From: a virus | Taxonomy: Duplodnaviria; Caudoviricetes | DNA: 61,801 nucleotides | Direction: 5' to 3' (one strand) | IMG/VR virus record: IMGVR_UViG_3300049914_000132 | Span: 1 to 61,801 of that record | In this document: positions 1-61,801 of the stretch, piece by piece | How the letters are laid out: each line of letters opens with the position of its first letter | Numbering within the stretch: position 1 is the stretch's first letter | Notes under the pieces: generated by a model | What the model was told of the DNA's origin: nothing | Database searches by the model: none | Seen by the model: the letters and a program-made list of their open reading frames with translations, nothing else | Program-made: the position numbers and the translations under genes

Positions 1-116
1 CTTGGGATGGGTACGACCTTGGGGCTGCAACTGTTTACAAGGGGCTCTACGATCTACTTCAGAAGATCAAAGCTGCTGGAGTCTATGTCGCATTCGAGAG
101 GTACACTCCTTTTGTC

Positions 117-1013
117 ATGCCAGCTGTCTGGACTGAATACGCGATGCCCATTGCAGCTTTTGCTCTTGCGTACAATGGATCGCGAATAGTAGCTGCTGGA
201 AATGGCATTGCGTACTCTGACGATCTTGGTCATACCTGGACGAACATTGTGAGTCCTCCTGCGGGTACATGGACAGGAGCAACTTGGGATGGAGTCTGCT
301 TCATATTGGTAGGGCTGGCAGGCGCGTGCGCTATATCTCCAAATGGAACGTCTTGGGGATCGTTCTCGATGCCAACAGCGGACACGTGGTATTCACCTGT
401 CTCCTACGCTGGGACCGTCGTTGCAGTGAGCGATGCTGGAACGTCCGCTGTGTCCACCAATCATGGCGCAAGTTGGACTGGTCATAACATCATCGTTTCG
501 CCTACTCCGAAGGTGTTCACTAGAGTCATCCATAGTGGATCAAATTGGGTGGCAGTAGGCCAGGCTTGCGCCACTTCTCCAGATGGATCGACTTGGACTC
601 CTCGCGCAATTCCAGTCCTAGAAGAAGACGGAGCCTACATGGGCTTGGTCTCAGATGGCTCTAACCTCATGGCAATCGGAGCTGGGTTCATTATCCCATT
701 TCCAGATCCAGGCCCTCCATATGTGGCTATCTGCAAATGTGTCATGTCTACTGATAATGGAGTCACGTGGAGCATCGTGGCATATCCACCACCCATGACG
801 CCTTTGTCGATGGCCTGGAACGGGCATCAGTACGTTTCGGTTGGAATCCAGTCAGCATCCTTGTCGGTGGCAGTTGCAATAAATTCACCGGACGCTTCTT
901 TGTGGTCGGCCGCAGAAGTGATTGCCCACAGAATGCAAGACATCATAGCGATCGGTGACATCTTTGTTGCAGTTGGAGACCAACTTTTTGCAGCTACTAC
1001 GTCTTTGACTTGA
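117..1013 (+). CDS. Putative tail/receptor-binding protein, BNR/beta-propeller-like repeats
   Basis: Repeated SxDxGxTW-like motifs (SDDLGHTW, STNHGASW, SPDGSTW, STDNGVTW); adjacent to tail fibre gene. Confidence 0.6.
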   Translation: MPAVWTEYAMPIAAFALAYNGSRIVAAGNGIAYSDDLGHTWTNIVSPPAGTWTGATWDGVCFILVGLAGACAISPNGTSWGSFSMPTADTWYSPVSYAGTVVAVSDAGTSAVSTNHGASWTGHNIIVSPTPKVFTRVIHSGSNWVAVGQACATSPDGSTWTPRAIPVLEEDGAYMGLVSDGSNLMAIGAGFIIPFPDPGPPYVAICKCVMSTDNGVTWSIVAYPPPMTPLSMAWNGHQYVSVGIQSASLSVAVAINSPDASLWSAAEVIAHRMQDIIAIGDIFVAVGDQLFAATTSLT

Positions 1014-1029
1014 AAGAAAGGAAGCACCA

Positions 1030-2511
1030 ATGGCAAACGACCCATTCAGCAGAGAGATCATAAATGTTCGAGAGCGGCCTCTGTCAAGTGACACCAACAT
1101 AGCGGAGAGCTACCTAGACCGATCTCTGCGTGACTTCATTCGTGCTCTGCTGGCACCGGACCCGCTTGCGGTCGTGACTGGCTTCCTCAATCAGAGCTTC
1201 AAGGTTGTTGCCACGACTACGCCCAGCATGACGGTGAACATCTCTCCGGGCCTTGGGTTCATCGACGATGCTTCCGATGTGCCTACAGCAATTGGTGGTG
1301 TGCTTGGCGTGAATGATGTGTCCACGATGAAGCCTCTGCCGCTCTCTGCTGTACAGCCCATCGTGATTGACGGAGCTCCGTCTGCGGGAAACAGCAGGTA
1401 CGACATCATCGAGGTCAAGTGCGACAGAAGGTCACAGGACCCAACCTCCAGAGACATCTTGGACCCTGCAACGGGCGTCTTCGCACCAAACCTCGTCAAC
1501 AAGACGCTCGCGTTCTACCTGGACGGCAGGAACGCGCGTGTCGTTTCTCCTGCTCCTTCTACGACGGGCATAGGCTACAAGGTCGGCGTTGCAGCAACGT
1601 CAGGAACGGAAGTCGTGCCTGCAACGACGGCTGGATACGTGAAGATTGCAGAGATCCACGTCGTCAGTGGCGTGACCACGATCACAAACAGCGTCATCAC
1701 AGATACTCGGCCCGGCTCGGGCTTGGCACTACTCTTAGGGAACAATGCGTTCCTGGGAAACAACACATTCGCAGGTACGAGCATCTTCAATGCGGCTGTG
1801 ACGATTGCAGCGTCGCTGCTTCTGAGCGCTGGAGACCTAACGCTGAGCGCTGGCAACATCGCGATGACCAGGGCAGCCCTTCAGTCAATCCTGAAGGGCG
1901 GCACCGGCGGATTCGACATCGGGACGTCGATCGCGTCGGACTTGCGCGTGCTCCTGAACAACGTGGCGCAATGGACGTTCAGAGCGAGCGATGGGGCACT
2001 GCTTTCCAATAGCAAGCAGATCACCGGGTTGCCGACTCCGGTCGCGGCGAGCGATGGGGCGAACAAGGGGTATGTTGATGGGCTGACGACCAGGGCTGCT
2101 CCTGCGCTCTCTGCGACATGTGGGGCTTTTGTTACTGCTTCTGCATCCTACGTTGACGTGACTAACCTATCCGTAACGATTGTCACGCACGGCAGACCCG
2201 TCGTTGTGACTTTGGTCCCTGATGGATCAGGCAATGGTGGGGATATCAACGTAGACGGCGTTAGCGTGGAAGACACGAGAGGTGTTTTTGCTATTCTGCA
2301 AGATACCGTGATCGTACATGAGTACTCTTTAGGTTACAAAGCTGCTGCTCCAGCGGACACCGTCCTGTATCTTTTCGTCCCTCCTAGTGCGGTTAGCTGC
2401 GTGGTTGTGCCTAGCGCCGGATCTCACGTGTACAAGGTACAAGCTAAGCACATCACTTCGGGTCGAAACACTGGTGTATCACTCTGTAAGTTGTTGGCTT
2501 ACGAGATCTAG
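1030..2511 (+). CDS. Putative tail fibre / baseplate-associated protein
   Basis: 493 aa, G/T/S/A/V-rich; RYDIIEV and KIAEIHV baseplate-attachment-like motifs; DGANKGYVD fibre repeat. Confidence 0.65.
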   Translation: MANDPFSREIINVRERPLSSDTNIAESYLDRSLRDFIRALLAPDPLAVVTGFLNQSFKVVATTTPSMTVNISPGLGFIDDASDVPTAIGGVLGVNDVSTMKPLPLSAVQPIVIDGAPSAGNSRYDIIEVKCDRRSQDPTSRDILDPATGVFAPNLVNKTLAFYLDGRNARVVSPAPSTTGIGYKVGVAATSGTEVVPATTAGYVKIAEIHVVSGVTTITNSVITDTRPGSGLALLLGNNAFLGNNTFAGTSIFNAAVTIAASLLLSAGDLTLSAGNIAMTRAALQSILKGGTGGFDIGTSIASDLRVLLNNVAQWTFRASDGALLSNSKQITGLPTPVAASDGANKGYVDGLTTRAAPALSATCGAFVTASASYVDVTNLSVTIVTHGRPVVVTLVPDGSGNGGDINVDGVSVEDTRGVFAILQDTVIVHEYSLGYKAAAPADTVLYLFVPPSAVSCVVVPSAGSHVYKVQAKHITSGRNTGVSLCKLLAYEI

Positions 2512-2942
2512 AACGGTACGGAGAACTGAGCGCCTATTCTCCAATTGTGATAGACCGTATGCGACTCGATTCCGATACTGACGTACTGCCAGCCATCCCG
2601 CCAGTTGCGCGGAAGGATGATGGATACACCTGCGTGGATCACGGATGTGCTCAGCATGTACAGTGCGAGGCGTCCTTGAGACGGGCGCTCTCCTAGGAAT
2701 GGGTTTTTCTCGGCACCACGATGTTTTAGCTGCCATGATGTTTGAGACCAATCAGCGACTATCAGTGCCATAAAGGCCAGCTCTCTGATTGTGTCCCCTG
2801 TTGACCACTTGCACGACTCGGCGTCATCACCGATGCAGCCCAGCCGGAAGGTGCAGGCAGGGTCTCCCGAGCCGATACAGTTCGGTGCGGCGTACGCTGG
2901 AAGGGCGTACAGTGCCAGCGCAGCTAGGACAGCGGTCTTCAC
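2508..2942 (-). CDS. Exported/membrane protein (moron-like, opposite strand)
   Basis: GTG start after GAGGAGG RBS; signal-peptide-like N-terminus (MKTAVLAALALYALPAYA); ADWSQT...EKNPFLGERPS motif and hydrophobic segments. Confidence 0.6.
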   Translation of the reverse strand: MKTAVLAALALYALPAYAAPNCIGSGDPACTFRLGCIGDDAESCKWSTGDTIRELAFMALIVADWSQTSWQLKHRGAEKNPFLGERPSQGRLALYMLSTSVIHAGVSIILPRNWRDGWQYVSIGIESHTVYHNWRIGAQFSVPF

Positions 2943-3143
2943 GGAGCCCTCCTCGTGTTGCGCCTTGCTTCTGCCGCGACTGTGCGCCTTGCTGACTCCA
3001 TCGCTGCCGGGCACAGGTGCAACGAGCGGCACAGGTCTTGGAATAGGGCCAGGGTCATGATGTTTTGTCTCCGATCATCTCGTCAGCCTCGCGTAGCTGC
3101 TCAGCCTGCTTCGCCATCTTCGCTCTCCTTACCATATAGTAAT

Positions 3144-3159
3144 AGCACAGTTTGTGCCA
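3144..3159 (-). promoter_or_regulatory. sigma54-type (-24/-12) promoter candidate
   Basis: Minus strand TGGCACAAACTGTGCT: GG-N10-GC spacing; near-identical to the motif at 13533; followed by an AAGGAG RBS. Confidence 0.55.
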
Positions 3160-3320
3160 CTTCTCATCTCAGCAAATCCGGAAGGTTGCGCGATCATCAG
3201 ACGAGTAAATCTGCACTCAGGGTGCGCACTGATGACTCACCCCGTATGGGTGTATGCTAGTTACCTACATCTAGCGCGAGGGGGTAGATGTGGCGGGCCT
3301 ACCCGGGTTAGGATGCCCCT

Positions 3321-3764
3321 GTGCAGCTCGCGCTAACAGGAGTCCACCCAGACGGCCCAGGCCGAGCCCCAGGCGTCCCACCGAACCCGCGCGTGGCCGT
3401 GCGCTGGCCTCTAGGGAGCACGGTAGCCATCCGCCTGTCCGTGGTCTCTCAGGCCAGTGGAGCGCCTGTAGACCTGTCCCTCGGGACCGCGCCGAACCTC
3501 ACGGTCGTCCGATTCAAGGCGCGCAAGCAGCCCCTACCCCTGTATCAACCACTCTTGTTGGACATCATAGGTACACTGCCAGTGCCTTACGTACTCGGCC
3601 AGTCCATCATCACGATCACGCCTACGATGCAGCGCATGGTTCTAGAGCAGAACATTTTCCGTGCGTTCTACGATATCTGGATCACCCTCCCAGACGGATC
3701 GCACAATGCCATCATTCCGACTTCACCACTTTACTTCGAGCCTGCTGTGACAGAGTTCTTCTGA
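3321..3764 (+). CDS. Hypothetical virion protein (BppU-like beta fold)
   Basis: 147 aa, beta-strand-rich, PVDLS...FYDIWIT pattern; between tail and lysis genes. Confidence 0.4.
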   Translation: MQLALTGVHPDGPGRAPGVPPNPRVAVRWPLGSTVAIRLSVVSQASGAPVDLSLGTAPNLTVVRFKARKQPLPLYQPLLLDIIGTLPVPYVLGQSIITITPTMQRMVLEQNIFRAFYDIWITLPDGSHNAIIPTSPLYFEPAVTEFF

Positions 3765-3775
3765 TTGGAGATCGC

Positions 3776-4231
3776 ATGGACCCAACACTTCAACAGCACT
3801 CAGACATCACATTCCTTGCACTGACCATCTGGAGAGAAGCACGTGGAGAAGGGCACACCTGCAAAGTTGGCGTCGCTTGCTCGATCTTAAACAGGGTCAA
3901 GAATCCAAAGTGGTGGGGAGACAGTGTCTCTGCCGTGCTCTTCAAGAAATGGCAGTACTCTTCACTCACTGATCCGAAAGACAGACAGCTCACGACCTGG
4001 CCATCCGTTGCTGACGTACGATGGGAAGAGTGCTTGCAGATAGCCACGGCTGCTCTTGCAGGAACGCTTGTGAACCCTGTCGCAGGTGCAGACTCGTACT
4101 ACGACGTGTCTATCAGTGCTCCAAGATGGGCAAAGCCTGAGATGTTCGTTGCACAGTTGGACAGGATCAGGTTCTTCAATACAGACAATGATCACGAGCT
4201 GGACGAAACGCACGTAGCCCCTACAACGTAA
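3776..4231 (+). CDS. Endolysin, SleB/Hydrolase_2-type cell wall hydrolase
   Basis: ATG at 3776 after GGAG; LALTIWREARGEG, ILNRV and WQYS motifs. Confidence 0.85.
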   Translation: MDPTLQQHSDITFLALTIWREARGEGHTCKVGVACSILNRVKNPKWWGDSVSAVLFKKWQYSSLTDPKDRQLTTWPSVADVRWEECLQIATAALAGTLVNPVAGADSYYDVSISAPRWAKPEMFVAQLDRIRFFNTDNDHELDETHVAPTT

Positions 4232-4243
4232 AGGAGCAGCACA

Positions 4244-4672
4244 ATGAAGAAGATCAACTACCTCATGTTCACACTCGTTTTCGCCATCGCCATCCTCTGC
4301 GGATACGAGATCGCACTTGCTCAGACTGCGCCTGCACAGCCTGATGCTGGAACTCTCATCGGAACTCTCATCTCGGCAATCCAGGGAAGGAACTGGATCG
4401 TCCTGGTTGGAGTCGTTCTTTCTCTGGTGATCTACGGTCTCCGAACGTGGGGAGGCTCTATCGTTCCGTGGTTCAAGACGAGCCGAGGGGGTGTTGCGCT
4501 CACGCTCATTGTGACCATTGTCGGAACTCTTGCGACCGTGCTCGCCGCAGGAAAGTTCAACTGGAGCTCGCTGATAGACGCTCTGGCTGTTGCAATGACG
4601 ACGGCCGGAGGCTACTCCATGTTCCGCAAGCTCTTCTTCCCGGATGATGTTGCTCCTGCTGTGAAGGTCTAG
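4244..4672 (+). CDS. Putative holin (multi-TM)
   Basis: 3-4 hydrophobic segments; directly after endolysin; AAGGAG RBS. Confidence 0.6.
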   Translation: MKKINYLMFTLVFAIAILCGYEIALAQTAPAQPDAGTLIGTLISAIQGRNWIVLVGVVLSLVIYGLRTWGGSIVPWFKTSRGGVALTLIVTIVGTLATVLAAGKFNWSSLIDALAVAMTTAGGYSMFRKLFFPDDVAPAVKV

Positions 4673-4675
4673 AAC

Positions 4676-5023
4676 ATGCCTTGGGCTTCTGTGATCATCG
4701 GCTTGGTTGGTGCTCTAGGCTGGGCGTTTGGCTTGTGGCAGCTTGCGCGTGCATCGTCCGCAAAGAAGGACGTAACCGCGCAAACCAAACGAGCCGATGA
4801 CGCAGAAGCTTCATTCGCGCAGGCTTTGGCAGACAAGGAAGATCAGAAGTCCAGATACGAGAAATTCATAGCCGAGCTGAAGAAAGAGGTTTCGGCTTTG
4901 GAGGTTCTGTTCAATGCGCACGCTGACGCTGATGCTTTGCGTGACCGTCTCCGCTTGCTGCTTGATTGGCAAGCCCAAGCCAACCCCACCACAGGAGGGC
5001 TGCCTCAAAAGCCCCCTACCTAA
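4676..5023 (+). CDS. Putative i-spanin (Rz-like)
   Basis: N-terminal TM followed by coiled coil; overlaps a lipoprotein ORF in another frame. Confidence 0.7.
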   Translation: MPWASVIIGLVGALGWAFGLWQLARASSAKKDVTAQTKRADDAEASFAQALADKEDQKSRYEKFIAELKKEVSALEVLFNAHADADALRDRLRLLLDWQAQANPTTGGLPQKPPT

Positions 5024-5189
5024 CCTTCTGTCTGTTCAGTTCGCTGGTCCTACTGAAGGATGTCCCGATCCATTCATCGTGTGCTTTGACAAGGCAAATC
5101 TTGCGAAGCTGGAATCGAACATGGCTGAGATGCAGAAATACGCGACAGAAGCGTGGCTGCTGTGTGGGGCAGAGTCTTCAAAGAAGTAG
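4914..5189 (+). CDS. Putative o-spanin lipoprotein (Rz1-like)
   Basis: MRTLTLMLCVTVSAC-C lipobox-like leader, Pro-rich; overlaps 3' end of the i-spanin. Confidence 0.7.
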   Translation: MRTLTLMLCVTVSACCLIGKPKPTPPQEGCLKSPLPNLLSVQFAGPTEGCPDPFIVCFDKANLAKLESNMAEMQKYATEAWLLCGAESSKK

Positions 5190-5211
5190 CTCACCCATGG
5201 AGAAATAGCGC

Positions 5212-5712
5212 ATGAAGATACCTAGGATTCCAGCCCCTCGTGAGCGCCCTTGGGGCTACATCATCGTTGCAATCGTGATCCTTGGTTTCGTACTGGCCGT
5301 CATTTCTTGCGGCCCGATTTCATTCACTCAAGAGCCAGAAACAGTTGGTACAGTCCAGAGCGCTGCGCGCTGCACGTGCACTCAGATTATACCGCCCGCA
5401 GTTCCAACCCCTATCGTTCCGAATGACGCCTGGATCGCGCACTACGGTCTGTCGTACTGGAGAGACCCACTTGGGATCGTTCGCTTTCAGGGTTCCATCT
5501 CAAGCGCGAACGGTCTGGACGTACCTGTGACCATCATGCCTTTGGCCTATCGTCCCACAAACTACCGGTCCTTTGCTGCGTCTGAAGCCTACCCAGGATA
5601 CGTCGGGTCCGCTCGCGTCGAGGTTGACCCAGATGGAACCGTGAGCGTCACGCCGATTCGCATAGGAGCCGTGATCAGCCTGGATGGAATTTCGTATCTT
5701 GCAGCGCCTTGA
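5212..5712 (+). CDS. Membrane-anchored protein with fibre C-terminal-like domain
   Basis: TM/lipobox-like segment (LAVISC), then GIVRFQGSI..PLAYRP..ISLDGISY, typical of fibre C-termini. Confidence 0.5.
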   Translation: MKIPRIPAPRERPWGYIIVAIVILGFVLAVISCGPISFTQEPETVGTVQSAARCTCTQIIPPAVPTPIVPNDAWIAHYGLSYWRDPLGIVRFQGSISSANGLDVPVTIMPLAYRPTNYRSFAASEAYPGYVGSARVEVDPDGTVSVTPIRIGAVISLDGISYLAAP

Positions 5713-5730
5713 AGCACTATAGGGGACACA

Positions 5731-6036
5731 ATGAGACTCAAAGAACTGAGAACACTGATCTTCGGCTTTTTCTGCTTGGCGACCATAGCTGTGGTTGGAG
5801 TCATTTCATACATCGCGATTTCCTTAGCAGATCAAGCATCTGTTCCCATCATCTACATGAGGCTTTGCTTTCTCGTTTTCATGATCGTGGCAGTGGTAGC
5901 AGCCGTCTACATTTCAAGCTCTCTGAAGGAGGCAAAGGACTTCGTGTCCGAGTCAGCAAAAGCCTATGGTGAAACCACAAAGAAAATGGGGCTTGCGAAC
6001 GCGAGTGAAGCAGCCTTTGATAGAAAAGATCAGTAG
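5731..6036 (+). CDS. Membrane protein (2 TM)
   Basis: Two hydrophobic helices; GGGG RBS. Confidence 0.55.
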   Translation: MRLKELRTLIFGFFCLATIAVVGVISYIAISLADQASVPIIYMRLCFLVFMIVAVVAAVYISSSLKEAKDFVSESAKAYGETTKKMGLANASEAAFDRKDQ

Positions 6037-6056
6037 TTCAAGGTAGGAGGCACTAG

Positions 6057-6509
6057 GTGGCTACAGAGCGCTCTAACAATGAGATCAAGCACAGCATGCT
6101 CGGCGCTCTTTACGATTTCGTTCTTTCGTGGAGGCAAACTGCAACAGTCATTTTGCTCATGGCTGCTTCTGTTGGTCTTGCATCCAGGCTCAGTCCGACT
6201 TGGGATCTACGCGGTCGTGAGCTTTTCCTCACCATCGCGTTGGTTGCTGTGACGATCAAGATTCTGGTGCCACCTGAAATGAACAGAGCAGTCCGTGCTG
6301 TAACGGAGGTTCTATTGCTACAAGTACGCGCAGCAGATGCTTTCGAGAAGAGCACCATGGACAAGTTCAACAGTTCCGACACGAGAATGACTATCATGGA
6401 AGGGTCTGTAACAAAGCTGAAGGAAGAAATGCAGGCAGAGATTAACAAGATCAAGAGCCATCTGAGGAACAAGCTCCCAATCACAATGCGGATGCCTCCT
6501 GAGAGCTAA
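6057..6509 (+). CDS. Membrane protein with C-terminal coiled coil
   Basis: AGGAGG RBS; two TM segments. Confidence 0.55.
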   Translation: MATERSNNEIKHSMLGALYDFVLSWRQTATVILLMAASVGLASRLSPTWDLRGRELFLTIALVAVTIKILVPPEMNRAVRAVTEVLLLQVRAADAFEKSTMDKFNSSDTRMTIMEGSVTKLKEEMQAEINKIKSHLRNKLPITMRMPPES

Positions 6510-6686
6510 CATGGCCAGCTCTACGTCTGAGCGCGACCTGCGCGAGGCTGTGTTTTGGATTCAGCAATCCAAAACTGCGCTAGAGCTTGCAGACGCACTG
6601 CTCGTAGATCATGAAGAGGTGCGCAAAGTTCGGCGGGCTGTTCAAGACCTGACTGAGCGCACCGAGTTCAAGATCACTTACTTGAT

Positions 6687-7259
6687 CTAGAGCAGTCCTT
6701 TCTTCATTGCAGTGATAGCGGCGCCTGCTGCGTCTGCAATGTGCTCATGCAACGTAGTTCGTTTGGGCCAGACTATGTCAGGCAGGCGCTTCTTGACGAC
6801 TGCTATGATCTTCTCTTTGGAGTTCGACTTGCGCTCGTTTTGATGGTGCCAAAGCTCGCGCTTTTCCTTCTTTGTCTTGGGTGCTCTGGTCTTGCCCCAC
6901 TTTGGACTCTCCCAGCCTGGCAGTAGAGCCTTCTTGATTGCGAGAGGGCTGACGCTGTGCGTTGTTATGGCTGCGTCACTGGTCTCAAGGATGGCTGAGA
7001 GCACACCGAACGCAAGCCCTATCTTCCAGGCTGACCCTGCGTTCCTGGGTAGGCTGGGGCCCTCATAGACGATAGTGTTTGGATGCCATTCTCTGATGAC
7101 TATGTACAGCTCTTGGGCCAGACGACTGGCTCGCTCCATGCCCGTACCACCCTCTAGCTCTATGACATCTGCTGCAAGGGTTGTCAGCTTTCCGCTGCGG
7201 TCTTCGAGCACGATCCATCCACAGTGCAGTAGACCAGTGTCCAGACTCAGTATTCTCAT
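6687..7259 (-). CDS. ruvC: RuvC-like Holliday junction resolvase
   Basis: ILSLDTG (D), IVYEGP (E), HIADAAG (D) catalytic pattern; SPLAIKK motif. Confidence 0.8.
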   Translation of the reverse strand: MRILSLDTGLLHCGWIVLEDRSGKLTTLAADVIELEGGTGMERASRLAQELYIVIREWHPNTIVYEGPSLPRNAGSAWKIGLAFGVLSAILETSDAAITTHSVSPLAIKKALLPGWESPKWGKTRAPKTKKEKRELWHHQNERKSNSKEKIIAVVKKRLPDIVWPKRTTLHEHIADAAGAAITAMKKGLL

Positions 7260-7522
7260 ATGATCCTTGTGCATAGTATGTATCCAATCCGTTGCCTCAT
7301 CGTCCACCAGAAAGGCTCTGAATCTGTTCCTATCGGGTTTGGCTCTTCTGAAAACATGCCGTACTTGTGATCTCTTGGTAAGTGGCAATCCATACAAGTC
7401 ACGGCCTTGAACGTGCTTGCACCATGGTAGAGTTCTGGCTCGTAGAAGTGCTGTATCCTTGCACCTAGCCTGACCAGCGATTCAAACAAGGATTTCTTCT
7501 CTCTCATTGAAAGCTTGCTCAT
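7256..7522 (-). CDS. Small Cys-rich protein (E-x-L-x-RLG paralog family)
   Basis: LFESLVRLGARIQH...CMDC; similar to the two adjacent ORFs. Confidence 0.55.
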   Translation of the reverse strand: MSKLSMREKKSLFESLVRLGARIQHFYEPELYHGASTFKAVTCMDCHLPRDHKYGMFSEEPNPIGTDSEPFWWTMRQRIGYILCTRII

Positions 7523-7734
7523 AGACCGATCAAGTCCTTGCATGTAGTCACTGGTCTATTTTCTCGCTCAGTTTGTTCACAGATCCAGTTAAGCAATGTC
7601 TCATCATACGATGTGCCGCAGTGCATACAGCGCTTAGGCAGGGACCAACTAGGTTTTCCCTCGTAAACATGCTTGAACCTTGCGCCAAGTCTGGTTAGAG
7701 CCTCAAGTGTCAAACTGATCTCTTCAGGAGTCAT
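7519..7734 (-). CDS. Small Cys-rich protein (E-x-L-x-RLG paralog family)
   Basis: LEALTRLGARFKH...CMHC. Confidence 0.55.
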   Translation of the reverse strand: MTPEEISLTLEALTRLGARFKHVYEGKPSWSLPKRCMHCGTSYDETLLNWICEQTERENRPVTTCKDLIGL

Positions 7735-7735
7735 A

Positions 7736-7978
7736 CTAGCTGATCAACTTTCTGCAAGGAACGAATTTGTCTCTTATAGCTCGACTCCCCTCTTCGCCCT
7801 CGTAGCACCACACCCCAAGGGCGCTCCGAAATTTTATTCCACACCACATGCAGAACCGCCATTCTCGCACTGTAGGATATAGCTCTGCCCTTCGCGTAGC
7901 GAACACGTGCAACGCTGGAGCGCCTAGACGAACCAATGCTTCAAACAGCAGCTCCTTTTCTTTCAGACTGAGCTTCAT
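7736..7978 (-). CDS. Small Cys-rich protein (E-x-L-x-RLG paralog family)
   Basis: LFEALVRLGAPALH...CMWC. Confidence 0.55.
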   Translation of the reverse strand: MKLSLKEKELLFEALVRLGAPALHVFATRRAELYPTVREWRFCMWCGIKFRSALGVWCYEGEEGSRAIRDKFVPCRKLIS

Positions 7979-8268
7979 CCTTTGACGAACCCTGTTCCTC
8001 TGCACTTTGGGCATGAGATCATGCTAGCTTTCGCTTGCATCTTTGCAGCGACCGTCTTCCCGGAAGCAGTCAATCCACAGTGCTCACAGTAAACAGAATC
8101 ACGTTCGTGCAGAGCAGGACAAGCTACAAGCGCACCCTCGTCTGTGTCTGTGATGATGAAAGGCTCAGGACTCTTCGAGCCGCTGCTGCACTTCGGACAT
8201 AGCCATTCCTTGTCTGATGGCTGATACTTGGTGTGTTTTGCTATGCAGCTCACTAGTGGACGTGACAT
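7975..8268 (-). CDS. Zinc-finger hypothetical protein
   Basis: CPKC, CEHC and CPKCRGTG motifs. Confidence 0.55.
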   Translation of the reverse strand: MSRPLVSCIAKHTKYQPSDKEWLCPKCSSGSKSPEPFIITDTDEGALVACPALHERDSVYCEHCGLTASGKTVAAKMQAKASMISCPKCRGTGFVKG

Positions 8269-8272
8269 GTGC

Positions 8273-8473
8273 TTACCCCTTTGATCCGTATTTGCAGCTC
8301 CAGCACTTCATCTGTGTTGGTATCTGCTTTCCAGATCTCTCTACAACGTGGATACTGTGACCGCATTCAAGCAGGATCGTAAACCCGTCAGAGACACGTT
8401 CAACCTTCACCACGAGCCTGGTGTGCTGAGCACTTTCAGGCTGTGCAGCCTGATCTTTAGGTGTGCTACTCAT
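8273..8473 (-). CDS. Small zinc-ribbon hypothetical protein
   Basis: LECGH...CWSC. Confidence 0.45.
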   Translation of the reverse strand: MSSTPKDQAAQPESAQHTRLVVKVERVSDGFTILLECGHSIHVVERSGKQIPTQMKCWSCKYGSKG

Positions 8474-8644
8474 TCCCCAACATTCCAAGTATCTTTGATG
8501 GGTGATCGGCACAGTCAACAATTGTGCAGTTTGCGCAGCTCACTCTGCCTGTAGCTAGAACCTTACGAGCAAACTCGACTCGATTGTCTAGATCTCCCTT
8601 CTTGTTATCTTTAGCCTTCCGTGTCTTTTTCTTCTGCTCAGTCA

Positions 8645-9859
8645 TCAGTCAACCTCCACTTGCTCACCCCAATCACATGGAGCTCTCTTGTAGCGTCCGA
8701 CCAACAGCCAGATGACTCGGATGCCTACAGGAGCTTTCTCAGGACAAGTACCGTCGCCATCCGTCGCGAAGATTAGGATCTCCGGACGCGCAACTTTGCC
8801 CGGCTTCTCCGCGAGAGAAAACACAGGTGTAAAATCGGTCCCACCTCCACCTTTCATCAGTGGAATGATCTCTTCCCACCTAGTGACCTTCTTTACCTCG
8901 TGCACGTCCGCGTCTGCTGCGAGGAACGTAACAGGTGCTCCAGTTGCCTTGATAGCTCCTGCACCCTCTCTCAGGGCAGCAGTCAGCTCTTCTTTGCCCA
9001 TCGAGCCTGACGTGTCACAGACGAACCAGACCTCTGGGACGGACTTGCGCAGGGCTGGCAGGATAGGCTTGCCGACTCCGTAGCCGAGCCCTGCTTGACG
9101 CCTGGAGGGCTGGTCGTAGCGATAGTCCACAGCACCCATCTTCCAGGCGACGGCCATCTTTGTGGCCCTGGAGAGCTTCTGTTGCCATGGAATCTTCGGA
9201 GTGCCTAGCTGCTCGTCTGCCCATCTCAGGTAGGCTTCAGGCACGTTTCCTCGACTTTTGGCTGACTGAATCTCATGTGCTACCTGCTTCCGGATGCGCT
9301 CTTTCTCAGTCGCAGATCGCCCACCTTCCGCTTGCCCTTCTGGCTCGTCTGGCATGCTGTGTCCGCCTGCTGAGCCACACCAGCCCTGACCGACGCTGGG
9401 CTTGCTTGGCGCTTTGGAGTGCCCCCCTTGCCCATCGCTGCATTGCTTCCGGATGTCGTGGTAATACTGCTCAGCCAGACCGCCATCTTTCAGACCGAAA
9501 TCTGCTGGCTTGATACCCGTACCGTGCGGAAACATTGCGCCTGCTGAAATCATGTCGTCGTTGATCTCAAGGTCTCCGGCAATGTTGAAGAGTGTGTGAT
9601 CCAGACTAGCCTTTTCACAGCGCTCCGCGTGCCTTCGGAGCACGTGCCAACATTCATGTTCCAGAGCGCAGGCAATCCCGGACACATCCCACTCCTGAAT
9701 GGCTTGTGGGTCCCAGAGCAACAGCCATTCCTTTGTGACACCCACAGTCCCGAGCCCTGGAGTTTCTCTCGGCACGAGTGCGTACAGTACGCTGGACAGA
9801 TACGGTGAGCGCTGACGCGCCTTGAGCCGACCTGCCATCAGTTTCTCAATAGGCTTCAT
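8645..9859 (-). CDS. Metallopeptidase-like + VWA domain protein (MoxR partner)
   Basis: HECWH (HExxH), NIAGDLEIN, DTSGS MIDAS, GGGGTDF, TDG. Confidence 0.85.
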   Translation of the reverse strand: MKPIEKLMAGRLKARQRSPYLSSVLYALVPRETPGLGTVGVTKEWLLLWDPQAIQEWDVSGIACALEHECWHVLRRHAERCEKASLDHTLFNIAGDLEINDDMISAGAMFPHGTGIKPADFGLKDGGLAEQYYHDIRKQCSDGQGGHSKAPSKPSVGQGWCGSAGGHSMPDEPEGQAEGGRSATEKERIRKQVAHEIQSAKSRGNVPEAYLRWADEQLGTPKIPWQQKLSRATKMAVAWKMGAVDYRYDQPSRRQAGLGYGVGKPILPALRKSVPEVWFVCDTSGSMGKEELTAALREGAGAIKATGAPVTFLAADADVHEVKKVTRWEEIIPLMKGGGGTDFTPVFSLAEKPGKVARPEILIFATDGDGTCPEKAPVGIRVIWLLVGRYKRAPCDWGEQVEVD

Positions 9860-10151
9860 TCACCACTCCTGTGGTCAGAGCGTTAGTTGACAGGTTGATC
9901 GCCCATTGCTTGTACGCCCTCATCCCGAACAATAGATGATCGCCTTGCTCTGCAAATGGAACTTCTGCTGTTCTGAGCCGTCTGAGCAAGCTGTCTCTGC
10001 TTTGGAAATACTTGCCCTTCCAGTCTCGGGCCGTTCCACGGATGGTAGAGCCTGACAGGCTCTCAATCCCCAAGATGATGTTTCGCTGGTACGATCCCTT
10101 TGCGAGCTTGAGCGCAGCATAGATCGCTTTGCTTTCACTCATGCGTTTCAT
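9846..10151 (-). CDS. Hypothetical protein
   Basis: GGAGG RBS; sits between the AAA and VWA genes. Confidence 0.55.
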   Translation of the reverse strand: MKRMSESKAIYAALKLAKGSYQRNIILGIESLSGSTIRGTARDWKGKYFQSRDSLLRRLRTAEVPFAEQGDHLLFGMRAYKQWAINLSTNALTTGVVNEAY

Positions 10152-10161
10152 GGTCGGCCTC

Positions 10162-11337
10162 CTAGTCCGAAATTCCAGCCGCAGAAAGAATGGGGGCTAG
10201 CTTCACGAGGACAGGTGTTGCAGCTGAGACAGACTTTCCGCTCAGCTTTGATCGAACGAGTACCTGTGCAGCAGGCACGATCACGTCTGCGGCGTCTTTG
10301 GCAACCTCGCTCATGATAGTCCAGAGCATGTTCGCGCGGTCTATTCTCTTGATGCACGTCGGAGGCGCGACAAGGGCAGCACACGAAGAAAGCACCGCGC
10401 TTGTTCTGTCCAGTCTCTTACCATCGTGCTTGAACTTTTCCTTCCCATCCAGGACATCGGCTGGATTGGGGAGGTCTTGTTTCTCTCGGAACGTAAAGAA
10501 TTCATTTGACGCGCCAATTCCGACGAACGACGCAACGATCTCTTCCTGGTCCGTGTTCGTACATCCGTGCAGATCTGCGCCTGCCAGAGCACGAGTCGCT
10601 AGCTCCCAGGTTCGATGGCTCGGCCACGCGGCTGATGCGCTTGGGTCGCCCTGCTTTGGCTCCATGTGCAGCAGGTCTCGCCGGGAGCGGATGAACGCGG
10701 TCACGGCTCCAACAGACTGAGCCCAATGATCAGGCCAGAGCTTCATGACACGCTTTTCCTCGGTCTCCATGACGATGGGCTTTTCGTCGTCATCTCTACT
10801 GTTGTTCGCTCCGGCCACCATGTAGATGACCCATTGCTCTGCTTCGGGTGCAGGCCAGGTCATATGACCTGCCCGATTGGCGACGGCGGAATCCAGGTCC
10901 CAGACTCCTGCTGCTGTGTCTGCTGGATTCATCGCAGCGAGCACACGGACGTGATCGCCTAGGTATGCACCACCGACCCGTCTGTCGTTTACGAGACCGA
11001 GTAGGTACGGCTGGAGAGCATGTGGAGCCCGATTGATCTCGTCGATGAACACGAGTCCACCTTTCTCCATAGAGAAAAACCACTCAGGGGGCGGATAGGC
11101 CAGCTTGAATTTTCCGTCTCCGTTGCGATCTGGAACAGGTACGACGCCGAACGCGCCCTCTCCGCGCTCACCTGGACTCAGGTTTTCCACATGAGGCATC
11201 CCCAGAGACACGCTCAAATCCTCGATGAGATGGCTCTTGGCCGTGCCCGGCGCGGCTCGGAAATAGAGCGGTAGACCCCAGTGACCGCGCAGGCCAGGGG
11301 TATAGAGCATCGTCTTCATGACTTTCTTGAGTTCCAC
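10162..11337 (-). CDS. MoxR-like AAA+ ATPase
   Basis: APGTAKS Walker A, VFIDEINRA Walker B, AAMNP sensor, SAVANR; paired with VWA gene. Confidence 0.85.
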   Translation of the reverse strand: MELKKVMKTMLYTPGLRGHWGLPLYFRAAPGTAKSHLIEDLSVSLGMPHVENLSPGERGEGAFGVVPVPDRNGDGKFKLAYPPPEWFFSMEKGGLVFIDEINRAPHALQPYLLGLVNDRRVGGAYLGDHVRVLAAMNPADTAAGVWDLDSAVANRAGHMTWPAPEAEQWVIYMVAGANNSRDDDEKPIVMETEEKRVMKLWPDHWAQSVGAVTAFIRSRRDLLHMEPKQGDPSASAAWPSHRTWELATRALAGADLHGCTNTDQEEIVASFVGIGASNEFFTFREKQDLPNPADVLDGKEKFKHDGKRLDRTSAVLSSCAALVAPPTCIKRIDRANMLWTIMSEVAKDAADVIVPAAQVLVRSKLSGKSVSAATPVLVKLAPILSAAGISD

Positions 11338-11361
11338 GTGTCGTTTCCTTTAGTTAGTTGA

Positions 11362-11556
11362 TCAGGCGCTAATCTTCAGTGAAATCTTCCCGTCTTCGAT
11401 GATGTTGCATGCTATCGCCAAGATCATTCTCATAGTGCAAGCGTCTCTCCTGTTTGAGAATATGGCACTGATCCTTTTTCCAGACTTTGCGTCTGTGATC
11501 AACCATCCGCCATCGGTTGGCACTATGTCGTACCCAGTCATCTCGACGATGTCCAT
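11362..11556 (-). CDS. Hypothetical protein
   Basis: AGGAGGAG RBS. Confidence 0.55.
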   Translation of the reverse strand: MDIVEMTGYDIVPTDGGWLITDAKSGKRISAIFSNRRDACTMRMILAIACNIIEDGKISLKISA

Positions 11557-11570
11557 TGCTCCTCCTTTGC

Positions 11571-12044
11571 TTACTCCTCCCCCTTGATCACCTTCGCGAA
11601 CCCCTTCAGGTTCTTGTGTAGAGTCGCATAGACACCGTCATGCACAGATGGCATCTTACGAACCTCTTTTTCTACTGTGTCGTCAATCTCTTTCAGGCTC
11701 TTGCCTTGTGCGCTCAGCTCGGCTCGCCTCTTCTTCCGGTAGTCCTCATTTCGTTGGCGCTCAGTCTCTTCAGCTTGTAGGACTGGAATGGATAGGAATC
11801 GACTGGACATCTCTACAGCTTCTCCGAGTGTCTTGACAGCTGTCGATTCTTGTCGCATTCGGCCGCAGTTCTGGATTGAGCTGACAAGATACGTTCGGAT
11901 AGGCTCAGCCAGGGCTGCAACTTCCGGATGTTGATATTTCAACCGCTCAAGCTCCTCAACGATTCCGTTGACGACCTTGGAAGCCCGTTCCCAATTGATC
12001 TTGACATCTTCCCAAACGATTTGCTCTGCCTGTGTGCTAGCCAT
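11571..12044 (-). CDS. Hypothetical helical protein
   Basis: AAGGAG RBS; 157 aa ORF in the leftward operon. Confidence 0.6.
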   Translation of the reverse strand: MASTQAEQIVWEDVKINWERASKVVNGIVEELERLKYQHPEVAALAEPIRTYLVSSIQNCGRMRQESTAVKTLGEAVEMSSRFLSIPVLQAEETERQRNEDYRKKRRAELSAQGKSLKEIDDTVEKEVRKMPSVHDGVYATLHKNLKGFAKVIKGEE

Positions 12045-12294
12045 GGTGTGCTCTCTCCTTACTATCTTCGTACCTGTTCACAGCAATGAGTCTTACTACA
12101 CGTGCAGCATCTTGAATCTGTTGGTCAGTCATTGTGCTGGAGTAGTCACAGCCGATCTCTTTTGCGACCTCTAGCGCGTGCTCGTCACAGTACCGAGCAG
12201 GTGGCTCGTCTGGCCAGCGCTGTAACGGCCAGGTACGAGGAGCCTCGTGTGGCCCGGCAGAGCACGTGTGCAGGACTTCTGCGTAGAGAGGCAT
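12037..12294 (-). CDS. Hypothetical protein
   Basis: Overlapping start/stop with its neighbours. Confidence 0.5.
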   Translation of the reverse strand: MPLYAEVLHTCSAGPHEAPRTWPLQRWPDEPPARYCDEHALEVAKEIGCDYSSTMTDQQIQDAARVVRLIAVNRYEDSKERAHHG

Positions 12295-12476
12295 CAGTTT
12301 TCCTCTGAGAGGTTCATCTCGCGCGCTGTGGCGCTAGCTCTGAGCTGTACCATGTAGATCTCTTCGAGGTCAGCTCGCGCCTGATATAATACGTTGAGTG
12401 CGGGTAGGAGACTGCCCATCCGTACCAGGTTTGACGCTGTATCGATTTGCTGCTCGATCTCCTTCAGGGTTGGCAC
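12294..12476 (-). CDS. Hypothetical protein
   Basis: AAGGTGG RBS; coupled to the next ORF. Confidence 0.5.
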   Translation of the reverse strand: MPTLKEIEQQIDTASNLVRMGSLLPALNVLYQARADLEEIYMVQLRASATAREMNLSEEN

Positions 12477-12498
12477 GACGAACCACCTTTCCTGTTAG

Positions 12499-12630
12499 TC
12501 AGTTCAGAATGCGTGGGAGGAGCCAGAGTAGGAGCCACAGACCGAACGCTGTCTCCAGGATGAACAGCGCGGCAGCCATCCGTCGCAGGTCCGCGTCCAA
12601 CCATGTCCAGATCTTTCGTAGAATCTTCAC
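12499..12630 (-). CDS. Small membrane protein
   Basis: GGAGGAG RBS, GTG start, single hydrophobic helix (43 aa). Confidence 0.45.
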   Translation of the reverse strand: MKILRKIWTWLDADLRRMAAALFILETAFGLWLLLWLLPRILN

Positions 12631-13021
12631 GGTTTCTCCTCCGGGTGCCAGATCAGCTCGGGCTCCACATGGCCAGCCTAAGCAGTGCACTAGTAGGCAC
12701 GGGCTGGGTGGGTGCGGGCTGGGTGTTGATAGCCTGCACGCGGAGGATGGTGGCGCGGAGGCTTGCGAGCACTGCACTGTACGTTTCCGTTACCTCGGTC
12801 ATCGTGTCTGTTTTCGGCGTTGTCATAAGCACTATATGTGCATCTACTGCTCCAACTTCTTCGCGTGTTTTTCTTGGAGAAAACATGAAGATCTCATGAC
12901 CCAGGGTGCACGGCGTTGACTCACCCGTTGTGTGTGCTGCTAGATGTGCTGCTAGATGTGCGGTTAGTGTGTGCATCTACCCTCAACGGGCTGGGCGCGC
13001 TACGCGCTACCAGGTAGCACC

Positions 13022-13037
13022 TGCACTATGCGTGCCA
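13022..13037 (-). promoter_or_regulatory. sigma54-type promoter candidate (leftward)
   Basis: Minus strand TGGCACGCATAGTGCA, GG-N10-GC; at the head of the leftward block. Confidence 0.55.
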
Positions 13038-13117
13038 AGCCTACACCAACCCTCCTGCGCAAAACTCCTGTGTTTCTAGCCAGTTAACGACGTTGGTTTG
13101 GGCGCTGGCGCTCACAG

Positions 13118-13161
13118 GTGCGAAAGTTTTTTTCCTAGTGCGAAAGTTTTTTTCCTAGTGC
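13118..13161. repeat. 20-bp perfect tandem repeat x2
   Basis: GTGCGAAAGTTTTTTTCCTA twice, then GTGC. Confidence 0.9.
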
Positions 13162-13487
13162 TTCTGGCATGTTACGAGCGAAAAAGCACAAAGTGTGCAA
13201 AGTATTTCGCAATTGGCTGGAGGAAAACGGGCTCTGGTGACACTTCACGGCTCATTCCGGCCGTGCGCCAGGCACACCAGGTCCCTCCAAGCGCGAAGCG
13301 AATCGGTCGGTCGGCACGCTGGCACCCCCGAGCCGTTTGTGTCGCTTGTAGACGATTTCCTTGTAAGATGGCATAAACACTAACAAATTTAGGAAGGAAT
13401 TTTACATAACGGAAACATGCCGAAAACGGGTAGCGCTCTCGCCCATCGCAAGTGCCTAGAATCACTAGGATTACAGCGTTCGGCCCA

Positions 13488-13541
13488 GCACACAAAGCAC
13501 ACAAAGCGCACAAAACGCATAAAGCGAAAAAGTGGCACAAA
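13488..13541 (+). repeat. 9-bp-period degenerate tandem repeat (iteron/operator-like)
   Basis: gcacacaaa gcacacaaa gcgcacaaa acgcataaa gcgaaaaag tggcacaaa. Confidence 0.7.
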
Positions 13542-13548
13542 ACGTGCT
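13533..13548 (+). promoter_or_regulatory. sigma54-type promoter candidate (rightward)
   Basis: TGGCACAAAACGTGCT, GG-N10-GC; about 50 nt upstream of the RBS/ATG at 13600. Confidence 0.55.
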
Positions 13549-13599
13549 ACTACTATTAGTAGCGCGTCGGACGCTCCGGCGCCAAAAAGGAGAGCACAA

Positions 13600-13848
13600 A
13601 TGGCACGAAAAACCTCGAAGCACAGCTACCACCCTACCAAGGTCGCACTCACGGACAACGGCAAGATTCTCGTCGGCATTCGTCGGATCGCTGCTGCGCT
13701 CGCGAAGGGCGTGCACCTGGCCGACACGCGGTTCTGTGGGCGCAACCAGATCCGGAGGCACTTGCGCATCGGCCGCGACGAGGATGGCCATGCGCACCTG
13801 ACGACCCTCCGCGAGGCGGACGAGCTGGACTACGCCGTCGTTGGCTAG
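13600..13848 (+). CDS. Hypothetical early protein
   Basis: AAGGAG RBS; 82 aa; high GC3. Confidence 0.65.
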   Translation: MARKTSKHSYHPTKVALTDNGKILVGIRRIAAALAKGVHLADTRFCGRNQIRRHLRIGRDEDGHAHLTTLREADELDYAVVG

Positions 13849-13863
13849 GCTGCACACCTGAGA

Positions 13864-14012
13864 CAGGCGAGTCTTCGGACTCGCCCGCTCGGATGGTGGC
13901 TCTGGCAGGACACGGCCGAAGTCTAGTTGCTCTCCTCCGGACTTCGCCGGAACGAGCGCTCCAGCCGGAGCCACCATCCGAGCGACAGCTCAACCTCTGC
14001 ATCCCGCAGAGG
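13864..14012 (+). ncRNA. Structured intergenic RNA candidate
   Basis: cUUCGg hairpin at 13866-13885; 21-bp stem 13886-13906 pairing with 13964-13984 and enclosing an internal hairpin; CCTCTGC/GCAGAGG hairpin next to the RBS. Confidence 0.5.
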
Positions 14013-14026
14013 AGATGGAGAAAACC

Positions 14027-14605
14027 ATGACGAAGAGACAGAGAAAGGCAGCAGAGAAAGCGGTGCGAGAGTCGTCCGCGAAAGCGCTGGTAGGGCAGTC
14101 CGGCGCGCAGCCCGAAGCAGGTGCCACAGACGACCGCAAGACCTACCGGCAGAAGATGGCCAAGCTCTCGCCCGTCGAGAAGGTCGCCTTCAAGGTCGGC
14201 TCGCTCGTCAAGCGCACCCAGAAGATCGCCGACCGGATCGTCGCCTGGGGTGTCACAAGCGAGCACGAGAGTGCCGACCAGGTGGCTGTCGTTTCGGACG
14301 CACTAGCAACTGCACAGACCGCACTGGATAGCACTCTCGACGCGCTGAACGACCTCGGCGATTTCAAGCCTCCGCGCAGTGGCGGAACTCGTGGTCGGCC
14401 GGCTCAGTTGGCACCCGGCGCCATCGTGCAGATCAAGGAGAAGTTCCGCGCAGAGTACGGTGAGCTGATGCCAGATGTCAATCTGGATGCCCTGAAGGTC
14501 ATCCTCTCCAGTGGCAAGAGCCTCAAGGTCAAGCTCTCGGACGGCACGACGGCGTTCATTGCCCGGTCCAAGGTCAAGCTCGCAGACGAAGACGACGGCG
14601 AGTAA
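14027..14605 (+). CDS. Hypothetical protein (helical N-terminus, SH3-like C-terminus)
   Basis: GGAG RBS; very high GC3, host-like codon usage. Confidence 0.7.
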   Translation: MTKRQRKAAEKAVRESSAKALVGQSGAQPEAGATDDRKTYRQKMAKLSPVEKVAFKVGSLVKRTQKIADRIVAWGVTSEHESADQVAVVSDALATAQTALDSTLDALNDLGDFKPPRSGGTRGRPAQLAPGAIVQIKEKFRAEYGELMPDVNLDALKVILSSGKSLKVKLSDGTTAFIARSKVKLADEDDGE

Positions 14606-14892
14606 GCCCAAGCACTGGCAGAGCAGGCGAGCCTCCGGGCTCGCCCGCCCTTGTAAGCCCCTCGGAGGGGGTCTACAAGAGCACGCATGCACATGACACT
14701 AACGCAAGCACGACGTGTGCACAGCTACACGTCGTCGATACGCGACAAGGATGAGCACAGGTACGCCATCGCCTATCTGCGCCACCTGAAGCACGCTGGC
14801 TCAGCCACGCCAGACCCAACTGAATATTCCATACCCAAACTGAGCGCCGAGTACGTTGCCTCAGAGATACGCAAGCGCTTGAGAGATCCACC

Positions 14893-15246
14893 ATGACAGT
14901 CAAGCTGACACATGAAGTTGTGTACAGTGTTCTGGATGAGATGTGCGTCGGCAAAGTAGCAACGTCGGACGGATTCAACCTCACAATGGATCAGCAGGTC
15001 TATCGGCTGGTCAGCGACATTCAGAAGGTAACACACGGAATGTCTAGCACAGTCTGGCGCATCATGAATCAGCAAGGTGTGCAATGCAGCACAAACATCC
15101 GCACTCTTGCACAGCTCAGAACAGCCATCCGAGAATGGGCTGCCGGGCCTAGGCCACCTGAACAGCCAGGTCACTATCTGTACGCCAAGCTCAATCAGCG
15201 CACTGCACTGTATGAATGGATCTATCGATCCAAGAAAGAAGACTGA
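14893..15246 (+). CDS. Hypothetical protein
   Basis: ATGA overlap with the upstream ORF 14687-14896. Confidence 0.5.
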   Translation: MTVKLTHEVVYSVLDEMCVGKVATSDGFNLTMDQQVYRLVSDIQKVTHGMSSTVWRIMNQQGVQCSTNIRTLAQLRTAIREWAAGPRPPEQPGHYLYAKLNQRTALYEWIYRSKKED

Positions 15247-15247
15247 C

Positions 15248-15436
15248 ATGGCTAAGATCATCGGTTCGGTTCCTCTTGATGAACTCAAAGCACAGGTAGC
15301 GATATCCGCTTTCGGTCGCGTGCCTACAGAAGGTCTGTGCGTGCAATGTGGCACGGACGAAGTCAAGCCAGAAAACTTCAAAGACGATATTTCACGTAGA
15401 GAGTTTAGTATCACACATTTCTGTCAGAAGTGTTAG
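15248..15436 (+). CDS. Small zinc-binding protein
   Basis: CVQC...FKDDISRREFSITHFCQKC, a common phage motif. Confidence 0.55.
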   Translation: MAKIIGSVPLDELKAQVAISAFGRVPTEGLCVQCGTDEVKPENFKDDISRREFSITHFCQKC

Positions 15437-15467
15437 GATGAGTTCTTTGTGGAAGGGGAGGATCAAG

Positions 15468-16325
15468 ATGGCGAATAGATCTGTCATTGCAGTTCCGTCT
15501 CTGTCTCCAGACGTTGCAGGAGCAATCGTCTACTGGAGACTCAGCGGGGACACCATGTTTGACAAGCTGGAGACAGCCTGGGGGAGCCTGGGGCTACCTA
15601 CCAACCAGCTCCCTAGCCTGCCGGGACCAGCTACCGCGCTCCGACGTGCAGTAGGTGACCAGCGCGCCGTCCGGTTCCTAGCCCGACCGCTGGAGGGCCG
15701 ACAAGGATGGGCACTCGTCGAAGAGCAAGCTGATGGAAATGACCTGGCGTACAAGATCATCCTGAAGGTGAAAACGAACGACATAGGGCGTCTCGACTTC
15801 TTCGACCAGAGCTACAGCGAGCAAGCTCGGAGTGCCATGGCTGCCATCCAGGTATCATACAGCCATCATCTTGAGGTTCTATCTCCAACAGATATCTCAT
15901 CGTGGATCGTGGATCTTGCAAGCGTTTGTGACGCCGTGCTCCTGCGAGACACGGGCGGAATCTACTTCATACCAAGGCACTCAAACCGTGCCTGGCATGA
16001 AATGGTCAGTGCCATTCGGACCGCGAGCGATCATGCTGTGTTTGAGATACCGGCTCTCCAATCAGATGAGGCTGTGAGCGCTATTCTCGACGCAGTATCC
16101 AGAGAGGCTCAGAGCGCCGCAGACGAGATAGATGAAGAGCTGAACGGAGAAGATGAGCTGAGCACCATCGTACTGAGCAATAGGAAGAGAGTAGTCCAGA
16201 AGGTGAAAGAGAAAGTGCAGCGGTACGAACAACTGCTCAGCACCAACTTGGACAGCTTGCATGCTCGGCTCAACGCACTGGACGCGAACCTGACGGCAGC
16301 GACACTTGCAGCAATGGCTGAGTAG
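15468..16325 (+). CDS. DUF3150/DUF6744-like phage protein
   Basis: GAIVYWRLS, LLRDTGGIYFIP motif, C-terminal coiled coil. Confidence 0.6.
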   Translation: MANRSVIAVPSLSPDVAGAIVYWRLSGDTMFDKLETAWGSLGLPTNQLPSLPGPATALRRAVGDQRAVRFLARPLEGRQGWALVEEQADGNDLAYKIILKVKTNDIGRLDFFDQSYSEQARSAMAAIQVSYSHHLEVLSPTDISSWIVDLASVCDAVLLRDTGGIYFIPRHSNRAWHEMVSAIRTASDHAVFEIPALQSDEAVSAILDAVSREAQSAADEIDEELNGEDELSTIVLSNRKRVVQKVKEKVQRYEQLLSTNLDSLHARLNALDANLTAATLAAMAE

Positions 16326-16667
16326 ATGAACCTGAAAAAACCAGCTCAGGACGCAAAGCGCAGACTGCTCGGTCTGAAGATTGTGCACTACACACCCTCT
16401 GGAGTTTGGCTGAATCATATCTACTGTGCGGACTGCAAGGAGACATATTCGATCAAATCCTTAATTCGCAATCATGAGTACTTTAGCACGACAAAGGACT
16501 CTGACAAGATAATGCAAACTGGTTTGATCTGGTGCACAGGAAAGACGTGCAAAGCGAATGCGGAAGCGAGTGCAGCTGATCGTGCATACAAGCACATTCA
16601 CGGCCTCAGAGTATCCACAATCATCGTAGAAGATACTCTGGTTGACAAGCGAAGAAAGAAACGCTAA
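16326..16667 (+). CDS. Hypothetical Cys-containing protein
   Basis: CADC...CTGKTC. Confidence 0.5.
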   Translation: MNLKKPAQDAKRRLLGLKIVHYTPSGVWLNHIYCADCKETYSIKSLIRNHEYFSTTKDSDKIMQTGLIWCTGKTCKANAEASAADRAYKHIHGLRVSTIIVEDTLVDKRRKKR

Positions 16668-16714
16668 AAACGCATAAGACGCATAAACTGAACAAAGTGC
16701 ACAGGAGACATAAC
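16661..16714 (+). repeat. Second 9-bp-period degenerate repeat
   Basis: acgctaaaa acgcataag acgcataaa ctgaacaaa gtgcacagg agacataac; shares ACGCATAAA with the 13488 array. Confidence 0.55.
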
Positions 16715-17344
16715 TTGCAAATTCTGCACATCAAGGATGACCAACTAGGCCCATCCCTGCGAAACGCAAACAAGATGGAGCCTGAGATGTTCAACAGGCT
16801 CGTCATGTCCATCAAGAAGTGGGGCTTCCTTGTTCCACTACTTGTTCAGCACCATCCAGAGAGTGAGCACCCATACGTCATCGCGGATGGCTTGCACAGA
16901 AGAGAAGCAGGGCAAGTCAACGGAATGGACAAGTTTCCGTGTATCGACTGCACGGGGCTCTCACAAGACGAGATAGAGCAGCTTCGTCTTTCGCTCAACA
17001 GGATTCACGGAGAGCTGGATCTGTCCATCGTTGCGACCATGTTCGGGGAGCTATCCGAGAACAAAGACATCACAATAGACGACATGGAAGTCACAGGGTT
17101 TTCCAAGCAAGAGATCTCCAGCTTGCTGGATAGCCTCAATCGAGAAGATCAAGACGACCTTGAACCAGAAGACGTTACGACTGGAGACAAAGACCCAGAA
17201 CAGCCCAGCCCTTTCGTGCTCGAAGTGGAGTTCAACGAGAAGGCTACCTATCAGCTCGTACGCAGGAGGCTGAAACGTGCAGCAGGCAAGGGTGGGACGC
17301 TTGCGCAGGGTCTCCTGAACGTGCTTGGGGAAGGAGAGGGCTGA
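16697..17344 (+). CDS. ParB/Srx N-terminal domain protein
   Basis: NANKM..LVMSIKKWGFLVPLLV..IADGLHRREA..LNRIHGE. Confidence 0.8.
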   Translation: MHRRHNLQILHIKDDQLGPSLRNANKMEPEMFNRLVMSIKKWGFLVPLLVQHHPESEHPYVIADGLHRREAGQVNGMDKFPCIDCTGLSQDEIEQLRLSLNRIHGELDLSIVATMFGELSENKDITIDDMEVTGFSKQEISSLLDSLNREDQDDLEPEDVTTGDKDPEQPSPFVLEVEFNEKATYQLVRRRLKRAAGKGGTLAQGLLNVLGEGEG

Positions 17345-17535
17345 TGGCGTCACGCGAGATGGTTGAGTTCAAAGTCTCTAGCGCGGAGGAGAACATTCTG
17401 CGCAGAGCCAAAGTGCTGAACACGATCAAAGAAAACGAGCACACTCAGGAAGAGAGGATTCTAGCAGAAGACAGGTACAGAGAAGCTGTGCTGACTTACG
17501 CACAAGCTACAAAGGAGTTGAAGGAATCCAAGTAG
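17344..17535 (+). CDS. Hypothetical protein
   Basis: TGATG overlap; GGAG RBS. Confidence 0.55.
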   Translation: MASREMVEFKVSSAEENILRRAKVLNTIKENEHTQEERILAEDRYREAVLTYAQATKELKESK

Positions 17536-17563
17536 ATCAAACCAAGTAGACCAAGGAGTAATC

Positions 17564-18382
17564 ATGACCTCCCGCCTAGCCTTCGTCGCCCCCAACCTAC
17601 GCGGCCCGTTCGCGGCTGGCATTCGGGATCGCCTGGCAAAGCTGCACCATCACGCCCTCATGCTGCGCTTGGCCACAGACGATCCGAAACGTCAACGGGA
17701 AGTCCTGCGCGCACTTGTCAAGAACGGCTCCCAGATCCCTACGGCCATCGTCTGCGTCTCGATGAGCCCCGACGCGGACGTGATTGCAGCCTATCGTGCG
17801 CTGAACGTTCCGTTCGTCACTATTGACGATGAAGCGAACGGAGCTGGGTCCGTGAGCTGCGACAATTTCAAGGGCGGATACCTGGCCGGCCGACACCTGA
17901 TCGAGCGGGGACACCACAAGATCGCGATGATCTCCGGTCGTACGTCTGGACCGGGGAGCTACAACGCATGCCAGAGGCGGGATGGATTTCGCAAGGCCCT
18001 CGCCGAGAGTCACGTCGCCCTCCTGACAATCGACTGCCACGAAGTGACAGACTATTCCCAGCTCGAAGGCGCACAATGGTTCTCGGCCCGCCCTCCCGAT
18101 ACCACTGCCGTTTTCTGCGCAGCAGGTGACCTCTGCGCGTCGGGAATCACCAAGGCCGCAGAGGGACTCAAGATCGACATCCCCAGGGAGCTCGCGATCG
18201 TGTCATTCGATGATGCGCCGATCGCCCAACAGACGCGCCCCGACCTCACCACGATCCGGCAACCGCTGAAAGATATGGCCGAGGTTGCGTTCAGGATGGC
18301 GTGCGTCGAGCCAACACTGACCCTTTCCAAGCCGAAGCACGTTTTGTTAGCTCCGGAACTGGTAGTGAGAGGGACGACATGA
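17564..18382 (+). CDS. LacI/GalR-family ligand-binding domain lacking the HTH
   Basis: DNFKGGYLAGRHLIERGHHKIA, RRDGF, TAVFC..D..A, IPRELAIVSFDD, LTTIRQP, PELVVRGT; no N-terminal HTH. Confidence 0.85.
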   Translation: MTSRLAFVAPNLRGPFAAGIRDRLAKLHHHALMLRLATDDPKRQREVLRALVKNGSQIPTAIVCVSMSPDADVIAAYRALNVPFVTIDDEANGAGSVSCDNFKGGYLAGRHLIERGHHKIAMISGRTSGPGSYNACQRRDGFRKALAESHVALLTIDCHEVTDYSQLEGAQWFSARPPDTTAVFCAAGDLCASGITKAAEGLKIDIPRELAIVSFDDAPIAQQTRPDLTTIRQPLKDMAEVAFRMACVEPTLTLSKPKHVLLAPELVVRGTT

Positions 18383-18672
18383 CTGCCCTGCCATCGCATG
18401 CGGTTGACGAGATTGTTCAGGGCGTAATTGCTCACGCCGAATTCTGCTTCGAGATGATCCGAAGAAAGGGCGAGGAAGCGGCCTCAGAATATGGTCGCCC
18501 CTCCACAGTCTTTCGTCCAAAGCTCACCATTGACGGCGACCAGTGGTGTGCGATCTATGGAGACAACCTGCAAGATGGTGTCGCCGGTTTCGGTATTTCT
18601 CCGGGTGAGGCCCTTTGGGACTTCGATCGGAATTGGTGGGCAAAATTGACACCAGCAAAGGAAGCGACATGA
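18379..18672 (+). CDS. Conserved phage hypothetical protein
   Basis: RPSTVFRPKLTIDGDQWCAIYGDNLQDGVAGFG motif. Confidence 0.65.
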   Translation: MTALPSHAVDEIVQGVIAHAEFCFEMIRRKGEEAASEYGRPSTVFRPKLTIDGDQWCAIYGDNLQDGVAGFGISPGEALWDFDRNWWAKLTPAKEAT

Positions 18673-18950
18673 CCGCGACATGCAGCAATTGTCTATTCGG
18701 GACTTCAACTCAAGGTGGGGAGATTGTTTGTCATAACAATCTGGAAGGGTACGGAAACACAAACCGTCCAGACTGGTGGTGCTCAGCCCATCCCCTCGCG
18801 CCCGGGCAGAGGGACCGGATCGCCGAGATGGCTATCTCTGCGGCATCGGAATTCATCGATCCTGATGGAGACTTCATAAGGGATACTGTTGCTCAAGCCT
18901 ACGCAATCGCCGACGTAATGATGGTCGAGCGCGCGAAGGGGAGCAAATGA
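18669..18950 (+). CDS. Hypothetical protein
   Basis: CSNC..WCSAH..AYAIADVMMVER. Confidence 0.6.
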   Translation: MTATCSNCLFGTSTQGGEIVCHNNLEGYGNTNRPDWWCSAHPLAPGQRDRIAEMAISAASEFIDPDGDFIRDTVAQAYAIADVMMVERAKGSK

Positions 18951-19942
18951 GCGGTGACCCGAAGTGCATGTGTGGGCACTGGCACCTTGGACGAGATGGC
19001 GAGTGCCTAGGTTTGCTTTGTGGTTGTGCCAAGTTTCGCCCCGCCGAGGTGGCGAAGCCGGAGCCCGCGCCCGAGAGCGTCTATGAGCGGGCGAGGAAGG
19101 CGTTGCACGATGTCTTCTGGGATAAAAAGAACCCGGAGTCGTGTCGTGATATCGGCCATGGGCTCGACGCCAGCGAAGCGGCCGAGAAGAAAGTGCTCGC
19201 CCTGGCGGCTGACAACACGCGACTGGAAGAGGAGCTGATTGAGACGGAGAAGCGCGTCCTGAAGCTGGAGGAGGAGCGCAAGCTCTCCTGCATCACCGAC
19301 GTTGGTTACCGAGAGCGCGCCGAGAAGGCGGAGAAGAAACTTGCTGCCCTTCAGATAGGGGCAGACGCTACCGTAAAGACGTTGGGGGAGGTTGACTACC
19401 AGTTAGATGTCGAAATAAAACGCGCCGAGGCCGCGGAGCGTCTGAGCGAAGAGCGCCTAGACCACATCGTCAAACTCGAACAGGAAGCGAAGGTCATCAA
19501 GGCCGCGTTGGCTGGGATTGGACCACATCCGGCGGAAGAGCGAGCGAATATCGCAGAGGCGAGGGTCAAGGAGTTGGAAGATCGCGTTCGGGCAACCGAA
19601 GATAGGTTGAACGGCGAGGTCGTGTGGCGAAAGGAACTTCACTCACAAACCATGGAAGCCCTCTCCCTCCTTCATCCCGCGCGTCCCGAGGATGGCCTGC
19701 TGCCGGCGATCCGGGATGTACTCCAGCAGCTCGTGAGCGAGCGGGATGATGCGATCAAGCTTCTAAATCCATCAATGCCAGAGAATGGGCTGCTCGATGC
19801 AATCAAGCAACTTCAACAAGCTTTCATTTTGGAGCGCGACACAGCCATAAGGGCTACGAGAGCACTTGCATGGGTAGAGCAAGACGAGTCCAACGGTATT
19901 GCGATCGCGGCCAAAGCTCTCTCAAAAGTCCATGGTGGATAG
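18947..19942 (+). CDS. Coiled-coil protein with N-terminal Cys/His cluster
   Basis: CMCGHWH..C..CGC; long E/K/A heptads; 31-aa tandem duplication near the C-terminus. Confidence 0.65.
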   Translation: MSGDPKCMCGHWHLGRDGECLGLLCGCAKFRPAEVAKPEPAPESVYERARKALHDVFWDKKNPESCRDIGHGLDASEAAEKKVLALAADNTRLEEELIETEKRVLKLEEERKLSCITDVGYRERAEKAEKKLAALQIGADATVKTLGEVDYQLDVEIKRAEAAERLSEERLDHIVKLEQEAKVIKAALAGIGPHPAEERANIAEARVKELEDRVRATEDRLNGEVVWRKELHSQTMEALSLLHPARPEDGLLPAIRDVLQQLVSERDDAIKLLNPSMPENGLLDAIKQLQQAFILERDTAIRATRALAWVEQDESNGIAIAAKALSKVHGG

Positions 19943-19951
19943 GGGTACGGA

Positions 19952-20257
19952 ATGCCAACTACCAAATTGAAGAAGCGAGAGTCAGTACAAGAACGCTTAG
20001 CCGAATTGAAAAAGCGGCCAGCGTACGAAGGAATGACAGCTGCTTTGCATATAGCACGACCTGCTATACGAACGACTTCACCATGGCTCGTTCTCGGAGC
20101 TGGCCACATGTATCACGCAATGTGCAATGTCTGTATGCACTACCTCGGAAGTTGGAGTCAATCGGAAGAGGCAGGGCACCTCATGGTGGACGTGATAGAG
20201 CACCATTTCAAGAAGGAGCACATGATCAAACGCATTCAGTATGGATTAGAGGAATAG
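19952..20257 (+). CDS. Hypothetical protein
   Basis: CNVC..H..H possible zinc site. Confidence 0.5.
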   Translation: MPTTKLKKRESVQERLAELKKRPAYEGMTAALHIARPAIRTTSPWLVLGAGHMYHAMCNVCMHYLGSWSQSEEAGHLMVDVIEHHFKKEHMIKRIQYGLEE

Positions 20258-20347
20258 ACATGATCATAGCCATCTGTTTTGTGTGCTTCCTAGTGGGTAT
20301 ACTTGTCGGGTTTAGGTTGACGATCTGGTTCATGCGCAAGGGGCTCT

Positions 20348-20551
20348 ATGGCTGACAAACTGAAGCCGTGTCCGTTCTGCGCAGGGCGAGCGTTGGGATA
20401 CAAACCAAACATGGATCGCGCCGCATACGTGCGATGCATTAGGTGCGACTCGCATTCGCCGTTCCGTCTCACTTTGCGCGGAGCCATCGCCGCTTGGAAT
20501 CGCCGCGCGGGGGGGAGAGGAAGAGATGACCAGGATCTGGGACGAGGCTGA
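20348..20551 (+). CDS. lar: Lar-family restriction alleviation protein
   Basis: LKPCPFCAG...CIRC...AIAAWNRRA signature. Confidence 0.75.
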   Translation: MADKLKPCPFCAGRALGYKPNMDRAAYVRCIRCDSHSPFRLTLRGAIAAWNRRAGGRGRDDQDLGRG

Positions 20552-20771
20552 ACGAGTGCTGAAAATGTGGACCTCCGGAAGCGATGATCAGGATATCCCG
20601 GAGATCACAAAGGCCTTCGCCCGCGGTCGGAAACTCGAGGAGGCGCTGATCGCAATGCGCGACTGGCATCTCGTCTATCATGGTGCCGATCCTTGTAAAC
20701 TCTGCATACTAGCCAAAGCCGCGCTAGCCGAGTTCGAGGCGAGGCAGGACCCTCCGGAGGGAGAGACGTGA
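20526..20771 (+). CDS. Hypothetical protein
   Basis: GAGG RBS; H..CKLC. Confidence 0.5.
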   Translation: MTRIWDEAERVLKMWTSGSDDQDIPEITKAFARGRKLEEALIAMRDWHLVYHGADPCKLCILAKAALAEFEARQDPPEGET

Positions 20772-20947
20772 GTCGCTACGCCCAGAACACAGCGGTCCCC
20801 ATGGACAAGAGCCGGGCCGACGCGGAAACGATCTTCCTTTCGTTCCTGGAAGACAAGCACGGAAAGACAGTTGCAGAGATCGCCCTTCCAAAGATCGGAT
20901 TGCTACTTAATGGAAGTGCAGACAGGCTTTTGGGAGATGGAAAGTGA
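20768..20947 (+). CDS. Short hypothetical protein (possibly internally deleted)
   Basis: Not in the ORF track (59 aa): MSRYAQNTAVPMDKSRADAETIFLSFLEDKHGKTVAEIALPKI...; GTGA overlaps at both ends. Confidence 0.45.
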   Translation: MSRYAQNTAVPMDKSRADAETIFLSFLEDKHGKTVAEIALPKIGLLLNGSADRLLGDGK

Positions 20948-21135
20948 GATACAAAGTAGAGGATCAAGCCTGTGTCATTTGCGGTGAGCCTGGCAGACCA
21001 GAAGGCCAGCGCTTCAAGTTTTGCACAAAGTGTGAAGCAGACTGGATGCAGTCGCTTGAGCACTTGAGGGCTGCAACAGCTCGACAGGACTTTGCCAACA
21101 GACGAAGGCAAGAGCTAGAAAACGGATCTACATAG
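20944..21135 (+). CDS. Small zinc-finger protein
   Basis: CVICG...FCTKC. Confidence 0.5.
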   Translation: MRYKVEDQACVICGEPGRPEGQRFKFCTKCEADWMQSLEHLRAATARQDFANRRRQELENGST

Positions 21136-21143
21136 GAGAGAAC

Positions 21144-21350
21144 ATGAAGAAGGTAAAGACAGCATTCGCAAAGAAGATGCACGAGGTACGAAAGGCAGAA
21201 TCGTGGGACAATAAGCTCTCGGATGCTCTTGTCGATCTCGCGATTGAAGTGGACTTAGAAGCCCGAAGTCGTCCACCTATGTATCCGTTAAGCGCAGAAT
21301 TGCGGCATGCTTTGTCAATAGTCACAAAGCTAGTGCACGGACAGGAGTAA
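21144..21350 (+). CDS. Hypothetical protein
   Basis: AGGAG RBS. Confidence 0.5.
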   Translation: MKKVKTAFAKKMHEVRKAESWDNKLSDALVDLAIEVDLEARSRPPMYPLSAELRHALSIVTKLVHGQE

Positions 21351-21352
21351 GC

Positions 21353-21697
21353 ATGAAAACACAGCAAGCAGAACAACTGCGCAGCAAAGGATTTTGCACA
21401 GTCATAGAAGCTGCGGATGCTCTTGGGGTTCACATCAGCAGCATGTATCGAGCAGTGTACCGACATGATGTCAAGGGAACACAGATCGGTCGTGCAAGGT
21501 ACATCGACGTTCTATCACTAATAAAGTATGCCCAGAAAAAGGACAAAGATGCGCTGAGCAAGCTTGATGCTCTCAGGCTGCTCGTAGGTAGGACAGGCTC
21601 GACCGTTCTCAACAGAAAGCGCAACTACCCAAGCATCAATGAGCTACGGAGGCTCCAAGATCGCAGACGTGCCAAGATGGGCAAAGCACTGGTCTAG
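21353..21697 (+). CDS. Xis/HTH_17-like DNA-binding protein
   Basis: TVIEAADALGVHISSMYRAV...IGRARYI. Confidence 0.75.
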   Translation: MKTQQAEQLRSKGFCTVIEAADALGVHISSMYRAVYRHDVKGTQIGRARYIDVLSLIKYAQKKDKDALSKLDALRLLVGRTGSTVLNRKRNYPSINELRRLQDRRRAKMGKALV

Positions 21698-21698
21698 T

Positions 21699-21989
21699 AT
21701 GAACAAACTGATCAGTCAGTCTGAAGCTGTAGCAATGGCTTCAGACAAGATCCTATATGCTGCCAAGTACACGTGTGAGCTAGCTACTGAGCACACGTAT
21801 GGGGATGAAGGGGAACCTGTGATCCGGATAATAGGTGGAGGCCCTTGGCAACCTGAATCACAGTTCTTCCTTGTAGACGTAGAACGATGGCTGGCTTGGC
21901 ACGCAGAACGCGCACTGTTGAAAATGGGATCTGAAGATCGCTCTGAAGGTTGGTCGCCTTTCAAGTATTATGTACCGTATAAGCCATGA
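21699..21989 (+). CDS. Small protein of the AERxLL paralog family
   Basis: ISQSEA...FLVDVERWLAWHAERALL. Confidence 0.5.
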   Translation: MNKLISQSEAVAMASDKILYAAKYTCELATEHTYGDEGEPVIRIIGGGPWQPESQFFLVDVERWLAWHAERALLKMGSEDRSEGWSPFKYYVPYKP

Positions 21990-22435
21990 GAAAGATTCTT
22001 CCCGAGCAGATATTCATACCTAGTAAAGGGTGGATCAAAGAGATCGTAGCTATTCGTTTGTTCAGGAAAGAGTTTGCACTGCAAGATCCTCCCATACCAA
22101 CTGTCCAATACTGCTGCTGTGCTTGCGGTAAACTGTGCACCATATTCGGAATATGGGATCTTCCACACTTTGTACGTTCGACATGCTTCGACGAACAACC
22201 AGTTGGAAAGCCTTACCTTGTTCCCTTCGGGGGGAGCCCGACTAGTCCTAGAGAGCTGCCGACTGTTCGTCATGCCATACAAGACAGGGACTACTTAGGC
22301 AGATACATTCGAGATGAGAGCTACTTTTGGAAGCCTGACTTTGATTTGTATATGGAATGGATGCGCGATCACTACGTAAAGGAAGCAGAGAGACAATTAT
22401 GCTCATCGAAGTTGCAAACGTCCATAGCAAAGTGA
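21986..22435 (+). CDS. Hypothetical protein
   Basis: ATGA overlap; CCCACG; C-terminal EAERQL. Confidence 0.5.
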   Translation: MRKILPEQIFIPSKGWIKEIVAIRLFRKEFALQDPPIPTVQYCCCACGKLCTIFGIWDLPHFVRSTCFDEQPVGKPYLVPFGGSPTSPRELPTVRHAIQDRDYLGRYIRDESYFWKPDFDLYMEWMRDHYVKEAERQLCSSKLQTSIAK

Positions 22436-23775
22436 TCAGTGCCACCGACAGAGAGCTAGCATGGCTTTCTAGCTACCTCACATTCGAGGACGCCAGAGCA
22501 CGATTCATCCATGGCTACAGAGGTGATGGAAAAGTCTGCATGCTGAGCAGGTTCACGAACACGTTTGCGTCTGGGTTCATACCGTCCATTCGCAAGGCCT
22601 CGTCTGCTGAAGGTATCAAGGTCGAGCTGTTGGACAAGCGCAAGAAGCCTTGCGAGCCAGACCCAAACGCTGACCTTGCGTGGCTTAGGGACTACCAACT
22701 CGACGCTTGCAGAGCTGTTGCAGCGAAGGGTCGCGGCATTGTTCGCGCCCCGACCGGGAGTGGAAAAGGTGACATAGCTGTAGGGCTCACTAGGCTGCTG
22801 CCCTGTAGATGGCTCTTCGTAGCACACAGGGCAGGGCTCATGGAGCAGGAAGCAGCGCGCTATGAGACTCGAACAGGCTTGAGAGCTGCGCGCATTGGAG
22901 AGGGCACCTGGGATGCTAAGCCAAGTGACACGTTCGTCTGTGCAACGTTCCAAACACTCTATGCACAGATCAAGAGCCCAAGAACGATAGGGCTGCTTGA
23001 AAGTCGTGAAGGGCTGATTGCGGAGGAGTGCCATACACTCCCAGCGTACACGTTCTGGAAGGTAGCAATGAGCATGAATCAAGCCTACTTTCGAGTCGGC
23101 ATTTCTGCGACCCCGCTGGACAGAGATGACAAGCGCAGCCAGTACGCCATCGCAGCGCTCGGCCCGGTCATATATAGGATCAGCTCTCAGGCACTCATCG
23201 ACGCAGGCATTCTGTCAAAGCCCAAGATCAGGATGATTCCTTGCGAACAGGATACCGATGAAGAATCGTGGCAAGGAGTTTATCGTGAGTGTGTCGTTCG
23301 TTCAATCAAGAGGAACAGGATCATTGTCGAAGCAGCCAAGACAGCAACAAAGCCTTGCCTCATCTTCGTGAAGGAAATCAGGCACGGAAAGCAGATCCAA
23401 GAGCTTTGTACACGCGCAGGTCTTACGACCGAGTTCGTCTGGGGTCAGGACTCTACGTACTCGCGAGGAACTGCGGTCAAGCGCCTCGTGCACGCAGACA
23501 CAGAAGTCCTAATCTCGACGGTCATCTTTCAAGAGGGTGTGGATATACCCGAACTCAGATCCGTGGTCATAGGGTCTGGAGGCAAGTCCATCATCGCTGC
23601 ACTGCAACGGATCGGCCGAGGTATGAGAAAGACCGACACGAAATCAGAGTTTGAGGTCTACGATCTCAAAGACACAGGTCACAGATGGATGGAACGGCAT
23701 GCTCAAGCAAGGACACGAGCGTACCTTGGAGAGAAGTATGAAGTCGTCGAAAGCCCATTGTTCACATTGGCGTAG
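22399..23775 (+). CDS. Superfamily 2 helicase (UvsW/XPB-like)
   Basis: LRDYQ, APTGSGKG, EECH (DExH-like), SATP, EGVDIP, QRIGRGMR. Confidence 0.9.
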   Translation: MLIEVANVHSKVISATDRELAWLSSYLTFEDARARFIHGYRGDGKVCMLSRFTNTFASGFIPSIRKASSAEGIKVELLDKRKKPCEPDPNADLAWLRDYQLDACRAVAAKGRGIVRAPTGSGKGDIAVGLTRLLPCRWLFVAHRAGLMEQEAARYETRTGLRAARIGEGTWDAKPSDTFVCATFQTLYAQIKSPRTIGLLESREGLIAEECHTLPAYTFWKVAMSMNQAYFRVGISATPLDRDDKRSQYAIAALGPVIYRISSQALIDAGILSKPKIRMIPCEQDTDEESWQGVYRECVVRSIKRNRIIVEAAKTATKPCLIFVKEIRHGKQIQELCTRAGLTTEFVWGQDSTYSRGTAVKRLVHADTEVLISTVIFQEGVDIPELRSVVIGSGGKSIIAALQRIGRGMRKTDTKSEFEVYDLKDTGHRWMERHAQARTRAYLGEKYEVVESPLFTLA

Positions 23776-23904
23776 CACGCAACCCCTTGCAACTACAGGC
23801 TTAAAGAAAGGGCTTGCATTCTGTGGGGGAAGGGCGGTAGCGTTCCCACCGTAGCGCGCAGTACACATACAGTGCAAGGGCCATCGCGGGGTCCAAACGC
23901 CTGG

Positions 23905-24028
23905 AAAGGAAACACGCCTCGACTTCTGGAGGGGTGCGTCGGGAAAGCTTGGGTTGCTGCTTTTTTGACATTTTCCCGGCGCCCGGCACGCGAACCGCCG
24001 CACCCTTCGAGAAGTCGAGGTTTTCTTT
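23905..24028. other. Large imperfect inverted repeat / structured element
   Basis: CCTCGACTTCTGGAGGGGTGCG (23917-23938) pairs with CGCACCCTTCGAGAAGTCGAGG (23999-24020); inner CGGGAAA/TTTCCCG stem; T-rich tail. Confidence 0.7.
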
Positions 24029-25774
24029 TTGCTCGCACAGTTTGCCAGGCGCACCGAGTCAACCAGCTTGAAAGAGCGTCTTTCTGTCGCTCCGTCTGTC
24101 CCGCCATACTCAATCAGTCAACCATGCTCTGAGAGCGTTCTGGTCAGCACCAGTGAGCTGAAGAGAAAGCTTGGCTTTCTTGCTTTCGAGATTCAACTTG
24201 GTCTTGAACAGCACACCAACGAAAACAACCACACATACGCTACCGTCAAAACGATCCTAAAAGAGAGAAACATCGAAGCTACTCATTCCCAGATCCATAC
24301 CGCACTCAAACGACTCCGTGATGCTCACTTGTTCAAAGCTCTTGGTCACACTCAAGCCAAAAAACATCCCCACAAGTGTCGAGAAATAAACCCTTTCTGC
24401 CGCTGCAACCTGTGGCGAAAAAACCAAGCCCTCTACACACGAGAGATCTTCAGCAAGCTGAACGCCACCCCAACCGAATCCATAGAGTCACAAGAGACCG
24501 CTGAATGGATGTTGACTGCATCCGAATTCCGCAATGGTGGGCCTCGACCAGGAGCCGGACGACCCTCCAAAAACCAAGACCACAAAACCCCCGTAAAACA
24601 ATCAGAACATACCCCAGGGAACAAGCAACTACTATCAAAGGTACAATCATGGGGCAGTGGTACAACTACTGTAAAAAAAGTTTTAGATTTATCTAAAAGC
24701 AAATTTTACAAAAAGTCAAACCAGTTTCAGTCAACAGAAATCTCGTCCTCGGTCGCTTCGCTCCCTCCGTCTCGATGCGCTAGCGCGCTTTGCTGTTCAA
24801 GGAAAAGCCAGAATGTGTTGACTACTGCTGAAGACGTTGTGCTTACTCTGACTTCAAGCAAAAGAGTTCCGGCGCAAAATCGACTAGACGAGTCCACGTT
24901 TCCTGCCAGGGGAACTGAGAAACCCAAAACCGAGGAGCGTTCTGTGCTCCATGCCATCAAGGATCAAGTCATGTCACCGAAAGACATCGGTGTTATGAAC
25001 GGTGAAAGCAAGATCGGGCTTTCGTTTGGACATGCAAGACCGTACGAGCTTCGAGAACCTATTTCTGACAATCTTCCAGGCGTTCCGCCCCCTCCGGACA
25101 AGCTAAAGCTCCGACTAGGTATTGAAGATCTCAAACCTGTCAGGATTCCAAACCCTCCACTCATCGATGACACGTTGTCTGAAAATCACATATACAAAAC
25201 GCTTTGCAATGCGTATGAGGGCGCGGTCTTCAGTCGGTACAAGACCAGACCGTTCATAAACATCGGCAAGCAGGTTGACGTTTACGATCCTGGTTCAGAG
25301 GAGACAATCAAGATCAGAGATCCGAAGTTGTCAAAGCTCTGGGCTCCGATGATGGAAGCTGCACACTTGCTGAAGAAGCTTGAGATCTCTCCGTTTGCTT
25401 GGGCTGCATTCAGTATTGACGTGTGGGATGACTCTGAAGCGAAGCATGGCTGCATAGGAAAGCCTCCTGGAATTCGGTGGGTGTGGAGCCCGAATCGAGT
25501 ACGAGATCGTAACGACTGGTTTGATCAGAGGGAGCTTGGATACAGGGGAGGAGCAACATGTTTTGTTCCTTCTCATCGAGAGCTGTTGCGAAAATGGAAC
25601 ATGATGCACAACGAACTCTACCGATCGGGAATGAAGCACAGCCAAGAGATCGTTGAACGATGGTTCCCTGGTGACAAGTACATGCAGATGGTCGAGAAGG
25701 CTAGAAAGGATACACAAAGAGAACAGGCACGTTTGGACGAGCGCTTGGAAATGGGTGATTGGCTATGGGACTGA
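24029..25774 (+). CDS. Putative replication initiator / primosome protein (start uncertain)
   Basis: Long ORF just upstream of DnaB; N-terminal wHTH-like segment; AT-rich internal stretch; low-complexity linker. Confidence 0.45.
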   Translation: MLAQFARRTESTSLKERLSVAPSVPPYSISQPCSESVLVSTSELKRKLGFLAFEIQLGLEQHTNENNHTYATVKTILKERNIEATHSQIHTALKRLRDAHLFKALGHTQAKKHPHKCREINPFCRCNLWRKNQALYTREIFSKLNATPTESIESQETAEWMLTASEFRNGGPRPGAGRPSKNQDHKTPVKQSEHTPGNKQLLSKVQSWGSGTTTVKKVLDLSKSKFYKKSNQFQSTEISSSVASLPPSRCASALCCSRKSQNVLTTAEDVVLTLTSSKRVPAQNRLDESTFPARGTEKPKTEERSVLHAIKDQVMSPKDIGVMNGESKIGLSFGHARPYELREPISDNLPGVPPPPDKLKLRLGIEDLKPVRIPNPPLIDDTLSENHIYKTLCNAYEGAVFSRYKTRPFINIGKQVDVYDPGSEETIKIRDPKLSKLWAPMMEAAHLLKKLEISPFAWAAFSIDVWDDSEAKHGCIGKPPGIRWVWSPNRVRDRNDWFDQRELGYRGGATCFVPSHRELLRKWNMMHNELYRSGMKHSQEIVERWFPGDKYMQMVEKARKDTQREQARLDERLEMGDWLWD

Positions 25775-25786
25775 GCGGAGGCTAGG

Positions 25787-27244
25787 GTGGCTCAAGGTAA
25801 GGCTCACAGCACTGCATCATACGCACTGAATTCTGTGTTCGAGAGGCTGGCTGTAACGCTGTGTTGTACTTCCTCCAAGTTTTACGATCGCATAGGATAC
25901 GCGCTAGACCCTACAGCTTTGACGGCTCCAACAGCTCAGCTTGCTTTGAATGCTACGCAAGCAATCAGTCGAGAGTTGGGGCATGGACCAGGCTCGGCTG
26001 TGATGGTGATCCAGCGTCTTCAGCGCTGGAGGCACGAAGGGAAGGTGACAACTGAGCAAATCAACGAGGTCAGTGACTTCTTCGACACAGCATTGGACGC
26101 GGGCCTGCCTGACGAAGACTCGGTTGTGAATGAACTCACTCCAATATTGAAACGGCGCATGTACGACTCAGCGATCAGGACAGCCATGTCTGAGTACGCA
26201 AACCGTGGGGACCTGCAAGCTTCAATGGGCATATTGGAACGTGCTGATCGTATAGGCACATGGGACTCGTCTATGGGGATCAAGCTGGGTAGTGCGTCGT
26301 TTGATAAGATCAACGAGTTGCGCAATCTCAAGCGGATGCCTACAGGCATAGATGAACTAGATGTTGCACTTAGCGGAGGCCCACCTGTTGGAAGTTTGAG
26401 CTTGTTTATTGGAGGCTCTGGTGACGGAAAGAGCATTTCTTTAGCGCACGTGGTTGGGCACAACGTTTTGAATGGTGCCATGTGCGCTGTTGCTACCCTT
26501 GAGCTTTCTGAGTCTATGTGGCTTGCACGTCTTCAAGCAAACATCTCTGGAGTGCCGATAGACACCTTGCTGGATGGTGGCTTTGACAGCGTGAAGAAGT
26601 ACTTCGATGTGCTTGATCGTGTGGGTAAGCTTGGAACTTGTGTCGTCAAGGAGTTCTCTGCAAAAGACACAACTGTCAGCGACATAGATGATTGGATCAA
26701 GCAAATCGAGAACGAGTATGGCAAGCGGGTTGACTTGCTTGTTGTGGACTACTTGGATTTGCTCACGGCTAAGTTGGAGACACGAGATGCGAATGACTAC
26801 AAGATCGGAAAGGTGATTACACAGGATTTGAGACGGATCGCACGAGCACGCAACTTGGTTGCTTGGAGTGCTTGCCAGACACGGGGGAGGGACAGCGATA
26901 AGGTCAAGAAGAAGAGCGTGCAGGATCTAAATGATGTGTCTGACTCTATGCACAAGATACGTATTTCGGACATCAGCGTCACGTTGAACGTTAGGGGGGA
27001 TCCGGAGCATCCGGACATGCTGTTTTTTGTGGCCAAGCACAGGTTTGGCAGGAGCCGACAGAAGGTTGGGCCGTTCCCTGCGGACTTTGCATGTGGTGCG
27101 GTAGCCCCAATCGTTCGTGAGACCTTGGAGGAGCTGGAAGGTTCAGCCAGTCCTGAGCGAGCTAAGTTGCACGTGGTACGGAACACATCTGGTGCACAGC
27201 AGACTTCTTTCCCACAGACCGAAGATGGAGATGAAGATGAATGA
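25787..27244 (+). CDS. dnaB: DnaB-like replicative helicase
   Basis: PTGIDELD, GGSGDGKS, TLELS, LLVVDYLDLL, ACQ, KHRFG. Confidence 0.9.
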   Translation: MAQGKAHSTASYALNSVFERLAVTLCCTSSKFYDRIGYALDPTALTAPTAQLALNATQAISRELGHGPGSAVMVIQRLQRWRHEGKVTTEQINEVSDFFDTALDAGLPDEDSVVNELTPILKRRMYDSAIRTAMSEYANRGDLQASMGILERADRIGTWDSSMGIKLGSASFDKINELRNLKRMPTGIDELDVALSGGPPVGSLSLFIGGSGDGKSISLAHVVGHNVLNGAMCAVATLELSESMWLARLQANISGVPIDTLLDGGFDSVKKYFDVLDRVGKLGTCVVKEFSAKDTTVSDIDDWIKQIENEYGKRVDLLVVDYLDLLTAKLETRDANDYKIGKVITQDLRRIARARNLVAWSACQTRGRDSDKVKKKSVQDLNDVSDSMHKIRISDISVTLNVRGDPEHPDMLFFVAKHRFGRSRQKVGPFPADFACGAVAPIVRETLEELEGSASPERAKLHVVRNTSGAQQTSFPQTEDGDEDE

Positions 27245-28094
27245 TGGTGCTCTTGTTGCGATGGCGTCTTTGGAAGCACGTCCAAGTCCGTCAGGGTGGT
27301 GGAGAACACGCTGTTGTCTATGCGAGTGGAGGGTAGGCACTCCAGATCGTCACACTGCTTTGTGTATGCTCATGGAGAAAGGGATCTATCACTGCTTCAG
27401 ATGTGGGGCTGTTGGCAAGTTCGACGTGAGTGATGCTCTGCGCGAGCGTGCTTTGCAAGGTGATCATTCTCAAGCAGCTCAGGAAGTGATGGGCCCTCCG
27501 GAGGGCTTTTACTTGCTCACAGAAGAGCCTGCTCTTTCTGCGAAGTCTCTTGCTGGGCCAAGATCGTATCTTCGTAAGAGGGGCATCACAGATCAGCTCC
27601 AGAAGGATGCACGGATTGGCGTGTGCATCGATGGTAGGTTTGCGGGCAGAGTGATCATTCCTGTCATGGGCTCAGAAGATACTTGGCTGGGCTATGTTGG
27701 TCGTGTATGGGCTAAGTCGGCATGGATGCCTTACCTGTACCCGCGTGGAATGCTCAAAGGTGAGATCGTTTACAATCATGCTTCTTTGCTGGTAGAGGAA
27801 GACAAACCTGTCATGATTGTGGAAGGGGTGTTCGATGCTCTTGCGCTCTGGCCGGATGCTGCTGCCGTCCTGGGCAAGCCAAGCGAACCACAGATCGAAG
27901 CAATGCTAACAGCCAAGAGACCTGTCTGTGTTGTATTGGACGGAGACGCATGGGAAGAGGCTGAGATGCTCGCCTTGCGTCTGCGCTTTGACGGGCAGCG
28001 CGCAGGCTATGTACGACTGCCACCTTTGACAGATCCAGACGAAGTTCCACCCGATTGGCTTGCAGAGGAAGCACGCCGATCAATAGAAGCGTGA
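27237..28094 (+). CDS. DNA primase (zinc ribbon + TOPRIM)
   Basis: CCLC..HCFRC; RVIIPV; IVEGVFDAL; LDGD; DPDE. Confidence 0.9.
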   Translation: MNDGALVAMASLEARPSPSGWWRTRCCLCEWRVGTPDRHTALCMLMEKGIYHCFRCGAVGKFDVSDALRERALQGDHSQAAQEVMGPPEGFYLLTEEPALSAKSLAGPRSYLRKRGITDQLQKDARIGVCIDGRFAGRVIIPVMGSEDTWLGYVGRVWAKSAWMPYLYPRGMLKGEIVYNHASLLVEEDKPVMIVEGVFDALALWPDAAAVLGKPSEPQIEAMLTAKRPVCVVLDGDAWEEAEMLALRLRFDGQRAGYVRLPPLTDPDEVPPDWLAEEARRSIEA

Positions 28095-28103
28095 GGTGAA
28101 CCA

Positions 28104-28313
28104 ATGGGACATAAGAGTCTCGTTGAATTTGCGGATGTGACTGTGACAGCGTCAACAGACAAGGCACTGCTTGTAGTGATCCCAGAGCATAGCGAAGAAC
28201 CTTTATGGGTGCCACGCTCTCAGATAGACGAAAGCAGTGAAGTACAGGAGGATGGTGACGAGGGGATGCTGGTTGTGACTGAGTGGATCGCGAAGGAAAA
28301 AGAACTGATCTAA
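28104..28313 (+). CDS. Small conserved phage protein
   Basis: TDKALLV..WVPRSQI..VTEWIAKEKEL. Confidence 0.65.
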   Translation: MGHKSLVEFADVTVTASTDKALLVVIPEHSEEPLWVPRSQIDESSEVQEDGDEGMLVVTEWIAKEKELI

Positions 28314-28334
28314 CATGAAAGGAAGAGGCTGGAC

Positions 28335-28862
28335 ATGATCACAGCGTTGAGGTCGTATGCAGCAGATGCAGAAGTTCTGGGCACTGTTCGTCAGGTAGCA
28401 TTTTCTGAAGATGGGGATCTTGTCATTGCAGGGTTGACACTTAAGGAGGCTGGGGACATCCTAGATGCTCTCGCTGCTGGTGGCGTCTATGCGGTGCGCA
28501 GTACAGCAGGTGCCAAGGTGCCAGGGGGCGCTCCACCGTCTACACGCCCCGGAGAGGACGTAGGGGACGGGAACCCTGTTCCAGGTGGGGTGCCTGTTCG
28601 GGAGGCACCACAAGCCTCCCTACAAGCCTCCAAGGGTGCTGAAGGACAGCCTCCAAAGAAGGGGCTTACTATCCCAGAGGAGCTGGCTGGGACAAAGCGC
28701 ATCAAGGATATTGTCGTATGGCTGCTCGAAAACGGTATCGAGAAAGACCAGGACATTCTTGTTGCAGAGTGCAAGAAGTTGGGGAGCAAGATCCCTTTCA
28801 TTACTCACGTCACCAACCTAGAAGAGCGCGTCGAGCGTGCTCTTTCTGTGCTCGAAGACTGA
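28335..28862 (+). CDS. Hypothetical protein
   Basis: GAGG RBS; two domains joined by a Pro/Gly linker. Confidence 0.6.
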   Translation: MITALRSYAADAEVLGTVRQVAFSEDGDLVIAGLTLKEAGDILDALAAGGVYAVRSTAGAKVPGGAPPSTRPGEDVGDGNPVPGGVPVREAPQASLQASKGAEGQPPKKGLTIPEELAGTKRIKDIVVWLLENGIEKDQDILVAECKKLGSKIPFITHVTNLEERVERALSVLED

Positions 28863-28891
28863 TCTGCACATAGCTTCTTGAGGGTGATTGG

Positions 28892-31510
28892 GTGAGCGGG
28901 CTTCTACCATTGTATCCAGATCCGTTGAAACCTGCTGAAGAGGGCGGGTTTGCTTCGTCGGTAGAACTCGCTCACCCGCTGTCTATTGATCACAATTGTA
29001 GTCGGTGTCAGTTGTGCCACAAGTACAATCCTCGGAGCATCTGCATAGGGCCGACTTCAGCAGCTCCGGAAGGCTCGTCTATCAGCTTGTACGATGGCAT
29101 CGTTGAGGGCGCTGCGCTGCTTGTAGGCGAAGGCCCAGGGAAAGAAGAAGACGCCATAGGGAAACCATTTGTGGGCGTGTCGGGCAAGAAGCTTCGACAG
29201 CTTGTGCACAGATACACCAGAGCGCCCGTCGTCTTTGACAACGCTCTCAGGTGTTGGTACACAAAGATAGACAGCAGGTACATCTCAGCGTGTAGAGGGT
29301 TCCTTTCCAAGACGATCTCGGATGGCAAGCCTGAGCGCATCATTACGCTAGGCTCCGCAGCTGCTCTTTCTGTGCTTGGCAGGACCATCAAGCCTTTGAG
29401 TGCTCGTCGTGCTGTTGGTTGGATCGCTAAGACACAGACACCTGTCTACATGGTGATGCACCCAGCAGCAGCACTTCGGAACAGGTTTTTGATGAAGATG
29501 TTCGAGGAAGACCTTGAATGGGCGCTCACTGTACCGGAGCCTCCATATCCGCCTCCAGATAAATACACAATGCGAATTGTGGAGTCTGAAGCTGAAGCAC
29601 TGGAAGCGGAGGCTGATCTTTCTTGTGCTTCATGGTTCGCATTCGACTGCGAAGCGTCTGGAAGGCTATTCGACACAGACTACTCAGTCTTCAACGTTTC
29701 GTGCTGTGCCAAAGATTCCACGTTCGCTTGGGTTTGGGATTCAGCAGCGCTTGAGAACCCGAGAGTCTTGGAGCCCTTGCTGCGCTTGCTCAGGAACCCA
29801 AAGATCGGAAAGGGCGGACATAACGTAAAGTACGACTCGCTTGCTATAGAGTGTGCTTTTGGTTCGAAGGTTGTCAACGCAGACCATGACACGCTGCTCG
29901 ATGGCCACATTTATGATCCTGAGATGGATGGTGGTCTAGACGCAATGGCTGAGCTTGTTGGGATGGGCGGACACAAGCTCGAAGCTATGACGAACATGGC
30001 GCGCAACTTGGATTGGTTTACTAAGCGGAAAAAGAAGACTGATGCTCGCCAGACGACACTGTTCGAGGATCCAATTGAAGACCTTCATTTGCCTCTTGGC
30101 GTAGAGGCTTCCATTCGTCTAGGTGGTGACATTGAAAACTACAAGTACGCGCTGATAGATCATGACATTGTGTGCAGGTACAACGCACGAGATGCTGTTG
30201 TGACTGCACGACTGCGTGAGCACATCCGACCAGAGATAGAGGCTGTTCCTGAGCTACGTAAGGTGAGTGATGATCTTGCGCACCCTGCAATGCGTGCATT
30301 CACACAGATGGAATCATGGGGGATTTGTGTTAGCCATGAGGCTGTCACGAGTGTTGGATTGTATCTTGATCATGCTCTTGCAGAAGTCAAGAACAGGCTG
30401 TCGGTGTACAAGATAGACCCGAACAGTAATGACGAAGTTGGGAAGCTGCTCTACGATACGTTGAAGCTCAGGTGTGGGAAGTTGACTCCAAAGGGCTCAA
30501 GGTCTGTAGACAAGGAAGCGCTTACCTTGATCAAGGGTGAGCATCCGGTAGTCGTAGACATCTTGGAGAACAGAAGGCTGACCAAGATGAAGGGGACGTA
30601 CGTTGATGGTTTCTATCCACACATCAAGGCAGACGGACGCATTCATCCGAACGTGCATGTGGATGGCGCTCGTACGGGAAGAGCTTCAATAAGTGATCCT
30701 CCTTTGCACCAGGTTCCTCGTGCTTCTGACAGCACTGAAGGGAAAATGCTACGCGATATGTTCGTTGCTCCTCCAGGATGCCTCCTAGTTCAGGCCGACT
30801 ATCGCCAGTTGGAGTACAGGATTGCAGCAGCACTGTCCGGTGACATTGAGATGATCAAGGTGATTCGTTCTGGTAAAGACTTTCACCTTGGAACGGCGGA
30901 ACTCATTGCTCAGATTATGTGGGGTATCCAGCCAGAGGAAATACAAAAACCACATAGAACGACCGCGAAAACGCTCAACTTCGCCTTGATCTTTGGCATG
31001 GCAGACAAGACGCTTGCTGCACGATTGGGGTGCACGATTGAGGAGGCTACCAGGGTTCGAGAAGCTGTGCTCGGTAAGTACAAGATGCTTGCCCGATGGA
31101 TCTCGGATCACATTGCGTACACCAAACGGAGTGGGGTGTCTTGGACGTGGTGGAATGGTGGAAATGCGCGGCGTCGTCCACTGTGGCGCATAGCTTCTCA
31201 GGACAGTGAAGAGCGCTCTACTGCTGAGCATGGCTCGATCAACACACCAATCCAAGGAACAGCAGCAGATTACGACACGGCGTCCGTCATCGAGATTACG
31301 AACTGGATCCTAGAAGAGGGTCTACCTTTGAAGCTGGTCCTTGCTGTACACGACTCAATAGTGTTGGAGGTTCCGGAGCAATACGTGTCAGAGGCTGTGT
31401 ATATGTTGCACAAGGTCATGACATCTTGGCCTGTTCCGAACGATGTGCCTCTAGACGTAGACATAGAGGTTGGAACGTCTTGGGGATCGCTTGAGGAGTA
31501 CAACGACTGA
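28892..31510 (+). CDS. polA: Family A DNA polymerase with N-terminal family-4 UDG-like domain and 3'-5' exonuclease
   Basis: UDG4: CSRC.LC, GEGPG.EED..G.PFVG.SG, HPAAALRN; Exo: FDCE, HNVKYD, YNARD; Pol: TGR.S..P.L, ADYRQLEYR, RTTAKTLNF, QGTAAD, VHDS. Confidence 0.95.
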   Translation: MSGLLPLYPDPLKPAEEGGFASSVELAHPLSIDHNCSRCQLCHKYNPRSICIGPTSAAPEGSSISLYDGIVEGAALLVGEGPGKEEDAIGKPFVGVSGKKLRQLVHRYTRAPVVFDNALRCWYTKIDSRYISACRGFLSKTISDGKPERIITLGSAAALSVLGRTIKPLSARRAVGWIAKTQTPVYMVMHPAAALRNRFLMKMFEEDLEWALTVPEPPYPPPDKYTMRIVESEAEALEAEADLSCASWFAFDCEASGRLFDTDYSVFNVSCCAKDSTFAWVWDSAALENPRVLEPLLRLLRNPKIGKGGHNVKYDSLAIECAFGSKVVNADHDTLLDGHIYDPEMDGGLDAMAELVGMGGHKLEAMTNMARNLDWFTKRKKKTDARQTTLFEDPIEDLHLPLGVEASIRLGGDIENYKYALIDHDIVCRYNARDAVVTARLREHIRPEIEAVPELRKVSDDLAHPAMRAFTQMESWGICVSHEAVTSVGLYLDHALAEVKNRLSVYKIDPNSNDEVGKLLYDTLKLRCGKLTPKGSRSVDKEALTLIKGEHPVVVDILENRRLTKMKGTYVDGFYPHIKADGRIHPNVHVDGARTGRASISDPPLHQVPRASDSTEGKMLRDMFVAPPGCLLVQADYRQLEYRIAAALSGDIEMIKVIRSGKDFHLGTAELIAQIMWGIQPEEIQKPHRTTAKTLNFALIFGMADKTLAARLGCTIEEATRVREAVLGKYKMLARWISDHIAYTKRSGVSWTWWNGGNARRRPLWRIASQDSEERSTAEHGSINTPIQGTAADYDTASVIEITNWILEEGLPLKLVLAVHDSIVLEVPEQYVSEAVYMLHKVMTSWPVPNDVPLDVDIEVGTSWGSLEEYND

Positions 31511-31523
31511 CTGGAGGTTTGCT

Positions 31524-31871
31524 ATGTTTATGTCTGAAGTAGAGAAGATCGCTGAAGTGTGCCACGAAACAAACCGAGCATATTGTTGCACGATCGGGGA
31601 CGATTCCCAGCTACCTTGGGCGGAAGCCCCTGAATGGCAGAGTAAGAGTGCCATCGATGGGGTGAAGCACGTGCTTGAGAATCCGGATGCTCCACCGTCC
31701 GCCTCGCATGATTCGTGGCTCGCCGAGAAGAAGGTTGCGGGTTGGAAGTACGGGCCCGTCAAAGACCCGGAGAAGAAGGAACATCCCTGTTTCGTCCCCT
31801 ACGAAGATCTTCCGGAAGAACAGAAGCGGAAGGATACACTGTTCATCGCTGTAGTGAACGCGCTCAAGTAG
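31524..31871 (+). CDS. Stand-alone RyR-domain protein
   Basis: HDSWLAEKKVAGWKYGPVKDPEKKEHPCFVPYEDLPEEQKRKD. Confidence 0.85.
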   Translation: MFMSEVEKIAEVCHETNRAYCCTIGDDSQLPWAEAPEWQSKSAIDGVKHVLENPDAPPSASHDSWLAEKKVAGWKYGPVKDPEKKEHPCFVPYEDLPEEQKRKDTLFIAVVNALK

Positions 31872-31897
31872 TTAACCCGTAGTAAGAAAGGAGCATC

Positions 31898-32215
31898 ATG
31901 AAGATCTGTATGTTTGCTGTACTCGTTGGAATGCTGTTGTCGTGTGGTGTGGATGAGGCATCGACTACCGATGTCAGCCAGGATCAGGAGGGGCTTGCGG
32001 GCTCAAATCCGTTCCTTTGCAAGGGATCGTGTCTGGTCTGCACGAAACGTGACCCAGCCGACAAGCGGAAGTGCCTCGTCTACGGGCGCAAGGCAACTGC
32101 CGTCAAGATTTGTTCTGGCTACACCACTCCTGCATCTGCACTTAGTGATTGTCTGGCTGCGATGACAGGGTGCTTGAATGTCCAGGCGTCAGTGGGCTCG
32201 TTCAGTTGTCCGTAG
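31898..32215 (+). CDS. Cys-rich lipoprotein
   Basis: LLSC lipobox, multiple Cys; AAGGAG RBS. Confidence 0.65.
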   Translation: MKICMFAVLVGMLLSCGVDEASTTDVSQDQEGLAGSNPFLCKGSCLVCTKRDPADKRKCLVYGRKATAVKICSGYTTPASALSDCLAAMTGCLNVQASVGSFSCP

Positions 32216-32227
32216 TCAAACCAGTGG

Positions 32228-32266
32228 CCACCATGATCACTAAGTGTGCTCATGGTGGTTTTCACC
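32228..32266 (+). terminator. Hairpin / possible intrinsic terminator
   Basis: CCACCATGA...TCATGGTGG followed by TTTT. Confidence 0.4.
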
Positions 32267-32289
32267 TTTCTAGAATCAGGAGGCTAAAC

Positions 32290-32772
32290 ATGGCAAAGAT
32301 CAAGCCAGAGGTTGTTGATAGTGTGCTTGCACAGGAGAAGCTGAATGAGTACCTGAACAAGTGCGTTCAGATAGATGGTACTGCGATCAATGATGAGTTC
32401 ATTCAGTTCCCTGCTGACATTGCCTATTGGGCAGCACAGCACTCGAATGCTGTGAAAGCGTTCCTTCGAGCAGACCAAGAGCATGACAAGGTCCGAGCGA
32501 AGAGATGGTTGATCATTCGGGAGGAGCTGCTTGCAAAGGGAGACAAAGCCACAGAGAAGACGGTAGAGGCTTCTGTAGAGTGTGATGCAGAATACCAGGA
32601 AGTACGCTATAGGTACGTGGAGGCAGAAGCAGAGAAGGTTCGATTGGCTGGTATCATGGAGGCTATGAAATCGAAAAAGGAAATGCTCATTTCTCTTGGG
32701 GCAAATCTGAGGGTGGAGATGGGCAGTGATCCAATGATCCGAAGTCAGCAAAGGGAATCAAAGGTCAGGTGA
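32290..32772 (+). CDS. UvsY-like recombination mediator
   Basis: ID..INDEFIQFP..IAYW..; TEKTVEASV..D.EY; EAMKSKKEMLISLGANLR. Confidence 0.6.
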   Translation: MAKIKPEVVDSVLAQEKLNEYLNKCVQIDGTAINDEFIQFPADIAYWAAQHSNAVKAFLRADQEHDKVRAKRWLIIREELLAKGDKATEKTVEASVECDAEYQEVRYRYVEAEAEKVRLAGIMEAMKSKKEMLISLGANLRVEMGSDPMIRSQQRESKVR

Positions 32773-32776
32773 GCAC

Positions 32777-33061
32777 ATGCGCGTTGATGGTGACTGGTTC
32801 GGTATCATCCTATACTCAATCATCCTAGTTGCTGCTTTGATCCTGTTGTTTGCTAAGGGTTGCATGACAAGCTCAGAAGAGACGATCAATTCGGTGTCTG
32901 CTTATGGCTTCAAGGACATACGGACTGGAGATTGGACGATAGGCTGTTCTGAAGGAGAAAGGCTTGGTAGGCACTTCACAGCTACGAACTCAGATGGAAA
33001 GATGGTCTCAGGCTATGTCTGCTGTGGCCTGGTTTTCAAGGGCTGTACCGTCAGGTGGTGA
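32777..33061 (+). CDS. Membrane-anchored small protein
   Basis: N-terminal TM; GC..FTATN..G..V.G.VCCG..KGCTVR. Confidence 0.65.
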   Translation: MRVDGDWFGIILYSIILVAALILLFAKGCMTSSEETINSVSAYGFKDIRTGDWTIGCSEGERLGRHFTATNSDGKMVSGYVCCGLVFKGCTVRW

Positions 33062-33178
33062 TCCAAACTTAGCACTTGCAGCGTGCTACAGTTTGTGCTA
33101 GGTTACACTATATGTGCTAAAGGGCACACTACAAGCAAAACACAACTCAAACCCCCAAACTCCTACTAGGACAACAAA

Positions 33179-33961
33179 ATGGCGAAACCGCAAGAGAAGG
33201 CAGAGAAGACGAAGGCGCTGGCGAAGTATGGAAGCTATACGCTGGACGACGCAGAAAAGGAAGCACACGAGCTGGAACAAGAGGGTGGCGGTTTTCTGAA
33301 ACTCAAAGTCGGGCAGAACATCGTCAGGTTCCTTCCTCCGCTTACTGGTAGGAAGCTCTTCGTAGTTGTGCATCAGCACCACGTGGAGAACCCCGGAGAG
33401 GGGAAAACGTTCAGCTTCGCATGTCCCCGAGTCATGCAGAAGAAGCCTTGTGCTCTTTGCGACAAGGGGAATGAGCTGCGCGCCACAGGGAACCGTGTGG
33501 ACTACGATCTTGGTGGAAAGATGCTGCCAAGACGCCGAGTGTTCAGCAACGTCATTGACATGTCAAATCCGGAAGCAGGTCCACAGATCCTTGCGTTTGG
33601 TAGGCAGATTCACGAGCAGCTTGTGCAGATCAGGCGCAACGAGACAGCGGGTGATGATTACACGGATCCGGAGAACGGGTTCAACATTAGCATCGAGCGC
33701 AAGGGCACAGGTATTCGCGACACAAAGTACACGTGTCTGCCCAGTCGAAAGACATCCAAGCTGACGAACATGGATTGGATCGAGATGCAGCATGACCTGA
33801 CACGGTTCACGATGGTTCCAACTTCGGAAGAGATCAAGAAGTACATGAGCGAGACCGACTTTGGGGCAGACGAAGCATCGGCTGTGTCAGGCGCTCGGGA
33901 TGTAACGCCACCGAAGAAGTCGAGAAACGCCGCAGACGATATGGAAGACTACGGAGATTGA
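33179..33961 (+). CDS. T4 gp32-like single-stranded DNA-binding protein
   Basis: FLKLKVGQNIVRFLPP, H..C..CALC zinc site, DPENGFNI.I.R.G.G..TKY, acidic tail. Confidence 0.75.
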   Translation: MAKPQEKAEKTKALAKYGSYTLDDAEKEAHELEQEGGGFLKLKVGQNIVRFLPPLTGRKLFVVVHQHHVENPGEGKTFSFACPRVMQKKPCALCDKGNELRATGNRVDYDLGGKMLPRRRVFSNVIDMSNPEAGPQILAFGRQIHEQLVQIRRNETAGDDYTDPENGFNISIERKGTGIRDTKYTCLPSRKTSKLTNMDWIEMQHDLTRFTMVPTSEEIKKYMSETDFGADEASAVSGARDVTPPKKSRNAADDMEDYGD

Positions 33962-34039
33962 AAGGTTTGCTTGGGCTGTTCTTGTTTCGCTGCTAAACGG
34001 CTTACACGATCCAGCACTTTAGTCTGGCGTGGCAGTCCA

Positions 34040-34227
34040 GGCAATCGATTTGCTGGGAGGTCACTTGGAATGACGAGGTACGGAAAAGATCGTACAGGTC
34101 GTGGCCTGATGCGAGCCCTAAAATCCTCCAATCTGGCTTTTCGCTCTCACGGCGATGCTGCTCGAAGCTTGTGGATCGTTCAGTGACCAGACCAATCCGC
34201 GCGGTGACCCCCAGCAATTGTTTTGCC
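34040..34227 (+). ncRNA. Structured RNA leader of TIGR array 1
   Basis: GGCAATCGATTTGCTGGGAGGTCAC (34040-34064) pairs with GTGACCCCCAGCAATTGTTTTGCC (34204-34227); internal TTGGA/TCCAA and TCTGG/CCAGA domains. Confidence 0.5.
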
Positions 34228-34368
34228 AGCAAGCAAGAGGAAGCCATATAGTATGAGCGTGCCAGACAGATGAAAGTAGCCCATTGATCGGGAGCGAGCC
34301 AGGATGTGAAAGCAGTCCATGATTCGAGAGCGTGCCATGTGTTAGGAGATGACCATATACCGTAAGCA
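34220..34368 (+). ncRNA. TIGR-like guide RNA array 1 (4 units, 36-37 nt)
   Basis: gcca-gcaagcaag-aggaagcca-tatagtatg-agcgtgcca-gacagatgaa-agtagccca-ttgatcggg-agcgagcca-ggatgtgaa-agcagtcca-tgattcgag-agcgtgcca-tgtgttagg-agatgacca-tataccgta-agca. Confidence 0.85.
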
Positions 34369-34410
34369 AAATTGAAGTCAACCACGAAGCAAAAGAGGCT
34401 GGAGATCATT

Positions 34411-35274
34411 ATGGACGGAGAGGCAAGAGAAGCACTGCGTATCACAGTCAGGCACTTCTACGACATTCAGCAAATCAGGATACAGCACTCTGGGAGAATT
34501 GCCAGGAAGTCGGCGACGAACGAGGCGGCAATATCGTCTGAGCACCAGGCTATGTTCTCTGCACAGGTCAAGCGCTTGAAAGCGTCTGAAGCTGATGCAC
34601 TGCTTGACGTCAAAGAAAAGCTCCAATCCTTTGAGCTCTACAGACAGGTTCTTTCTGTGGATGAGGATCGCTGGAAGGGGCTTGGTCCTACAATGTCCGC
34701 TGTCATTCTAGCAGAGGTTGACATTGAGCGTTGTGAAACCCCTTCTGCTCTCTGGCGGTATGCAGGGCTGTCAACAGTCCCATGGAAGCGCTGCAAGCAG
34801 TGCAACCGACTTGCAGATCTACCTTTCGACGTTGTTGATGGTGACATTCTGATCAAGCAAAGCATGAGCAAAGAGTACAAGCACGTCAGGAAGAAAGAGA
34901 ACGAAAAGGGGTGCGATCTGATATGGCTTAAAGAGAATCAGCTATACGACAGTGGGCGCTCTGAGTTCTTGGTGAAGGGTGAGAAGAGACACTTCAATCT
35001 GTTCCTCAAGACCAAGCTTCTTGGCGTGCTTGCTCCGGGTTTTCTGAAGGCGAAGAACCCGGTTTGGAGGAAGGTCTATGATGACTACAAAAACAGGCTG
35101 ATCTCTGCTGGACGTGGTACTTCTCCAGGGCACATTAACAATTCGGCAATACGCTACATGATCAAAATGTTCCTGCTCAATCTGTGGATGGAATGGCGTA
35201 CTTTTGCGAGGCTTCCTGTACGACCGAGCTACCACGAGGAGAAGTTAGGACATGTACACGCAGTTGGTGTATAG
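34411..35274 (+). CDS. tasA: TasA-like Nop-domain (IS110/box C/D-related) RNA-binding protein without nuclease domain
   Basis: YDIQQIRI coiled coil; KGLGPTMSAVILAEVD; SALWRYAGL; YDDYKNR; GHINNSAIRYMIKMFL..LW..WR; no N-terminal DEDD/RuvC domain; flanked by 36-nt arrays; GGAG RBS before ATG 34411. Confidence 0.8.
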   Translation: MDGEAREALRITVRHFYDIQQIRIQHSGRIARKSATNEAAISSEHQAMFSAQVKRLKASEADALLDVKEKLQSFELYRQVLSVDEDRWKGLGPTMSAVILAEVDIERCETPSALWRYAGLSTVPWKRCKQCNRLADLPFDVVDGDILIKQSMSKEYKHVRKKENEKGCDLIWLKENQLYDSGRSEFLVKGEKRHFNLFLKTKLLGVLAPGFLKAKNPVWRKVYDDYKNRLISAGRGTSPGHINNSAIRYMIKMFLLNLWMEWRTFARLPVRPSYHEEKLGHVHAVGV

Positions 35275-35452
35275 CCAGGTCGCCTAAGCAAACCATGAAA
35301 AGAGTGCGAGCCATGTGTTGGGAGCAAACCAGGAACTCAGAGCGAGCCACTATGTCCGATACACACAGAAAAACCGTGCGAGTCAAAGACTAAGCGTAAA
35401 CCAAAATGCGCAAGCGAGCCAGCATACACGAGCAAACCATAGAAAGTCAGCG
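35269..35452 (+). ncRNA. TIGR-like guide RNA array 2 (5 units, exact 36-nt period)
   Basis: agcca-ggtcgccta-agcaaacca-tgaaaagag-tgcgagcca-tgtgttggg-agcaaacca-ggaactcag-agcgagcca-ctatgtccg-atacacaca-gaaaaaccg-tgcgagtca-aagactaag-cgtaaacca-aaatgcgca-agcgagcca-gcatacacg-agcaaacca-tagaaagtc-agcg. Confidence 0.9.
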
Positions 35453-35455
35453 ATC

Positions 35456-36496
35456 ATGCCCAAAGTGACAACACTGAATCGGATCAAAGATGCAGTCAAC
35501 AAGAAGCTAGGCAGGAACTCGGCTGCTGTGCTTGCTTCAAGTGGTGAGATTGAGTCTGAGGTTCGCAACGTCATTCCAACAGGAATTTCCGTTGTGGACA
35601 ACGTGCTCTGCTCAGATCTTGGTGGTTTGCCATGTGGTCGTGTGACGGAGCTGTATGGGCCAAGTGGTGTAGGAAAAACGTCGTTCGTGCAGCAAGCGTT
35701 GGCAGGTGTGCAGCGCGAAGGCGGCGCAGCCATCTACAATGATGACGAGAAGTCTTTGGACATGGAAAGGATCAAGGTGTTCGGCCTTGATCTCGACAAC
35801 TGCCTTGTCTTGCAGCCCCGAAATGCAGAAGAAAGCATCACTGGGATGGTGGAAGCGATCAATGCTTTACTTGATGGTGCTCAGCCCTCTCTTCTGGTCT
35901 GGGATTCGATTGCTGCGTCTGTCCCGCAGACAGAACTAGATGGTGAGATTGGGGATGCAAACATTGGAGTCAAGGGCCGACTGATGTCTCAAGCCATGCG
36001 TGCGCTTGTTCCTTTGGCTGTGCGCAAGCAAGTCGCTCTCCTGTTCGTGAACCAAACTCGCATGAAGATTGGCGTGCGGTTCGGGGACCCTGAGATCACG
36101 ACAGGTGGAGAAGCTCTGAAGTTTGCGGTCAGTCTGAAGATCAGGCTAGGGTCTGGCAAGCCCTATGTGGTTGGGCGTCAAGCACTCGCGAAAGACGTTC
36201 CATTTGTTGTACGGAAGTCGAGGTTTTCACCACCTGGTTCTCGTGTTGCTGTGCGCCTCAATTTCGCACGAGGCTGGGACGAGGTATGGAGCACTCTTGA
36301 TTACGCGAAGCATCTAGGGCTGACCGAAAAGACAGCCCGTGGTTGGAATGCGTACTTAGGGGCGTTGGAGGCTTTGGAGTGGGAAGTGCCTTGGACCGCA
36401 AATGAGCAGATGGCCAGCTTTGCAGAAAAGGAGCTGGGTGACGCAAAGGCAAAAGCAAAGGACGAGGGTGACGAAGAGGACGATGTAGACAACTAG
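35456..36496 (+). CDS. recA: RecA/UvsX-like recombinase
   Basis: IPTG, GGLPCGRVTELYGPSGVGKT, DDEKSLD, WDSIAA, RLMSQAMR, NQTR.KIGV.FG.PE.TTGG.ALKF. Confidence 0.92.
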   Translation: MPKVTTLNRIKDAVNKKLGRNSAAVLASSGEIESEVRNVIPTGISVVDNVLCSDLGGLPCGRVTELYGPSGVGKTSFVQQALAGVQREGGAAIYNDDEKSLDMERIKVFGLDLDNCLVLQPRNAEESITGMVEAINALLDGAQPSLLVWDSIAASVPQTELDGEIGDANIGVKGRLMSQAMRALVPLAVRKQVALLFVNQTRMKIGVRFGDPEITTGGEALKFAVSLKIRLGSGKPYVVGRQALAKDVPFVVRKSRFSPPGSRVAVRLNFARGWDEVWSTLDYAKHLGLTEKTARGWNAYLGALEALEWEVPWTANEQMASFAEKELGDAKAKAKDEGDEEDDVDN

Positions 36497-36515
36497 CAGT
36501 AACACGGAGGATGAA

Positions 36516-36983
36516 ATGGCAGAGAAGACAGTTGTGCGGATCAATGCAGAGGCCGAAAAGATCGCGAAGTCATTCATGAACTCTCGCGGTTTAGACTCAA
36601 TAGGCGAAGCGGTGGAGAAGCTCATTGGAACAGCTTCTAGCCGTCTTTCCGCACTTGCAAAGTACGCGACCAAGCAGGGGAAGATAGCAAAGCCGAAGGG
36701 GGCTAAGGCTGAGAAAGCAGCCAAGACCAAGAAGACGAAGGCTCCGAAGAAAGCGGGACTTGCTGCCAAGCTGTCCAAAGGCCCGAAGCCTGAGAAGAAG
36801 AGCACATCGAAGCTGGGGGGCAATCGCAAGAGAGTCAAGGTGACAACTGAGCCTGTAGACTTCAGGGTCAACACTGGAGCACCAAGCGCAGAGAATCATG
36901 ATCGATTGGAAACGCACAACGTTGATGAAGCAAACAAGGGAGCAGAGCTGGACGCCGACTTGGCAGCAGGCACAGTGGACTGA
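36516..36983 (+). CDS. Basic K/A-rich DNA-binding protein candidate
   Basis: N-terminal RHH-like pattern, histone-H1-like KA/KP repeats; GGAGG RBS. Confidence 0.55.
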   Translation: MAEKTVVRINAEAEKIAKSFMNSRGLDSIGEAVEKLIGTASSRLSALAKYATKQGKIAKPKGAKAEKAAKTKKTKAPKKAGLAAKLSKGPKPEKKSTSKLGGNRKRVKVTTEPVDFRVNTGAPSAENHDRLETHNVDEANKGAELDADLAAGTVD

Positions 36984-37022
36984 AACAAATACAGACACCA
37001 GCAAAAGAAAGGACGGATCGAA

Positions 37023-37241
37023 ATGGCTTCAAAGAAAAAGACACTTGTAGAGCTGTTTGCTTTGAACTTCGCCAAGCTTCGTGCAGAGCGCAAGCTCACA
37101 CAGCAAAAGCTAGCAGAAGAGATGGGCATGTCAGTCTCGTACGTTTCGATGTTGGAACGTGGGGAGCGCACTCCGCCGCTGAGCACGCTGGAAAAGATCG
37201 GTCAGGCGTTGGGTGTTGATCCTTTGGAACTGCTTGAGTAG
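37023..37241 (+). CDS. XRE-family HTH transcriptional regulator
   Basis: LRAERKLTQQKLAEEMGMSVSYVSMLERGERTPPLSTLEKIGQALGV. Confidence 0.92.
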   Translation: MASKKKTLVELFALNFAKLRAERKLTQQKLAEEMGMSVSYVSMLERGERTPPLSTLEKIGQALGVDPLELLE

Positions 37242-37244
37242 TTT

Positions 37245-37465
37245 GTTCTGCTACTGTGGTGGAGAACACTAGGAAGGAAGAGCGCACCAAAGTTCGCGAG
37301 CAAACCAAGAAGCACAAGTGGGCCATAAGTCAGAGCAAACCAAGACGCGCGATCGAGTCATATCTCAGGAGTAAACCATCAAGTAAGAGTGTGCCATAGT
37401 CCATGAGCACACCAGACACGAAGATCGAGCCAAGGTCTATGAGTACACCAGATAGTGATAGCGCA
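37245..37465 (+). ncRNA. TIGR-like guide RNA array 3 (5 clear units + 1 degenerate)
   Basis: agcgcacca-aagttcgcg-agcaaacca-agaagcaca-agtgggcca-taagtcag-agcaaacca-agacgcgcg-atcgagtca-tatctcagg-agtaaacca-tcaagtaag-agtgtgcca-tagtccatg-agcacacca-gacacgaag-atcgagcca-aggtctatg-agtacacca-gatagtgat-agcg. Confidence 0.88.
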
Positions 37466-37481
37466 TTGTTGGAGGCTGGAA

Positions 37482-38615
37482 ATGAGAATCGCATTTTGCA
37501 GTGATGTGCATGTAGCAAACCACAAGCAGAACGGTGGGGCTGTAGTGTCAGGGCTCAATGAAAGGTGCCAAGACACCATCAGCGTTCTTCGCCAGGCAGT
37601 GCTGAAAGCGATCACTGAAAACTGCGATGCTCTTGTGATTGCAGGTGATCTATTTGATTCAGCAAAGCCAGAGCCCCAGATCATTGCAGAGGTACAAAGG
37701 TCTTTTGTTGGGACCAGTCTGTCCATCTACGTCATGAAAGGCAATCATGATGAGACAAGCTCTGCTCCTGGTGATCACGCTTTGGGGCCGTTAGCACCAC
37801 TTGGCCCAGCTGTTCGTGTGATTGAACAGCCTGTCCTTGCTCAAGCTTTGTCTGATGGAGACCTGATTCTTGTTCCATTCAGGAGTGGGCTTGCATCTAC
37901 ATGGCTGTCTGAGGCAATCTCTTCTACAGCCGAGGTGCAACGTACAGACCGCACGAAAAGCGGTAGACGTCCAGCCTCCCGCCCGCGTGCGCTCGCGTTG
38001 CACCTTGGCCTAACTGATGATCGTATGGCACCATGGCTAAGGGAATCGAGTGGTGCTGTTCTTGCTTCACTCGTCCAGTCTTTGTGCAAAGAGCACAACA
38101 TCGTCTTTGCAGCATCGGGGGACTTCCACGAGTACAAGCTGTGGTCTGAGAAGCCTTGGGTTGTACAGATAGGGGCTCTTTGTCCCACAGGCTGGAGAGA
38201 CCAAGGGTACGAACAGTATGGATCACTGTGCATCTGGGACTCGAAGGCCAAGAGCTACGAACGTCATGTGATCCCAGGTCCACGCTTTTTGTTCAATCCC
38301 AGAGCGCACGATCTTGTTGTTGCGAAGAGAGCTGGCCACAAGATCTATGTGCGGTACACTGCAAGCAACATGGATGAGAAGTTAGCTCTGAAAGAGCGCT
38401 TGGAAGCGGATCTCAAGTCGGGACGAGTGCATTTTGGCTCTGTCGAGATAGATCAGACATCTACCATCGTTGCTGCTCGTTCTGCTGCTATGGCTGCAAA
38501 GTCGTCGAAGACACGTGATGACGCCTTGGATGCCTTTGTTCGGAACATGCCTCTGGAAGATGGCGTAGACAGAGCTGATGTGTTGGAGCGATCCAAGAGC
38601 TATCTTGAAAAATGA
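37482..38615 (+). CDS. sbcD: SbcD/Mre11-like metallophosphoesterase nuclease
   Basis: SDVH, AGDLFD, GNHD, LHLG, GDFH; GGAGG RBS. Confidence 0.88.
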   Translation: MRIAFCSDVHVANHKQNGGAVVSGLNERCQDTISVLRQAVLKAITENCDALVIAGDLFDSAKPEPQIIAEVQRSFVGTSLSIYVMKGNHDETSSAPGDHALGPLAPLGPAVRVIEQPVLAQALSDGDLILVPFRSGLASTWLSEAISSTAEVQRTDRTKSGRRPASRPRALALHLGLTDDRMAPWLRESSGAVLASLVQSLCKEHNIVFAASGDFHEYKLWSEKPWVVQIGALCPTGWRDQGYEQYGSLCIWDSKAKSYERHVIPGPRFLFNPRAHDLVVAKRAGHKIYVRYTASNMDEKLALKERLEADLKSGRVHFGSVEIDQTSTIVAARSAAMAAKSSKTRDDALDAFVRNMPLEDGVDRADVLERSKSYLEK

Positions 38616-38628
38616 GCAGGAGATCCTG

Positions 38629-40359
38629 ATGAGCATTGCGATCGGTAAGGTAGAACTGAGAAACCTGTTTCTACACAAGTCTACAGATCTTGTGCTCCCT
38701 AAGCGTGGGATCGTTCTTGTCACAGGACCAAACGGCTCTGGGAAAAGCGGTCTGATTGAGGGGGTGAGTGTGGCGGTCTTTGGCAAGACCCTACGAGGAA
38801 CGCCCCCTTGGAGCCAGGGTCATGCGTGCAGTGCGACAGCCTATGCGTCTGGGGCTCACCCCTTGGTGGTCACCAGGGCAAACGCCAAGGGCAAGACTAC
38901 GCTGGCCTGGGGGCCACCTGGCAAGGGGCCAGGAACCACCTACGAGAGCACCACCAAGGCGCAGGAAGCCCTAGAAGCTGTGGTCGGGAGCTGGAACGTA
39001 TGGCGCAGGTCTGCCGTATTTAGCAGCTCGGACGCTTCTCACTTCACCTTGGCCAGGGATGGCGAGCGGAAGGCTTTGTTGGAGGAGATCCTAGGCTTGA
39101 GTGAATTCGACATAGCTCTTTCACACTGTCGATCTGACCTTAAGTATGCTGAAGCGGCTTTGGACAGTGCCAGACGGGAAGAGGAGAAATGGTCCATTCA
39201 GCTAGCTGAACGATCAAAGCACTTGGAAGAGCTGCAAGGGATGAACCTGATTGAGCCGTCTAACCCTATTGGCGTAGTCAAGTTAGACACGGAGCCATTG
39301 CAGAATGAAGTGACTCGTCTGCATGCTCTCGTTAAGGGCTGTGAGAAAGATCAAGCAGATCTTAGGAAACAGCACTTGACAATCTCTTCTACAGGTGGGG
39401 AAGACAAGGCAAAGCTCGCTGAGCTAACACGCCGATCGTCCATGCTGTCAAAGGAAAAGTGTCCGACTTGCTTGCAGCCTATTAGTTCAGAAACGCGCAG
39501 AAGGCTTGATGAGGAGATAGGCAAGGTCAGGCTGGCTGCTGAAAAGGCAGAGCTTGCTTCAAGGAAAGAGTTCGCCAGTTTGAATGATGGCATGATCGAC
39601 AGTGATTCTGAGCTGGAAGCACTTAACGCTAAGTTAAGTGCCGCTCGGAGAGAACTGACGGAGGCTGAGCAAACGAACGTGGCAGAGCAGCAACGATATG
39701 ACAATGCTCTAGTGGTGTATGAGCGGGATCTTGCTGCGTACGAGAGCTTGGCTGAAAGGCTGAGCAGAGCTGATGCTGCTGTGCATGAGGCTTCGGCTGC
39801 TCAGTTTGACGCTGCTGTTGGGTTGGGGAAGCATGAGAAGGGGGTTGCTGTCCTTCGAGCTGTGGAGCAAGTGCTCGGTTTGCGAGGCTTGAGAGCGCAT
39901 GTGCTTGGGAGTGCTCTTTCTGGGTTGGAAGCTGTTGCGAATCATTGGCTTGCTCGGATCTGTGGAAACAATGAACTCAGGCTGGAGCTGAAGCCTTACA
40001 CCGAACAAAAGACTGGGGGCATAGCGGACGCCATCTCGCTTGAAGTGGTAGGCGCAGGGGGTGGCTATGGCTACCGAGCAAGCAGCGGTGGAGAACGCAG
40101 GCGCATAGACATCGCTCTGCTTCTTGCGCTTGCAGAGGTTGCAGGCGCAGCACATAGGTCAGCAGAAGACTCGACGCTGTTCTTTGACGAGTGCATGGAC
40201 GCTCTCGACGAAGATGGAGCGGACGCAGTAGCATCAGCATTGTACGACTTGGCAAAGAACAGAGCTGTGCTTGTGATCACGCACTCTGAGGTTCTTTCTA
40301 GTAGGATCGAGGCGGACGTTAGACTTAGAGTAGAGAATGGAACTGTAATCACTCTTTGA
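38629..40359 (+). CDS. sbcC: SbcC/Rad50-like SMC ATPase
   Basis: GPNGSGKS, coiled coils with CPTC zinc hook, SSGGERRR signature, FFDECMDALD, ITH. Confidence 0.9.
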   Translation: MSIAIGKVELRNLFLHKSTDLVLPKRGIVLVTGPNGSGKSGLIEGVSVAVFGKTLRGTPPWSQGHACSATAYASGAHPLVVTRANAKGKTTLAWGPPGKGPGTTYESTTKAQEALEAVVGSWNVWRRSAVFSSSDASHFTLARDGERKALLEEILGLSEFDIALSHCRSDLKYAEAALDSARREEEKWSIQLAERSKHLEELQGMNLIEPSNPIGVVKLDTEPLQNEVTRLHALVKGCEKDQADLRKQHLTISSTGGEDKAKLAELTRRSSMLSKEKCPTCLQPISSETRRRLDEEIGKVRLAAEKAELASRKEFASLNDGMIDSDSELEALNAKLSAARRELTEAEQTNVAEQQRYDNALVVYERDLAAYESLAERLSRADAAVHEASAAQFDAAVGLGKHEKGVAVLRAVEQVLGLRGLRAHVLGSALSGLEAVANHWLARICGNNELRLELKPYTEQKTGGIADAISLEVVGAGGGYGYRASSGGERRRIDIALLLALAEVAGAAHRSAEDSTLFFDECMDALDEDGADAVASALYDLAKNRAVLVITHSEVLSSRIEADVRLRVENGTVITL

Positions 40360-40369
40360 AAGAGGGCAC

Positions 40370-41044
40370 ATGGCTAAGAAAAAAGCAGGGCCTGAACAAG
40401 TACGCATTGAGTACATGCCGCTTTCCGAGCTTGTACCTGCGGAGAGAAACCCGAAGCAGCACAACCTAGACGCTCTTGGCGATTCTATCGTGCGATGGGG
40501 CTATGTTCAGCCGGTCACAATCAATGAGGCTACAGGGCGCCTCGTGGCAGGGCATGGGCGCACAGAGAAGCTTGCTCACATGAAAGCTGCTGGGGAGGAT
40601 GCACCTGGCCGAGTACAGGTACGGAAGAAGGACGGGGAATGGCTTGTTCCAGTGGTCAGGGGGGTGAGCTTTGCCAATGATCAGGAAGCTGAAGCCTACT
40701 TGCTGGCGGACAACAGGCTCACGGAGATTGGCCATTGGGACGAAGAGCTGCTCGGCCAGGTCTTGAGCGAGTTCGCAGAGGTTGGCCCTGAGTCTTTTGT
40801 CGGCCTTGGCTGGGACATGCAAGATGTGGTGACCATGGAGACCGAGAAGGAGCTTGCTGATCTCAAGATGGCACCTGTTGGGATTGCTGCTGAGAACACG
40901 GCAGAGGATCCGCGCAGCAAGCAGTTCTGGGTCTGGGCTGCTTGTGAGAGCGCTGAGCAAATGCAAGAGGTCGTTGCTAGGTTCGGCAAGCCAGGGAAGG
41001 GCAAGACCAGCAGAGAATTGGACATCGCTTTGATCATGAGGTGA
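40370..41044 (+). CDS. ParB N-terminal domain protein
   Basis: RNPKQH..LGDSIVRWGYVQPV..LVAGHGR..AYLLADNRLTE..WD. Confidence 0.85.
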   Translation: MAKKKAGPEQVRIEYMPLSELVPAERNPKQHNLDALGDSIVRWGYVQPVTINEATGRLVAGHGRTEKLAHMKAAGEDAPGRVQVRKKDGEWLVPVVRGVSFANDQEAEAYLLADNRLTEIGHWDEELLGQVLSEFAEVGPESFVGLGWDMQDVVTMETEKELADLKMAPVGIAAENTAEDPRSKQFWVWAACESAEQMQEVVARFGKPGKGKTSRELDIALIMR

Positions 41045-41046
41045 TT

Positions 41047-42465
41047 ATGGCTTGTGGTAACTGCTCTTTGTGCGGTACTCGAACGTATTGCCAGCCGCTC
41101 AAGGGCAAGCCCAAGTCATATGGGGGCTACAGGTTCACAGCCGATTGCTTTGATTGTGCAATCCAGCTTTCATTGGACACGTACTCAGCGTGCAGTTTTG
41201 ACTGTTTGTATTGTTTCAGTAATTACTTAGCGCGAAACCCTGAGCTGAAGAAGCGGAATCCGAACGCGAAACCGTCTGACGGTACAGTTGGGGCGATGAG
41301 CCCAGCTGTGTTGGAAGACATACTCGATCTGAGCCGGACAGGTGGGGCTCGCGAGGTCTTTCGCAGCTACATTCGGCATTCCAAAGGGCGCAAGGTTATT
41401 CAGTGGGGTGCTCTTGGTGATCCGTTTGACAACATAGAGCGCTGGCAGCGGGTAGGTCTTCAGCTCATTCCGATCTTTCAGAAGTACAACCAGCCGACTC
41501 GAATAAGCACAAAAGGTGGGCTGCTCCTTCAGGACAAGGAGTATCTATCCACCATCGCCAAGTACCCAGAGATCTTCTGGTTCGCGTTCTCCACGATAAC
41601 GATCGACGATGAGGTGCTTGCTTCTGTGGATAGGATGGCGCCAAACGCAACAGAGCGCCTGAAGGCTATGAAGATCCTGACGTCAATGGGCTGTAGGGCG
41701 AGCTTGCGCATGCGTCCGATACTCAAGAACGTGACGGATACCACAGCAAAGCATCCGAACGCATGGCGCGAGCTGATGCACAGGGCACGCGAAGCAGGTG
41801 CGGAAGCTGTCAGTATGGAGTTTGTCTTTGTGCCTGGAGCAGAACGAGCAGGGGTCAAGTGGAGATGGGACGAGATAGAGAAGATCACACGCTTTCCGTA
41901 CAGGAAGTTCTACAAGAGCACGAGTGATTGCTTCAGTGCATGCTTGCGCAGCAGCAGAGCGTGGAAAGAAGAGCTGACGTTCGCCATACGAGATGAGGCG
42001 CACAAGCTGGGCATGGTCTTTTCAATCAGTGATCCGCATTGGAAAGAGCTGAACGACACAGGATGCTGCTGTGGGATGACTGACACTGATCCTGTGTTTG
42101 GTATCTGGGAGAAGAAGCAAGCGTGCCAGGCATTGCTCACGGCCAAGGCTGACTCAGAGCACGGTGGGGATGGCCTGATATACATCGAAGACGTGATTCC
42201 GGATTGGGCTCGTAAGGTGACGGCGAGGAGCTTGATCTGTGTGACAGGGCCGAAAGCGATCACAGCGAATAGGCTAAGCTTTGCTGATTGGCATCATGTG
42301 TCCATCTGGAACAACCCAGGCAAGGCGCGCGGGCCTAGGATCTACTTTGGGGGCGTCCTTGAGCCTGTTGGGATGGATGTGAATAAGAACCTGGTCTACA
42401 AGTATGCTGCTCGGGGTAGGTCATTCAAGGACTACGGATGGAATGTAGGGGACGAGCATGAGTGA
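41047..42465 (+). CDS. Radical SAM protein (spore photoproduct lyase-like)
   Basis: LDTYSACSFDCLYCF (CxxxCxxC), GALGDPF, ISTKG, ERLKAM, LRMRPI, GCCCG. Confidence 0.85.
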   Translation: MACGNCSLCGTRTYCQPLKGKPKSYGGYRFTADCFDCAIQLSLDTYSACSFDCLYCFSNYLARNPELKKRNPNAKPSDGTVGAMSPAVLEDILDLSRTGGAREVFRSYIRHSKGRKVIQWGALGDPFDNIERWQRVGLQLIPIFQKYNQPTRISTKGGLLLQDKEYLSTIAKYPEIFWFAFSTITIDDEVLASVDRMAPNATERLKAMKILTSMGCRASLRMRPILKNVTDTTAKHPNAWRELMHRAREAGAEAVSMEFVFVPGAERAGVKWRWDEIEKITRFPYRKFYKSTSDCFSACLRSSRAWKEELTFAIRDEAHKLGMVFSISDPHWKELNDTGCCCGMTDTDPVFGIWEKKQACQALLTAKADSEHGGDGLIYIEDVIPDWARKVTARSLICVTGPKAITANRLSFADWHHVSIWNNPGKARGPRIYFGGVLEPVGMDVNKNLVYKYAARGRSFKDYGWNVGDEHE

Positions 42466-42664
42466 CAAATGGCTGACGCTGGATGAGGCTGTTGCGCTAT
42501 TCAGTTCGTCGAACACACTCACATCGCCGTATGTTGCATTCATGGGAAGCTTCTTGGAAAGCTTCTGTAAGGTGACACGTAAGTCAGGGACAATATTCTA
42601 TGATCGTGCATGTGTAGAAGATGCTGTAGCAAGGTTCACAGAGCATACGTTGTCCACACTATAG
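42458..42664 (+). CDS. Small Xis/MerR-like protein
   Basis: WLTLDEAV...IFYDRACVEDAVARFTE. Confidence 0.5.
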   Translation: MSDKWLTLDEAVALFSSSNTLTSPYVAFMGSFLESFCKVTRKSGTIFYDRACVEDAVARFTEHTLSTL

Positions 42665-42907
42665 GTGGTGGCATGTTGATAAGGCTCGAAGAAGCGATCA
42701 AGAAGTACGGTATTGATCCTGACGTTCTAAGGAGAGTTCCAAGAGCAAAGACACAACTCAGGCGTAGCCTTATAGGCAATGCGTTTGTGGTTTCCTTCTG
42801 GGAGTCTGATGACATCGAAGAGCACTTGGCTGGGAAGGCTAGAGCTGGTCTGGAGTTCTGCGACTTGGATGTAAAGCAGTGCGGAACACTGATTGACTTC
42901 ACAACGT

Positions 42908-43159
42908 ATGATCCCTAGGCCGAAAGACAGTAAGGGCTACACATTAGCTGAAGCTGAGCAAATCTGTGGTCGTGCAGTCACCGTGTACGATGTGATAGAG
43001 GCTGGAATCGAAATTCCGCATGTTGATCTCACGTCTTTTACGAAGTATTGGATGGACACGTTCAAAGGCAACCTGATCATGGATCCGCTGTTTACGAAGA
43101 AGCATATGAGTCAGCTCATTACCTACTATGCAGAACGGGCGCTGCTAAGCATAAAATGA
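42908..43159 (+). CDS. Paralog-family protein (P..GYT..E..FT..AERxLL)
   Basis: IPRPKDSKGYTLAEAEQICG...PLFTKKH...YAERALL. Confidence 0.6.
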   Translation: MIPRPKDSKGYTLAEAEQICGRAVTVYDVIEAGIEIPHVDLTSFTKYWMDTFKGNLIMDPLFTKKHMSQLITYYAERALLSIK

Positions 43160-43407
43160 TCACAGACCAGCACGAGATTCCAGAACCAGAAAGCCCAGAT
43201 GGCTACACCTGGATGGAAGCAGAGCAAATTCTTAGCAGGATCATCAACTACTCCGACCTTCAGGATTTGGACTTGGCTAACTTCAACTTGAAGGGTGTTT
43301 GGTCAAAGCATGACAACGTGCTTGAAATGCCTGTCTTCACAAAAGATCACTTAATCAAGATTATAGCCTACTTCGTTGGGAGGAGCTTAGCATCTGTTGA
43401 GCTTTGA
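43156..43407 (+). CDS. Paralog-family protein
   Basis: IPEPESPDGYTWMEAEQIL...PVFTKDH. Confidence 0.6.
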   Translation: MITDQHEIPEPESPDGYTWMEAEQILSRIINYSDLQDLDLANFNLKGVWSKHDNVLEMPVFTKDHLIKIIAYFVGRSLASVEL

Positions 43408-43432
43408 TTGTCAATAACAGGAGGATCAAACA

Positions 43433-44005
43433 ATGGCTAGAAAACTTGCGTCGTGTTCTGATCATACAGCTTACGATGAAGAATGCGATAGTTGTCGAGA
43501 AGCGATGCTGGATAGAGAGATTGACAGGCTGCACAAAGCGCGTGACACGAAGGGTATGGCCAAGCTCGTTCAGGACCAAATAGACACGGTTATGAAGAAC
43601 AAGTTGTTGAACCTGGAAGAGGAGGTTGGCGAGCTTTTTTCAGAACTCATAGAAATCACTGTACTCATGTCGTTCGGTTGTGAAAAAAGAAGCTTTAACG
43701 AAATCAGAATGCTGTATGAGAATGGTGATCGTTACGGAAAGGTCACACAAGCTCTTATTGCAGGATCGACTCTTCTCCAGAAGATTCGTGATCAGGTTGA
43801 GTCTAGGATAGGTCCAACCCTGGACGAGCACCTAGGCAAGATTGCGGACTCTGTTCTCACAGACAAAGTGCTCACTCGTGAGATCAAGAATTCGTACTTG
43901 GAAGTCTTTCACGAAAAGCTCAAGGATCGAATGACTGCTTGGATAAACGACAAAGCTGAAGAGGATGTGGACAACTTCATAGAAGATGCTCTGAGAGGAA
44001 AGTAG
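43433..44005 (+). CDS. Hypothetical helical protein
   Basis: AGGAGG RBS; N-terminal C..H..C..C. Confidence 0.6.
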   Translation: MARKLASCSDHTAYDEECDSCREAMLDREIDRLHKARDTKGMAKLVQDQIDTVMKNKLLNLEEEVGELFSELIEITVLMSFGCEKRSFNEIRMLYENGDRYGKVTQALIAGSTLLQKIRDQVESRIGPTLDEHLGKIADSVLTDKVLTREIKNSYLEVFHEKLKDRMTAWINDKAEEDVDNFIEDALRGK

Positions 44006-44016
44006 GAGGCCGAAAA

Positions 44017-44433
44017 GTGATCAATAGGCCATGGGCAGAAGGCTTGAACCCTACGTTTGTTCCTATGAGCACGCTTGAATCGCGCTTATTTGCGTCTGCG
44101 TCGTTGTTGGAGAAAGGAGGATCTACAGGCACGTCAAATGAAGACGTGGATCAGCAGTTTCTCACCAGGGTGCTTCAGAAGCGCATCGAAGCTTTCAAGC
44201 TGCCAATCTCATTCAGCAGCAACGCAAGACTGGCCGTTCTCACACTCGTTGATCGGCCTGGCTCTGTCGTTGTCTTGCTCATCGATTGCTTGAATGCATA
44301 CGAGGGTCAGACAGTAACCGTGGACATGCTTGCTGAACTGTACCCTATAGGCTTCTACGACGAGGTGACTTTGTCTAGGTACATAGAAGACTTTCTGAAG
44401 CAAGGCAAAGTGAAATGGTCTGAGATCTACTGA
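44017..44433 (+). CDS. Hypothetical protein
   Basis: AGGAGG RBS. Confidence 0.6.
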   Translation: MINRPWAEGLNPTFVPMSTLESRLFASASLLEKGGSTGTSNEDVDQQFLTRVLQKRIEAFKLPISFSSNARLAVLTLVDRPGSVVVLLIDCLNAYEGQTVTVDMLAELYPIGFYDEVTLSRYIEDFLKQGKVKWSEIY

Positions 44434-44560
44434 AAGGAAGAGGCTGGGCATGTTGGCGTCCTAGGACGTATCCCTGCAAAAGACCCAAGCAGCAACCCAG
44501 CAACCTCCGCGTCCTTGGCATTTTAGGTAGCTGCTGGTAGCATAAAGCGGAAGGGCTGGA

Positions 44561-45286
44561 ATGAAGCGCGCAATCACCAAAGAAACGTACGATCTGCTAC
44601 TTGCTGCTTACAGGGAGTGCCCTGACAACGCAGCAAACGCAGCCCGCAGAGCCTCCGTGGATCCTAGGACGGCGCGTAGAGGTTGGAGCAAGGGCTGGAT
44701 CTCTTCGCACAATCGGTGGGCTCGTCCGATCAAGGTTGTGCTCGAAGAAGAGCAGATCAATGCTCTGGCTATTGCTGCACAGCAAGAGGAACAGAAGCGC
44801 AAAGAGGCAGAAGAGCTACGACAGAAGGGGCGTGATGAAGCTGTCAACACGATGGCAGCAGAGCAGCGCTTGCTGAACCAAGTCAGGTCGAACACAGGTG
44901 GATTGTTGGGCGTCACAGCTCGTGGGCTCAAGGCAATGGTTGTGCTCACGGAGAAGATTGAAGAGGAGGCTAGAACAGCAACACTATCGATCATCAACCG
45001 AGTCAAGCTGCTTGCTGCGCTTGCGTACGCTACCAAGCAAGCGAACGAGAGCGTGAAGCTTGCTTTGGAAGCTCAGCGGAAGTATGTGGGAGCGCCTGAC
45101 GCCATTCTCAAGATCGATACGAGCACGAACGACATGCCGATTGATGATGCTGTGCATGCCATCGAGATGGCGAACGTTGCGCTACAGCGCGCACAGAGGT
45201 CTGGGCTTGTACTCGTGCAAGGGCAAAAGGCTATCGATGTGACTCCAGCAGCAGTGCCAGGCAAGACCAATGGAACAGCGCACTGA
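44561..45286 (+). CDS. Putative terminase small subunit
   Basis: N-terminal HTH-like segment (NAANAARRASVDPRTARRGW), coiled coil; upstream of TerL. Confidence 0.5.
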   Translation: MKRAITKETYDLLLAAYRECPDNAANAARRASVDPRTARRGWSKGWISSHNRWARPIKVVLEEEQINALAIAAQQEEQKRKEAEELRQKGRDEAVNTMAAEQRLLNQVRSNTGGLLGVTARGLKAMVVLTEKIEEEARTATLSIINRVKLLAALAYATKQANESVKLALEAQRKYVGAPDAILKIDTSTNDMPIDDAVHAIEMANVALQRAQRSGLVLVQGQKAIDVTPAAVPGKTNGTAH

Positions 45287-45545
45287 TCTGATTCCACCCC
45301 CGAAAGATCCGAGAGGCTACACGTCTCCTGAACTCAGTGAAATTTGTGGGTCCATGGTTACCACTTACGATGTGGACTACACTGAAGGGGCTTGGCGCTT
45401 ATACACCAACCGTCCTTTCAGGAGTTTAATCTTCACGAAAGAGGAAGCACTTGCAATTATAGTTCGCCATGCGGAGCGCATGCTGCAATCAGCCGATGTC
45501 GGACCAACATATGGATCAGCCAATGGCGAACAACCTCCACAATGA
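45270..45545 (+). CDS. Paralog-family protein
   Basis: LIPPPKDPRGYTSPELSEICG...IFTKEEALAIIVRHAERML. Confidence 0.6.
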   Translation: MEQRTDLIPPPKDPRGYTSPELSEICGSMVTTYDVDYTEGAWRLYTNRPFRSLIFTKEEALAIIVRHAERMLQSADVGPTYGSANGEQPPQ

Positions 45546-45804
45546 ATTGATCCCACCCCCGAAAGACCGTAAGGGGTACACACCTAACGAGGTGGAGAAG
45601 ATATCTGGCAAGTATGTTTCGTTTGGGGGCATAACCCGAGCGGGAATACAGATTTTCAGCACAGGCATTAACCGATACGACTGGGTATGTAAGCATCTTG
45701 ATGGCTCGATTACCACAATCAAATACTTGAGGTTTACTAGAGAGGAAGCACTTGCGATCATATGTGCTAGGGCAAAGCACATACTGCTTTCGATGAAATT
45801 GTGA
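45523..45804 (+). CDS. Paralog-family protein
   Basis: LIPPPKDRKGYTPNEVEKISG...RFTREEALAII. Confidence 0.6.
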   Translation: MANNLHNELIPPPKDRKGYTPNEVEKISGKYVSFGGITRAGIQIFSTGINRYDWVCKHLDGSITTIKYLRFTREEALAIICARAKHILLSMKL

Positions 45805-45808
45805 CCGG

Positions 45809-47326
45809 ATGCCAAGTCAAGCGCAGATACTTCAGCCGACTCTGACGGCTCAGCCTGCTGACCTTCGGGCGCGAGCGGCAGAAGCTCTTAGGGCTACAGT
45901 TGCGCTCTCAGCTCAAGACCCTTCAACATTCTTGGAGTACGTACTTCGCGACGAGATGACTGGAAAGCCTATCCGTCAGGCTCCAATTCACGAGGCTTGG
46001 CATTCGCTGATCAGTGAGCACCATCGCCTTGTCATCTGGTCTCATACAGAGAGTGGCAAGAGCTTTTCCATTAGTATTGGTCGTGTACTGTGGGAGCTTG
46101 GTAGGAATCCGAACCTGCGCATTGTCGTGCTCTCGAACACGCACGGACAAGCGAAGAAGATCGTCAGGACAATCTCGCGTTACATCGAAACCAGTGCAGA
46201 GCTGAAAGCAGTCTTTCCATATCTGAAGCCTGGCTATGGCCCTTGGACTGAGACCATGCTGACTGTAGAACGCACGGTCATCAGCAAGGACCCAAGCGTT
46301 CAAGCGTTTGGTGTGCATGGGAACATCACAGGCTCTCGCGTTGATCTTGTGATTGTGGATGACATCTTGGACCCTGAGAACACAAGGTCAGACAAGAGCA
46401 GGCAGGAGCTTTCAGACTGGTACAGTGCGACAGTCAGTGGGCGTCTTACGGAGAAGGCTCGCGTTATCGTGGTTGGCACTGCATACCATCCAGACGATTT
46501 GTTGCACAGGTTCGCACGGAACCCGATGTGGAAAGCCTTTCGCTATCCTGTGATCGATCCGTCTACTCATTTGCCTGGGTGGCCTGCACGCTGGAGCCCT
46601 ACACGCATAGAGCAGCGGAGGATAGAGCTTGGCCCTTTGGAGTTCGCACGGCAGATGATGTGCGAAGCTCGGGATGACAGTGAGAGCCGGTTCAAGCAGG
46701 CTGCAATCAGCAAGTGCATGGAGCGTGGTGAAGGTCGGAGGCTGCTTGGGAACACTCCACGCGACTACTTGATGTACGTCCCGCTCGGCTGTCAGGTCTA
46801 CACAGGTGTTGACCTTGCAGTGCAGAAGAAGGCATCTGCCGACTTGACCGTGTTCTTCACGATCATTGTGCACCCAGACAGCAGCAGAGAAGTTCTGAAC
46901 ATATTGGCGGGACGCTTTAGCGGACCCGACATCGTCAGCAGGACTATAGACATTCACAAGCGCTTCCAGGGCGTCATGATCGTAGAGTCTAACGGCGCTC
47001 AGGATTATATATTGCAATTCACACGGGATAGAAGTGCTGTGCCTGTTCGTCCGTTCGTGACAGGTAAGAACAAGTGGGATCCTGCTTTTGGTATTGAGTC
47101 CTTGTCGGTAGAGCTGGACAACGCCAAATGGATCATACCGAACGAGGGTGGGATATGCGACTCCGAGGTAGACGCATGGATCAAAGAGATGTTGTACTAC
47201 GATCCGAAGGCACATACAGGCGATAGGCTCATGGCTTCGTACTTTGCTCGTGAGGGCGCACGGTCTATGTACAGTGCAGGCAGTTCGTCTGGAGAGGTTG
47301 GGCGCGTGGACTTGATGTCTAGATAG
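45809..47326 (+). CDS. terL: Terminase large subunit
   Basis: HTESGKS Walker A, ITGSRVDLVIVDD Walker B, VGTAYH.DDL, GVDLA, VESNGAQ, GDRLMA nuclease motifs. Confidence 0.9.
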   Translation: MPSQAQILQPTLTAQPADLRARAAEALRATVALSAQDPSTFLEYVLRDEMTGKPIRQAPIHEAWHSLISEHHRLVIWSHTESGKSFSISIGRVLWELGRNPNLRIVVLSNTHGQAKKIVRTISRYIETSAELKAVFPYLKPGYGPWTETMLTVERTVISKDPSVQAFGVHGNITGSRVDLVIVDDILDPENTRSDKSRQELSDWYSATVSGRLTEKARVIVVGTAYHPDDLLHRFARNPMWKAFRYPVIDPSTHLPGWPARWSPTRIEQRRIELGPLEFARQMMCEARDDSESRFKQAAISKCMERGEGRRLLGNTPRDYLMYVPLGCQVYTGVDLAVQKKASADLTVFFTIIVHPDSSREVLNILAGRFSGPDIVSRTIDIHKRFQGVMIVESNGAQDYILQFTRDRSAVPVRPFVTGKNKWDPAFGIESLSVELDNAKWIIPNEGGICDSEVDAWIKEMLYYDPKAHTGDRLMASYFAREGARSMYSAGSSSGEVGRVDLMSR

Positions 47327-47345
47327 AACAACGAAAGGATCAAAC

Positions 47346-47540
47346 ATGGCACAAGGTGAATTCACTAAGGAAGAAGCACATGCAACCATCAAAGCAGTTG
47401 AAGAACTTCATGCGGCGTTGCCCAAAGGAAGACGTGCGGATTTCATTGGGCACTTGAACGACATCTACCTTTTCCTTCAAGCAGCGGAGGAAGTTGCTCC
47501 TGAGAAAACTGCACAGCTTGGGAAGACTGATGGCTCGTAG
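47346..47540 (+). CDS. Hypothetical protein
   Basis: AAGGA RBS. Confidence 0.55.
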   Translation: MAQGEFTKEEAHATIKAVEELHAALPKGRRADFIGHLNDIYLFLQAAEEVAPEKTAQLGKTDGS

Positions 47541-47874
47541 GGCCAATCAGATGGTCAGAGGCATGGATCGCATAGAGCTTGAAGCCAACCTGTCCAAGAT
47601 ATCTGCTGCGTACGCTGAACTCAGGCTGATGGGGACACCGTGCTTGAACTGTGCAGTTGCAGCTATCTACAAGTGCATTGATCCTTCGTGCAAAGTTGGG
47701 AGGACTGCTGGCATGGTCATAGGTTCTATTAGTGTTTGTGCAGACAGATCTATGTTGAGAGCTGCCAGAGATGCTCTCAAGCGCCGCAAAGTTCGTTTTA
47801 TGGATGTGATCTATTACATGAACACGCAAAAGTTGATTGACCGAAGTGCCTATGTGGAACGTTATTCATTCTGA
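47530..47874 (+). CDS. Cys-rich protein (AAYxEL.L.G..CxxC family)
   Basis: SAAYAELRLMGTPCLNC. Confidence 0.5.
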   Translation: MARRANQMVRGMDRIELEANLSKISAAYAELRLMGTPCLNCAVAAIYKCIDPSCKVGRTAGMVIGSISVCADRSMLRAARDALKRRKVRFMDVIYYMNTQKLIDRSAYVERYSF

Positions 47875-50203
47875 GTGCATGCTTGCAATGCACAAGATGG
47901 AGCCCAACAGCGCTGACGCTGTGGTGACTGATCCACCGTACGAGCTTGGGTTCATGGGTAAGGGTTGGGACAAGTCAGGGATCGCAAACTCCGTCAGAAT
48001 GTGGCGTGAGGTCTTTCGTGTGCTCAAGCCAGGTGGTTACTTGCTCAGCTTCGGTGGAACTCGAACCTATCACCGGATGGCTTGCGCGATCGAAGACGCA
48101 GGGTTTGAGATCCGTGATAGCTTGGACTGGCTGTATGGCTGCTTGAGTGAGGACACTGAGATCCTGGTTAATGGAGAGTGGGAACATTACCGTAAAGCCG
48201 TTGCAGGGAGTCTCGCATTATGCTATGATGTACAGTATGACACGCTCTCTTGGCAAGAGATCCAAGAAGTCTTTGCCTATCCGTACAATGATACCGCCTT
48301 CCGAATTCAGTCGAATAGTACGGATCAGATCGTCTCCAGAAACCATCGCTGCCTTATTGAACGAGACGGAGCGCTCATTTTTTCTATCGCAGAAGAAGTT
48401 GCACGGGAATGCTCGGCGCGTGTACCCGTTTTGGAAGATCTGTCTGGTCTGTTTGAGGCCCTTCCAGTGCCACACCAAGGAACAAGTTTCCAGGAACAAG
48501 ACATGCACTATGGGTTGTGCGACAAGCTTACTGGGCAAGTATCCGAGACCACAGAAGCGCTCAAACGCAAAGTGCTCGGTGTGCAACAAACAGATCTATC
48601 GGTTTCCGAGTCACCTTCTTCGGGTTCAGACTCCAACCTGCTCTCGTCAATGCAATGGGAAACTTCGAGGGTTAGCGTGGAAAGCTCATGCACACAAGGG
48701 GAGGAAGGCATGGACAAAAGAATCCGAGATTGCATTTCGAGGGAAGATGTCAGGGTCACTCAATCCAGCGTGGAAGGGCGGGGTGACATTCTTCAAGAAG
48801 CATGGCAACTACAAGGGTGTCCGATACGTTCGGTGTCCGGCCATGCTTATTCAGATGGCACGGAAGGACGGGTACGTCATGGAGCATCGTTTGATTGTGG
48901 CAAAGCTGATCGGGCGCTGCCTTTTACAGATGGAGATAGTCCATCACGAAGACCGAGACCCACAAAACAACAAGCCATTGAATCTGATGTTGTTCAGATC
49001 AAACAAGGAGCACAAACTGTACGAGCATCACGGTTCGCCTCTTCCGATCTGGCGAGGGTCACACCTTTCCACCTCATTGGAACAGTGTGGTGCGTGAAGG
49101 TTCCGACTGGCGCGTTTGTCGCACGTCGAAACGGTAAGATCTTCATTACTGGTAACTCTGGCTTCCCGAAGTCGCTGGACATCAGCTTGGCGATAGACAC
49201 AAAGCTTGGAAAGAGCCGGAAGGCGATTGGTCCTGCGACCAGGCATGGGGGTGGGGACAGCAAGGTCATGGTGGGCGACTACAACGCCCCAAGGACCGCG
49301 CCTGCCAGCCCCCAGGCAGCTCTTTGGGATGGGTGGGGCACAGCCCTGAAGCCAGCGCACGAGCCGATTGTGCTCGCCCGCAAGCCCTTCTCGGGGACCA
49401 TTGTGGCGCACGTGCTCAAGCACGGTACAGGGGGTATCAACGTCGGGGCGTGCAGGCTGGGAACGACTGAGAACCTTGGGAGGAACAACAAGAGTCAGGC
49501 GACATGGGGAAATTATGGGAATGGACCAAGCAGCCAATTAGGACTTCCGATTTCTGATCAGAGTCGTTTCCCTCCAAACGTTCTGCTCAGCCATTCACCT
49601 GCATGCGGGAAGAAGTGCGCTCCAGGCTGTCCTGTTGCAGCATTGGACAAGCAGAGCGGGATCTTGAAGGGTGGAACGATCAAAGCATCAACTGTTACAA
49701 AAGGTGGCTCAAGAATCGGGACGTTCAATATTCGAGAACGGACGGGACGTCAGTATGTTGGGTCTGTAGGTGGAGCGTCCAAGTTCTTTCCGATCTTGAA
49801 CTGGGATCCGATGGACTTCGACTTCTTCCGCTACCAAGCAAAGCCATCGAACACCGAACGGGATGCAGGATGTGCAGGAGAGGGCACAGCAGCAGAAGTT
49901 ACCGGCCGAGAGCCGGATAGCAGAGGGCTGAACAACTCAAGGTCAGGGATGCGCCGGAAAGGATCAGTTGGCAACGAACACCCTACGGTCAAACCTATCA
50001 CCCTCATGGGCTGGCTCTGCAAGCTCATCACACCGAAAGGTGGGCTCATACTCGATCCGTTCTGTGGTTCTGGGACAACAGGTTGTGCGGCAATCTGGCT
50101 CGGGTTCAACTTCATAGGGATTGATCAGTCAGCAGAGTACGCTGAGCTAGCCCGTGGGAGGATAGCAGCATACGAGAAACACTTGGCCAGCAAGCACAAA
50201 TAG
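47852..50203 (+). CDS. Beta-class N4/N6 DNA methyltransferase containing an intein
   Basis: VTDPPY, RVLKPGG, WLYG|SGFPKS, LKPAHEPI, HPTVKP, LDPFCGSGTTG. Confidence 0.92.
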   Translation: MWNVIHSECMLAMHKMEPNSADAVVTDPPYELGFMGKGWDKSGIANSVRMWREVFRVLKPGGYLLSFGGTRTYHRMACAIEDAGFEIRDSLDWLYGCLSEDTEILVNGEWEHYRKAVAGSLALCYDVQYDTLSWQEIQEVFAYPYNDTAFRIQSNSTDQIVSRNHRCLIERDGALIFSIAEEVARECSARVPVLEDLSGLFEALPVPHQGTSFQEQDMHYGLCDKLTGQVSETTEALKRKVLGVQQTDLSVSESPSSGSDSNLLSSMQWETSRVSVESSCTQGEEGMDKRIRDCISREDVRVTQSSVEGRGDILQEAWQLQGCPIRSVSGHAYSDGTEGRVRHGASFDCGKADRALPFTDGDSPSRRPRPTKQQAIESDVVQIKQGAQTVRASRFASSDLARVTPFHLIGTVWCVKVPTGAFVARRNGKIFITGNSGFPKSLDISLAIDTKLGKSRKAIGPATRHGGGDSKVMVGDYNAPRTAPASPQAALWDGWGTALKPAHEPIVLARKPFSGTIVAHVLKHGTGGINVGACRLGTTENLGRNNKSQATWGNYGNGPSSQLGLPISDQSRFPPNVLLSHSPACGKKCAPGCPVAALDKQSGILKGGTIKASTVTKGGSRIGTFNIRERTGRQYVGSVGGASKFFPILNWDPMDFDFFRYQAKPSNTERDAGCAGEGTAAEVTGREPDSRGLNNSRSGMRRKGSVGNEHPTVKPITLMGWLCKLITPKGGLILDPFCGSGTTGCAAIWLGFNFIGIDQSAEYAELARGRIAAYEKHLASKHK
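48140..49156 (+). mobile_element. Intein (339 aa) in the methyltransferase
   Basis: Begins CLSEDTEIL (block A), SRNHRCL (block B), VWCVKVPTGAFVARRNGKIFITGN|S (blocks F/G); removing it restores the conserved WLYG-SGFPK. Confidence 0.9.
48147..49097 (+). CDS. HNH homing endonuclease in the +1 frame inside the intein (true start uncertain)
   Basis: CLVC..C..C and CSVC..CSRQC zinc fingers, NPAWKGG, GYVMEHRLI, EIVHHEDRDPQNNKPLNLML..H. Confidence 0.85.
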   Translation: MRTLRSWLMESGNITVKPLQGVSHYAMMYSMTRSLGKRSKKSLPIRTMIPPSEFSRIVRIRSSPETIAALLNETERSFFLSQKKLHGNARRVYPFWKICLVCLRPFQCHTKEQVSRNKTCTMGCATSLLGKYPRPQKRSNAKCSVCNKQIYRFPSHLLRVQTPTCSRQCNGKLRGLAWKAHAHKGRKAWTKESEIAFRGKMSGSLNPAWKGGVTFFKKHGNYKGVRYVRCPAMLIQMARKDGYVMEHRLIVAKLIGRCLLQMEIVHHEDRDPQNNKPLNLMLFRSNKEHKLYEHHGSPLPIWRGSHLSTSLEQCGA

Positions 50204-50242
50204 TGCTTGCCTTGTTAGTGCTAGTGTGCTAAGCTGCGTAGT

Positions 50243-50515
50243 GTGAGGCTAGGCAACGGCAAGATGACAAAGCGGGATAGGATACAGGCTGCATGCTCCG
50301 AACTGGCATTGTTTGGGCATGCTTGCTTGGAGTGCCCGATCAATAGAGTAGTACGCTGTTCTACTCTGTCTGATATATCATACTGCTTTCATACACCGAA
50401 TGTACGCGCTCGTGTAGAGCACATTTTCCTTCAGTACGGTGTCTCAAAGCTTGAAGTTGTAGAATGTGCAAGAATGATGGAGTTCGGCGCTAGGAACCGC
50501 TTGGCTCGGGAATGA
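50243..50515 (+). CDS. Cys-rich paralog
   Basis: DRIQAACSELALFGHACLEC...YGV. Confidence 0.55.
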   Translation: MRLGNGKMTKRDRIQAACSELALFGHACLECPINRVVRCSTLSDISYCFHTPNVRARVEHIFLQYGVSKLEVVECARMMEFGARNRLARE

Positions 50516-50751
50516 GCTTGATCCGGAAATCTGATCGGATAGCTGCTGCATACACAGAGCTGAGCCTGCTTGGCTTTGGCTGCTTCAAGTGTTCCGCCCC
50601 ACGCTCGAAAGTGTGCTCCATAAACGGGGAGTTAGCACTGCACTGTGTGTTTCAGAACAGCAACTTCGACGCGGACGCAGCCAGGGGTACTCTTGTGTAC
50701 TACGATGTTTATCTGTCAGAAGTTTCAGATTACAGAAACAAGGCAGGATAG
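50512..50751 (+). CDS. Cys-rich paralog
   Basis: DRIAAAYTELSLLGFGCFKC...YDV. Confidence 0.55.
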   Translation: MSLIRKSDRIAAAYTELSLLGFGCFKCSAPRSKVCSINGELALHCVFQNSNFDADAARGTLVYYDVYLSEVSDYRNKAG

Positions 50752-50813
50752 CTTAATGGGAAAGCCTGGGTCATATACACCAGAGACTGTCGGTTCGATT
50801 CCGGCTCCTGCCT
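50742..50813 (+). tRNA. tRNA-like element with aberrant anticodon arm (Met/Ile2 CAT-like or pseudo-tRNA)
   Basis: Acceptor GGCAGGA/TCCTGCC; D arm GCTT/AAGC; T arm GTCGG-TTCGATT-CCGGC; irregular anticodon arm CTGG-GTCATATACA-CCAG; no CCA. Confidence 0.55.
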
Positions 50814-50815
50814 CT

Positions 50816-51034
50816 ATGGAAGCTATACAATCAGAAGAGCACAGAAGGGCTTGTGCTTATTCAGAGATCGTTCTGAGTGATAACTTTAGTACAGCACTTG
50901 ATTGTGGCGTGTGCCGCGTGAATGTATGTAGCCGACATGATGTGCCAGAGGTCCTTGAAAGGTATGGAGTTTCATTGCCTGAATTTCAAGCGTACGTTCG
51001 GAAGGTTCATCGTTACGCTAAGGCTACTACATGA
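50816..51034 (+). CDS. Cys-rich paralog
   Basis: RRACAYSEIVL..CGVC..LERYGV. Confidence 0.45.
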   Translation: MEAIQSEEHRRACAYSEIVLSDNFSTALDCGVCRVNVCSRHDVPEVLERYGVSLPEFQAYVRKVHRYAKATT

Positions 51035-51231
51035 TCTCATCTCCTGAAGTAACAGAGGCAGCTTATACTCTTGAAGCTACGCTCAGGCTGTCAGACACGG
51101 ATTGCAGTGTTTGCACAGCTTTGCCTCATTGTGTGTATGTAGCTGTGAACAAAAATCTGTTCTCGCCAACTAGTTGTGCAGGGTGTCATCCGGAGTTCAT
51201 GGAGTTCTTGTGTGATCTTTTTACCGTCTGA
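51031..51231 (+). CDS. Cys-rich paralog
   Basis: AYTLEATLRLS..CSVC..CAGC. Confidence 0.45.
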   Translation: MISSPEVTEAAYTLEATLRLSDTDCSVCTALPHCVYVAVNKNLFSPTSCAGCHPEFMEFLCDLFTV

Positions 51232-51401
51232 AAAATTGAGGGTAGCTCTTGCCTTGGAAGCTACAGTGCGACTGGGTGGCTATCAAGGACTAGGACTAGC
51301 ATGGTGTGCACGCTGTCCAATGCTGTCTGCGTGTGCTAGAGCTTGCGTAGCAGGATGGAAGGTTAACGTTCCAGGATGTTGTCAGTTCAGGGCTCACTTG
51401 G

Positions 51402-51755
51402 ATGACCTCAAAGCGAATGTACAAGGTAGAGATCAGCCTGCCAAAGCCAGGCGCAAAGCCTTGGAAGAGAGAACAGCTTCAACTACCCATAGGAGAAGCA
51501 CTAATGGCAAAGACCGAGAAAGTTGTAACAGGCGACCAGCTTCCCAAGACTGAAGTCAGACAGTCTGATCCCATTCTGCTCAAGAATGTGAGCGAGGACG
51601 ACGCAGCATCAGAGTCAAGCAGGATACACACTGCATACAACGATCAATCTGCGAAGAACGCAAAGATGCGTGCTGTCTTGCTCAGGTGGGTTGAGTGCCA
51701 TGGTGTGACTTGCGCGTGTGAGCTGTGCAGGGCAACAAGGGAGGCATTGATATGA
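51402..51755 (+). CDS. Hypothetical protein (start may be 51503)
   Basis: C-terminal CH..CACELC; AGGAG RBS before the internal ATG. Confidence 0.45.
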   Translation: MTSKRMYKVEISLPKPGAKPWKREQLQLPIGEALMAKTEKVVTGDQLPKTEVRQSDPILLKNVSEDDAASESSRIHTAYNDQSAKNAKMRAVLLRWVECHGVTCACELCRATREALI

Positions 51756-52138
51756 GCAGGGCATGCACTGTGACAAAGAAAGAGCATGCTCTTTCTATCT
51801 GTTGTAGTCATGGAGTTCCTGTTGATGGGTGCCTTGGTTGCATTGAGCACATGATGATGCACGACGAGGCGAGCAAAGCAGCTATGAGGGCTCAAGCTCG
51901 GCATGAGAAGACACAGACTCCAGAAGAGAAGGCTCTTGCTGATCAGGCTGCTCGGACGTTGACAGTTGCGTTGCGAGCTGTAGAGGACACTATGCACGCG
52001 GTGTCTGAGCTTTCTGTAGGCCGGGAGGGCTTGGATGTTCTTGCTGCAACAGCCAACCATTTTGCAGAAGCTTCAGAAGCGTCGGCTCGTGTCGCTCAGA
52101 TAGTTGATCGGATAGCAGACAAGTTGTTCGTTAGGTAG
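51752..52138 (+). CDS. Hypothetical protein
   Basis: GGAGG RBS; CCSHG..CLGC then a helical region. Confidence 0.5.
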   Translation: MSRACTVTKKEHALSICCSHGVPVDGCLGCIEHMMMHDEASKAAMRAQARHEKTQTPEEKALADQAARTLTVALRAVEDTMHAVSELSVGREGLDVLAATANHFAEASEASARVAQIVDRIADKLFVR

Positions 52139-52144
52139 TCATTC

Positions 52145-52227
52145 GGAGGCGTAGACCAGTATGGATCTGGGGTGGGCTGTAGACTCATTGTCTTATGACC
52201 AGCAGAGTTCGATTCTCTGAGCCTCCA
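52145..52227 (+). tRNA. tRNA-Tyr(GTA)
   Basis: Acceptor GGAGGCG/AGCCTCC-A; anticodon arm GTGGG-CTGTAGA-CTCAT; long variable arm GTC-TTAT-GAC; T arm CAGAG-TTCGATT-CTCTG. Confidence 0.75.
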
Positions 52228-52230
52228 TCT

Positions 52231-52524
52231 GTGTTGAATAGAAACCATCGGTTCAAATATCCGTTGAAAACAGTTGGTGAGTGCGCCATTGAGCTTGACG
52301 TGCCTGCTGAGTCTATTCAAGACCTTGTAGACGCTGGGGATGTGCCATACACGATTAACAGACAGTTCTACACTTGCGTTGACGTTGATCAGGTTCGGAC
52401 CAAGTTAGCTAGCAAAGCTGAACGGATCTTGCTAGGGCCACAGGTCCAGGACGCTGTTGTCGAGGTCAATGGCCAGGCTATGCACCTGTCAGACAGGGGC
52501 TTCTGGGACTACGCCAAGCAGTAG
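52231..52524 (+). CDS. Xis/HTH-like small protein (AERxLL family; start uncertain)
   Basis: LKTVGECAIELDVP..IQDLVDAGDVP...KAERILL. Confidence 0.5.
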   Translation: MLNRNHRFKYPLKTVGECAIELDVPAESIQDLVDAGDVPYTINRQFYTCVDVDQVRTKLASKAERILLGPQVQDAVVEVNGQAMHLSDRGFWDYAKQ

Positions 52525-52549
52525 CCTTCTTTAGTCTTCTTGCGCTAGT

Positions 52550-54253
52550 ATGTTGGGCGCGGGAGGTTACGTGAGTTCAGGTACGATTACCGAGCCTTAT
52601 GCAGCCAAGAAGGTGTCCGGAGCAGCCGGAGACCGCATACTGGAGAAGGTCAAGCGCCTTGGCATGACGCCGAGGCAGCAAGCTCTGAATGCTTTGTGGG
52701 CTTGGTACAGGACGCAGCACTACGACGCCAGGCGTTGTGATTGGGATGGGACGGAGCGCGTTCAAGGCATCGATCATGAAGCAATCGCAACGGCAGGATT
52801 CATTCCTCCAGGCTTCTACGATGCAGGCCAGACGTTTCCGATCAAGTTCAGACGCCCGACTGCGCCTTATGCTCTCATCAAAGTCATCGTAGATCGCTTC
52901 ACTGGCTTGCTGTTCTCAGAGCGCCGTCACCCTCATCTTCGTGTGGATGGCGATCATAAGACTGAGGACTACGTTCAAGCACTTGCAGAAGCAGCACGAC
53001 TATGGCCTGCAATGATTCAAGCTCGAACGTATGGGGGCGCGACAGGCTCTGTTGCAATTGGATTCAAGTTCATCGAAGGGAAGCCTATAGTAGAAGTTCA
53101 CGATCCTCGGTGGATGTTTCCTGACTTCAAAGACAGGGAACAGCTTGTCTTGAAGTCAGTCGAGAAACGATACCAGTACCCTGTTGAAATCCAGAATGAA
53201 GTGACGGGAGACTGGGAAGAGGTTCCCCATTGGTACAGGAGAGTGATCAACGAGAAGTCTGATGTGCTATACGAGCCCGTTCCTGTTCCCAAGGATGGCA
53301 GCGAGCCTGAATGGAAAGAGCAGCAGCATGTTGAACATCGGTTTGGGTTCTGTCCTGTGGTTTGGGTGCAGAACCTTCCTGTACAAGACGACGTGGATGG
53401 TGACCCTGACTGTCATGGCATCTATGATCTTGCAGAGGCAATTGATGCATTGATATCACAGGGAAATAGAGGTACGACTGCGAACTGCGATCCGACGTTA
53501 GTGATCATCACAGAGGCCAAGTTGGCAGACGTACGCAAGGGTAGTGACAACGCCATCAAGCTTCCGCCAAACTCTTCCGCTCAGTATCTTGAGATCTCAG
53601 GTCAGGGACCGAAGTCTGCATTGGACACAGCAGGACAACTCAGAACGTATGCACTTGAGGTTGCGCAGTGCGTTCTTGATCATCCGGATGTTGCGAACAG
53701 GACAGCGACAGAAGTAGAGCGTGTGTTCTCTTCAATGCTTTCCAAAGCGGACATCCTACGAGAACAGTACGGGCAGAAGGGCGTTCTTCCTCTCGTTGAA
53801 ATGATGATCAAGTCTATCCGAATGCTCGGAAAGTCTAAGGCTGTTTCTGTTGTGAGGCAATCTGAGGAAGGTGAGCAGACTGTCCCAGAAATTCAGAGTC
53901 AGTTTGTCAAACTGCCTGACCGTGTGATTCCTGGCGTAGATGGGGAACCTGCGAAGCGCGAGAAGCGCGAGCTTGGTCCGCCAGGCAGTGTTGTCGTGAT
54001 TCAGTGGGGTGCTTACTTCGACTCCAGCACAACGGACATTGCAGCTTCTTCAGATGCTGCGACCAAGGCTCAGCAAGGCGGTCTCATTGATCAGGAGCAT
54101 GCAGCCCGGTTCGTTGCTCCGTACTTCCATGTGGAAGATGTGCCCGAGATGCTTGCCAAGGTGAAAAGGGAAAAGGAAGAAGCACAGGCAGCGATGGATC
54201 AGCAGCTCATGGGTGGGATGGGCCAGAACCAAGGTTGGTCGGAGAATGAATGA
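52550..54253 (+). CDS. Portal protein (SPP1 gp6-like)
   Basis: 567 aa; IVDRFTGLLF, HRFGFCPVVWVQNLP..DG..D, IDALISQ..R; downstream of TerL. Confidence 0.8.
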   Translation: MLGAGGYVSSGTITEPYAAKKVSGAAGDRILEKVKRLGMTPRQQALNALWAWYRTQHYDARRCDWDGTERVQGIDHEAIATAGFIPPGFYDAGQTFPIKFRRPTAPYALIKVIVDRFTGLLFSERRHPHLRVDGDHKTEDYVQALAEAARLWPAMIQARTYGGATGSVAIGFKFIEGKPIVEVHDPRWMFPDFKDREQLVLKSVEKRYQYPVEIQNEVTGDWEEVPHWYRRVINEKSDVLYEPVPVPKDGSEPEWKEQQHVEHRFGFCPVVWVQNLPVQDDVDGDPDCHGIYDLAEAIDALISQGNRGTTANCDPTLVIITEAKLADVRKGSDNAIKLPPNSSAQYLEISGQGPKSALDTAGQLRTYALEVAQCVLDHPDVANRTATEVERVFSSMLSKADILREQYGQKGVLPLVEMMIKSIRMLGKSKAVSVVRQSEEGEQTVPEIQSQFVKLPDRVIPGVDGEPAKREKRELGPPGSVVVIQWGAYFDSSTTDIAASSDAATKAQQGGLIDQEHAARFVAPYFHVEDVPEMLAKVKREKEEAQAAMDQQLMGGMGQNQGWSENE

Positions 54254-54534
54254 GCCGGGCGTTTCCAAACCCAAGTGTGATTCAGCACTCCATTCACCGT
54301 GCTCCGTATGGTGTGGGTTGGCTCAGAGAAGAGCAAGCATACGATCTTTGCCCTCACTTGACGCCTGATCACATCTCGAGGTTTTACTATGCAGGACGCT
54401 TGCTTGCATGGCGCGAAGTCCCTGCTGGTCGTGAGACTTCTGCTTGTGTGGTATGGCTTCGCCCTGTGAACACAGACGCGAAGAACGGATGGCTTGAGAT
54501 TGACGAACTGGCGTCGGGCAAGAAGCCCCTCTGA
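54250..54534 (+). CDS. Hypothetical protein
   Basis: ATGA overlap with the portal gene. Confidence 0.5.
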   Translation: MSRAFPNPSVIQHSIHRAPYGVGWLREEQAYDLCPHLTPDHISRFYYAGRLLAWREVPAGRETSACVVWLRPVNTDAKNGWLEIDELASGKKPL

Positions 54535-54544
54535 GGAGACACGT

Positions 54545-55309
54545 ATGGACAAGTTTATTCGATTGATCTTGGCTCTACTTGTTGTTCTACCTGTGTTCAC
54601 ACGAGCAGACGTGTGTGGGAATACTGCCGAGAGAGTCTATGCACTGCCTTTGACTACTGCGACGCCCGTTGGAGCAGGAATCGCAGGAAGGAAGCTGATC
54701 TCAGTTTGTTCCTCGAACTCGAATGCTGCAACGGTCATTGTCCAGTGCCGTGGAGATGGCACTGATGTTGTCTATGGTGACTCGAACATAGGCATACAGA
54801 TCGCGCCTGGGCAGTGTGCACAGTTCGGTGCTCCAGAGGGCATAACCATCAGCTGTGCTTCAAACACAGCAGGCGCAGTCGTAAAGACGAAGGAGTGTAC
54901 AGGTACTTCGCCCCCACAATATCTGATCAATGGTCCGACTCCATCTATGACTGTTGCAGGAACGGTGACGGCGAACCAAGGCACAGCGGGGGCTACTGCT
55001 TGGCCTGTTACGTTTACACCTGGAACTGTTGCGACTGCGTCAACCCCAGGAACGTGCACATCAGTCACAGTCAGTGCTGTGCTAATTGCAGCGAACGCTA
55101 CCCGTAAGAGCGTGGTGATTCAGGCTGCGACAGCCAACACCAAGAACGTCCGATGGGCAAAAGCCGCAACTGCGACGGCTGCACAGATGCTTCTTGAGCC
55201 AGGCCAAACGTACATCTTTGATGGTGATGGTGGGTCTGTCTACACAGGGGCCTATGCTTTCATCTCAGAAGATGGAACAGCACAATCTGTCTGTGTTCAG
55301 GAGGAGTAA
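54545..55309 (+). CDS. Signal-peptide-bearing beta-rich protein
   Basis: MDKFIRLILALLVVLPVFTRA signal; two similar beta domains (RK.ISV.../RKSVVIQ...PGQ); GAGGAG RBS. Confidence 0.6.
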   Translation: MDKFIRLILALLVVLPVFTRADVCGNTAERVYALPLTTATPVGAGIAGRKLISVCSSNSNAATVIVQCRGDGTDVVYGDSNIGIQIAPGQCAQFGAPEGITISCASNTAGAVVKTKECTGTSPPQYLINGPTPSMTVAGTVTANQGTAGATAWPVTFTPGTVATASTPGTCTSVTVSAVLIAANATRKSVVIQAATANTKNVRWAKAATATAAQMLLEPGQTYIFDGDGGSVYTGAYAFISEDGTAQSVCVQEE

Positions 55310-55311
55310 CT

Positions 55312-57945
55312 ATGAACTCCATTCTTCTTGCTCTCACTTTGGCTTCTGGTGTTTGGTCTGCTCCGTCTGCTGTTGGTCCAGATGGCACTTTCAGGACAGC
55401 TCTTACGGGACCAGGTGTTTTTCCGAGCGCCGAGGATTTCATCTTCTACGTCGATCCAACGGGAAGCGACTCGAACAACTGCACGGCCGCGATCACGCCA
55501 TGTCTTACCCTCCAAGCTGCGGTAGCGAAACTTCCTCCGCAGTGGAAGCAGAAGGCGCGCATCATCTTCGCGGCGGGGACGTATACGATCACAGGCGTGT
55601 ACAATCTGAGAGTGGGCACACCGATCGGTGCGGGGGAGCCGTTGGTCATCCAGGGTGCCATGGAGGACAGCGGTCTGGGCGAGCGGACGATCACGGGAGT
55701 CACGACCTATGGTTCAGGCTACGTCGTCTCGGTCACCGATAACATCCTGGCTCCTACGCTCGATCAGTACGAAGGATACTTCCTCCGGATGACGACATGC
55801 GCGGCAGGTGCGGCGTGCGTCGGCTTGACGAGACTGATCAGAGGCAACTCCACGGGTGGTCAATTCGAGTTCAACATTGGATCGGACAGTAGCACTATCA
55901 AACCAGCAGTAGGAGACAAGTTCGTCATCGAGAAACCGAGCTCGATCATCTCATACAACAACAAGTTCGTCATTTCTTCGATAGGGAATGGTGCACCAAC
56001 ATCGTCATTTCAAGGTTCTGTCATCTTCAACCAGTTGCGATTCTCTTCGACAGCAAGCGCGGCGGTTTTGTACATCCAGGGAACGACCGTGCACATGAAA
56101 AAGGTGCAACACTATTCCACGTCGGCAAACGGGATTTATGTAATAAATGGTGGAATGCTCAATACGGGCAATCTGACATTGTTGACCTCTCCGGAGATCA
56201 TGGGGGACACTCCGACATATGGTGCATCGCTGTACATATACATCCCAACGTCCGCATACTCAAACGGCGGAATCTGGGTTGTGTCTTCTGCGATGTACGG
56301 GCCGGTGGTTCTAAGAAATGCCGCGATCTTTGGGTTTGCTGCATACTCGGGGGCCCCAGGCCCTAACGTGAACCCAACCAATGTATCGATAAAGGGTGGG
56401 CATATACGCGTCAACGATCAAGCATCAGTGAACGTGCTTGCTAGCTCTTTTGGTCCATTGTCTCAAATAGTCGACACGTCATACGCAACCTATCCCTGTA
56501 TCGAGCTCGGAGACGTACAGGCCACGATTACCGATATCGAACTATCTAGGTGTGTAGGAGGAGGGGTGTCACTCGGAAGAGGGGGATATGTCAGATTGAA
56601 CAGTGTGACAGGAACGGGAAACACTGGATTCGGCGTGCGAGTGAAGGAGAATGCTACAGTCTACGAAGGTTCAGGAGTTACAATTGCAGGGACAACAAGT
56701 GAAGTTCTCGTAGGAACTAGGACTACAACGCACGCGGCGATTGCGGCAGGGACTCCACTGATCGTACCTCCTCACGGAACCATATCTGCGTTTGGGGGAA
56801 CTACAGAATACCCGCTTTCCGGCACGAACACTGGAGACGTGACGCTCGGCGCGGTTGGATCAACACCCAATGCGAACGGGGCGACTCTCACCGGCCAGGT
56901 GTGGAATGCACAGCCGGCAGACGCGACCTATCCAGGCGTGGTGACGGTGGGCGCTCAGACGATCATGGGTCCCAAGACTGTGACGGGTCCGGTGTCTACG
57001 AATGGTCTCCTGTCAACGGCTCTCGCGACTCCGGTCAACGGCACGTTCACGACTGGTGCCGGCACGCTCACAACGGGGACCTACTACTACGCGGTAACCG
57101 CACTGAATGCTACCGGTGAGACCGTGCCCTCAACTCGGACGAGTTTCGCGGTCACGGGGCCGGCCGGAGTCAACATCAACTGGGGCACAGTATCAGGCGC
57201 TACGTTTTACAAGATCTACGGTCGGTCAATAGGGACCAACTTTCTGATGGCAACCATCGCGGCTCCTACGGTGACATGGCTAGACGATGGCTCGGTGACT
57301 CCAAGTGGCGCAATGCCAAGCGTTGGTTCGAGCGCCAACATATCAGGCGCCAATGATATTACTGCTGCTGGCAAGGTCATTGGCACGACTGGCGTAGCAG
57401 TTCCGAGCGGGCAAAAGGTCTGTTTCGATGGTCCAACCACATGCAGTATTTATGCGTACGCTGCCAGTGGATACATACAAATAAAAGGTAGCCAGCTCGC
57501 ACCCGATAGTTTGAGATCGATGGGGGCAATAGAGGTAGTTGGAAACGACGGAATAAAGCAGGTGACAGCCGATACACAGGTGTTCGTCGTGGCAAACGAC
57601 TCGTCTGACGGCAATGCACGAGGAGTAATCTTGCGGAATGCACCCTCGTTGAGCACGGCTGGAGATCGCTTGATCACGGGTGTCAATAACGCGACTGATG
57701 CATTCGACATCGATAAGGATGGCTCTTACCATCAGATCACTGCGCCCACGCTCCTTACGTGCGCAGCCACGTTTCGCCATCTAAAGACGGCTCAAGTGGG
57801 TGCCAGTGCCGGTAAGTATGACAAGGAGTGCATGTGTGTAAGTGATAATCAGGCGTCTCCAACATACGCCTGGAAAAACACGTCGGGTATTTTTGCAACG
57901 GAAGCCGCATCAATCGGGGATAGCACTACATGTCCCGATCCATGA
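55312..57945 (+). CDS. Large adhesin/tailspike-like protein (beta-helix + FN3-like)
   Basis: Hydrophobic N-terminus, YVDPTGSDSN.C..PC.T motif, beta-helix-like repeats, TYYYAVTALNATGET FN3-like motif. Confidence 0.6.
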   Translation: MNSILLALTLASGVWSAPSAVGPDGTFRTALTGPGVFPSAEDFIFYVDPTGSDSNNCTAAITPCLTLQAAVAKLPPQWKQKARIIFAAGTYTITGVYNLRVGTPIGAGEPLVIQGAMEDSGLGERTITGVTTYGSGYVVSVTDNILAPTLDQYEGYFLRMTTCAAGAACVGLTRLIRGNSTGGQFEFNIGSDSSTIKPAVGDKFVIEKPSSIISYNNKFVISSIGNGAPTSSFQGSVIFNQLRFSSTASAAVLYIQGTTVHMKKVQHYSTSANGIYVINGGMLNTGNLTLLTSPEIMGDTPTYGASLYIYIPTSAYSNGGIWVVSSAMYGPVVLRNAAIFGFAAYSGAPGPNVNPTNVSIKGGHIRVNDQASVNVLASSFGPLSQIVDTSYATYPCIELGDVQATITDIELSRCVGGGVSLGRGGYVRLNSVTGTGNTGFGVRVKENATVYEGSGVTIAGTTSEVLVGTRTTTHAAIAAGTPLIVPPHGTISAFGGTTEYPLSGTNTGDVTLGAVGSTPNANGATLTGQVWNAQPADATYPGVVTVGAQTIMGPKTVTGPVSTNGLLSTALATPVNGTFTTGAGTLTTGTYYYAVTALNATGETVPSTRTSFAVTGPAGVNINWGTVSGATFYKIYGRSIGTNFLMATIAAPTVTWLDDGSVTPSGAMPSVGSSANISGANDITAAGKVIGTTGVAVPSGQKVCFDGPTTCSIYAYAASGYIQIKGSQLAPDSLRSMGAIEVVGNDGIKQVTADTQVFVVANDSSDGNARGVILRNAPSLSTAGDRLITGVNNATDAFDIDKDGSYHQITAPTLLTCAATFRHLKTAQVGASAGKYDKECMCVSDNQASPTYAWKNTSGIFATEAASIGDSTTCPDP

Positions 57946-57985
57946 AGTCACAGATGTTCAACTCGCTGTGCAAAGGACAGACGGC

Positions 57986-58471
57986 ATGAAAAAGATATTG
58001 GGCACATTGGCAACTTGTGCGGTAATGATCATGGTGGCCTTCCCCGTTCAGGCAGGGACGGTAACTGGAAGTCTACAAGTCACTGCGACCGTCGATAGTA
58101 ACTGTGCAGTCAACGCATCTGCGTTGGCTTTTGGGATCTACAACCCGATGGCAACTAACCCATTGGACGTGAATGGGCAGATTAGCCTCACGTGCACTAA
58201 AAACACAGCATATGTTGTCAGTTTAGGGCTGGGGCTGCATTCTCCAGGTGGTAGTACCCGTAGAATGGCTGGAGCATCTGACTTTTTGATCTACGATATC
58301 TACTCAGATTCTGCTCGGACTGTGCTGTGGGCTTTGACAAACACGGTTTCGGGTACTTCGACTTCGTCAACAACTCCAATCAACCTCCCTGCTTATGGTC
58401 GCATACCGGAACATCAAGATGTGCTATCTGGGGCATACAATGACACTGTTTTTGTCACTGTGAATTTTTGA
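57986..58471 (+). CDS. Spore coat protein U / Csu-type pilin (SCPU domain)
   Basis: Signal peptide; VTATV..NC....LAFG.Y, ISLTCT, RRM....L.Y.IY.D.AR..W, YGRIP..Q....GAY.DTV.VTVNF. Confidence 0.85.
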   Translation: MKKILGTLATCAVMIMVAFPVQAGTVTGSLQVTATVDSNCAVNASALAFGIYNPMATNPLDVNGQISLTCTKNTAYVVSLGLGLHSPGGSTRRMAGASDFLIYDIYSDSARTVLWALTNTVSGTSTSSTTPINLPAYGRIPEHQDVLSGAYNDTVFVTVNF

Positions 58472-58488
58472 AGCAACGTGACAATACT

Positions 58489-58806
58489 ATGATTCGGTTC
58501 CTTCCCCTCCTCGCGCTCGCGGCGTTCTCCTGTGCGACCTCGCGCGCGAGGATGGAGCCGTGCCCAGTCTGTACTGATGGAGGGGGGGTGGCAGCTCGAC
58601 CATGCCCGAGTTCGACGCGGGTCGTGCTATCACCGTTGCCTGCGCCTCCACCACGACCGACACTAGACAAGATGCCAGCAGGCTGTGGACCTGCATTCAT
58701 GGCATGTCTCACACCAGAGGAAGACGATAAGCTACAGAACTACTTCAAAGCTGTGCGAAACTGGGCTGTAGAGGTCTACGCGAAGGGGTGTGCTCATGGG
58801 CAATGA
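58489..58806 (+). CDS. Pro-rich lipoprotein
   Basis: MIRFLPLLALAAFSC lipobox; GC...F.AC motif resembling the o-spanin at 4914. Confidence 0.6.
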   Translation: MIRFLPLLALAAFSCATSRARMEPCPVCTDGGGVAARPCPSSTRVVLSPLPAPPPRPTLDKMPAGCGPAFMACLTPEEDDKLQNYFKAVRNWAVEVYAKGCAHGQ

Positions 58807-59095
58807 GACGGCTCCTCGTCGTGAAGGGGTTTCGATGAAGCTCGTGGCGATCCTTGGTTCGTCACTTGCTGTTGTGCTTGGGATGCTTTCTACAGTGTTG
58901 GTCCTGCTGGTCAAATCTTTCGTCAATCAGATGGAAGTGCAACATAAGGACAATATGGCCATGCAAGCAATACAGCATGCGGATAACATGGCATCCCAGA
59001 AAGAGACTCGGGAAGTGCTCCAGGATCTTGGCAAAAAACAACAGACTCTAAGTGAGACGCTTCGGAAGATCATTGATAAGAAAAGGGCACCATGA
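58796..59095 (+). CDS. Single-TM coiled-coil protein
   Basis: Hydrophobic helix followed by QH.DNMA repeats and coiled coil. Confidence 0.55.
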   Translation: MGNETAPRREGVSMKLVAILGSSLAVVLGMLSTVLVLLVKSFVNQMEVQHKDNMAMQAIQHADNMASQKETREVLQDLGKKQQTLSETLRKIIDKKRAP

Positions 59096-59119
59096 AAGCT
59101 ACTTTGTAGGAGGCTTGCT

Positions 59120-59593
59120 GTGGTGATCGCAATTGACTTTGATGACAGCATTGTGAGTGCTGTACGGTCCTATGAGGACTTGTCTACACCACTGATCTTC
59201 AAAGTGAATGCCAAGTATGGTCTTCTTTCGCTCAAGAAGGCAGGCCACACCTTGATCCTTTGGAGCGCAAGAGCGAGCCCTGTGCTGCTGGAAGACCCGT
59301 CGCTTGATCCTTTGGTCAAGTGGGGTGCGAAGAAGCTTGACTTAGAACGATGGGAAAAGATGGTGTCTGTCCATCGAGCCCGTTACCAGCAGATGTTGGA
59401 CTTTGTCGCGCGTGAGCTACCAAGCGTCTTTGATGCAATTGATGATGGTCATGCTGGGAAGCTTCCGGGCGTGGATATGTTTGTCGATGACAAGGCACTT
59501 CGACTGGGGTACGGCACAGGTGGGTTCGGTTGGGCTGCGATTGCGCAAGTCTTCGGGTTACCCTACTACCCACCGTTGGAGGCTGCTGGATGA
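59120..59593 (+). CDS. HAD-superfamily phosphatase-like protein
   Basis: IAIDFDDSI (DxD), LILWSAR, K...DMFVDDKA. Confidence 0.75.
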   Translation: MVIAIDFDDSIVSAVRSYEDLSTPLIFKVNAKYGLLSLKKAGHTLILWSARASPVLLEDPSLDPLVKWGAKKLDLERWEKMVSVHRARYQQMLDFVARELPSVFDAIDDGHAGKLPGVDMFVDDKALRLGYGTGGFGWAAIAQVFGLPYYPPLEAAG

Positions 59594-59988
59594 GAGGCAT
59601 TCACACAAAGAAGTTCGGACATAGGACAGGTGAGACACCTCAAGAGATGCACGCACGGCTCGCGTGGAAGGGGAGAGTGTGTAGGTCGTGTGGCGGGCCA
59701 CCTGTAATCAGGATCAAAGTGCTGACACCTGTCAAAGAGATGAACCCTGGAATCGTTGCAGCCATAGCACTCAGGAACCCTGATGGCTCTGGGCAGCTCC
59801 CTGTCATCAAGACGGCACATGGGGATATGCTCATGACAGCAGATGTGTTCGCGTGCAGGGCTTGTCGGCGGGATGCAGAACGTGCAGCAGCCAAGGGCCC
59901 CAGCTTCAACATAGTGGAAATAGATAGAGGCGTCGATCCAACCAATAAGCGTGTGTTTGGGTGGGAAGGCGACCAGCATGCCAGCTAG
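59590..59988 (+). CDS. Zinc-finger hypothetical protein
   Basis: CRSCG...CRAC; GGAGG RBS. Confidence 0.55.
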   Translation: MRGIHTKKFGHRTGETPQEMHARLAWKGRVCRSCGGPPVIRIKVLTPVKEMNPGIVAAIALRNPDGSGQLPVIKTAHGDMLMTADVFACRACRRDAERAAAKGPSFNIVEIDRGVDPTNKRVFGWEGDQHAS

Positions 59989-60481
59989 GGTTGATTTCTG
60001 GTCTCGTGTTTCGCCTGAGCCGAACACAGGGTGCTGGCTTTGGCTTGGTCCATATTCGCATAACGGCTATGGGCGTTGTGGTGAAGAACGTGCGAATAGG
60101 GTAGCCCTTTCGCTCAGGCTAGGGCGTCAACTTCGGAGTGACGAAGAGGCCGCACATAAGTGTGACGTTCGGTGCTGTGTAAATCCAGATCACCTATTTC
60201 CTGCGACGCACCAACAAAACGAAGATGACAAGAAAGCAAAGGGACGGCAGGCTCGTGGTGCAGAACTTGCAAAAGCACAAGCTGCGTCTAGACCACGAGG
60301 AGAAACACATGGCATGACAAAGCTTACAGATGCACAAGTGCTAGAGATCCGTGCTCGACATGTTTGTGGTTCTAGGGGCTCAGACTCTACAAGCGCGCTA
60401 GCTAAAGAATATGGTGTTGATCGTACACTGATTTGGATGATTTCAACTAAGCGCATTCATAGGGTTGTTGGTCTTGGGTAA
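59978..60481 (+). CDS. HNH homing endonuclease (I-PpoI/HNH_3-like) with C-terminal HTH
   Basis: FWSRV..GCWLW.G..GYG..HKCDVRCCVNPDHL..N..D..KGR; KLTDAQV.EIR..LAKEYGV. Confidence 0.85.
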   Translation: MPARVDFWSRVSPEPNTGCWLWLGPYSHNGYGRCGEERANRVALSLRLGRQLRSDEEAAHKCDVRCCVNPDHLFPATHQQNEDDKKAKGRQARGAELAKAQAASRPRGETHGMTKLTDAQVLEIRARHVCGSRGSDSTSALAKEYGVDRTLIWMISTKRIHRVVGLG

Positions 60482-60485
60482 AGTC

Positions 60486-60707
60486 ATGACGCTTGATCAG
60501 CTCAAAGATCTATCGTCCAAGACAGCAGACTCGCTAGACGGCTATGTCGTTTCTGATGATGTGACCGTTGTTGTGATCGTTGCTGACAATGACCATTGCG
60601 CGTTCTCGTCACGTGGTGACGATAGCATAGTCAGGCAGTCTTGTGACTATGTCAAAGAAGTGATCGAAAAGGGTAAGGGCACTGAAATCCATGTGGGTAT
60701 TGCATGA
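60486..60707 (+). CDS. Hypothetical protein
   Basis: Fills the gap between two HNH genes; ATGA overlap. Confidence 0.45.
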   Translation: MTLDQLKDLSSKTADSLDGYVVSDDVTVVVIVADNDHCAFSSRGDDSIVRQSCDYVKEVIEKGKGTEIHVGIA

Positions 60708-61147
60708 GCGAAGCAGCTGCTAAGTACATGAAGAACAGAAAGGGCTCAAGCAAGCCCGAGCAGCACGAGCATCATCGGTCCAGGGAGGAAGATGGCGCGC
60801 TCGCCAGGATGCGCCTACTTGCGAAGAAGTACGGGGTCAAGTTGGACAACGACGGCGAGGGCGGCTTGCCTTCCAGCCTCGTGCTTGCTGTGCTGAAGCG
60901 AGATCATTTCGAGTGCAAGCGCTGTCAAGGCAAACGTGGAAAGCCAATCACAGTTCACCACAAAGGTGGGATCGTTGAAAGCAAATGGCTGAGTGAGAAA
61001 GGACACAACAACGATCCGAACAACATCGTGACACTATGCACGGCGTGCCATGACGATGTGCATGAGAAAGCCAGGGCAGAAGGTGTAGACTCCAGCCAGG
61101 TCAAGCCGAAGGGTGATGACTTCAAAGGGCAGCACGGGCACGATTGA
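60704..61147 (+). CDS. HNH endonuclease (McrA/5-type)
   Basis: VLKRDHFECKRC..VHH...NDPNNIVTLCTACHDDVH. Confidence 0.8.
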   Translation: MSEAAAKYMKNRKGSSKPEQHEHHRSREEDGALARMRLLAKKYGVKLDNDGEGGLPSSLVLAVLKRDHFECKRCQGKRGKPITVHHKGGIVESKWLSEKGHNNDPNNIVTLCTACHDDVHEKARAEGVDSSQVKPKGDDFKGQHGHD

Positions 61148-61161
61148 TCGGAGGTACGTTA

Positions 61162-61801
61162 GTGGGTGAAGCACCTTCTGATTCTGTGGTGAAGCCTGGT
61201 GACTTGATCAAGCTCGGGCCGCATAAGCTTTTGTGCGGGGATTCGACTGACTTGGCTTGTGTCAAGCACTTACTTGGCTCTGTGACTCCAAAGCTTGGGT
61301 TCACATCTCCACCATACTTTGACCTAAGAGCGTACAAGGGCGGATTGAACCTAGGCTGTGAGCATCTGGCAAGCTTTCTTGTGGCTCCTTGTGATGTGTG
61401 GGCTGTAAACTTGGGGATTATAATAAGGGGTGGTGAAATTCTGAAGTATTGGGATACATACCTTGATCATGCTAGATCTCTTGGCTTGAAGCTTTTGAGC
61501 TGGAATGTGTGGGACAAAGGCTCGGCTAGCTCAGCAGGAAGTATGAATGCTATGTTTAGCATTCAGCATGAGTTCATTTTCGTTTTTGGCAAGCACCCTG
61601 TTGTTCTAAATCGTACTGAGCCGAACAAGCAACCAAATGATCATCCGTCGAGTACACGTGATAGACAAAAGGATGGATCTACTTCTTTTCGATTGCATGG
61701 CCCCATACAACGCTTCCGACAACTAGGCACTGTCATAAAACAAGCTCCACAAATGGCACGCAACCTTGGATACGATTTTCCTGCGGCGTTTCCTGTTGAG
61801 C
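61162..61801 (+). CDS. Second N4/N6 DNA methyltransferase (3'-truncated by window end)
   Basis: Not in the ORF track: GGAGG RBS, GTG; KPGDLIKLGPHKLLCGDST, FTSPPY, VWDKG, HEFIFVFGK, FPAAFPVE. Confidence 0.85.
   Translation, partial: MGEAPSDSVVKPGDLIKLGPHKLLCGDSTDLACVKHLLGSVTPKLGFTSPPYFDLRAYKGGLNLGCEHLASFLVAPCDVWAVNLGIIIRGGEILKYWDTYLDHARSLGLKLLSWNVWDKGSASSAGSMNAMFSIQHEFIFVFGKHPVVLNRTEPNKQPNDHPSSTRDRQKDGSTSFRLHGPIQRFRQLGTVIKQAPQMARNLGYDFPAAFPVE

What the first reader, a model, noticed from the sequence alone, without database searches (positions are those of the whole stretch)
32290..40359. Guide arrays interleaved in a homologous-recombination operon (UvsY-SSB-[array]-Tas-[array]-RecA-XRE-[array]-SbcD-SbcC)
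Seen in sequence: each array ends just before a start codon (tas 34411; recA 35456, only 3 nt after the array; sbcD 37482), and array 3 lies 2 kb from tas. Inference, two hypotheses: (a) nuclease-less Tas directs RecA/SbcCD to chosen sites, giving RNA-guided recombination or degradation of competitor DNA; (b) tigRNA excision cuts the polycistronic mRNA and tunes recA/sbcD translation. I am not aware of either coupling having been shown.
Basis: inference. Interest (0 to 1): 0.75.

Follow-up and report, generated by a model that had tools for sequence, protein, structure and literature searches.

The report
Guide arrays inside phage recombination operon
A phage carries a known kind of RNA-guided DNA-binding system (TIGR-TasA) whose guide arrays sit in the gaps between its DNA-recombination genes; the layout is real and unusual, but it looks like shared transcription rather than a shown joint function.

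Summary
Three same-strand arrays (14 units of 36 nt; alternating 10-nt edge and A-rich loop repeats ending in CCA; 8-nt spacers) lie at 34219-34373, 35268-35457 and 37280-37468. They are the only such clusters in the 61.8-kb record. The 287-aa protein between arrays 1 and 2 is a nuclease-less Tas. Its best fold and sequence matches are solved TasH and TasR structures, and it keeps the Tyr/His pair that cuts pre-tigRNA in SpTasH. A 90%-identical relative keeps the layout but has replaced spacers in 3 of 9 comparable units.

This is a new member of the published TIGR-TasA family. A functional link between Tas and RecA/SbcCD is not supported. The two nearest Tas relatives sit in other contexts, and 69 of 80 Tas-bearing viral records have no RecA. 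Still, tas lies beside RecA or SbcC-like genes in about 7 separate lineages, twice inside a split sbcCD operon.

The arrays show no promoter or terminator of their own. They are probably co-transcribed, so Tas processing would cut the mRNA just upstream of recA and sbcD. That step is inferred; no RNA data exist.

The parts
32290..32772 (+).
   Evidence: phrog_1069 at 8e-20 (unknown function), phrog_231 'UvsY-like recombination mediator' at 1.6e-6, no Pfam hit
32777..33061 (+).
   Evidence: phrog_902 at 2e-9; 100% conserved in L002
33179..33961 (+). gp32-type single-strand DNA-binding protein
   Evidence: PF08804 at 2.2e-15, phrog_1192 at 2.4e-28
34223..34252 (+). Promoter-like site TTGCCA-18-TATAGT at the head of array 1; a possible start of the array 1/tas transcript
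   Evidence: Best site of the 11-kb scan (10 of 12), but the number of sites in the region equals chance (6 against 6.1). Nearly conserved in L002
34219..34373 (+). TIGR array 1: 4 units. Its loop repeats are more degenerate than those of arrays 2 and 3. Unit 1 overlaps the promoter-like site and may not be a guide
   Evidence: Register; lag-36 signal; unit 3 spacers replaced in L002
34411..35274 (+). tasA: nuclease-less TIGR-associated Nop-domain protein, 287 aa. N-terminal coiled coil, Cys/His insertion at 122-184, C-terminal loop with Y274 and H281
   Evidence: phmmer against PDB: TasH 1.6e-10, 9mty 3e-10. AF2 model pLDDT 90.2. Foldseek top 10 are all TasH or TasR. phrog_4285 at 1.5e-34
35268..35457 (+). 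TIGR array 2: 5 units. The first truncated edge overlaps the tas stop codon and the last truncated edge overlaps the recA start codon. The loop repeat of unit 3 lacks CCA
   Evidence: Units 1-2 have replaced spacers and units 3-5 are nearly identical in L002
35456..36496 (+). RecA/UvsX-type recombinase with no recognisable Shine-Dalgarno sequence upstream
   Evidence: PF00154 at 2.3e-54 from residue 11; phrog_97 at 3.3e-54; sequence
36516..36983 (+).
   Evidence: No Pfam or PHROG hit; 75% conserved in L002
37023..37241 (+). XRE-family helix-turn-helix protein
   Evidence: PF01381 at 4.3e-18
37280..37468 (+). TIGR array 3: 5 units, 2.0 kb downstream of tas. Ends with a truncated edge, then GGAGG and the sbcD start
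   Evidence: Unit-sized gain and loss in contigs of related strains
37482..38615 (+). SbcD/Mre11-type phosphoesterase
   Evidence: PF00149 at 8e-11 from residue 1; phrog_100 at 2.4e-10
38578..40359 (+). SbcC/Rad50-type ATPase
   Evidence: phrog_77 at 2.4e-51; SMC_N, AAA_23 and SbcC_Walker_B
40370..41044 (+). ParB-like protein directly after sbcC. Context only: not shown to be the published TasParB partner
   Evidence: phrog_620 at 2.1e-28. BLASTP E = 0.058 against the ParB-like neighbour of tas in L075. ParB-like neighbours of tas in L065, L079, L090 and L075 hit phrog_1033 instead

Best explanation
This is a genuine dual-repeat TIGR-TasA system of a freshwater-sediment phage. Its 14 guide units are split into three sub-arrays that occupy the gaps of a same-strand replication/recombination block: gp32 - [array] - tasA - [array] - recA - 155-aa ORF - XRE - [array] - sbcD - sbcC.

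Shown here: the array anatomy, the Tas fold, the absence of a nuclease domain, conservation of the Tyr/His pair, and spacer turnover between strains.

Known from published work on relatives: Tas dimers cut the precursor in the middle of edge repeats into 36-nt tigRNAs. Each tigRNA pairs spacer A with one DNA strand and spacer B with the other. TasA binds DNA without cutting it and can repress transcription.

Inferred here: the arrays are transcribed by read-through with the flanking genes, so the tie to the recombination genes is positional and transcriptional (same module, same timing). A side effect follows. Tas processing or binding would sever or occupy the mRNA immediately upstream of tas, recA and sbcD. 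At recA, the last guide unit covers the ribosome landing site.

The guides most likely aim at DNA outside this phage, in the host or in rival elements. Those targets are unknown.
For: - Array anatomy meets the published definition: two alternating 10-nt repeats, both starting with GAG-like bases and ending in CCA; an A-rich loop repeat; 8-nt spacers; 36-nt units; truncated edges at the array ends.
- Tas identity: phmmer hits TasH (1.6e-10) and the 9mty chain (3e-10). The AF2 model has pLDDT 90.2. The ten best Foldseek matches are TasH or TasR chains (E 7e-8 to 5e-6, TM 0.58-0.75), followed by IS621.
- No nuclease domain: 287 aa starting with a coiled coil; no HNH or RuvC hit.
- Processing pair: Y274 and H281 align without gaps to SpTasH Y289 and H296, named as the catalytic residues in PMC13421893.
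- The guides are evolving. Against L002 (tas DNA 759/864 identical), repeats differ at 14 of 200 positions and spacers at 29 of 145. 23 of those 29 fall in 3 units. Contigs of related strains show a 38-nt skip and a 35-nt insertion in array 3.
- Co-transcription: no terminator-like site in any intergenic gap and no promoter-like site before arrays 2 or 3. Relatives show the same tight packing against the next start codon (L075, L014, L004).
- Positional rather than functional tie: L014 and L015 sit in other contexts. RecA is present in only 11 of 80 Tas-bearing viral records, and in 5 of the 20 that are at least 90% complete. A family-A DNA polymerase lies within 8 kb of tas in 10 other loci, so tas often sits in replication modules.
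- TasA acts alone as an RNA-guided repressor (Xu 2026 preprint, sections read).
Against: - No RNA data: no listed run is RNA. Co-transcription and processing are therefore inferred.
- The promoter and terminator scans use E. coli-type consensus for an unknown host, and the number of promoter-like sites equals chance.
- Proximity of tas to recombination genes recurs more often than a purely accidental reading would predict. An AAA_23/SbcC-like gene lies within 3 kb of tas in 5 of the 14 records that have one, against 2.0 expected (nominal P 0.03). RecA lies within 6 kb in 5 of 11, against 2.9 expected (P 0.10).
- In L075 and L080, tas and its arrays lie inside a split sbcC-N / sbcD / sbcC-C operon. 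L102 has RecT - AAA_23 - tas.
- No target was found for any guide, so the repressor role is taken over from relatives.
- Some units look defective: the loop of array 2 unit 3 lacks CCA, and array 1 unit 1 overlaps a promoter-like site.
Confidence: 0.6

Rival explanations
1. Functional cooperation. The nuclease-less TasA RNP acts as a programmable protein block or strand opener on target DNA. The phage's own SbcCD cuts next to it, and UvsY/gp32/RecA use the ends. The result would be RNA-guided breakage or recombination of host or rival DNA.
For: - tas and three arrays are embedded among gp32, recA and sbcDC.
- tas sits beside RecA or SbcC-like genes in about 7 separate Tas lineages: the label needs 7 changes on the tree, at least 5 of them forced.
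- tas and arrays lie inside a split sbcC-N/sbcD/sbcC-C operon in L075 and L080.
- L102 has RecT - AAA_23 - tas, and L004, L021 and L092 have an AAA_23 ATPase directly upstream of tas.
- AAA_23 proximity is 5 against 2.0 expected.
- SbcCD is reported to cut DNA near a protein block (abstract of PMC6265447, seen in the listing).
Against: - 69 of 80 Tas-bearing viral records lack RecA and 66 of 80 lack AAA_23; 15 of the 20 near-complete ones lack RecA.
- The nearest relatives L014 and L015, and the sister rows of L075 and L080, have no such neighbours.
- RecA proximity is not above uniform placement (P 0.10).
- The 3-kb cut-off was chosen after seeing the data, and replication and recombination genes cluster anyway.
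- TasA works alone as a repressor.
- Faure 2025 reports only a parB-like partner from its neighbour census.
Confidence: 0.08
2. Adaptive post-transcriptional control. The sub-arrays are kept at these sites because Tas binding or cutting sets the amount or timing of recA and sbcD translation. For example, it could turn recA mRNA into a nearly leaderless message, or mask its ribosome site.
For: - The last truncated edge of array 2 contains the recA ATG, and there is no Shine-Dalgarno sequence upstream.
- The three recA-proximal units differ from L002 at 4 of 108 positions, against about 12% in the flanking genes, while units 1-2 were replaced.
- Arrays abut the next start codon in relatives too: in L075 the edge repeat is followed directly by ATG, and L014 and L004 are similar.
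- The Tyr/His pair is present.
- The Xu 2026 preprint raises coupling of tigRNA maturation with translation for tas itself.
Against: - The genes that follow arrays differ from relative to relative (LysM protein, terminase, ATPase, unknown genes), so no specific regulon is conserved.
- The conserved recA-proximal units may only reflect spacer gain at the other end of the array.
- Faure 2025 found that processing needs full edge repeats, so the truncated last edge may not be cut.
- No expression data exist.
Confidence: 0.22
3. Decaying or inactive remnant. The arrays are leftovers of a once contiguous TIGR array broken up by gene insertions, and they no longer make working guides.
For: - Several repeats are degenerate: the array 1 loops, the loop of array 2 unit 3, and two edges ending in TCA.
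- The arrays are short (4-5 units), whereas Faure 2025 gives 5-15 as most common.
- No targets were found.
Against: - tas is intact, folds with high confidence and keeps its invariant residues.
- Repeats are conserved about three times better than spacers between strains, and whole units are replaced or gained.
- 12 of 14 internal edges and 13 of 14 loops keep CCA.
Confidence: 0.05

Closest known systems
Dual-repeat TIGR-TasA systems (e.g. the Flavonifractor plautii FpTIGR locus; Faure et al. 2025, PMC12045711; sections read)
   Same: Solo Nop-domain Tas. Alternating edge and loop repeats with a CCA 'box C'. An A-rich loop repeat. 36-nt units. Truncated edges at the array ends. Arrays upstream and downstream of tas. 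Phage origin.
   Different: The spacers are 8 nt rather than the usual 9. The guides are split into three short sub-arrays, one of them 2 kb from tas behind three other genes. No terminator follows the arrays; each runs into the next gene's start.
SpTasH of Salicola phage CGphi29 (PDB 9w03, 21kl; PMC13421893, passages read)
   Same: Best sequence and fold match. 8-nt spacers, 16 nt in all. The C-terminal Tyr/His pair for metal-independent pre-tigRNA cutting is conserved (Y274, H281).
   Different: SpTasH has an N-terminal HNH nuclease and cuts DNA. The window's protein has none. Sequence identity is only about 18-21% over the fold alignment.
TasA as an RNA-guided transcriptional repressor (MbTasA; Xu et al. 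2026 preprint, 10.64898/2026.09.09.750476; sections read)
   Same: A nuclease-less Tas that should bind DNA by guide pairing without cutting. Array positions around tas are flexible.
   Different: The tested MbTasA belongs to the preprint's set of inactive effectors, which is mainly about stem-loop arrays that lack the Tyr/His loop. Here the arrays are dual-repeat and the loop is present. No target or repression is shown for this locus.
tasParB-tasA operons (Faure et al. 2025, Methods section read; fig. S14 not seen)
   Same: 10-nt repeats. Arrays upstream, downstream and between genes of one operon. A ParB-like gene lies in the same block (40370-41044). Relatives L065, L079, L090 and L075 show ParB-like genes adjacent to tas.
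   Different: The window's ParB-like gene is 5 kb from tas, beyond recA and sbcDC. It hits phrog_620 rather than phrog_1033 and is not detectably similar to L075's (E = 0.058).

Membership tests
TIGR-Tas | Associated protein with a Nop-domain fold and a coiled-coil dimerisation element | tested here: met
   phmmer against PDB: TasH 1.6e-10, 9mty 3e-10. AF2 pLDDT 90.2 with N-terminal helices 3-30 and 43-71. Foldseek top 10 are all TasH or TasR, then IS621.
TIGR-Tas | Array of two distinct alternating 8-12-nt repeats (edge, loop) separated by spacers of about 9 nt (8-12), giving 36-nt units | tested here: met
   10-nt edge (GAGCGAGCCA type) and loop (GAGCAAACCA type) repeats. Spacers are 8 nt, with one of 9 and one of 7. 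There are 14 units in 3 arrays, the only such clusters in the window. Definition taken.
TIGR-Tas | Box C (CCA at the 3' end) and a shared 5' motif (box D) in both edge and loop repeats; A-rich loop repeat | tested here: met
   12 of 14 internal edges and 13 of 14 loops end in CCA. Both repeat types begin with GAG or a close variant. The loop core is CAAA. The published TasR box D is UG; here it is GAG-like, and such divergence is said to covary between the two repeats.
TIGR-Tas | [quoted passage not shown] | tested here: met
   All three arrays end in an edge that keeps only its 5' part (AAGCAAAATT, CAGCGATCAT, TAGCGCATTG). Arrays 1 and 2 begin with an edge that keeps only ...GCCA.
TIGR-Tas | Rho-independent terminator after the array (typical, per Faure 2025) | tested here: not met
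   No terminator-like site in any intergenic gap of 31400-42600; each array runs into a start codon. The paper describes this feature as typical, not defining. Relative L102 does have a hairpin after its array.
TIGR-Tas | Array transcript processed into Tas-bound 36-nt tigRNAs | not testable with these tools
   No RNA run holds the stretch. Indirect support: Y274 and H281 align with the SpTasH processing pair Y289 and H296. Y274 is invariant in 32 clade members.
TIGR-Tas | Spacers vary while repeats stay constant between related loci | tested here: met
   Against L002, repeats differ at 14 of 200 positions and spacers at 29 of 145, with 23 of the 29 in 3 units. Unit-sized insertion and skip in array 3 in contigs of other runs.
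TasA subtype (nuclease-less) | No HNH or RuvC domain N-terminal to the Nop domain | tested here: met
   287 aa; the model starts with the coiled coil. Pfam gives only a sub-threshold Transposase_20 hit. The search for longer fused forms was not run.
tasParB-tasA operon | A parB-like gene in the same operon, adjacent to tasA | tested here: not met
   The ParB-like gene lies 5.1 kb downstream, after recA and sbcDC. It belongs to a different PHROG than the tas-adjacent ParB-like genes of L065, L079, L090 and L075. BLASTP E = 0.058.
   RecA is present in 11 of 80 Tas-bearing viral records and lies within 6 kb of tas in 5. AAA_23 is present in 14 of 80 and lies within 3 kb in 5. The nearest relatives L014 and L015 lack both nearby.

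The most novel reading that the evidence does not exclude
Nuclease-less TasA serves as a programmable roadblock for a phage-encoded SbcCD. The guide-bound Tas dimer opens and bends the target. SbcCD, which is reported to cut next to protein blocks, makes the break. UvsY/gp32/RecA then process the ends. Together this would be RNA-guided DNA breakage or recombination assembled from separate genes of one operon. The recurrence of tas and arrays beside, or inside, RecA and split-SbcCD operons in about 7 Tas lineages would be the footprint of that partnership.
Probability: 0.07. Interest if true: 0.85.

Novelty: new member of a known kind. Interest (0 to 1): 0.42.

Why it matters
The natural role of nuclease-less TasA is an open question in both papers read. 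No targets and no partners other than a ParB-like protein are known.

This locus is a clean, well-conserved natural case. The guides are physically built into the transcripts of recA and sbcDC. It therefore allows two simple tests: whether Tas processing shapes neighbouring mRNAs, and whether TasA cooperates with end-processing enzymes.

The comparative result also matters. tas is usually in replication modules, sometimes inside sbcCD operons, but mostly without any phage RecA or SbcCD. That tempers the attractive 'RNA-guided recombination' reading, while giving a short list of loci (this window, L075, L080, L102, L004) in which to test it.

Tried and rejected
- **Self-targets.** All 14 guides were tried in both tandem geometries (rc(A)+B and B+rc(A)) on both strands of the window. 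There were 0 sites with up to 2 mismatches (permuted spacers gave a mean of 0.98 at exactly 2 mismatches) and 22 against 13.75 (at most 24) at 3 mismatches.
- **Targets in the fetched loci.** 0 sites with up to 1 mismatch in 1.47 Mb. Public collections were not scanned with 16-nt words, because chance matches would swamp any signal; the Xu 2026 preprint makes the same point.
- **RNA evidence.** No RNA holder is listed among the 5 runs found.
- **Tas + RecA complex prediction.** No verdict: score 0.00, mark 0.32 (after queue refusals).
- **Rfam.** Only a chance-level miRNA match on 31000-42000.
- **Close phage relatives.** Deposited phage genomes gave only phiRSL1 (Tas 30% identity, no recA nearby) and a 191-nt UvsX match in Tunturiibacter phage Tunturi_4, which has a different gene order. 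gp32 and RecA searches of viral contigs gave no closer genome than the 4.3-kb L002.
- **A fourth array.** A lag-36 signal in L002 at 4108-4298 is a Lys-rich coding repeat, not an array.
- **ParB-like gene as TasParB.** Not supported.
- **First, stricter self-similarity scan.** It found only array 3.

Full report
**What is there**

The window is a whole IMG/VR virus record, linear and about 64% complete. Its runs of origin are freshwater-sediment metagenomes. From about 14.9 kb onward almost all genes are on the + strand.

The stretch 28.9-42.5 kb encodes, in order:
- a family-A DNA polymerase with an N-terminal uracil-DNA-glycosylase domain
- a RyR-domain protein
- a 105-aa ORF
- a weak UvsY-like protein
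- a 94-aa ORF
- a gp32-type SSB
- RecA
- a Lys-rich 155-aa ORF
- an XRE HTH protein
- SbcD
- SbcC
- a ParB-like protein
- a radical-SAM protein

**The arrays are real**

Direct-repeat search first showed 18- and 36-nt-spaced families shared by the three gaps. Four further checks agree:
- A relaxed repeat pattern gives four clusters in the 61.8 kb, all on the + strand. Three are the arrays and one (523-562) is irregular. 200 shuffles gave a mean of 0.135 clusters.
- The loop word with up to 2 mismatches occurs 111 times against 69 +/- 9 expected.
- A lag-36 self-similarity scan finds exactly the three gaps and nothing in shuffles.
- Other intergenic gaps of more than 200 nt in the window hold no such cluster.

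Cut in register, the arrays are alternating 10-nt repeats with 8-nt spacers.
- One repeat type is GAGCGAGCCA-like. I call it the edge, because it is the one truncated at the array ends.
- The other is GAGCAAACCA-like and A-rich. This is the loop.

This matches the published description: both repeats share their first bases and end in CCA, the loop is A-rich, and the arrays start and end with truncated edges (Faure 2025, sections read). 12 of 14 internal edges and 13 of 14 loops end in CCA.

| Array | Units | Coordinates |
|---|---|---|
| 1 | 4 | 34219-34373 |
| 2 | 5 | 35268-35457 |
| 3 | 5 | 37280-37468 |

- The first truncated edge of array 2 contains the tas stop codon.
- The last truncated edge of array 2 contains the recA ATG.
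- Array 3 is followed by GGAGG and the sbcD ATG 13 nt later.
- Array 1 ends 37 nt before the tas ATG.

**The protein is a nuclease-less Tas**

- Pfam gives only a sub-threshold IS110-type hit. PHROGs gives phrog_4285, labelled 'transposase', at 1.5e-34.
- Against solved structures by sequence it hits TasH (1.6e-10) and chain 9mty_A (3e-10).
- An AlphaFold2 model built on 32 clade members has pLDDT 90.2.
- The model's ten best Foldseek matches are all TasH or TasR chains, followed by IS621 recombinase.
- It begins with the coiled coil and has no nuclease domain, so it is TasA in the published naming.
- In the ungapped phmmer alignment, Y274 and H281 sit opposite SpTasH Y289 and H296. PMC13421893 names these as the catalytic residues for metal-independent pre-tigRNA maturation.
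- The Xu 2026 preprint says this pair is kept in dual-repeat systems and lost in stem-loop ones.
- The clade also shares a Cys/Cys/His/Cys insertion.

**The guides are evolving**

L002 is a 4.3-kb contig with a 90%-identical Tas. It has the same order: UvsY-like, 94-aa ORF, SSB, array, tas, array, recA, 155-aa ORF. It is too close to count as independent synteny, but it shows how the arrays change:

| Region compared with L002 | Result |
|---|---|
| tas DNA | 759 of 864 positions identical |
| recA DNA | 916 of 1041 positions identical |
| Repeats | 14 of 200 positions differ |
| Spacers | 29 of 145 positions differ |

23 of the 29 spacer differences fall in three units (array 2 units 1-2, array 1 unit 3). 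These are effectively replaced. The three recA-proximal units of array 2 differ at only 4 of 108 positions.

Contigs from other sediment runs carry a 38-nt skip and a 35-nt insertion in array 3, the latter holding a loop-like and an edge-like word.

**Is the tie to recombination genes conserved?**

I collected 105 loci with Tas relatives.

The closest relatives sit elsewhere.
- L014 (54% identity) is a complete 75-kb genome with no RecA. Its arrays flank tas and run into a LysM gene.
- L015 (47% identity) has five sub-arrays spread over 7 kb. They are interleaved with the large terminase and unknown genes.

So interleaving recurs in this clade, but the interleaved genes differ.

Across the family, extra sub-arrays that share repeat words and lie more than 1 kb from tas were flagged in 16 of 104 loci. 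About 8-11 of these are convincing. In three of them (L065, L079, L090) the gene in between is the ParB-like partner already published.

Whole-record searches of 80 Tas-bearing viral records gave these counts:

| Family | Records with a match | Among the 20 records at least 90% complete |
|---|---|---|
| RecA (PF00154) | 11 of 80 | 5 of 20 |
| SbcC-like (phrog_77) | 11 of 80 | 6 of 20 |
| AAA_23 (PF13476) | 14 of 80 | 7 of 20 |

Where present:
- RecA lies within 6 kb of tas in 5 records (L003, L029, L030, L075, L080) and 16-154 kb away in 6.
- AAA_23 lies within 3 kb in 5 records (L004, L021, L030, L075, L080) and 9-94 kb away in 9.

Against uniform placement within each record, that is 5 against 2.9 expected (P 0.10) for RecA and 5 against 2.0 (P 0.03) for AAA_23. 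The cut-offs were chosen after seeing the data.

**Results against my reading**

- On a quick tree of 98 Tas rows, the loci beside RecA or AAA_23 need 7 changes, at least 5 of them forced. They are therefore separate lineages, not one clade. L001, L005 and 8 loci with matches under 200 residues were left out.
- L075 reads: gp32 - RecA - ... - exonuclease - SbcC N-half - SbcD - 87-aa ORF - [array] - SbcC C-half-like - [array] - tasA - ParB-like - [array]. Its repeats are almost the window's, and one edge repeat is followed directly by an ATG.
- L080 reads: PolIII/UDG ... RecA ... SbcC N-half - tasA - [array] - SbcD - SbcC C-half.
- L102 reads: RecT - AAA_23 - tasA - [array].

These cases keep the cooperation idea alive.

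Against cooperation:
- The sister rows of L075 and L080 have no AAA_23 anywhere in their records.
- A family-A polymerase lies within 8 kb of tas in 10 other loci, so tas simply tends to live in replication modules.

**How it most likely works**

Published for relatives:
- The Tas dimer cuts the array transcript in the middle of edge repeats to 36-nt tigRNAs.
- Spacer A pairs with one strand and spacer B with the other strand of adjacent target halves.
- TasA binds without cutting and represses transcription.

Inferred here:
- The only good promoter-like site (10 of 12) sits at the head of array 1. None precedes arrays 2 or 3, and no terminator-like site lies in any gap. The number of sites in the scan equals chance, and the host is unknown.
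- The arrays are therefore probably part of the polycistronic RNA.
- If so, processing separates tas from recA, and XRE from sbcD.
- The last guide unit of array 2 covers the region where a ribosome would land on recA, which has no Shine-Dalgarno sequence.

Whether this is selected regulation or a tolerated side effect cannot be told from sequence.

**Targets**

None of the 14 guides has a site with up to 2 mismatches in the window, or with up to 1 mismatch in 1.47 Mb of fetched loci.

**Literature**

- Faure 2025 (Science; sections and passages read) contains no occurrence of RecA, SbcC or UvsX. It reports only a parB-like partner.
- The Xu 2026 preprint (five sections read) and the 2026 'Asymmetric DNA targeting' preprint (passages) do not mention such partners.
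- Full-text searches for TIGR-Tas with RecA, and for TasA or tigRNA with SbcC, UvsX, Mre11 or Rad50, found no paper that links them. I checked two hits by passages.
- Supplements of these works were not seen.

**Verdict**

The locus is a new member of the known TIGR-TasA kind with an uncommon dispersed-array layout. The proposed coupling to RecA/SbcCD is not supported as a conserved feature, but it is not excluded. The mRNA-cutting consequence is plausible and testable.

Noticed in passing
L075:4392-7462, L080:6799-11319, L030:10268-12926: Three distant phages carry a split SbcC: an N-terminal AAA_23 half, then SbcD (Metallophos), then a separate protein of about 210 aa matching the C-terminal part of SMC_N. 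The L075 and L080 C-halves are 38% identical (E = 1e-45). In L075 and L080, tas and TIGR arrays are inserted inside this three-gene set.
   Followed up: partly
L015:1970-9100: A 47%-identical Tas relative has five TIGR sub-arrays (about 23, 2, 7, 5 and 6 units) spread over 7 kb. They are interleaved with the large terminase subunit and unknown genes.
   Followed up: partly
window 34338-34345 and 35314-35321: Spacer A of array 1 unit 4 and spacer A of array 2 unit 2 differ by one base, within a 59-nt stretch that is 73% identical between arrays 1 and 2. This suggests the sub-arrays arose by duplication.
   Followed up: no
window 33962-34218: The 257-nt stretch between the SSB stop and array 1 holds a block (about 34048-34110) that is nearly identical in L002, flanked by diverged or deleted sequence. 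The RNA fold z-score is -2.43 (3 of 200 shuffles fold as well) and there is no Rfam match. Function unknown.
   Followed up: partly
window 34774-34962 (Tas residues 122-184): The Tas clade shares a beta-rich insertion with invariant C128, C131 and C168 and near-invariant H158. This is a likely zinc ribbon, at the place where published Tas proteins have a 'wedge' insertion.
   Followed up: no
window 28892-31510: A family-A DNA polymerase is fused to an N-terminal uracil-DNA-glycosylase-superfamily domain and a 3'-5' exonuclease. L080 has a PolIII-alpha with a C-terminal UDG domain.
   Followed up: no
window 36516-36983; L002:3999-4340: A Lys/Ala/Pro-rich 155-aa protein sits between recA and the XRE gene. 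In L002 its 12-residue coding repeats mimic a 36-nt array signal.
   Followed up: partly
L102:5721-9800; L021:1689-4313; L092:499-2829: Three nearly identical Tas proteins, from a viral contig, a Planctomycetota MAG and a Competibacteraceae MAG, each have a 474-518-aa AAA_23 ATPase directly upstream. In L102 a RecT gene precedes it, and a roughly 25-unit array ending in a hairpin follows tas.
   Followed up: partly
window 50742-50814: The only tRNA gene in the record is a single tRNA-Ile with anticodon TAT.
   Followed up: no
L014:12301-14619, L015:10460-13369: Large structural genes (GP88-like, portal) in the two nearest Tas relatives carry intein and LAGLIDADG insertions.
   Followed up: no

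Follow-up and report, generated by a model that had tools for sequence, protein, structure and literature searches.

A tas gene and three repeat arrays

The window, that is the whole stretch of 61,801 nucleotides analysed here, comes from a tailed metagenome phage and carries, within a replication and recombination module, a tas gene accompanied by three arrays of short repeats. The gene is an open reading frame of 287 residues (34411-35274, + strand). Array 1 (34220-34373, 4 units) lies upstream of it, array 2 (35269-35457, 5 units) fills the spacer between tas and recA exactly, and array 3 (37245-37468, 6 units) is found 1.97 kb downstream. All three are on the + strand and either flank tas or follow it at 2 kb, as is expected of a TIGR-Tas locus. 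TIGR-Tas systems are recently described, compact and PAM-free RNA-guided DNA binders.

In each array an edge repeat (AGCGAGCCA-like) alternates with a loop repeat (AGCAAACCA-like); over the three arrays the short spacers between them number 30, all distinct. In total there are 15 units of about 36 nt each in a 9-nt layout, which is the dual-repeat form of TIGR arrays: two alternating repeats of 8-12 nt and spacers of about 9 nt. The initial annotation had proposed three intergenic arrays with about 14-15 units. This agrees with what we find, except that the arrays end 3-5 nt further on than claimed, because we include the 3'-truncated last edge repeat. The first repeats of arrays 1, 2 and 3 are GTTTTGCCA, GTATAGCCA and GTTCTGCTA, and the last ones are AGCAAAATT, AGCGATCAT and AGCGCATTG; in array 1 the first edge is truncated at its 5' end and the last at its 3' end. 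The internal edges of array 1 are of the type AGCG[T/A]GCCA, while its loops are diverged and of the type AG....CCA. There is an overlap between the first unit of this array and a sigma-70-like site (34223-34252), but such sites are no commoner than in shuffled sequences.

The arrays fit tightly between the genes: each of them abuts the ribosome-binding site or the start codon of the next gene. In array 2 the tas stop codon (35272-35274) falls within the first truncated edge, and the last one runs into the recA ATG (35456), while array 3 lies between an HTH gene (stop codon at 37241) and an Mre11-like gene (ATG at 37482). No terminator-like site on the + strand was found after any of the three arrays; in TIGR-Tas a rho-independent terminator after the array is typical, although not universal (Faure et al. 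2025, PMC12045711). The locus thus shows an architecture in which arrays take the place of the intergenic spacers of an operon, without terminators.

To assess the arrays against chance, we searched for chains of ......CCA spaced at 18±1 nt, in the window and in 200 sequences of equal size drawn at random from a Markov-1 model, on both strands. The chains in the arrays have 8, 5 and 5 members. Array 1, with the chain of 8, is kept in register in a relative (L002, see below). In the random sequences the longest chain had 3 members in 144 cases, 4 in 48, 5 in 6, and 6 and 2 in one case each. The arrays are genuine and far beyond chance, and no further array was found in the window by this search.

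Repeats and spacers

The repeat statistics are based on the 27 internal repeats (12 edge, 15 loop). In agreement with the initial annotation most repeats end in CCA (23/27, four being without it) and start with AG (21/27) or TG (2/27), features that are common to edge and loop. The two kinds are distinguished at position 4, which is G in all 12 edges and A in 13 of the 15 loops, and at position 6 (G in 11/12 edges, A in 11/15 loops). A few repeats are degenerate, for instance the loop at 35359 and the first unit of array 3. The box C/D-type motifs of TIGR-Tas are present, with AG as a variant of the published UG box D; the CCA of box C and the UG of box D may diverge but covary (Faure et al. 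2025, PMC12045711).

All 30 spacers differ, as had been stated. The nearest pair is one nucleotide apart, and one spacer A is present in two arrays of this same phage with a 1-nt difference. The proposed spacer length of 9 nt holds for most of them, the exceptions being a 10-nt spacer A at 34265 (array 1) and an 8-nt spacer A at 37326 (array 3). However, the ninth position is G in 21 of the 28 nine-nucleotide spacers, so that the freely variable part may be only 8 nt.

In the published TaTasR tigRNA1/target pair the target consists of spacer A and, after it, spacer B in reverse complement (Faure et al. 2025, PMC12045711, Table S3), the same formula that the initial annotation gave for this locus. 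When we searched for such targets within the window, one site was found with at most 3 mismatches of 18 (about 0.6 expected) and one with at most 2 mismatches of 16 (0-2 in random sequences). The 18-mer search suggested earlier was negative: exact scans of public collections gave matches at or below chance.

The Tas protein

By its sequence, profile matches and predicted fold, the product of 34411-35274 is a Tas protein. The reading frame and its IS110/Nop-type motifs are present as first described. The NCBIfam model NF052498 (TIGR_Tas_endo) matches with 117.9 bits against a cut-off of 100, and a phmmer search of the PDB finds the solved TasH (E 1.6e-10) and TasR (E 3e-10). An AF2 model (pLDDT 92, pTM 0.87) was compared with the PDB by Foldseek, and TasH or TasR structures occupy all 10 top places (E 5e-8 to 4e-6, TMq 0.58-0.65), which bears out the Nop-type fold that structure prediction had been expected to reveal. 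The next tier consists of the IS621/ISCro4 recombinases (E about 3e-3 to 7e-3).

The initial annotation had also expected a standard pipeline to call this gene a transposase. That is true for PHROGs (phrog_4285) and nearly so for Pfam, where Transposase_20 is just below its threshold, but not for NCBIfam, whose release 20 names Tas. It is the arrays alone that standard resources still leave unannotated; a search of Rfam gave 0 matches.

The model starts straight at an N-terminal two-helix coiled coil (residues 3-31 and 43-71), which is followed by a Nop-type RNA-binding domain; an insertion rich in beta structure, at about 121-195, bears C128, C131, a His and a further Cys. Array 1 ends 38 nt before the tas ATG, so there is no room for a longer N-terminus. 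Pfam finds no nuclease family in the protein, neither HNH nor RuvC. Since a nuclease domain is absent, this Tas is of the nuclease-less TasA class.

In the phmmer alignment Y274 and H281 correspond to Y289 and H296 of SpTasH, a C-terminal Tyr/His pair described as processing tigRNA independently of metal (PMC13421893; bioRxiv 10.64898/2026.09.09.750476 section 10). At positions where the family is invariant, the phage protein has kept its residues. Among 60 relatives Y274 is conserved in all, H281 in 39 and H283 in 57; for this reason it is uncertain whether the catalytic His would be H281 or the neighbouring H283.

Comparison with known systems

The TIGR-Tas family was described in 2025, and about 20,096 tas loci have been published. 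TaTIGR-TasR from a Thermoproteota archaeon (PDB 9MTY; Faure et al. 2025, PMC12045711) shares the Nop-domain fold with the protein described here (Foldseek E 1.5e-7), and likewise has 36-nt dual-repeat units with mostly 9-nt spacers. Its tigRNA1 is AGCCA-A-UGAAACCCA-B-UGCG (Faure Table S3). The edge repeat and the implied cut site, marked by a slash, are nearly identical in the two systems, UGCG/AGCCA in TaTasR tigRNA1 and AGCG/AGCCA here, and both have an A-rich loop repeat ending in CCA; box D is UG in the published system and AG in the window. In contrast to the phage protein, TaTasR has an N-terminal RuvC nuclease, and between two phmmer-aligned stretches it has about 19 residues where the phage protein has 74. 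TasR reportedly does not cleave its own pre-tigRNA (Faure et al. 2025, PMC12045711).

The best match in both sequence and fold (Foldseek E 5e-8) is SpTIGR-TasH of Salicola phage CGphi29 (PDB 9W03, 9W04, 21KL; PMC13421893), which is also phage-encoded, but carries an HNH domain. The SpTIGR spacers are 8 nt long and give a 16-nt target (Faure et al. 2025, PMC12045711), while here we have a 9-nt layout with a G-biased ninth position.

Going by their published descriptions, the TasA proteins (FpTasA, MbTasA, PlTasA) are, like ours, solo Nop-domain effectors without a nuclease. The published activity of TasA is RNA-guided DNA binding with reversible repression of transcription, and MbTasA is such a binder and repressor (bioRxiv 10.64898/2026.09.09.750476 section 12); a fusion of TasA to VPR is described as giving activation (bioRxiv 10.64898/2026.08.11.744272). 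PlTasA differs according to the papers, with stem-loop arrays and no Tyr/His loop, whereas the present system is dual-repeat and has the Tyr/His pair.

More distantly, the logic of a coiled coil plus Nop domain is shared with Nop5 and Nop56/58 of archaeal and eukaryotic box C/D snoRNPs, whose RNA likewise carries two guides along with box C/D-like motifs (Faure et al. 2025, PMC12045711). However, the Pfam Nop family does not match the phage protein, Nop5 (1nt2) is a marginal fold match (E 3.1), and no fibrillarin or L7Ae family was found among the 64 open reading frames scanned with PHROGs.

Array turnover among relatives and strains

Relatives of this Tas are encoded by 248 of 275 candidate viral stretches. 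We fetched 80 of these loci and searched them, together with 80 random sequences, for at least 4 copies of an 8-mer at a lag of 34-40. Arrays with a period of about 36 nt are present in 72/80 related loci and in 0/80 controls. They contain up to 29 detected copies, and many have less degenerate repeats than the arrays in the window. Chains of at least 5 CCA members are found on the tas strand in 23/80 loci and on the other strand in 2/80. The gene neighbourhoods of the array-bearing relatives are quite different: a recA homologue is present in the fetched flanks of only 3/80 loci, and genes for Mre11/Rad50 at none except L002.

The relative L002 is about 88% identical to the window in DNA. Between the two, the repeats differ at 12/180 sites (6.7%), the spacers at 31/163 (19%) and the third codon positions of tas at 20.8%; the repeats are thus three times better conserved than either of the others. 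Spacers that are invariant across related phages, which had been named as evidence against guides, are not what is seen. When the spacers are compared one by one, 7/18 are identical and 5/18 have been replaced wholesale. Array 2 shows an exchange of whole units and array 1 a replaced patch. Breakpoints occur in loop repeats as well as in edge repeats, and therefore spacers A and B have been paired anew.

Array 3 also varies by whole units in other metagenome strains. Two sequencing runs (X2 and X5) have 35 extra letters at 37429, which we parse as one extra unit, and joints of 37356 to 37395 and of 37245 to 37324 are found in other strains. Further, of 9 pairs of related loci with arrays, 8 lose their collinear alignment within the array. 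Parts of arrays 2 and 3 recur with 0 differences in contigs from a run of another study (X3), so that an artefact of a single assembly is ruled out for these two arrays.

Spacer turnover is ongoing, with units still being exchanged among strains. The pattern fits a repeat-mediated exchange of cassettes that creates new 18-nt specificities without adaptation genes.

Interpretation of the locus

The reading that we favour, with a probability of roughly 85%, is that the phage bears a dual-repeat TIGR-TasA system as an accessory cassette among its clustered recombination and replication genes. The earlier assignment to the TIGR-Tas architecture is upheld by a Tas protein recognised in sequence, profile and fold and by arrays of the published dual-repeat type. 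The locus is a further example of a published family, not a new kind of system.

From the published homologues we infer how such a system would work. The three arrays would be transcribed from the + strand, probably within a polycistronic gp32-tas-recA-...-mre11 message; no RNA run was found to contain the stretch. A Tas dimer would grip each unit at its edge and loop repeats through box C (CCA) and the box D-like AG, and its Tyr274/His281 loop would cut within the edge repeat. In this way as many as 15 tigRNAs with a length of about 36 nt would be freed, all built as AGCCA-spacerA-loop-spacerB-AGCG. Every RNP would then bind, without cutting, a duplex site in which spacer A is followed by spacer B in reverse complement, each DNA strand pairing with one of the two spacers, and would block transcription or other DNA transactions there.

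DNA might still be cleaved if the TasA RNP only located the site and a nuclease acted in trans, either a separate HNH protein of the phage or the adjacent Mre11/Rad50-like pair. The window has HNH-type genes at 8645-9859 (- strand), 59951-60481 and 60704-61147, SbcCD-like genes follow directly after array 3, and the published Tas nucleases join an HNH or RuvC domain to this very Nop scaffold (Faure et al. 2025, PMC12045711). However, no HNH gene adjoins tas, the neighbouring recombination genes are rare at related loci, and published TasA binds and represses on its own (bioRxiv 10.64898/2026.09.09.750476), which makes this improbable. To a similar degree we doubt that the locus is a decaying relic with non-functional guides, its protein kept for another role or being lost. 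The arrays are indeed short (4-6 units), with repeats more degenerate than in many relatives and CCA missing from four of 27, and the scans of the window and of public collections found no target. Against decay stand the conservation of the repeats relative to spacers and third codon positions, the intact family-invariant residues of Tas and the continuing exchange of units.

It is very improbable that the repeats are iterons or operators bound as DNA by a replication initiator, a ParB or an HTH protein: their position in a replication module beside an HTH gene, and two ParB-like genes in the window, would suit such a role, but they are strand-specific, agree with the box C/D-type repeats known from a characterised tigRNA, accompany tas in quite different neighbourhoods and are interspersed with 9-mers that all differ. 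A remnant of an IS110-family RNA-guided transposase with a bridge-RNA-like sequence is effectively refuted by domain content and profile score. In its favour are the weak Transposase_20 match (E 8e-4; 20.2 bits, with the cut-off at 21.3; residues 89-123), the PHROG label 'transposase' and the fold neighbour IS621, and an RNA-binding domain is held in common. IS110/IS621 recombinases, however, combine a single bridge RNA with DEDD and Ser-recombinase catalytic domains. Here there are arrays of many units, Pfam finds no DEDD/RuvC or catalytic Ser domain, the NCBIfam IS110 model (NF033542) reaches 17.4 bits against a cut-off of 140, and TasH and TasR are far closer in sequence and fold. CRISPR-Cas was rejected as well: the repeats are 9 nt long and of two kinds, whereas CRISPR repeats are 25-36 nt with spacers of similar size, and no cas-like family was found among the scanned reading frames.

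A speculative extension, which we consider unlikely, is that the DNA is bent and opened into an 18-bp double R-loop by the TasA RNP, which would hand guide-set sites to the neighbouring recombination and replication proteins. Processing of the tigRNAs would, in addition, split the polycistronic mRNA into separate messages, because it is the arrays that make up the operon's intergenic spacers. If true, this would mean an RNA-guided start of recombination or replication, and would give a functional reason for a cassette inside a gp32/UvsX-RecA/Mre11-Rad50 module.

The natural targets of these systems, and how arrays gain and lose guides, are stated as open questions (Faure et al. 2025, PMC12045711). 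The TIGR-TasA locus described here leaves the picture of the TIGR-Tas family unchanged, and adds to it a small natural data set on array dynamics.

The protein encoded beside the arrays

The 287-aa ORF at 34411-35274 (+ strand), here called Tas, is matched in Pfam only by a Transposase_20 stretch below threshold (E 8e-4; 20.2 bits against 21.3), and PHROGs places it in family 4285, labelled 'transposase' (E 1.5e-34). The NCBIfam release 20 model NF052498, 'TIGR-Tas system RNA-guided endonuclease', matches at 117.9 bits, above its cut-off of 100 (E 6e-34). An identity as an IS110 transposase is rejected: the NCBIfam IS110 model reaches 17.4 bits against a cut-off of 140.

Among PDB sequences, phmmer finds TasH (21kl among other entries, E 1.6e-10) as well as TasR (9mty, E 3e-10). 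The initial annotation had predicted a Nop-type, Tas-like fold for this ORF, and structure prediction bears this out: when an AlphaFold2 model made from 60 homologues (pLDDT 92, pTM 0.87) is compared with the PDB by Foldseek, TasH and TasR chains take all ten top places (E 5e-8 to 4e-6, TM 0.58-0.65). Next come the IS621/ISCro4 bridge recombinases (E about 3e-3 to 7e-3), with Nop5 a marginal hit (E 3.1). The model opens directly with two long helices forming a coiled coil, no HNH or RuvC family match is found in the protein, and 38 nt separate the end of array 1 from the tas ATG that follows it. On these grounds Tas belongs to the TasA class, which has no nuclease.

Phmmer aligns Y274 and H281 with Y289 and H296 of SpTasH, the residues described for metal-independent pre-tigRNA processing in dual-repeat systems (PMC13421893; bioRxiv 10.64898/2026.09.09.750476). 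Across 60 relatives Y274 is found in 60/60 and H281 in 39/60, while the nearby H283 is found in 57/60.

Tas also contains a clade-specific, beta-rich insertion at residues about 121-195 (34774-34995), where the confidence of the model is lower (pLDDT 59-88). The solved TasH and TasR chains, in contrast, have only a short stretch at this site, between two parts aligned by phmmer. The insertion carries a CxxC...H...C motif (C128 and C131, with the His and the last Cys about 25-35 residues further on). This motif, shared by 31 of the 60 relatives in the alignment, points to a small zinc-binding module.

Three arrays with two repeats per unit

Three arrays were delimited by reading 33900-37800 and dividing it into 9-mers, each unit being an edge repeat, then spacer A, then a loop repeat, then spacer B. 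In this layout, and all on the + strand, array 1 (34220-34373) has 4 units, array 2 (35269-35457) has 5 and array 3 (37245-37468) has 6. Spacers are 9 nt long in 28 of 30 cases, the exceptions being one of 10 nt (34265) and one of 8 nt (37326), and no two of the 30 are identical.

Consensus sequences are AGCGAGCCA for the internal edge repeats (12 copies) and AGCAAACCA for the loop repeats (15 copies). Among the 27 together, CCA closes 23, AG opens 21 and TG opens 2. Two positions separate the types: position 4 is G in 12/12 edges versus A in 13/15 loops, and position 6 is G in 11/12 edges versus A in 11/15 loops. The first edge repeat of each array is altered at its 5' end (GTTTTGCCA, GTATAGCCA and GTTCTGCTA), while the last is reduced to its first 4-5 letters; TIGR arrays described by Faure et al. 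(PMC12045711) follow the same pattern.

Tandem Repeats Finder detects none of the three arrays, because the variable spacers hold the similarity between units under its threshold; our own 9-nt layout and chain tests were used in its place. Rfam gives no matches to the arrays at E up to 1. Chains of CCA at 18+/-1 nt have 8, 5 and 5 members in the three arrays. In 200 random sequences with the size and dinucleotide make-up of the window, searched on both strands, the longest chain has 3 members in 144, 4 in 48, 5 in 6, 6 in 1 and 2 in 1. When the pattern is tightened to [AT]G.....CA, the array chains have 7, 4 and 4 members, against a random maximum of 4, reached in 16/200. By these chain tests, nothing comparable to the three arrays is found in the rest of the window.

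Several features of the spacers can be observed. Over all three arrays they are purine-rich (A 32%, G 32%, C 15%), and position 4 of spacer B is A in 12/15. Position 9 is G in 21 of the 28 nine-nt spacers, which suggests that the repeats are 10 nt long and that 8 positions of each spacer are free to vary. Unit 4 of array 1 (spacer A at 34338-34346) and unit 2 of array 2 (spacer A at 35314-35322) have A spacers one base apart and unrelated spacer B partners, which hints at half-unit copying between arrays.

The 'unit' that opens array 1 coincides with a sigma-70-like site at 34223-34252 (TTGCCA, 18 nt, TATAGT; 10/12 matches). The region holds 3 such sites, which is not above shuffles (1.8 +/- 1.3). 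Should the site be real, this first unit would serve as a promoter rather than a guide, and transcription would begin near the second edge repeat.

Spacers differ between strains

A close relative of this locus, the 4.3-kb contig L002, encodes a Tas 90% identical in amino acids (tas is 87.8% identical in DNA) and shares the order gp32-array-tas-array-recA. With the arrays in register, the window and L002 differ at 12/180 repeat sites (6.7%) and at 31/163 spacer sites (19%); the third codon positions of tas differ by 20.8%. The spacer differences are clumped, as 7/18 spacers are identical, 6/18 have 1-2 changes and 5/18 have 4-6. A 25-nt patch of array 1, spanning the greater part of unit 3, is replaced. 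As to array 2, a 36-nt segment running from loop to loop is present in the window and absent from L002, and a unit running from edge to edge is present in L002 and absent from the window. One spacer B therefore has different spacer A partners in the two strains.

The sequencing runs listed for the stretch include no RNA run. Metagenome contigs of run X3, from another study, have no differences to parts of arrays 2 and 3. Runs X2 and X5 contain an L002-like strain with 35 additional letters at 37429, readable as a full further unit, and with a joint 37356>37395 that skips 38 nt, although letters in between are possible; a joint 37245>37324 is seen in X2 only. Further, among nine array-bearing pairs of related loci, hand-picked for about 90-96% flank identity, collinear alignment is broken inside the array in 8, while L077/L078 aligns through.

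The initial annotation had taken the variable 9-mers for guides, and had named spacers that stay invariant across related phages as the sign of protein-binding repeats. Since the spacers differ between related loci, this sign is not seen.

Arrays accompany relatives of Tas

A search of 5.8 billion proteins with Tas yields 1310 candidates, 160 of which match at E up to 0.001; the best match other than Tas itself is 54% identical. Megablast of 12 kb against phage genomes gives no match. In IMG/VR, 248 of 275 candidate stretches encode a Tas relative, and 80 relative loci were fetched for comparison. At least 4 copies of an 8-mer at a lag of 34-40 are found in 72 of these 80 loci versus 0 of 80 random counterparts, and the chain adjoins tas in most of the 72. 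This periodicity detector is conservative, as it misses L002 and array 1 of the window, both arrays by eye. CCA chains of at least 5 members lie on the tas strand in 23/80 loci and on the opposite strand in 2/80.

The only relative from a cultured phage in the phage collection is ORF034 of Ralstonia phage RSL1 (NC_010811.2), 30% identical and annotated 'transposase'. A 1.4-kb unannotated gap 3' of ORF034 (positions 3391-4700 of the fetched locus, L092) reads as a dual-repeat array of roughly 36 units with a period of about 36 nt, its repeats being of AGTG..CC and AG.CACCC type. Among the papers searched none names both 'RSL1' and 'tigRNA', and neither 'RSL1' nor 'Ralstonia' occurs in the searched text of the supplements of Faure et al., which included Table S1 in part.

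Gene neighbourhood

The window is an entire IMG/VR viral record, linear, 61,801 bp long and 64% complete by the CheckV estimate; the phage is present in freshwater-sediment samples. Around the arrays all genes are on the + strand, in the order UvsY-like, gp32-like SSB (33179-33961), array 1, tas, array 2, UvsX/RecA (35456-36496), a basic 155-aa ORF (36516-36983), a 72-aa XRE-type HTH gene, array 3, Mre11-like (37482-38615), Rad50/SbcC-like and ParB-like (40370-41044). The 155-aa ORF, 75% identical in L002, is without a family match in Pfam, PHROGs or NCBIfam; its long middle part is basic and rich in Lys, Ala and Pro. The ParB-like gene, directly 3' of the SbcC-like gene, is one of two in the window, the other lying at 16697-17344; both match phrog_620 (E 5e-21 and 2e-28, in order of position). 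Faure et al. mention in their discussion (PMC12045711) that ParB-like genes occasionally share an operon with TasA loci.

Arrays 2 and 3 fill the spaces between genes: array 2 begins inside the tas stop codon and reaches the recA ATG, and array 3 begins 4 nt past the HTH stop codon and stops 14 nt short of the mre11 ATG. No terminator-like site is found on the + strand 3' of any of the three arrays, so the simplest reading is that they are co-transcribed with the flanking genes.

Among the 80 loci the order gp32-tas-recA is shared by L002 only. In a distant phage, L086, uvsY-gp32-recA-mre11 are contiguous, with neither tas nor arrays, and the tas-array cassette thus looks like an accessory insertion.

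Target geometry and target searches

How the two spacers define a target is settled by Table S3 of Faure et al. (PMC12045711). The TaTasR tigRNA1 listed there is AGCCA-spacerA-UGAAACCCA-spacerB-UGCG, and its optimised target reads spacer A and then spacer B reverse-complemented. This pair confirms the formula proposed in the initial annotation, spacer A + rc(spacer B). It also implies that the repeats of the window would be cut between AGCG and AGCCA.

Within the window this formula, A+rc(B), gives 1 site at 3 mismatches of 18 (about 0.6 expected at 3 or fewer) and 10 at 4, against 1 and 11 for the wrong-order control rc(B)+A, so self-targets are at chance level. With the central G-biased positions masked (8+NN+8), 1 window site has at most 2/16 mismatches, versus 0-2 in 10 random sequences. 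The best guide match in the window lies inside tas (35072-35089, array 3 unit 6; spacer A 9/9, spacer B 6/9), in the codons of the conserved KVYDDYK; one such match is what chance predicts.

Exact scans covered 4 of the 15 guides and are blind to targets with tolerated mismatches. They give 1 and 0 matches in viral contigs, the one being in an HNH-like ORF of an unrelated AT-rich phage, and 0 and 3 in 596 Gb of genomes, where two of these three lie in alphaproteobacterial MAGs, in intergenic palindromes that are homologous to each other (95% alike). The exact 18-mer predicted for array 3 unit 2 is found in the loop of a long intergenic palindrome, 95% conserved between two alphaproteobacterial MAGs (fetched sequences L083 and L084, 150-270), which we regard as a chance match. 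The matches of the exact scans are at or below chance and follow no pattern, and we claim no target; the discoverers of TIGR-Tas likewise report difficulty in finding natural targets (Faure discussion, PMC12045711).

Implied function and place in the family

Beyond the anatomy of the locus, we infer the mechanism by homology. A TasA dimer would carry self-processed 36-nt tigRNAs, and this RNP would bind, without cutting, duplex sites set by the two spacers on opposite strands, and would sterically block them. For other members, MbTasA is reported to give RNA-guided, reversible repression and binding in EMSA (bioRxiv 10.64898/2026.09.09.750476). PlTasA binds its DNA target in cryo-EM structures and in binding assays, and a reporter is activated by the VPR fusions FpTasA-VPR and PlTasA-VPR (bioRxiv 10.64898/2026.08.11.744272).

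The TIGR-Tas family is already known. It was published in 2025 (Faure, PMC12045711), a catalogue lists about 20,096 tas loci along with 6,685 arrays (bioRxiv 10.64898/2026.09.09.750476, 2026), and an NCBI family model exists; the locus described here is a further member. In the searched part of Faure Table S1 neither an 8-residue peptide of this Tas nor the metagenome number of L002 is found, while relatives from the metagenome of another fetched locus, L013, are present. What the locus adds is modest: strain-level evidence for the exchange of whole 36-nt cassettes and the re-pairing of spacers, and arrays that lack terminators and are embedded in an operon.

Follow-up and report, generated by a model that had tools for sequence, protein, structure and literature searches.

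In the window, i.e., the whole stretch of 61,801 nucleotides that was analyzed (IMG/VR record IMGVR_UViG_3300049914_000132, Caudoviricetes), the gene for a phage N6/N4 DNA methyltransferase very probably harbors a composite selfish element, namely an intein on which a free-standing HNH homing-endonuclease gene is overprinted in the +1 frame. The two are overlapping genes: both frames are open beyond chance and show frame-specific purifying selection. A preliminary description of this DNA had placed a homing endonuclease in the overlapping +1 frame of the intein, and this core reading holds. The methyltransferase gene and all parts of the element lie on the plus strand.

In the proposed mechanism, translation of frame 0 would give a 788-aa precursor, from which the HINT domain (intein residues 1–112 and 291–339) would excise the intein and join ...WLYG to SGFPKS.... 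A disordered filler of 178 residues, whose sole requirement is apparently the absence of stop codons, would depart with the intein. Internal initiation in the +1 frame, most likely at ATG 48288, would yield a separate protein of ~269 aa consisting of N-terminal helices, two zinc fingers, and an HNH core. This nuclease would cut intein-free methylase alleles, and repair would copy the intein and the nuclease gene together. We infer splicing, independent initiation and its exact codon, and nuclease activity and its target.

Methyltransferase Gene and Intein Structure

The precursor ORF (47837–50203) encodes 788 aa from TTG 47837, with an alternative start at ATG 47852, and contains no stop across the intein. 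It matches Pfam PF01555 (N6_N4_Mtase, E 3.6e-28) and PHROGs phrog_67 (DNA methyltransferase, E 5e-61), and it lies between the gene for the terminase large subunit (45809–47326) and the portal gene (52550–54253). The precursor reads ...DWLYG|CLSEDTEILV...KIFITGN|SGFPKS. The N-extein (47837–48139) ends in DWLYG, and the BLASTP alignment with the methylase of phage Megiddo crosses the junction, while the C-extein (49157–50200) begins with SGFPKS. The layout first proposed, a 339-aa intein (C...GN|S) splitting WLYG-SGFPK, is thus confirmed at 48140–49156: it runs in frame 0 from Cys1 (codon 48140–48142), the N-terminal nucleophile straight after the N-extein, to Thr-Gly-Asn, followed by Ser+1. 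The junction expected after splicing is TATGGC^TCTGGC.

The intein consists of three parts. The N-terminal splicing half (48140–48475, residues 1–112) contains blocks A to N4, and the C-terminal half (49010–49156, residues 291–339) contains blocks F and G, VWCVKVPTGAFVARRNGKIFITGN. Between them lies the frame-0 filler (48476–49009, residues 113–290), which is stop-free and predicted to be disordered. In the AlphaFold model of the frame-0 intein, mean pLDDT values of 10-residue blocks are 85–95 for the β-rich residues 1–112 and 83–95 for residues 291–339, while those of residues 113–290 are below 50. The two halves are predicted to form a HINT splicing fold. Indeed, a Foldseek search with this model matched inteins and Hedgehog, with seven matches at E<=1e-3; the match to 9hth_B had an E value of 5.9e-5, and 9hth_B, 6zgq, 6tyy, 2cw7, and 6rpq all had a probability of 1.00.

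C1, H69, R70, and N339 are invariant in all 15 sequences of the intein alignment (A2). A Thr/Ser-x-x-His motif, expected in a class 1-type HINT element and taken by us to be block B of the intein nomenclature, is present as S66-R-N-H69, in which S66 is at least 90% conserved. The C-terminal Asn is followed by Ser+1 (SGFPK), which occurs in all 16 loci possessing the C-terminal end of the intein (see below). The usual penultimate His is absent from the 15 aligned sequences, and G338 is invariant instead; a penultimate His is usual in inteins, not universal, and some inteins splice without it.

The in-frame middle had been called stop-free and motif-less, and the insert matched no Pfam family at E<=0.1. 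An Rfam scan of 47700–49400 (E<=1) found no intron or other family, the sole match being a chance miRNA (E 0.3), and the open host frame argues against a group I or group II intron. Block F contains a Cys (VWC), Gly-Asn is preceded by a Thr, and one of the best fold matches is a class 3 split intein. A class 3-like splicing mechanism was therefore considered; the presence of Cys1 and the lack of a Trp in block B speak against it.

Predicted HNH Endonuclease Gene in the +1 Frame

The +1 frame is open from 48147 to 49097, i.e., for 316 codons including the stop, and the gene most likely occupies 48288–49097, encoding 269 aa from ATG 48288 (MIPPSEF...) to the TGA at 49095–49097. The motifs first read from it, two zinc fingers, NPAWKGG, and a full HNH motif, were all found again (CxxC...CxxxC twice, NPAWKGG, and EHR...HH...NN...N..H). 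In an alignment of 44 HNH sequences (A3), the four Cys residues of zinc finger 1 (48441–48518; C52, C55, C73, and C77) and those of zinc finger 2 (48573–48653; C96, C99, C118, and C122) are invariant, as are N159, W162, K163, G164, and G165 of the NPAWKGG motif (48762–48782). The nuclease core (48873–49025) reads YVMEH200R ... H219H220 ... N228/N232 ... N239..H242; H200, H219, H220, N239, and H242 are invariant in the same alignment, and N228 and N232 are at least 90% conserved. We infer that these His and Asn residues are the catalytic and metal residues, with presumptive individual roles.

The match of the +1 ORF to Pfam HNH_3 (E 4.2e-5) scored 23.5 bits, below the curated cut-off of 24.8. 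The product matched six HNH endonuclease families in PHROGs, with a best E value of 1.1e-14, and precomputed matches to PF13392 are present on most of its HNH relatives; the HNH of one related locus (L018) scores 26.5 bits. AlphaFold modeled the +1 product with a pLDDT of 86.1. A Foldseek search of the PDB with this model gave no match at E<=1e-3, probably because it is a beads-on-a-string model (pTM 0.47). With VIA-align, the HNH nuclease I-HmuI (1u3e_M) ranked top of 48,161 chains, but with a Z of only 5.0 (rmsd 3.9 over 75 residues, model residues 163–250).

Distribution of the Element

The same intein, at the same site and with the HNH in the +1 frame, occurs in the window and in 16 further DNA loci, with intein GC contents of 0.32–0.66. 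In these 17 loci (the window, L001, L003–L010, L012–L017, and L023), frame 0 contains no stop, the +1 frame is open for 226–330 codons, and the +2 frame contains 7–42 stops (19 in the intein of the window). The +1 offset is common to all, the 16 other loci being at 40–57% HNH identity. Exceptions in the family are L011, whose C-terminal splicing block is not in the frame of the filler, L009, which has no C-terminal end of the intein, and the protein P0242, a frame hybrid.

At the protein level, 459 HNH relatives and 306 methylase precursors with a homologous intein N-domain were found, both at E<=1e-3. The same N-terminal signature is found in 101 of the 107 testable relatives among the best 120. 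Both ends of the intein are present in 109 precursors. The intein measures 295–363 aa in 100 of them and 205–226 aa, with HNH remnants, in three, and the remaining six have mini-inteins of 157–166 aa. None of the 109 has an in-frame HNH. Methylases free of the intein are found in L018–L022 and in phage Mantra, and run X3 contains a short intein-free contig of a related allele, reading WLYG-SGF.

Hence, the +1 gene has the features of a putative homing endonuclease gene: it sits in a predicted self-splicing element at a conserved site of its host gene, and its distribution is sporadic, with empty, degenerate, and nuclease-less alleles. This bears on the possibility that the HNH protein is translated but has been co-opted by the phage for a function other than homing, e.g., as a packaging-associated HNH next to the terminase or as a methyltransferase partner. 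The gene does lie between those of the terminase large subunit and the portal, HNH proteins next to terminase genes are described as common in phages (PMC3592412), and a possible role of hidden HNHs that is useful to the host has been raised (PMC11855218). However, the HNH is always carried within the intein, whose single insertion site is conserved across widely differing genomes; deleted and mini-intein derivatives make up 9 of the 109 precursors; related methylases do without the intein; and in actinophages, the same site carries a LAGLIDADG intein. This patchy distribution fits a selfish homing element rather than an essential phage function, and co-option is quite improbable.

Selection in Both Reading Frames

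The openness of each frame was assessed by resampling, in which the protein of one frame was fixed and its synonymous codons were redrawn (5000 trials for each of the 17 loci). With the HNH protein of the window fixed, frame 0 was open in none of 5000 resamples, with a mean of 14.5 stops; with the frame-0 protein fixed, the +1 frame was likewise open in none, with a mean of 8.1 stops. Across the loci, the probability of an open frame 0 given the HNH protein was 0/5000 in 13 of 17 and at most 0.0028 in the remaining four, and that of an open +1 frame given the frame-0 protein was 0–0.024. Resampling leads one to expect 3–32 stops, and each frame is stop-free instead.

Variation by codon position, compared over 16 loci, changes register along the intein. 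Frame-0 position 3 is the most variable at residues 1–65 and 308–339 (0.42–0.68; at residues 308–339, 0.65–0.68), while at residues 100–307 it is frame-0 position 1, i.e., +1 position 3, that varies most (0.48–0.63). Frame-0 position 3 varies least in the filler, with values down to 0.18–0.28 in the HNH core, and the filler displays no frame-0 codon-position pattern. An alignment built in the HNH frame gives the same switch. The comparison of selection across homologs that the preliminary description had called for thus shows purifying selection, as read from these substitution patterns, on frame 0 at both ends of the intein (residues 1–65 and 308–339) and on the +1 frame in the middle (residues 100–307).

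One stretch is constrained in both frames. At residues 50–99 (48288–48436), frame 0 encodes β strands of the intein and the +1 frame encodes the N-terminal helices of the HNH protein up to YPFWK, and AlphaFold modeled both products with high confidence. Here, +1 identity was 0.486 and 0.424, where frame 0 by itself would predict 0.256 and 0.189 (z 22–23), and 1 and 0 +1 stops were counted, versus 8.9 and 20.7 expected. Both the excess identity and the stop avoidance set in around residue 50, and residues 1–49 and 321–338 show neither; upstream, +1 stops occur at chance level (19 versus 17.4 expected at residues 1–20, and 7 versus 8.1 at residues 21–49). The alignments therefore indicate about 50 codons under constraint in both frames at the start of the HNH. 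The ~950 nt first described as dual-coded are correct as an open stretch, 951 nt being open in both frames, but +1 coding constraint covers only ~810 nt of it (48288–49097).

Probable Start and Expression Route of the HNH Gene

HNH coding most likely begins near intein residue 50, at ATG 48288. A Met lies 43–52 residues upstream of the first zinc finger/YPFW in 80 of 99 relatives and 59–67 residues upstream in the other 19. The closest protein relatives (P0001, P0007, and P0011) have no Met at −45 and start at −65/−66, and the window has alternative upstream starts at ATG 48225, 48228, and 48237. No Shine-Dalgarno sequence precedes ATG 48288; this weighs little, since such a sequence is also missing from about half of the other long ORFs in the window. 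An SD-like motif precedes the equivalent ATG in four of the seven loci having that ATG (L005, L006, L007, and L012), and in L007 and L012 it is AAAGGAG, 8 nt before the codon. No internal sigma-70-like promoter was found in 47300–50400 (0 sites versus a mean of 1.9 in shuffles), and none of the listed public runs with this stretch is an RNA run.

Two routes of expression had been put forward, an internal start and frameshifting at a T-run. The former fits both the position of the Met in the relatives and the point at which +1 constraint begins. In the latter, programmed +1 frameshifting or transcriptional slippage would produce the HNH as an N-extein/N-intein/HNH fusion. The frame is indeed open ahead of the HNH domain (from 48147 onward), ATG 48288 is not preceded by a Shine-Dalgarno sequence, and the T-run exists, as TTTTTT at 48378–48383 with the C at 48384 rather than as TTTTTTC at ~48377–48383. 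Against this, the run is seen only at this locus and L010 (2 of 17 loci), and 8 of the 17 have no homopolymer of at least 5 between Cys1 and the zinc finger, so a conserved frameshift at the run was rejected. Furthermore, +1 constraint begins ~30 codons upstream of it, at a point that bears an ATG in 80 of 99 relatives; upstream of about residue 50, the +1 frame has stops at chance frequency; and AAAGGAG stands before the equivalent ATG in L007 and L012. Production by frameshifting or slippage is very unlikely.

Extremely unlikely, finally, is the reading of the layout as an artifact or a decaying element, in which two compensating indels, be they sequencing errors or mutations of recent origin, put the HNH of an ordinary in-frame intein out of frame and frame 0 is open by chance: isolated frame breaks do occur in the family (L011 and P0242), but a contig from another sample and study (X2) spans 47900–49400 with no gaps, the pieces from X3–X5 are also gap-free, the 16 other loci share the +1 offset at 40–57% HNH identity, frame 0 was open in 0/5000 resamples, the +1 frame is under purifying selection, and an in-frame HNH was found in none of the 109 precursors. 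A search of longer proteins for an in-frame ancestor or fusion yielded only the hybrid P0242, an otherwise empty result that is weak evidence. The gap-free independent contig and the 16 loci of the same architecture exclude an assembly error, including the compensating frameshift errors that the preliminary description had named as its refutation.

Comparison with Known Systems

The overprinted intein and nuclease belong to a kind that is already published, both as out-of-frame nucleases in inteins (bioRxiv 10.1101/2025.01.02.630785; bioRxiv 10.64898/2026.09.14.751524) and as an HNH concealed in methylases of this family. The latter is the ShiLan domain, an out-of-frame HNH of actinophage DNA methylases (Arsenault, Gosselin, Gogarten 2025, PMC11855218). 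It resides in the same methylase family (PF01555), its HNH is homologous and has flanking zinc fingers, and its host frame is stop-free through the insert, with an in-frame product that is predicted to be disordered. Indeed, a tblastn search with the +1 ORF matched ShiLan, Mantra, and others at 27–30% identity (E 6e-12 to 3e-8). However, ShiLan is described there as having no splicing domain, its insert being thought to be retained in the protein, whereas complete splicing blocks are present here. The site also differs, since the Mantra insert lies within a duplicated EPVVVARKP/EPIVVARKP motif, unlike WLYG|SGFPK, and its HNH occupies the third frame (+2 in Mantra) rather than +1 within a complete intein. 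The marks of ShiLan, a non-splicing insertion at EP(V/I)VVARKP and a third-frame HNH, are not found in the present element. The earlier remark that out-of-frame HNHs in phage methylase insertions have rarely been noted is fair, as the case published in PMC11855218 is non-intein and at another site.

Gosselin et al. (bioRxiv 10.1101/2025.01.02.630785) report non-canonical inteins of actinophages with the nuclease in a separate frame and propose that a free-standing nuclease gene invaded the intein. These resemble the present case in that the nuclease lies outside the intein's frame and the in-frame middle is unrecognizable. They differ in their hosts, which in the accessible part of that report are DNA polymerase, minor capsid, terminase, and thymidylate synthase, with neither a methylase nor an out-of-frame HNH. 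Moreover, the second ORFs are typically located outside the splicing domain according to the authors, whereas ~50 HNH codons here overlap it under dual constraint. Phillips et al. (bioRxiv 10.64898/2026.09.14.751524), who credit Gorbalenya 1998, "Non-canonical inteins", describe an out-of-frame LAGLIDADG nuclease in a dnaX intein of cyanobacteria. As here, the nuclease ORF overlaps on the same strand inside the intein, mini-intein alleles coexist, and the nuclease frame is under purifying selection while the intein frame is relaxed in the overlap. That nuclease, however, is a LAGLIDADG in a +2 ORF of a bacterial chromosomal replication gene, as opposed to a zinc-finger HNH in +1 of phage methylases.

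Actinophage methylases carry an intein whose LAGLIDADG nuclease is in frame (Gosselin et al. 2023, PMC9957025), exemplified by that of Megiddo gp53 (L026). Its insertion site is identical (WLYG|SGFPKS), and its splicing blocks are homologous (CLTDDVEVLT, TDQLLTPNHRV, and VWCIGVPTGAFVARRHGLVFITGN). Only the nuclease module differs, the middle being a different, in-frame nuclease, which points to module exchange on a common splicing scaffold. I-HmuI (PDB 1u3e), representing the HNH nucleases of phage group I introns, is the best, albeit modest, structural match for the HNH core; it is intron-borne, not overprinted on an intein, and leaves the zinc-finger and N-terminal helical parts unmatched. 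In the fractured genes of Dassa et al. (2009, PMC2677866), a separate nuclease gene is likewise lodged at an intein locus, but host gene and intein are physically split there, in contrast to the contiguous intein with an overprinted nuclease described here.

Implications

Tentatively, and with a chance just short of even, these observations may be taken jointly to mean that one zinc-finger HNH family colonized one methyltransferase family at no fewer than three different sites, in every case out of frame and without closing the host frame, and that at the intein site it captured a pre-existing splicing scaffold. If so, overprinting would be a general means by which a homing nuclease gene could reside in a protein-coding gene without an intron. 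The captured scaffold would be the same one that bears a LAGLIDADG nuclease in actinophages, the HNH start codon and N-terminal helices would have been written into ~50 codons of essential intein β strands, and two selfish elements would be genetically welded. The nuclease would then have been caught in the act of joining an intein, i.e., on a "splicing first, nuclease later" route to canonical inteins. Independently of this, in-frame LAGLIDADG and out-of-frame HNH on one scaffold and site, together with a homologous out-of-frame HNH elsewhere in the methylase, provide a testable series for the association of nucleases with inteins and their exchange.

Gene finders that do not allow nested genes overlook the nuclease wherever the methylase ORF is unbroken, which makes the intein appear decayed. 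Even so, the family is large (the 459 HNH relatives and 306 intein-bearing precursors given above), and the arrangement recurs in many environmental phages. The ~810 nt of dual coding fall into three regimes, with both frames constrained, only +1 constrained and frame 0 kept open, or only frame 0 constrained, and offer a clean natural benchmark for the detection of overlapping genes. On the practical side, the predicted intein tolerates a disordered insert of 178 residues, and the +1 product is a candidate site-specific nuclease.

Organization of the Interrupted Methylase Gene

The window is a linear record of an uncultured phage (61,801 nt; CheckV completeness of 64%) that encodes helicases, a DNA polymerase, a UvsX-like recombinase, SbcCD, a terminase large subunit, and a portal protein. 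The terminase gene (45809–47326) lies directly 5′ of an N6/N4 DNA methyltransferase ORF (47837–50203, 788 codons; PF01555, E = 3.6e-28). This methylase is interrupted after ...DWLYG by an insert of 339 codons (48140–49156), CLSEDTEILV...KIFITGN, and the host sequence resumes at SGFPKS. Read in the methylase frame (frame 0), the insert gives no Pfam match at E ≤ 0.1. An open +1 frame runs from 48147 to 49097 and encodes two CxxC...CxxxC fingers, an NPAWKGG motif, and an HNH core. The layout proposed in the preliminary description, i.e., a methylase split by an insert with intein ends and an open +1 frame carrying fingers and an HNH, is borne out by ORF and Pfam analysis.

Within intein blocks F/G, the Cys in block F (VWC), the Thr before the terminal Gly-Asn, and the absence of the penultimate His are all conserved. 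A second HNH endonuclease gene is located on the minus strand of the window (8645–9859, 404 aa; phrog_1314, E = 1.7e-54).

Conservation and Distribution of the Element

An assembly artefact is ruled out, since a contig of 18,953 nt from a different sample and study (run X2) spans 47900–49400 with no gaps and the layout is conserved at other loci. The contig differs by four substitutions, all at 49306–49321 and outside the intein, and matching pieces from three other public sequencing runs (X3–X5) likewise contain no gaps.

A locus search with the +1 protein retrieved 4 viral loci, 19 genome-bin loci, and the 484-kb uncultured phage LR756508.1. Eleven of the 19 genome-bin loci (L007–L010, L012–L017, and L023) contain an intein at the identical site with the HNH in +1, and five (L018–L022) have the HNH in +1 without an intein. 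At one (L011), the filler, i.e., intein residues 113–290, and the C-terminal splicing block are in different frames; two weak matches (L024 and L025) were left out of the analysis. The window, L001, L003–L006, and the 11 genome-bin loci make up 17 loci with the intein layout. Frame 0 has no stop in any of the 17, the +1 frame is open for 226–330 codons, and the third frame (+2) contains 7–42 stops, with intein GC contents of 0.32–0.66. The dual-coded element is real, conserved, and abundant.

Two copies depart from this arrangement. In L011:1–1500, the C-terminal splicing block and C-extein occupy frame 2, out of register with the filler in frame 0; in L009:2152–3654, no C-terminal splicing block follows the HNH, and the host frame simply continues. 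Either these copies are decaying or they reflect assembly errors in their bins.

At the protein level, 459 HNH relatives were found at E ≤ 1e-3. Their N-terminal signature is what intein block B encodes when read in +1, and it is present in 101 of the 107 testable proteins among the best 120 of the 459. Methylase precursors with a homologous intein N-domain number 306, and both intein ends were recognized in 109 of the 120 listed, the other 11 showing no end by the pattern used. Of the 109 inteins, 100 measure 295–363 aa, three are partly deleted (205–226 aa) and retain remnants of the HNH region, and six are mini-inteins of 157–166 aa; none carries an in-frame HNH. Searching for the HNH within longer proteins yielded a single match, P0242, a hybrid that joins the N-terminus of the HNH protein to filler sequence of frame 0.

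Selection on Both Frames

Frame 0 would rarely be open by chance. When the HNH protein was held fixed and synonymous codons were resampled from the extein usage of each locus (5000 times per locus), a mean of 5–32 frame-0 stops per locus was expected across the 17 loci. Frame 0 was open in 0 of 5000 resamples at 13 loci; at the other four, the fraction of open resamples did not exceed 0.28%. The reverse test, for the chance of an open +1 frame at the 17 loci, gave P values of 0–0.024. The openness of both frames is maintained by selection.

Codon-position divergence was determined for 16 loci, without L009, aligned by codon in frame 0. Variation peaks at the third position over intein residues 1–65 (0.42–0.62) and 308–339 (0.65–0.68). 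At residues 100–307, the frame-0 first position, which is the third position of +1, varies most (0.48–0.63), and frame-0 third-position divergence falls to 0.18–0.28 in the HNH core; an HNH-frame alignment gave the mirror-image pattern. Therefore, the central part of the insert evolves as a gene in +1, and frame 0 there is simply kept free of stops. The dual coding claimed in the preliminary description holds across homologues, with +1 constrained mid-insert and frame 0 at both insert ends.

Probable Start of the HNH Coding Region

The onset of +1 constraint was located by synonymous resampling at 15 loci, with the frame-0 protein held constant and with L009 and the near-duplicate L017 excluded. 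Control segments stayed close to expectation: +1 identity was 0.345 vs. 0.279 expected at intein residues 1–20 (+1 stops, 19 vs. 17.4), 0.200 vs. 0.168 at residues 21–49 (7 vs. 8.1), and 0.285 vs. 0.272 at residues 321–338 (12 vs. 10.8). At residues 50–70, +1 identity rose to 0.486 vs. 0.256 expected, with 1 stop vs. 8.9, and at residues 71–99 to 0.424 vs. 0.189, with 0 stops vs. 20.7; the excess identity corresponds to z values of 22–23 in both segments. Residue 50 is the position of ATG 48288, so about 50 codons (48288–48436) are constrained in both frames. This stretch is predicted to contribute structured strands of the intein when read in frame 0, and the N-terminal helices of the nuclease when read in +1.

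A Met is found at −43 to −52 from YPFW in 80 of 99 relatives, these being the members of the best 120 with at least 43 residues ahead of this motif, and at −59 to −67 in the other 19. The window has both classes, at 48288 and at 48225/48228/48237. ATG 48288 is not preceded by a Shine–Dalgarno sequence in the window, a motif that roughly every second long ORF there also lacks; AAAGGAG sits 8 nt before the equivalent ATG in L007 and L012. The alternative route in the preliminary description, frameshifting at a T-run (placed there one base off), finds little support, as the run occurs in only 2 of the 17 loci. No homopolymer of at least 5 nt is present between Cys1 and the zinc finger in 8 of the 17. 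No sigma-70-like promoter site was found in 47300–50400, and an Rfam scan of 47700–49400 found no family.

At 48411–48436, (K/R)RVYPFWK in +1 and (S/R)VP(I/V/F)LE in frame 0 are both strongly conserved, including in relatives. The Val codon before YPFW, which may be an additional start codon, is GTG in nine of the 12 loci showing the motif, TTG in one (L008), and neither in two (L001 and L014).

Predicted Folds

The 269-aa +1 product from ATG 48288 was modeled with 44 sequences, including 43 relatives hand-chosen from the best 120 of 459 and hence not a random sample, and gave a mean pLDDT of 86.1. Its residues 1–30 are predicted to form two helices (block mean pLDDT of 93–94). Foldseek returned no match for this model at E ≤ 1e-3. 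VIA-align against 48,161 chains gave I-HmuI as the best match, with a modest Z of 5.0 (rmsd of 3.9 over 75 residues), covering model residues 163–250.

The frame-0 intein was modeled with 15 sequences (L001, L009, and L011 left out). Residues 1–112 and 291–339 are predicted to be β-rich (block mean pLDDT of 83–95), and residues 113–290 have pLDDT values below 50. The model has seven matches at E ≤ 1e-3 among solved inteins and Hedgehog autoprocessing domains, the best being 9hth_B (5.9e-5). The class 3 split intein 6zgq is also among its best fold matches.

Proposed Mechanism

Most likely, frame 0 yields a precursor that splices, in which the filler would be a passenger loop occupying the usual place of an intein nuclease domain. 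Translation of the +1 gene would begin at an internal ATG and give a separate HNH nuclease, and this putative nuclease would cleave empty alleles and home the whole unit, intein and nuclease gene, into them. A 151-nt X3 contig of a related methylase, with 3 mismatches in 36 nt relative to 48083–48118, represents an intein-free allele because WLYG joins SGF directly, reading WLYG-SGF without interruption. Its sample is freshwater sediment of the same kind.

Comparison with Related Inserts

Intein nucleases outside the intein frame are already known, and the element described here is a variant with an HNH in a methylase intein. Out-of-frame and antisense examples are traced to Gorbalenya 1998 (via bioRxiv 10.1101/2025.01.02.630785 and 10.64898/2026.09.14.751524). 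Actinophage inteins of DNA polymerase, minor capsid, terminase, and thymidylate synthase are described with endonuclease VII-like nucleases in frame 3, antisense LAGLIDADG and VSR-like nucleases, and an in-frame HNH (bioRxiv 10.1101/2025.01.02.630785). For the dnaX intein of cyanobacteria, the nuclease described is a LAGLIDADG encoded by a +2 ORF (bioRxiv 10.64898/2026.09.14.751524). The ShiLan domain, published in 2025, is a hidden HNH in the same methylase family (PMC11855218); it is described as a non-splicing insert at another site with its HNH in the third frame. The literature searched, which extended neither to the GitHub repository of PMC11855218 nor to the preprint supplements, yielded no account of an out-of-frame HNH inside an intein of a methylase.

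The methylase of mycobacteriophage Megiddo contains an intein with clearly homologous blocks at the identical WLYG|SGFPKS site. BLASTP alignments to it span both intein junctions, and the middle is unrelated. The actinophage methylase intein is described as bearing a LAGLIDADG nuclease (PMC9957025). Judged by sequence comparison, the nuclease appears to have been swapped on a homologous splicing domain at the identical methylase site.

In L018–L022 (e.g., L018:1954–3876, from a Cupriavidus sp. record), which have no intein, a member of the same HNH family (43–54% identity over its C-terminal two thirds) is nested in +1 within an insertion that is in frame with the same methylase. SGFPKS...CGC and C..CG...LGTALKPAHEP border this insertion, which is thus flanked by host-frame Cys pairs and occupies a position shared with neither the intein nor the published ShiLan domain. 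Its host frame is open vs. 6–18 expected stops (P ≤ 0.0007 in five of five loci). Mycobacterium phage Mantra gp64 (L002:880–3252) has the published ShiLan-type insert with an HNH ORF (1827–2516) in +2, flanked by the duplicated EPVVVARKP/EPIVVARKP. A LAGLIDADG-like insertion, in frame with the host, is also present close to the N-terminus of gp64. The open host frame of the Mantra insert is only mildly improbable (P = 0.04), in a stretch of 65% GC.
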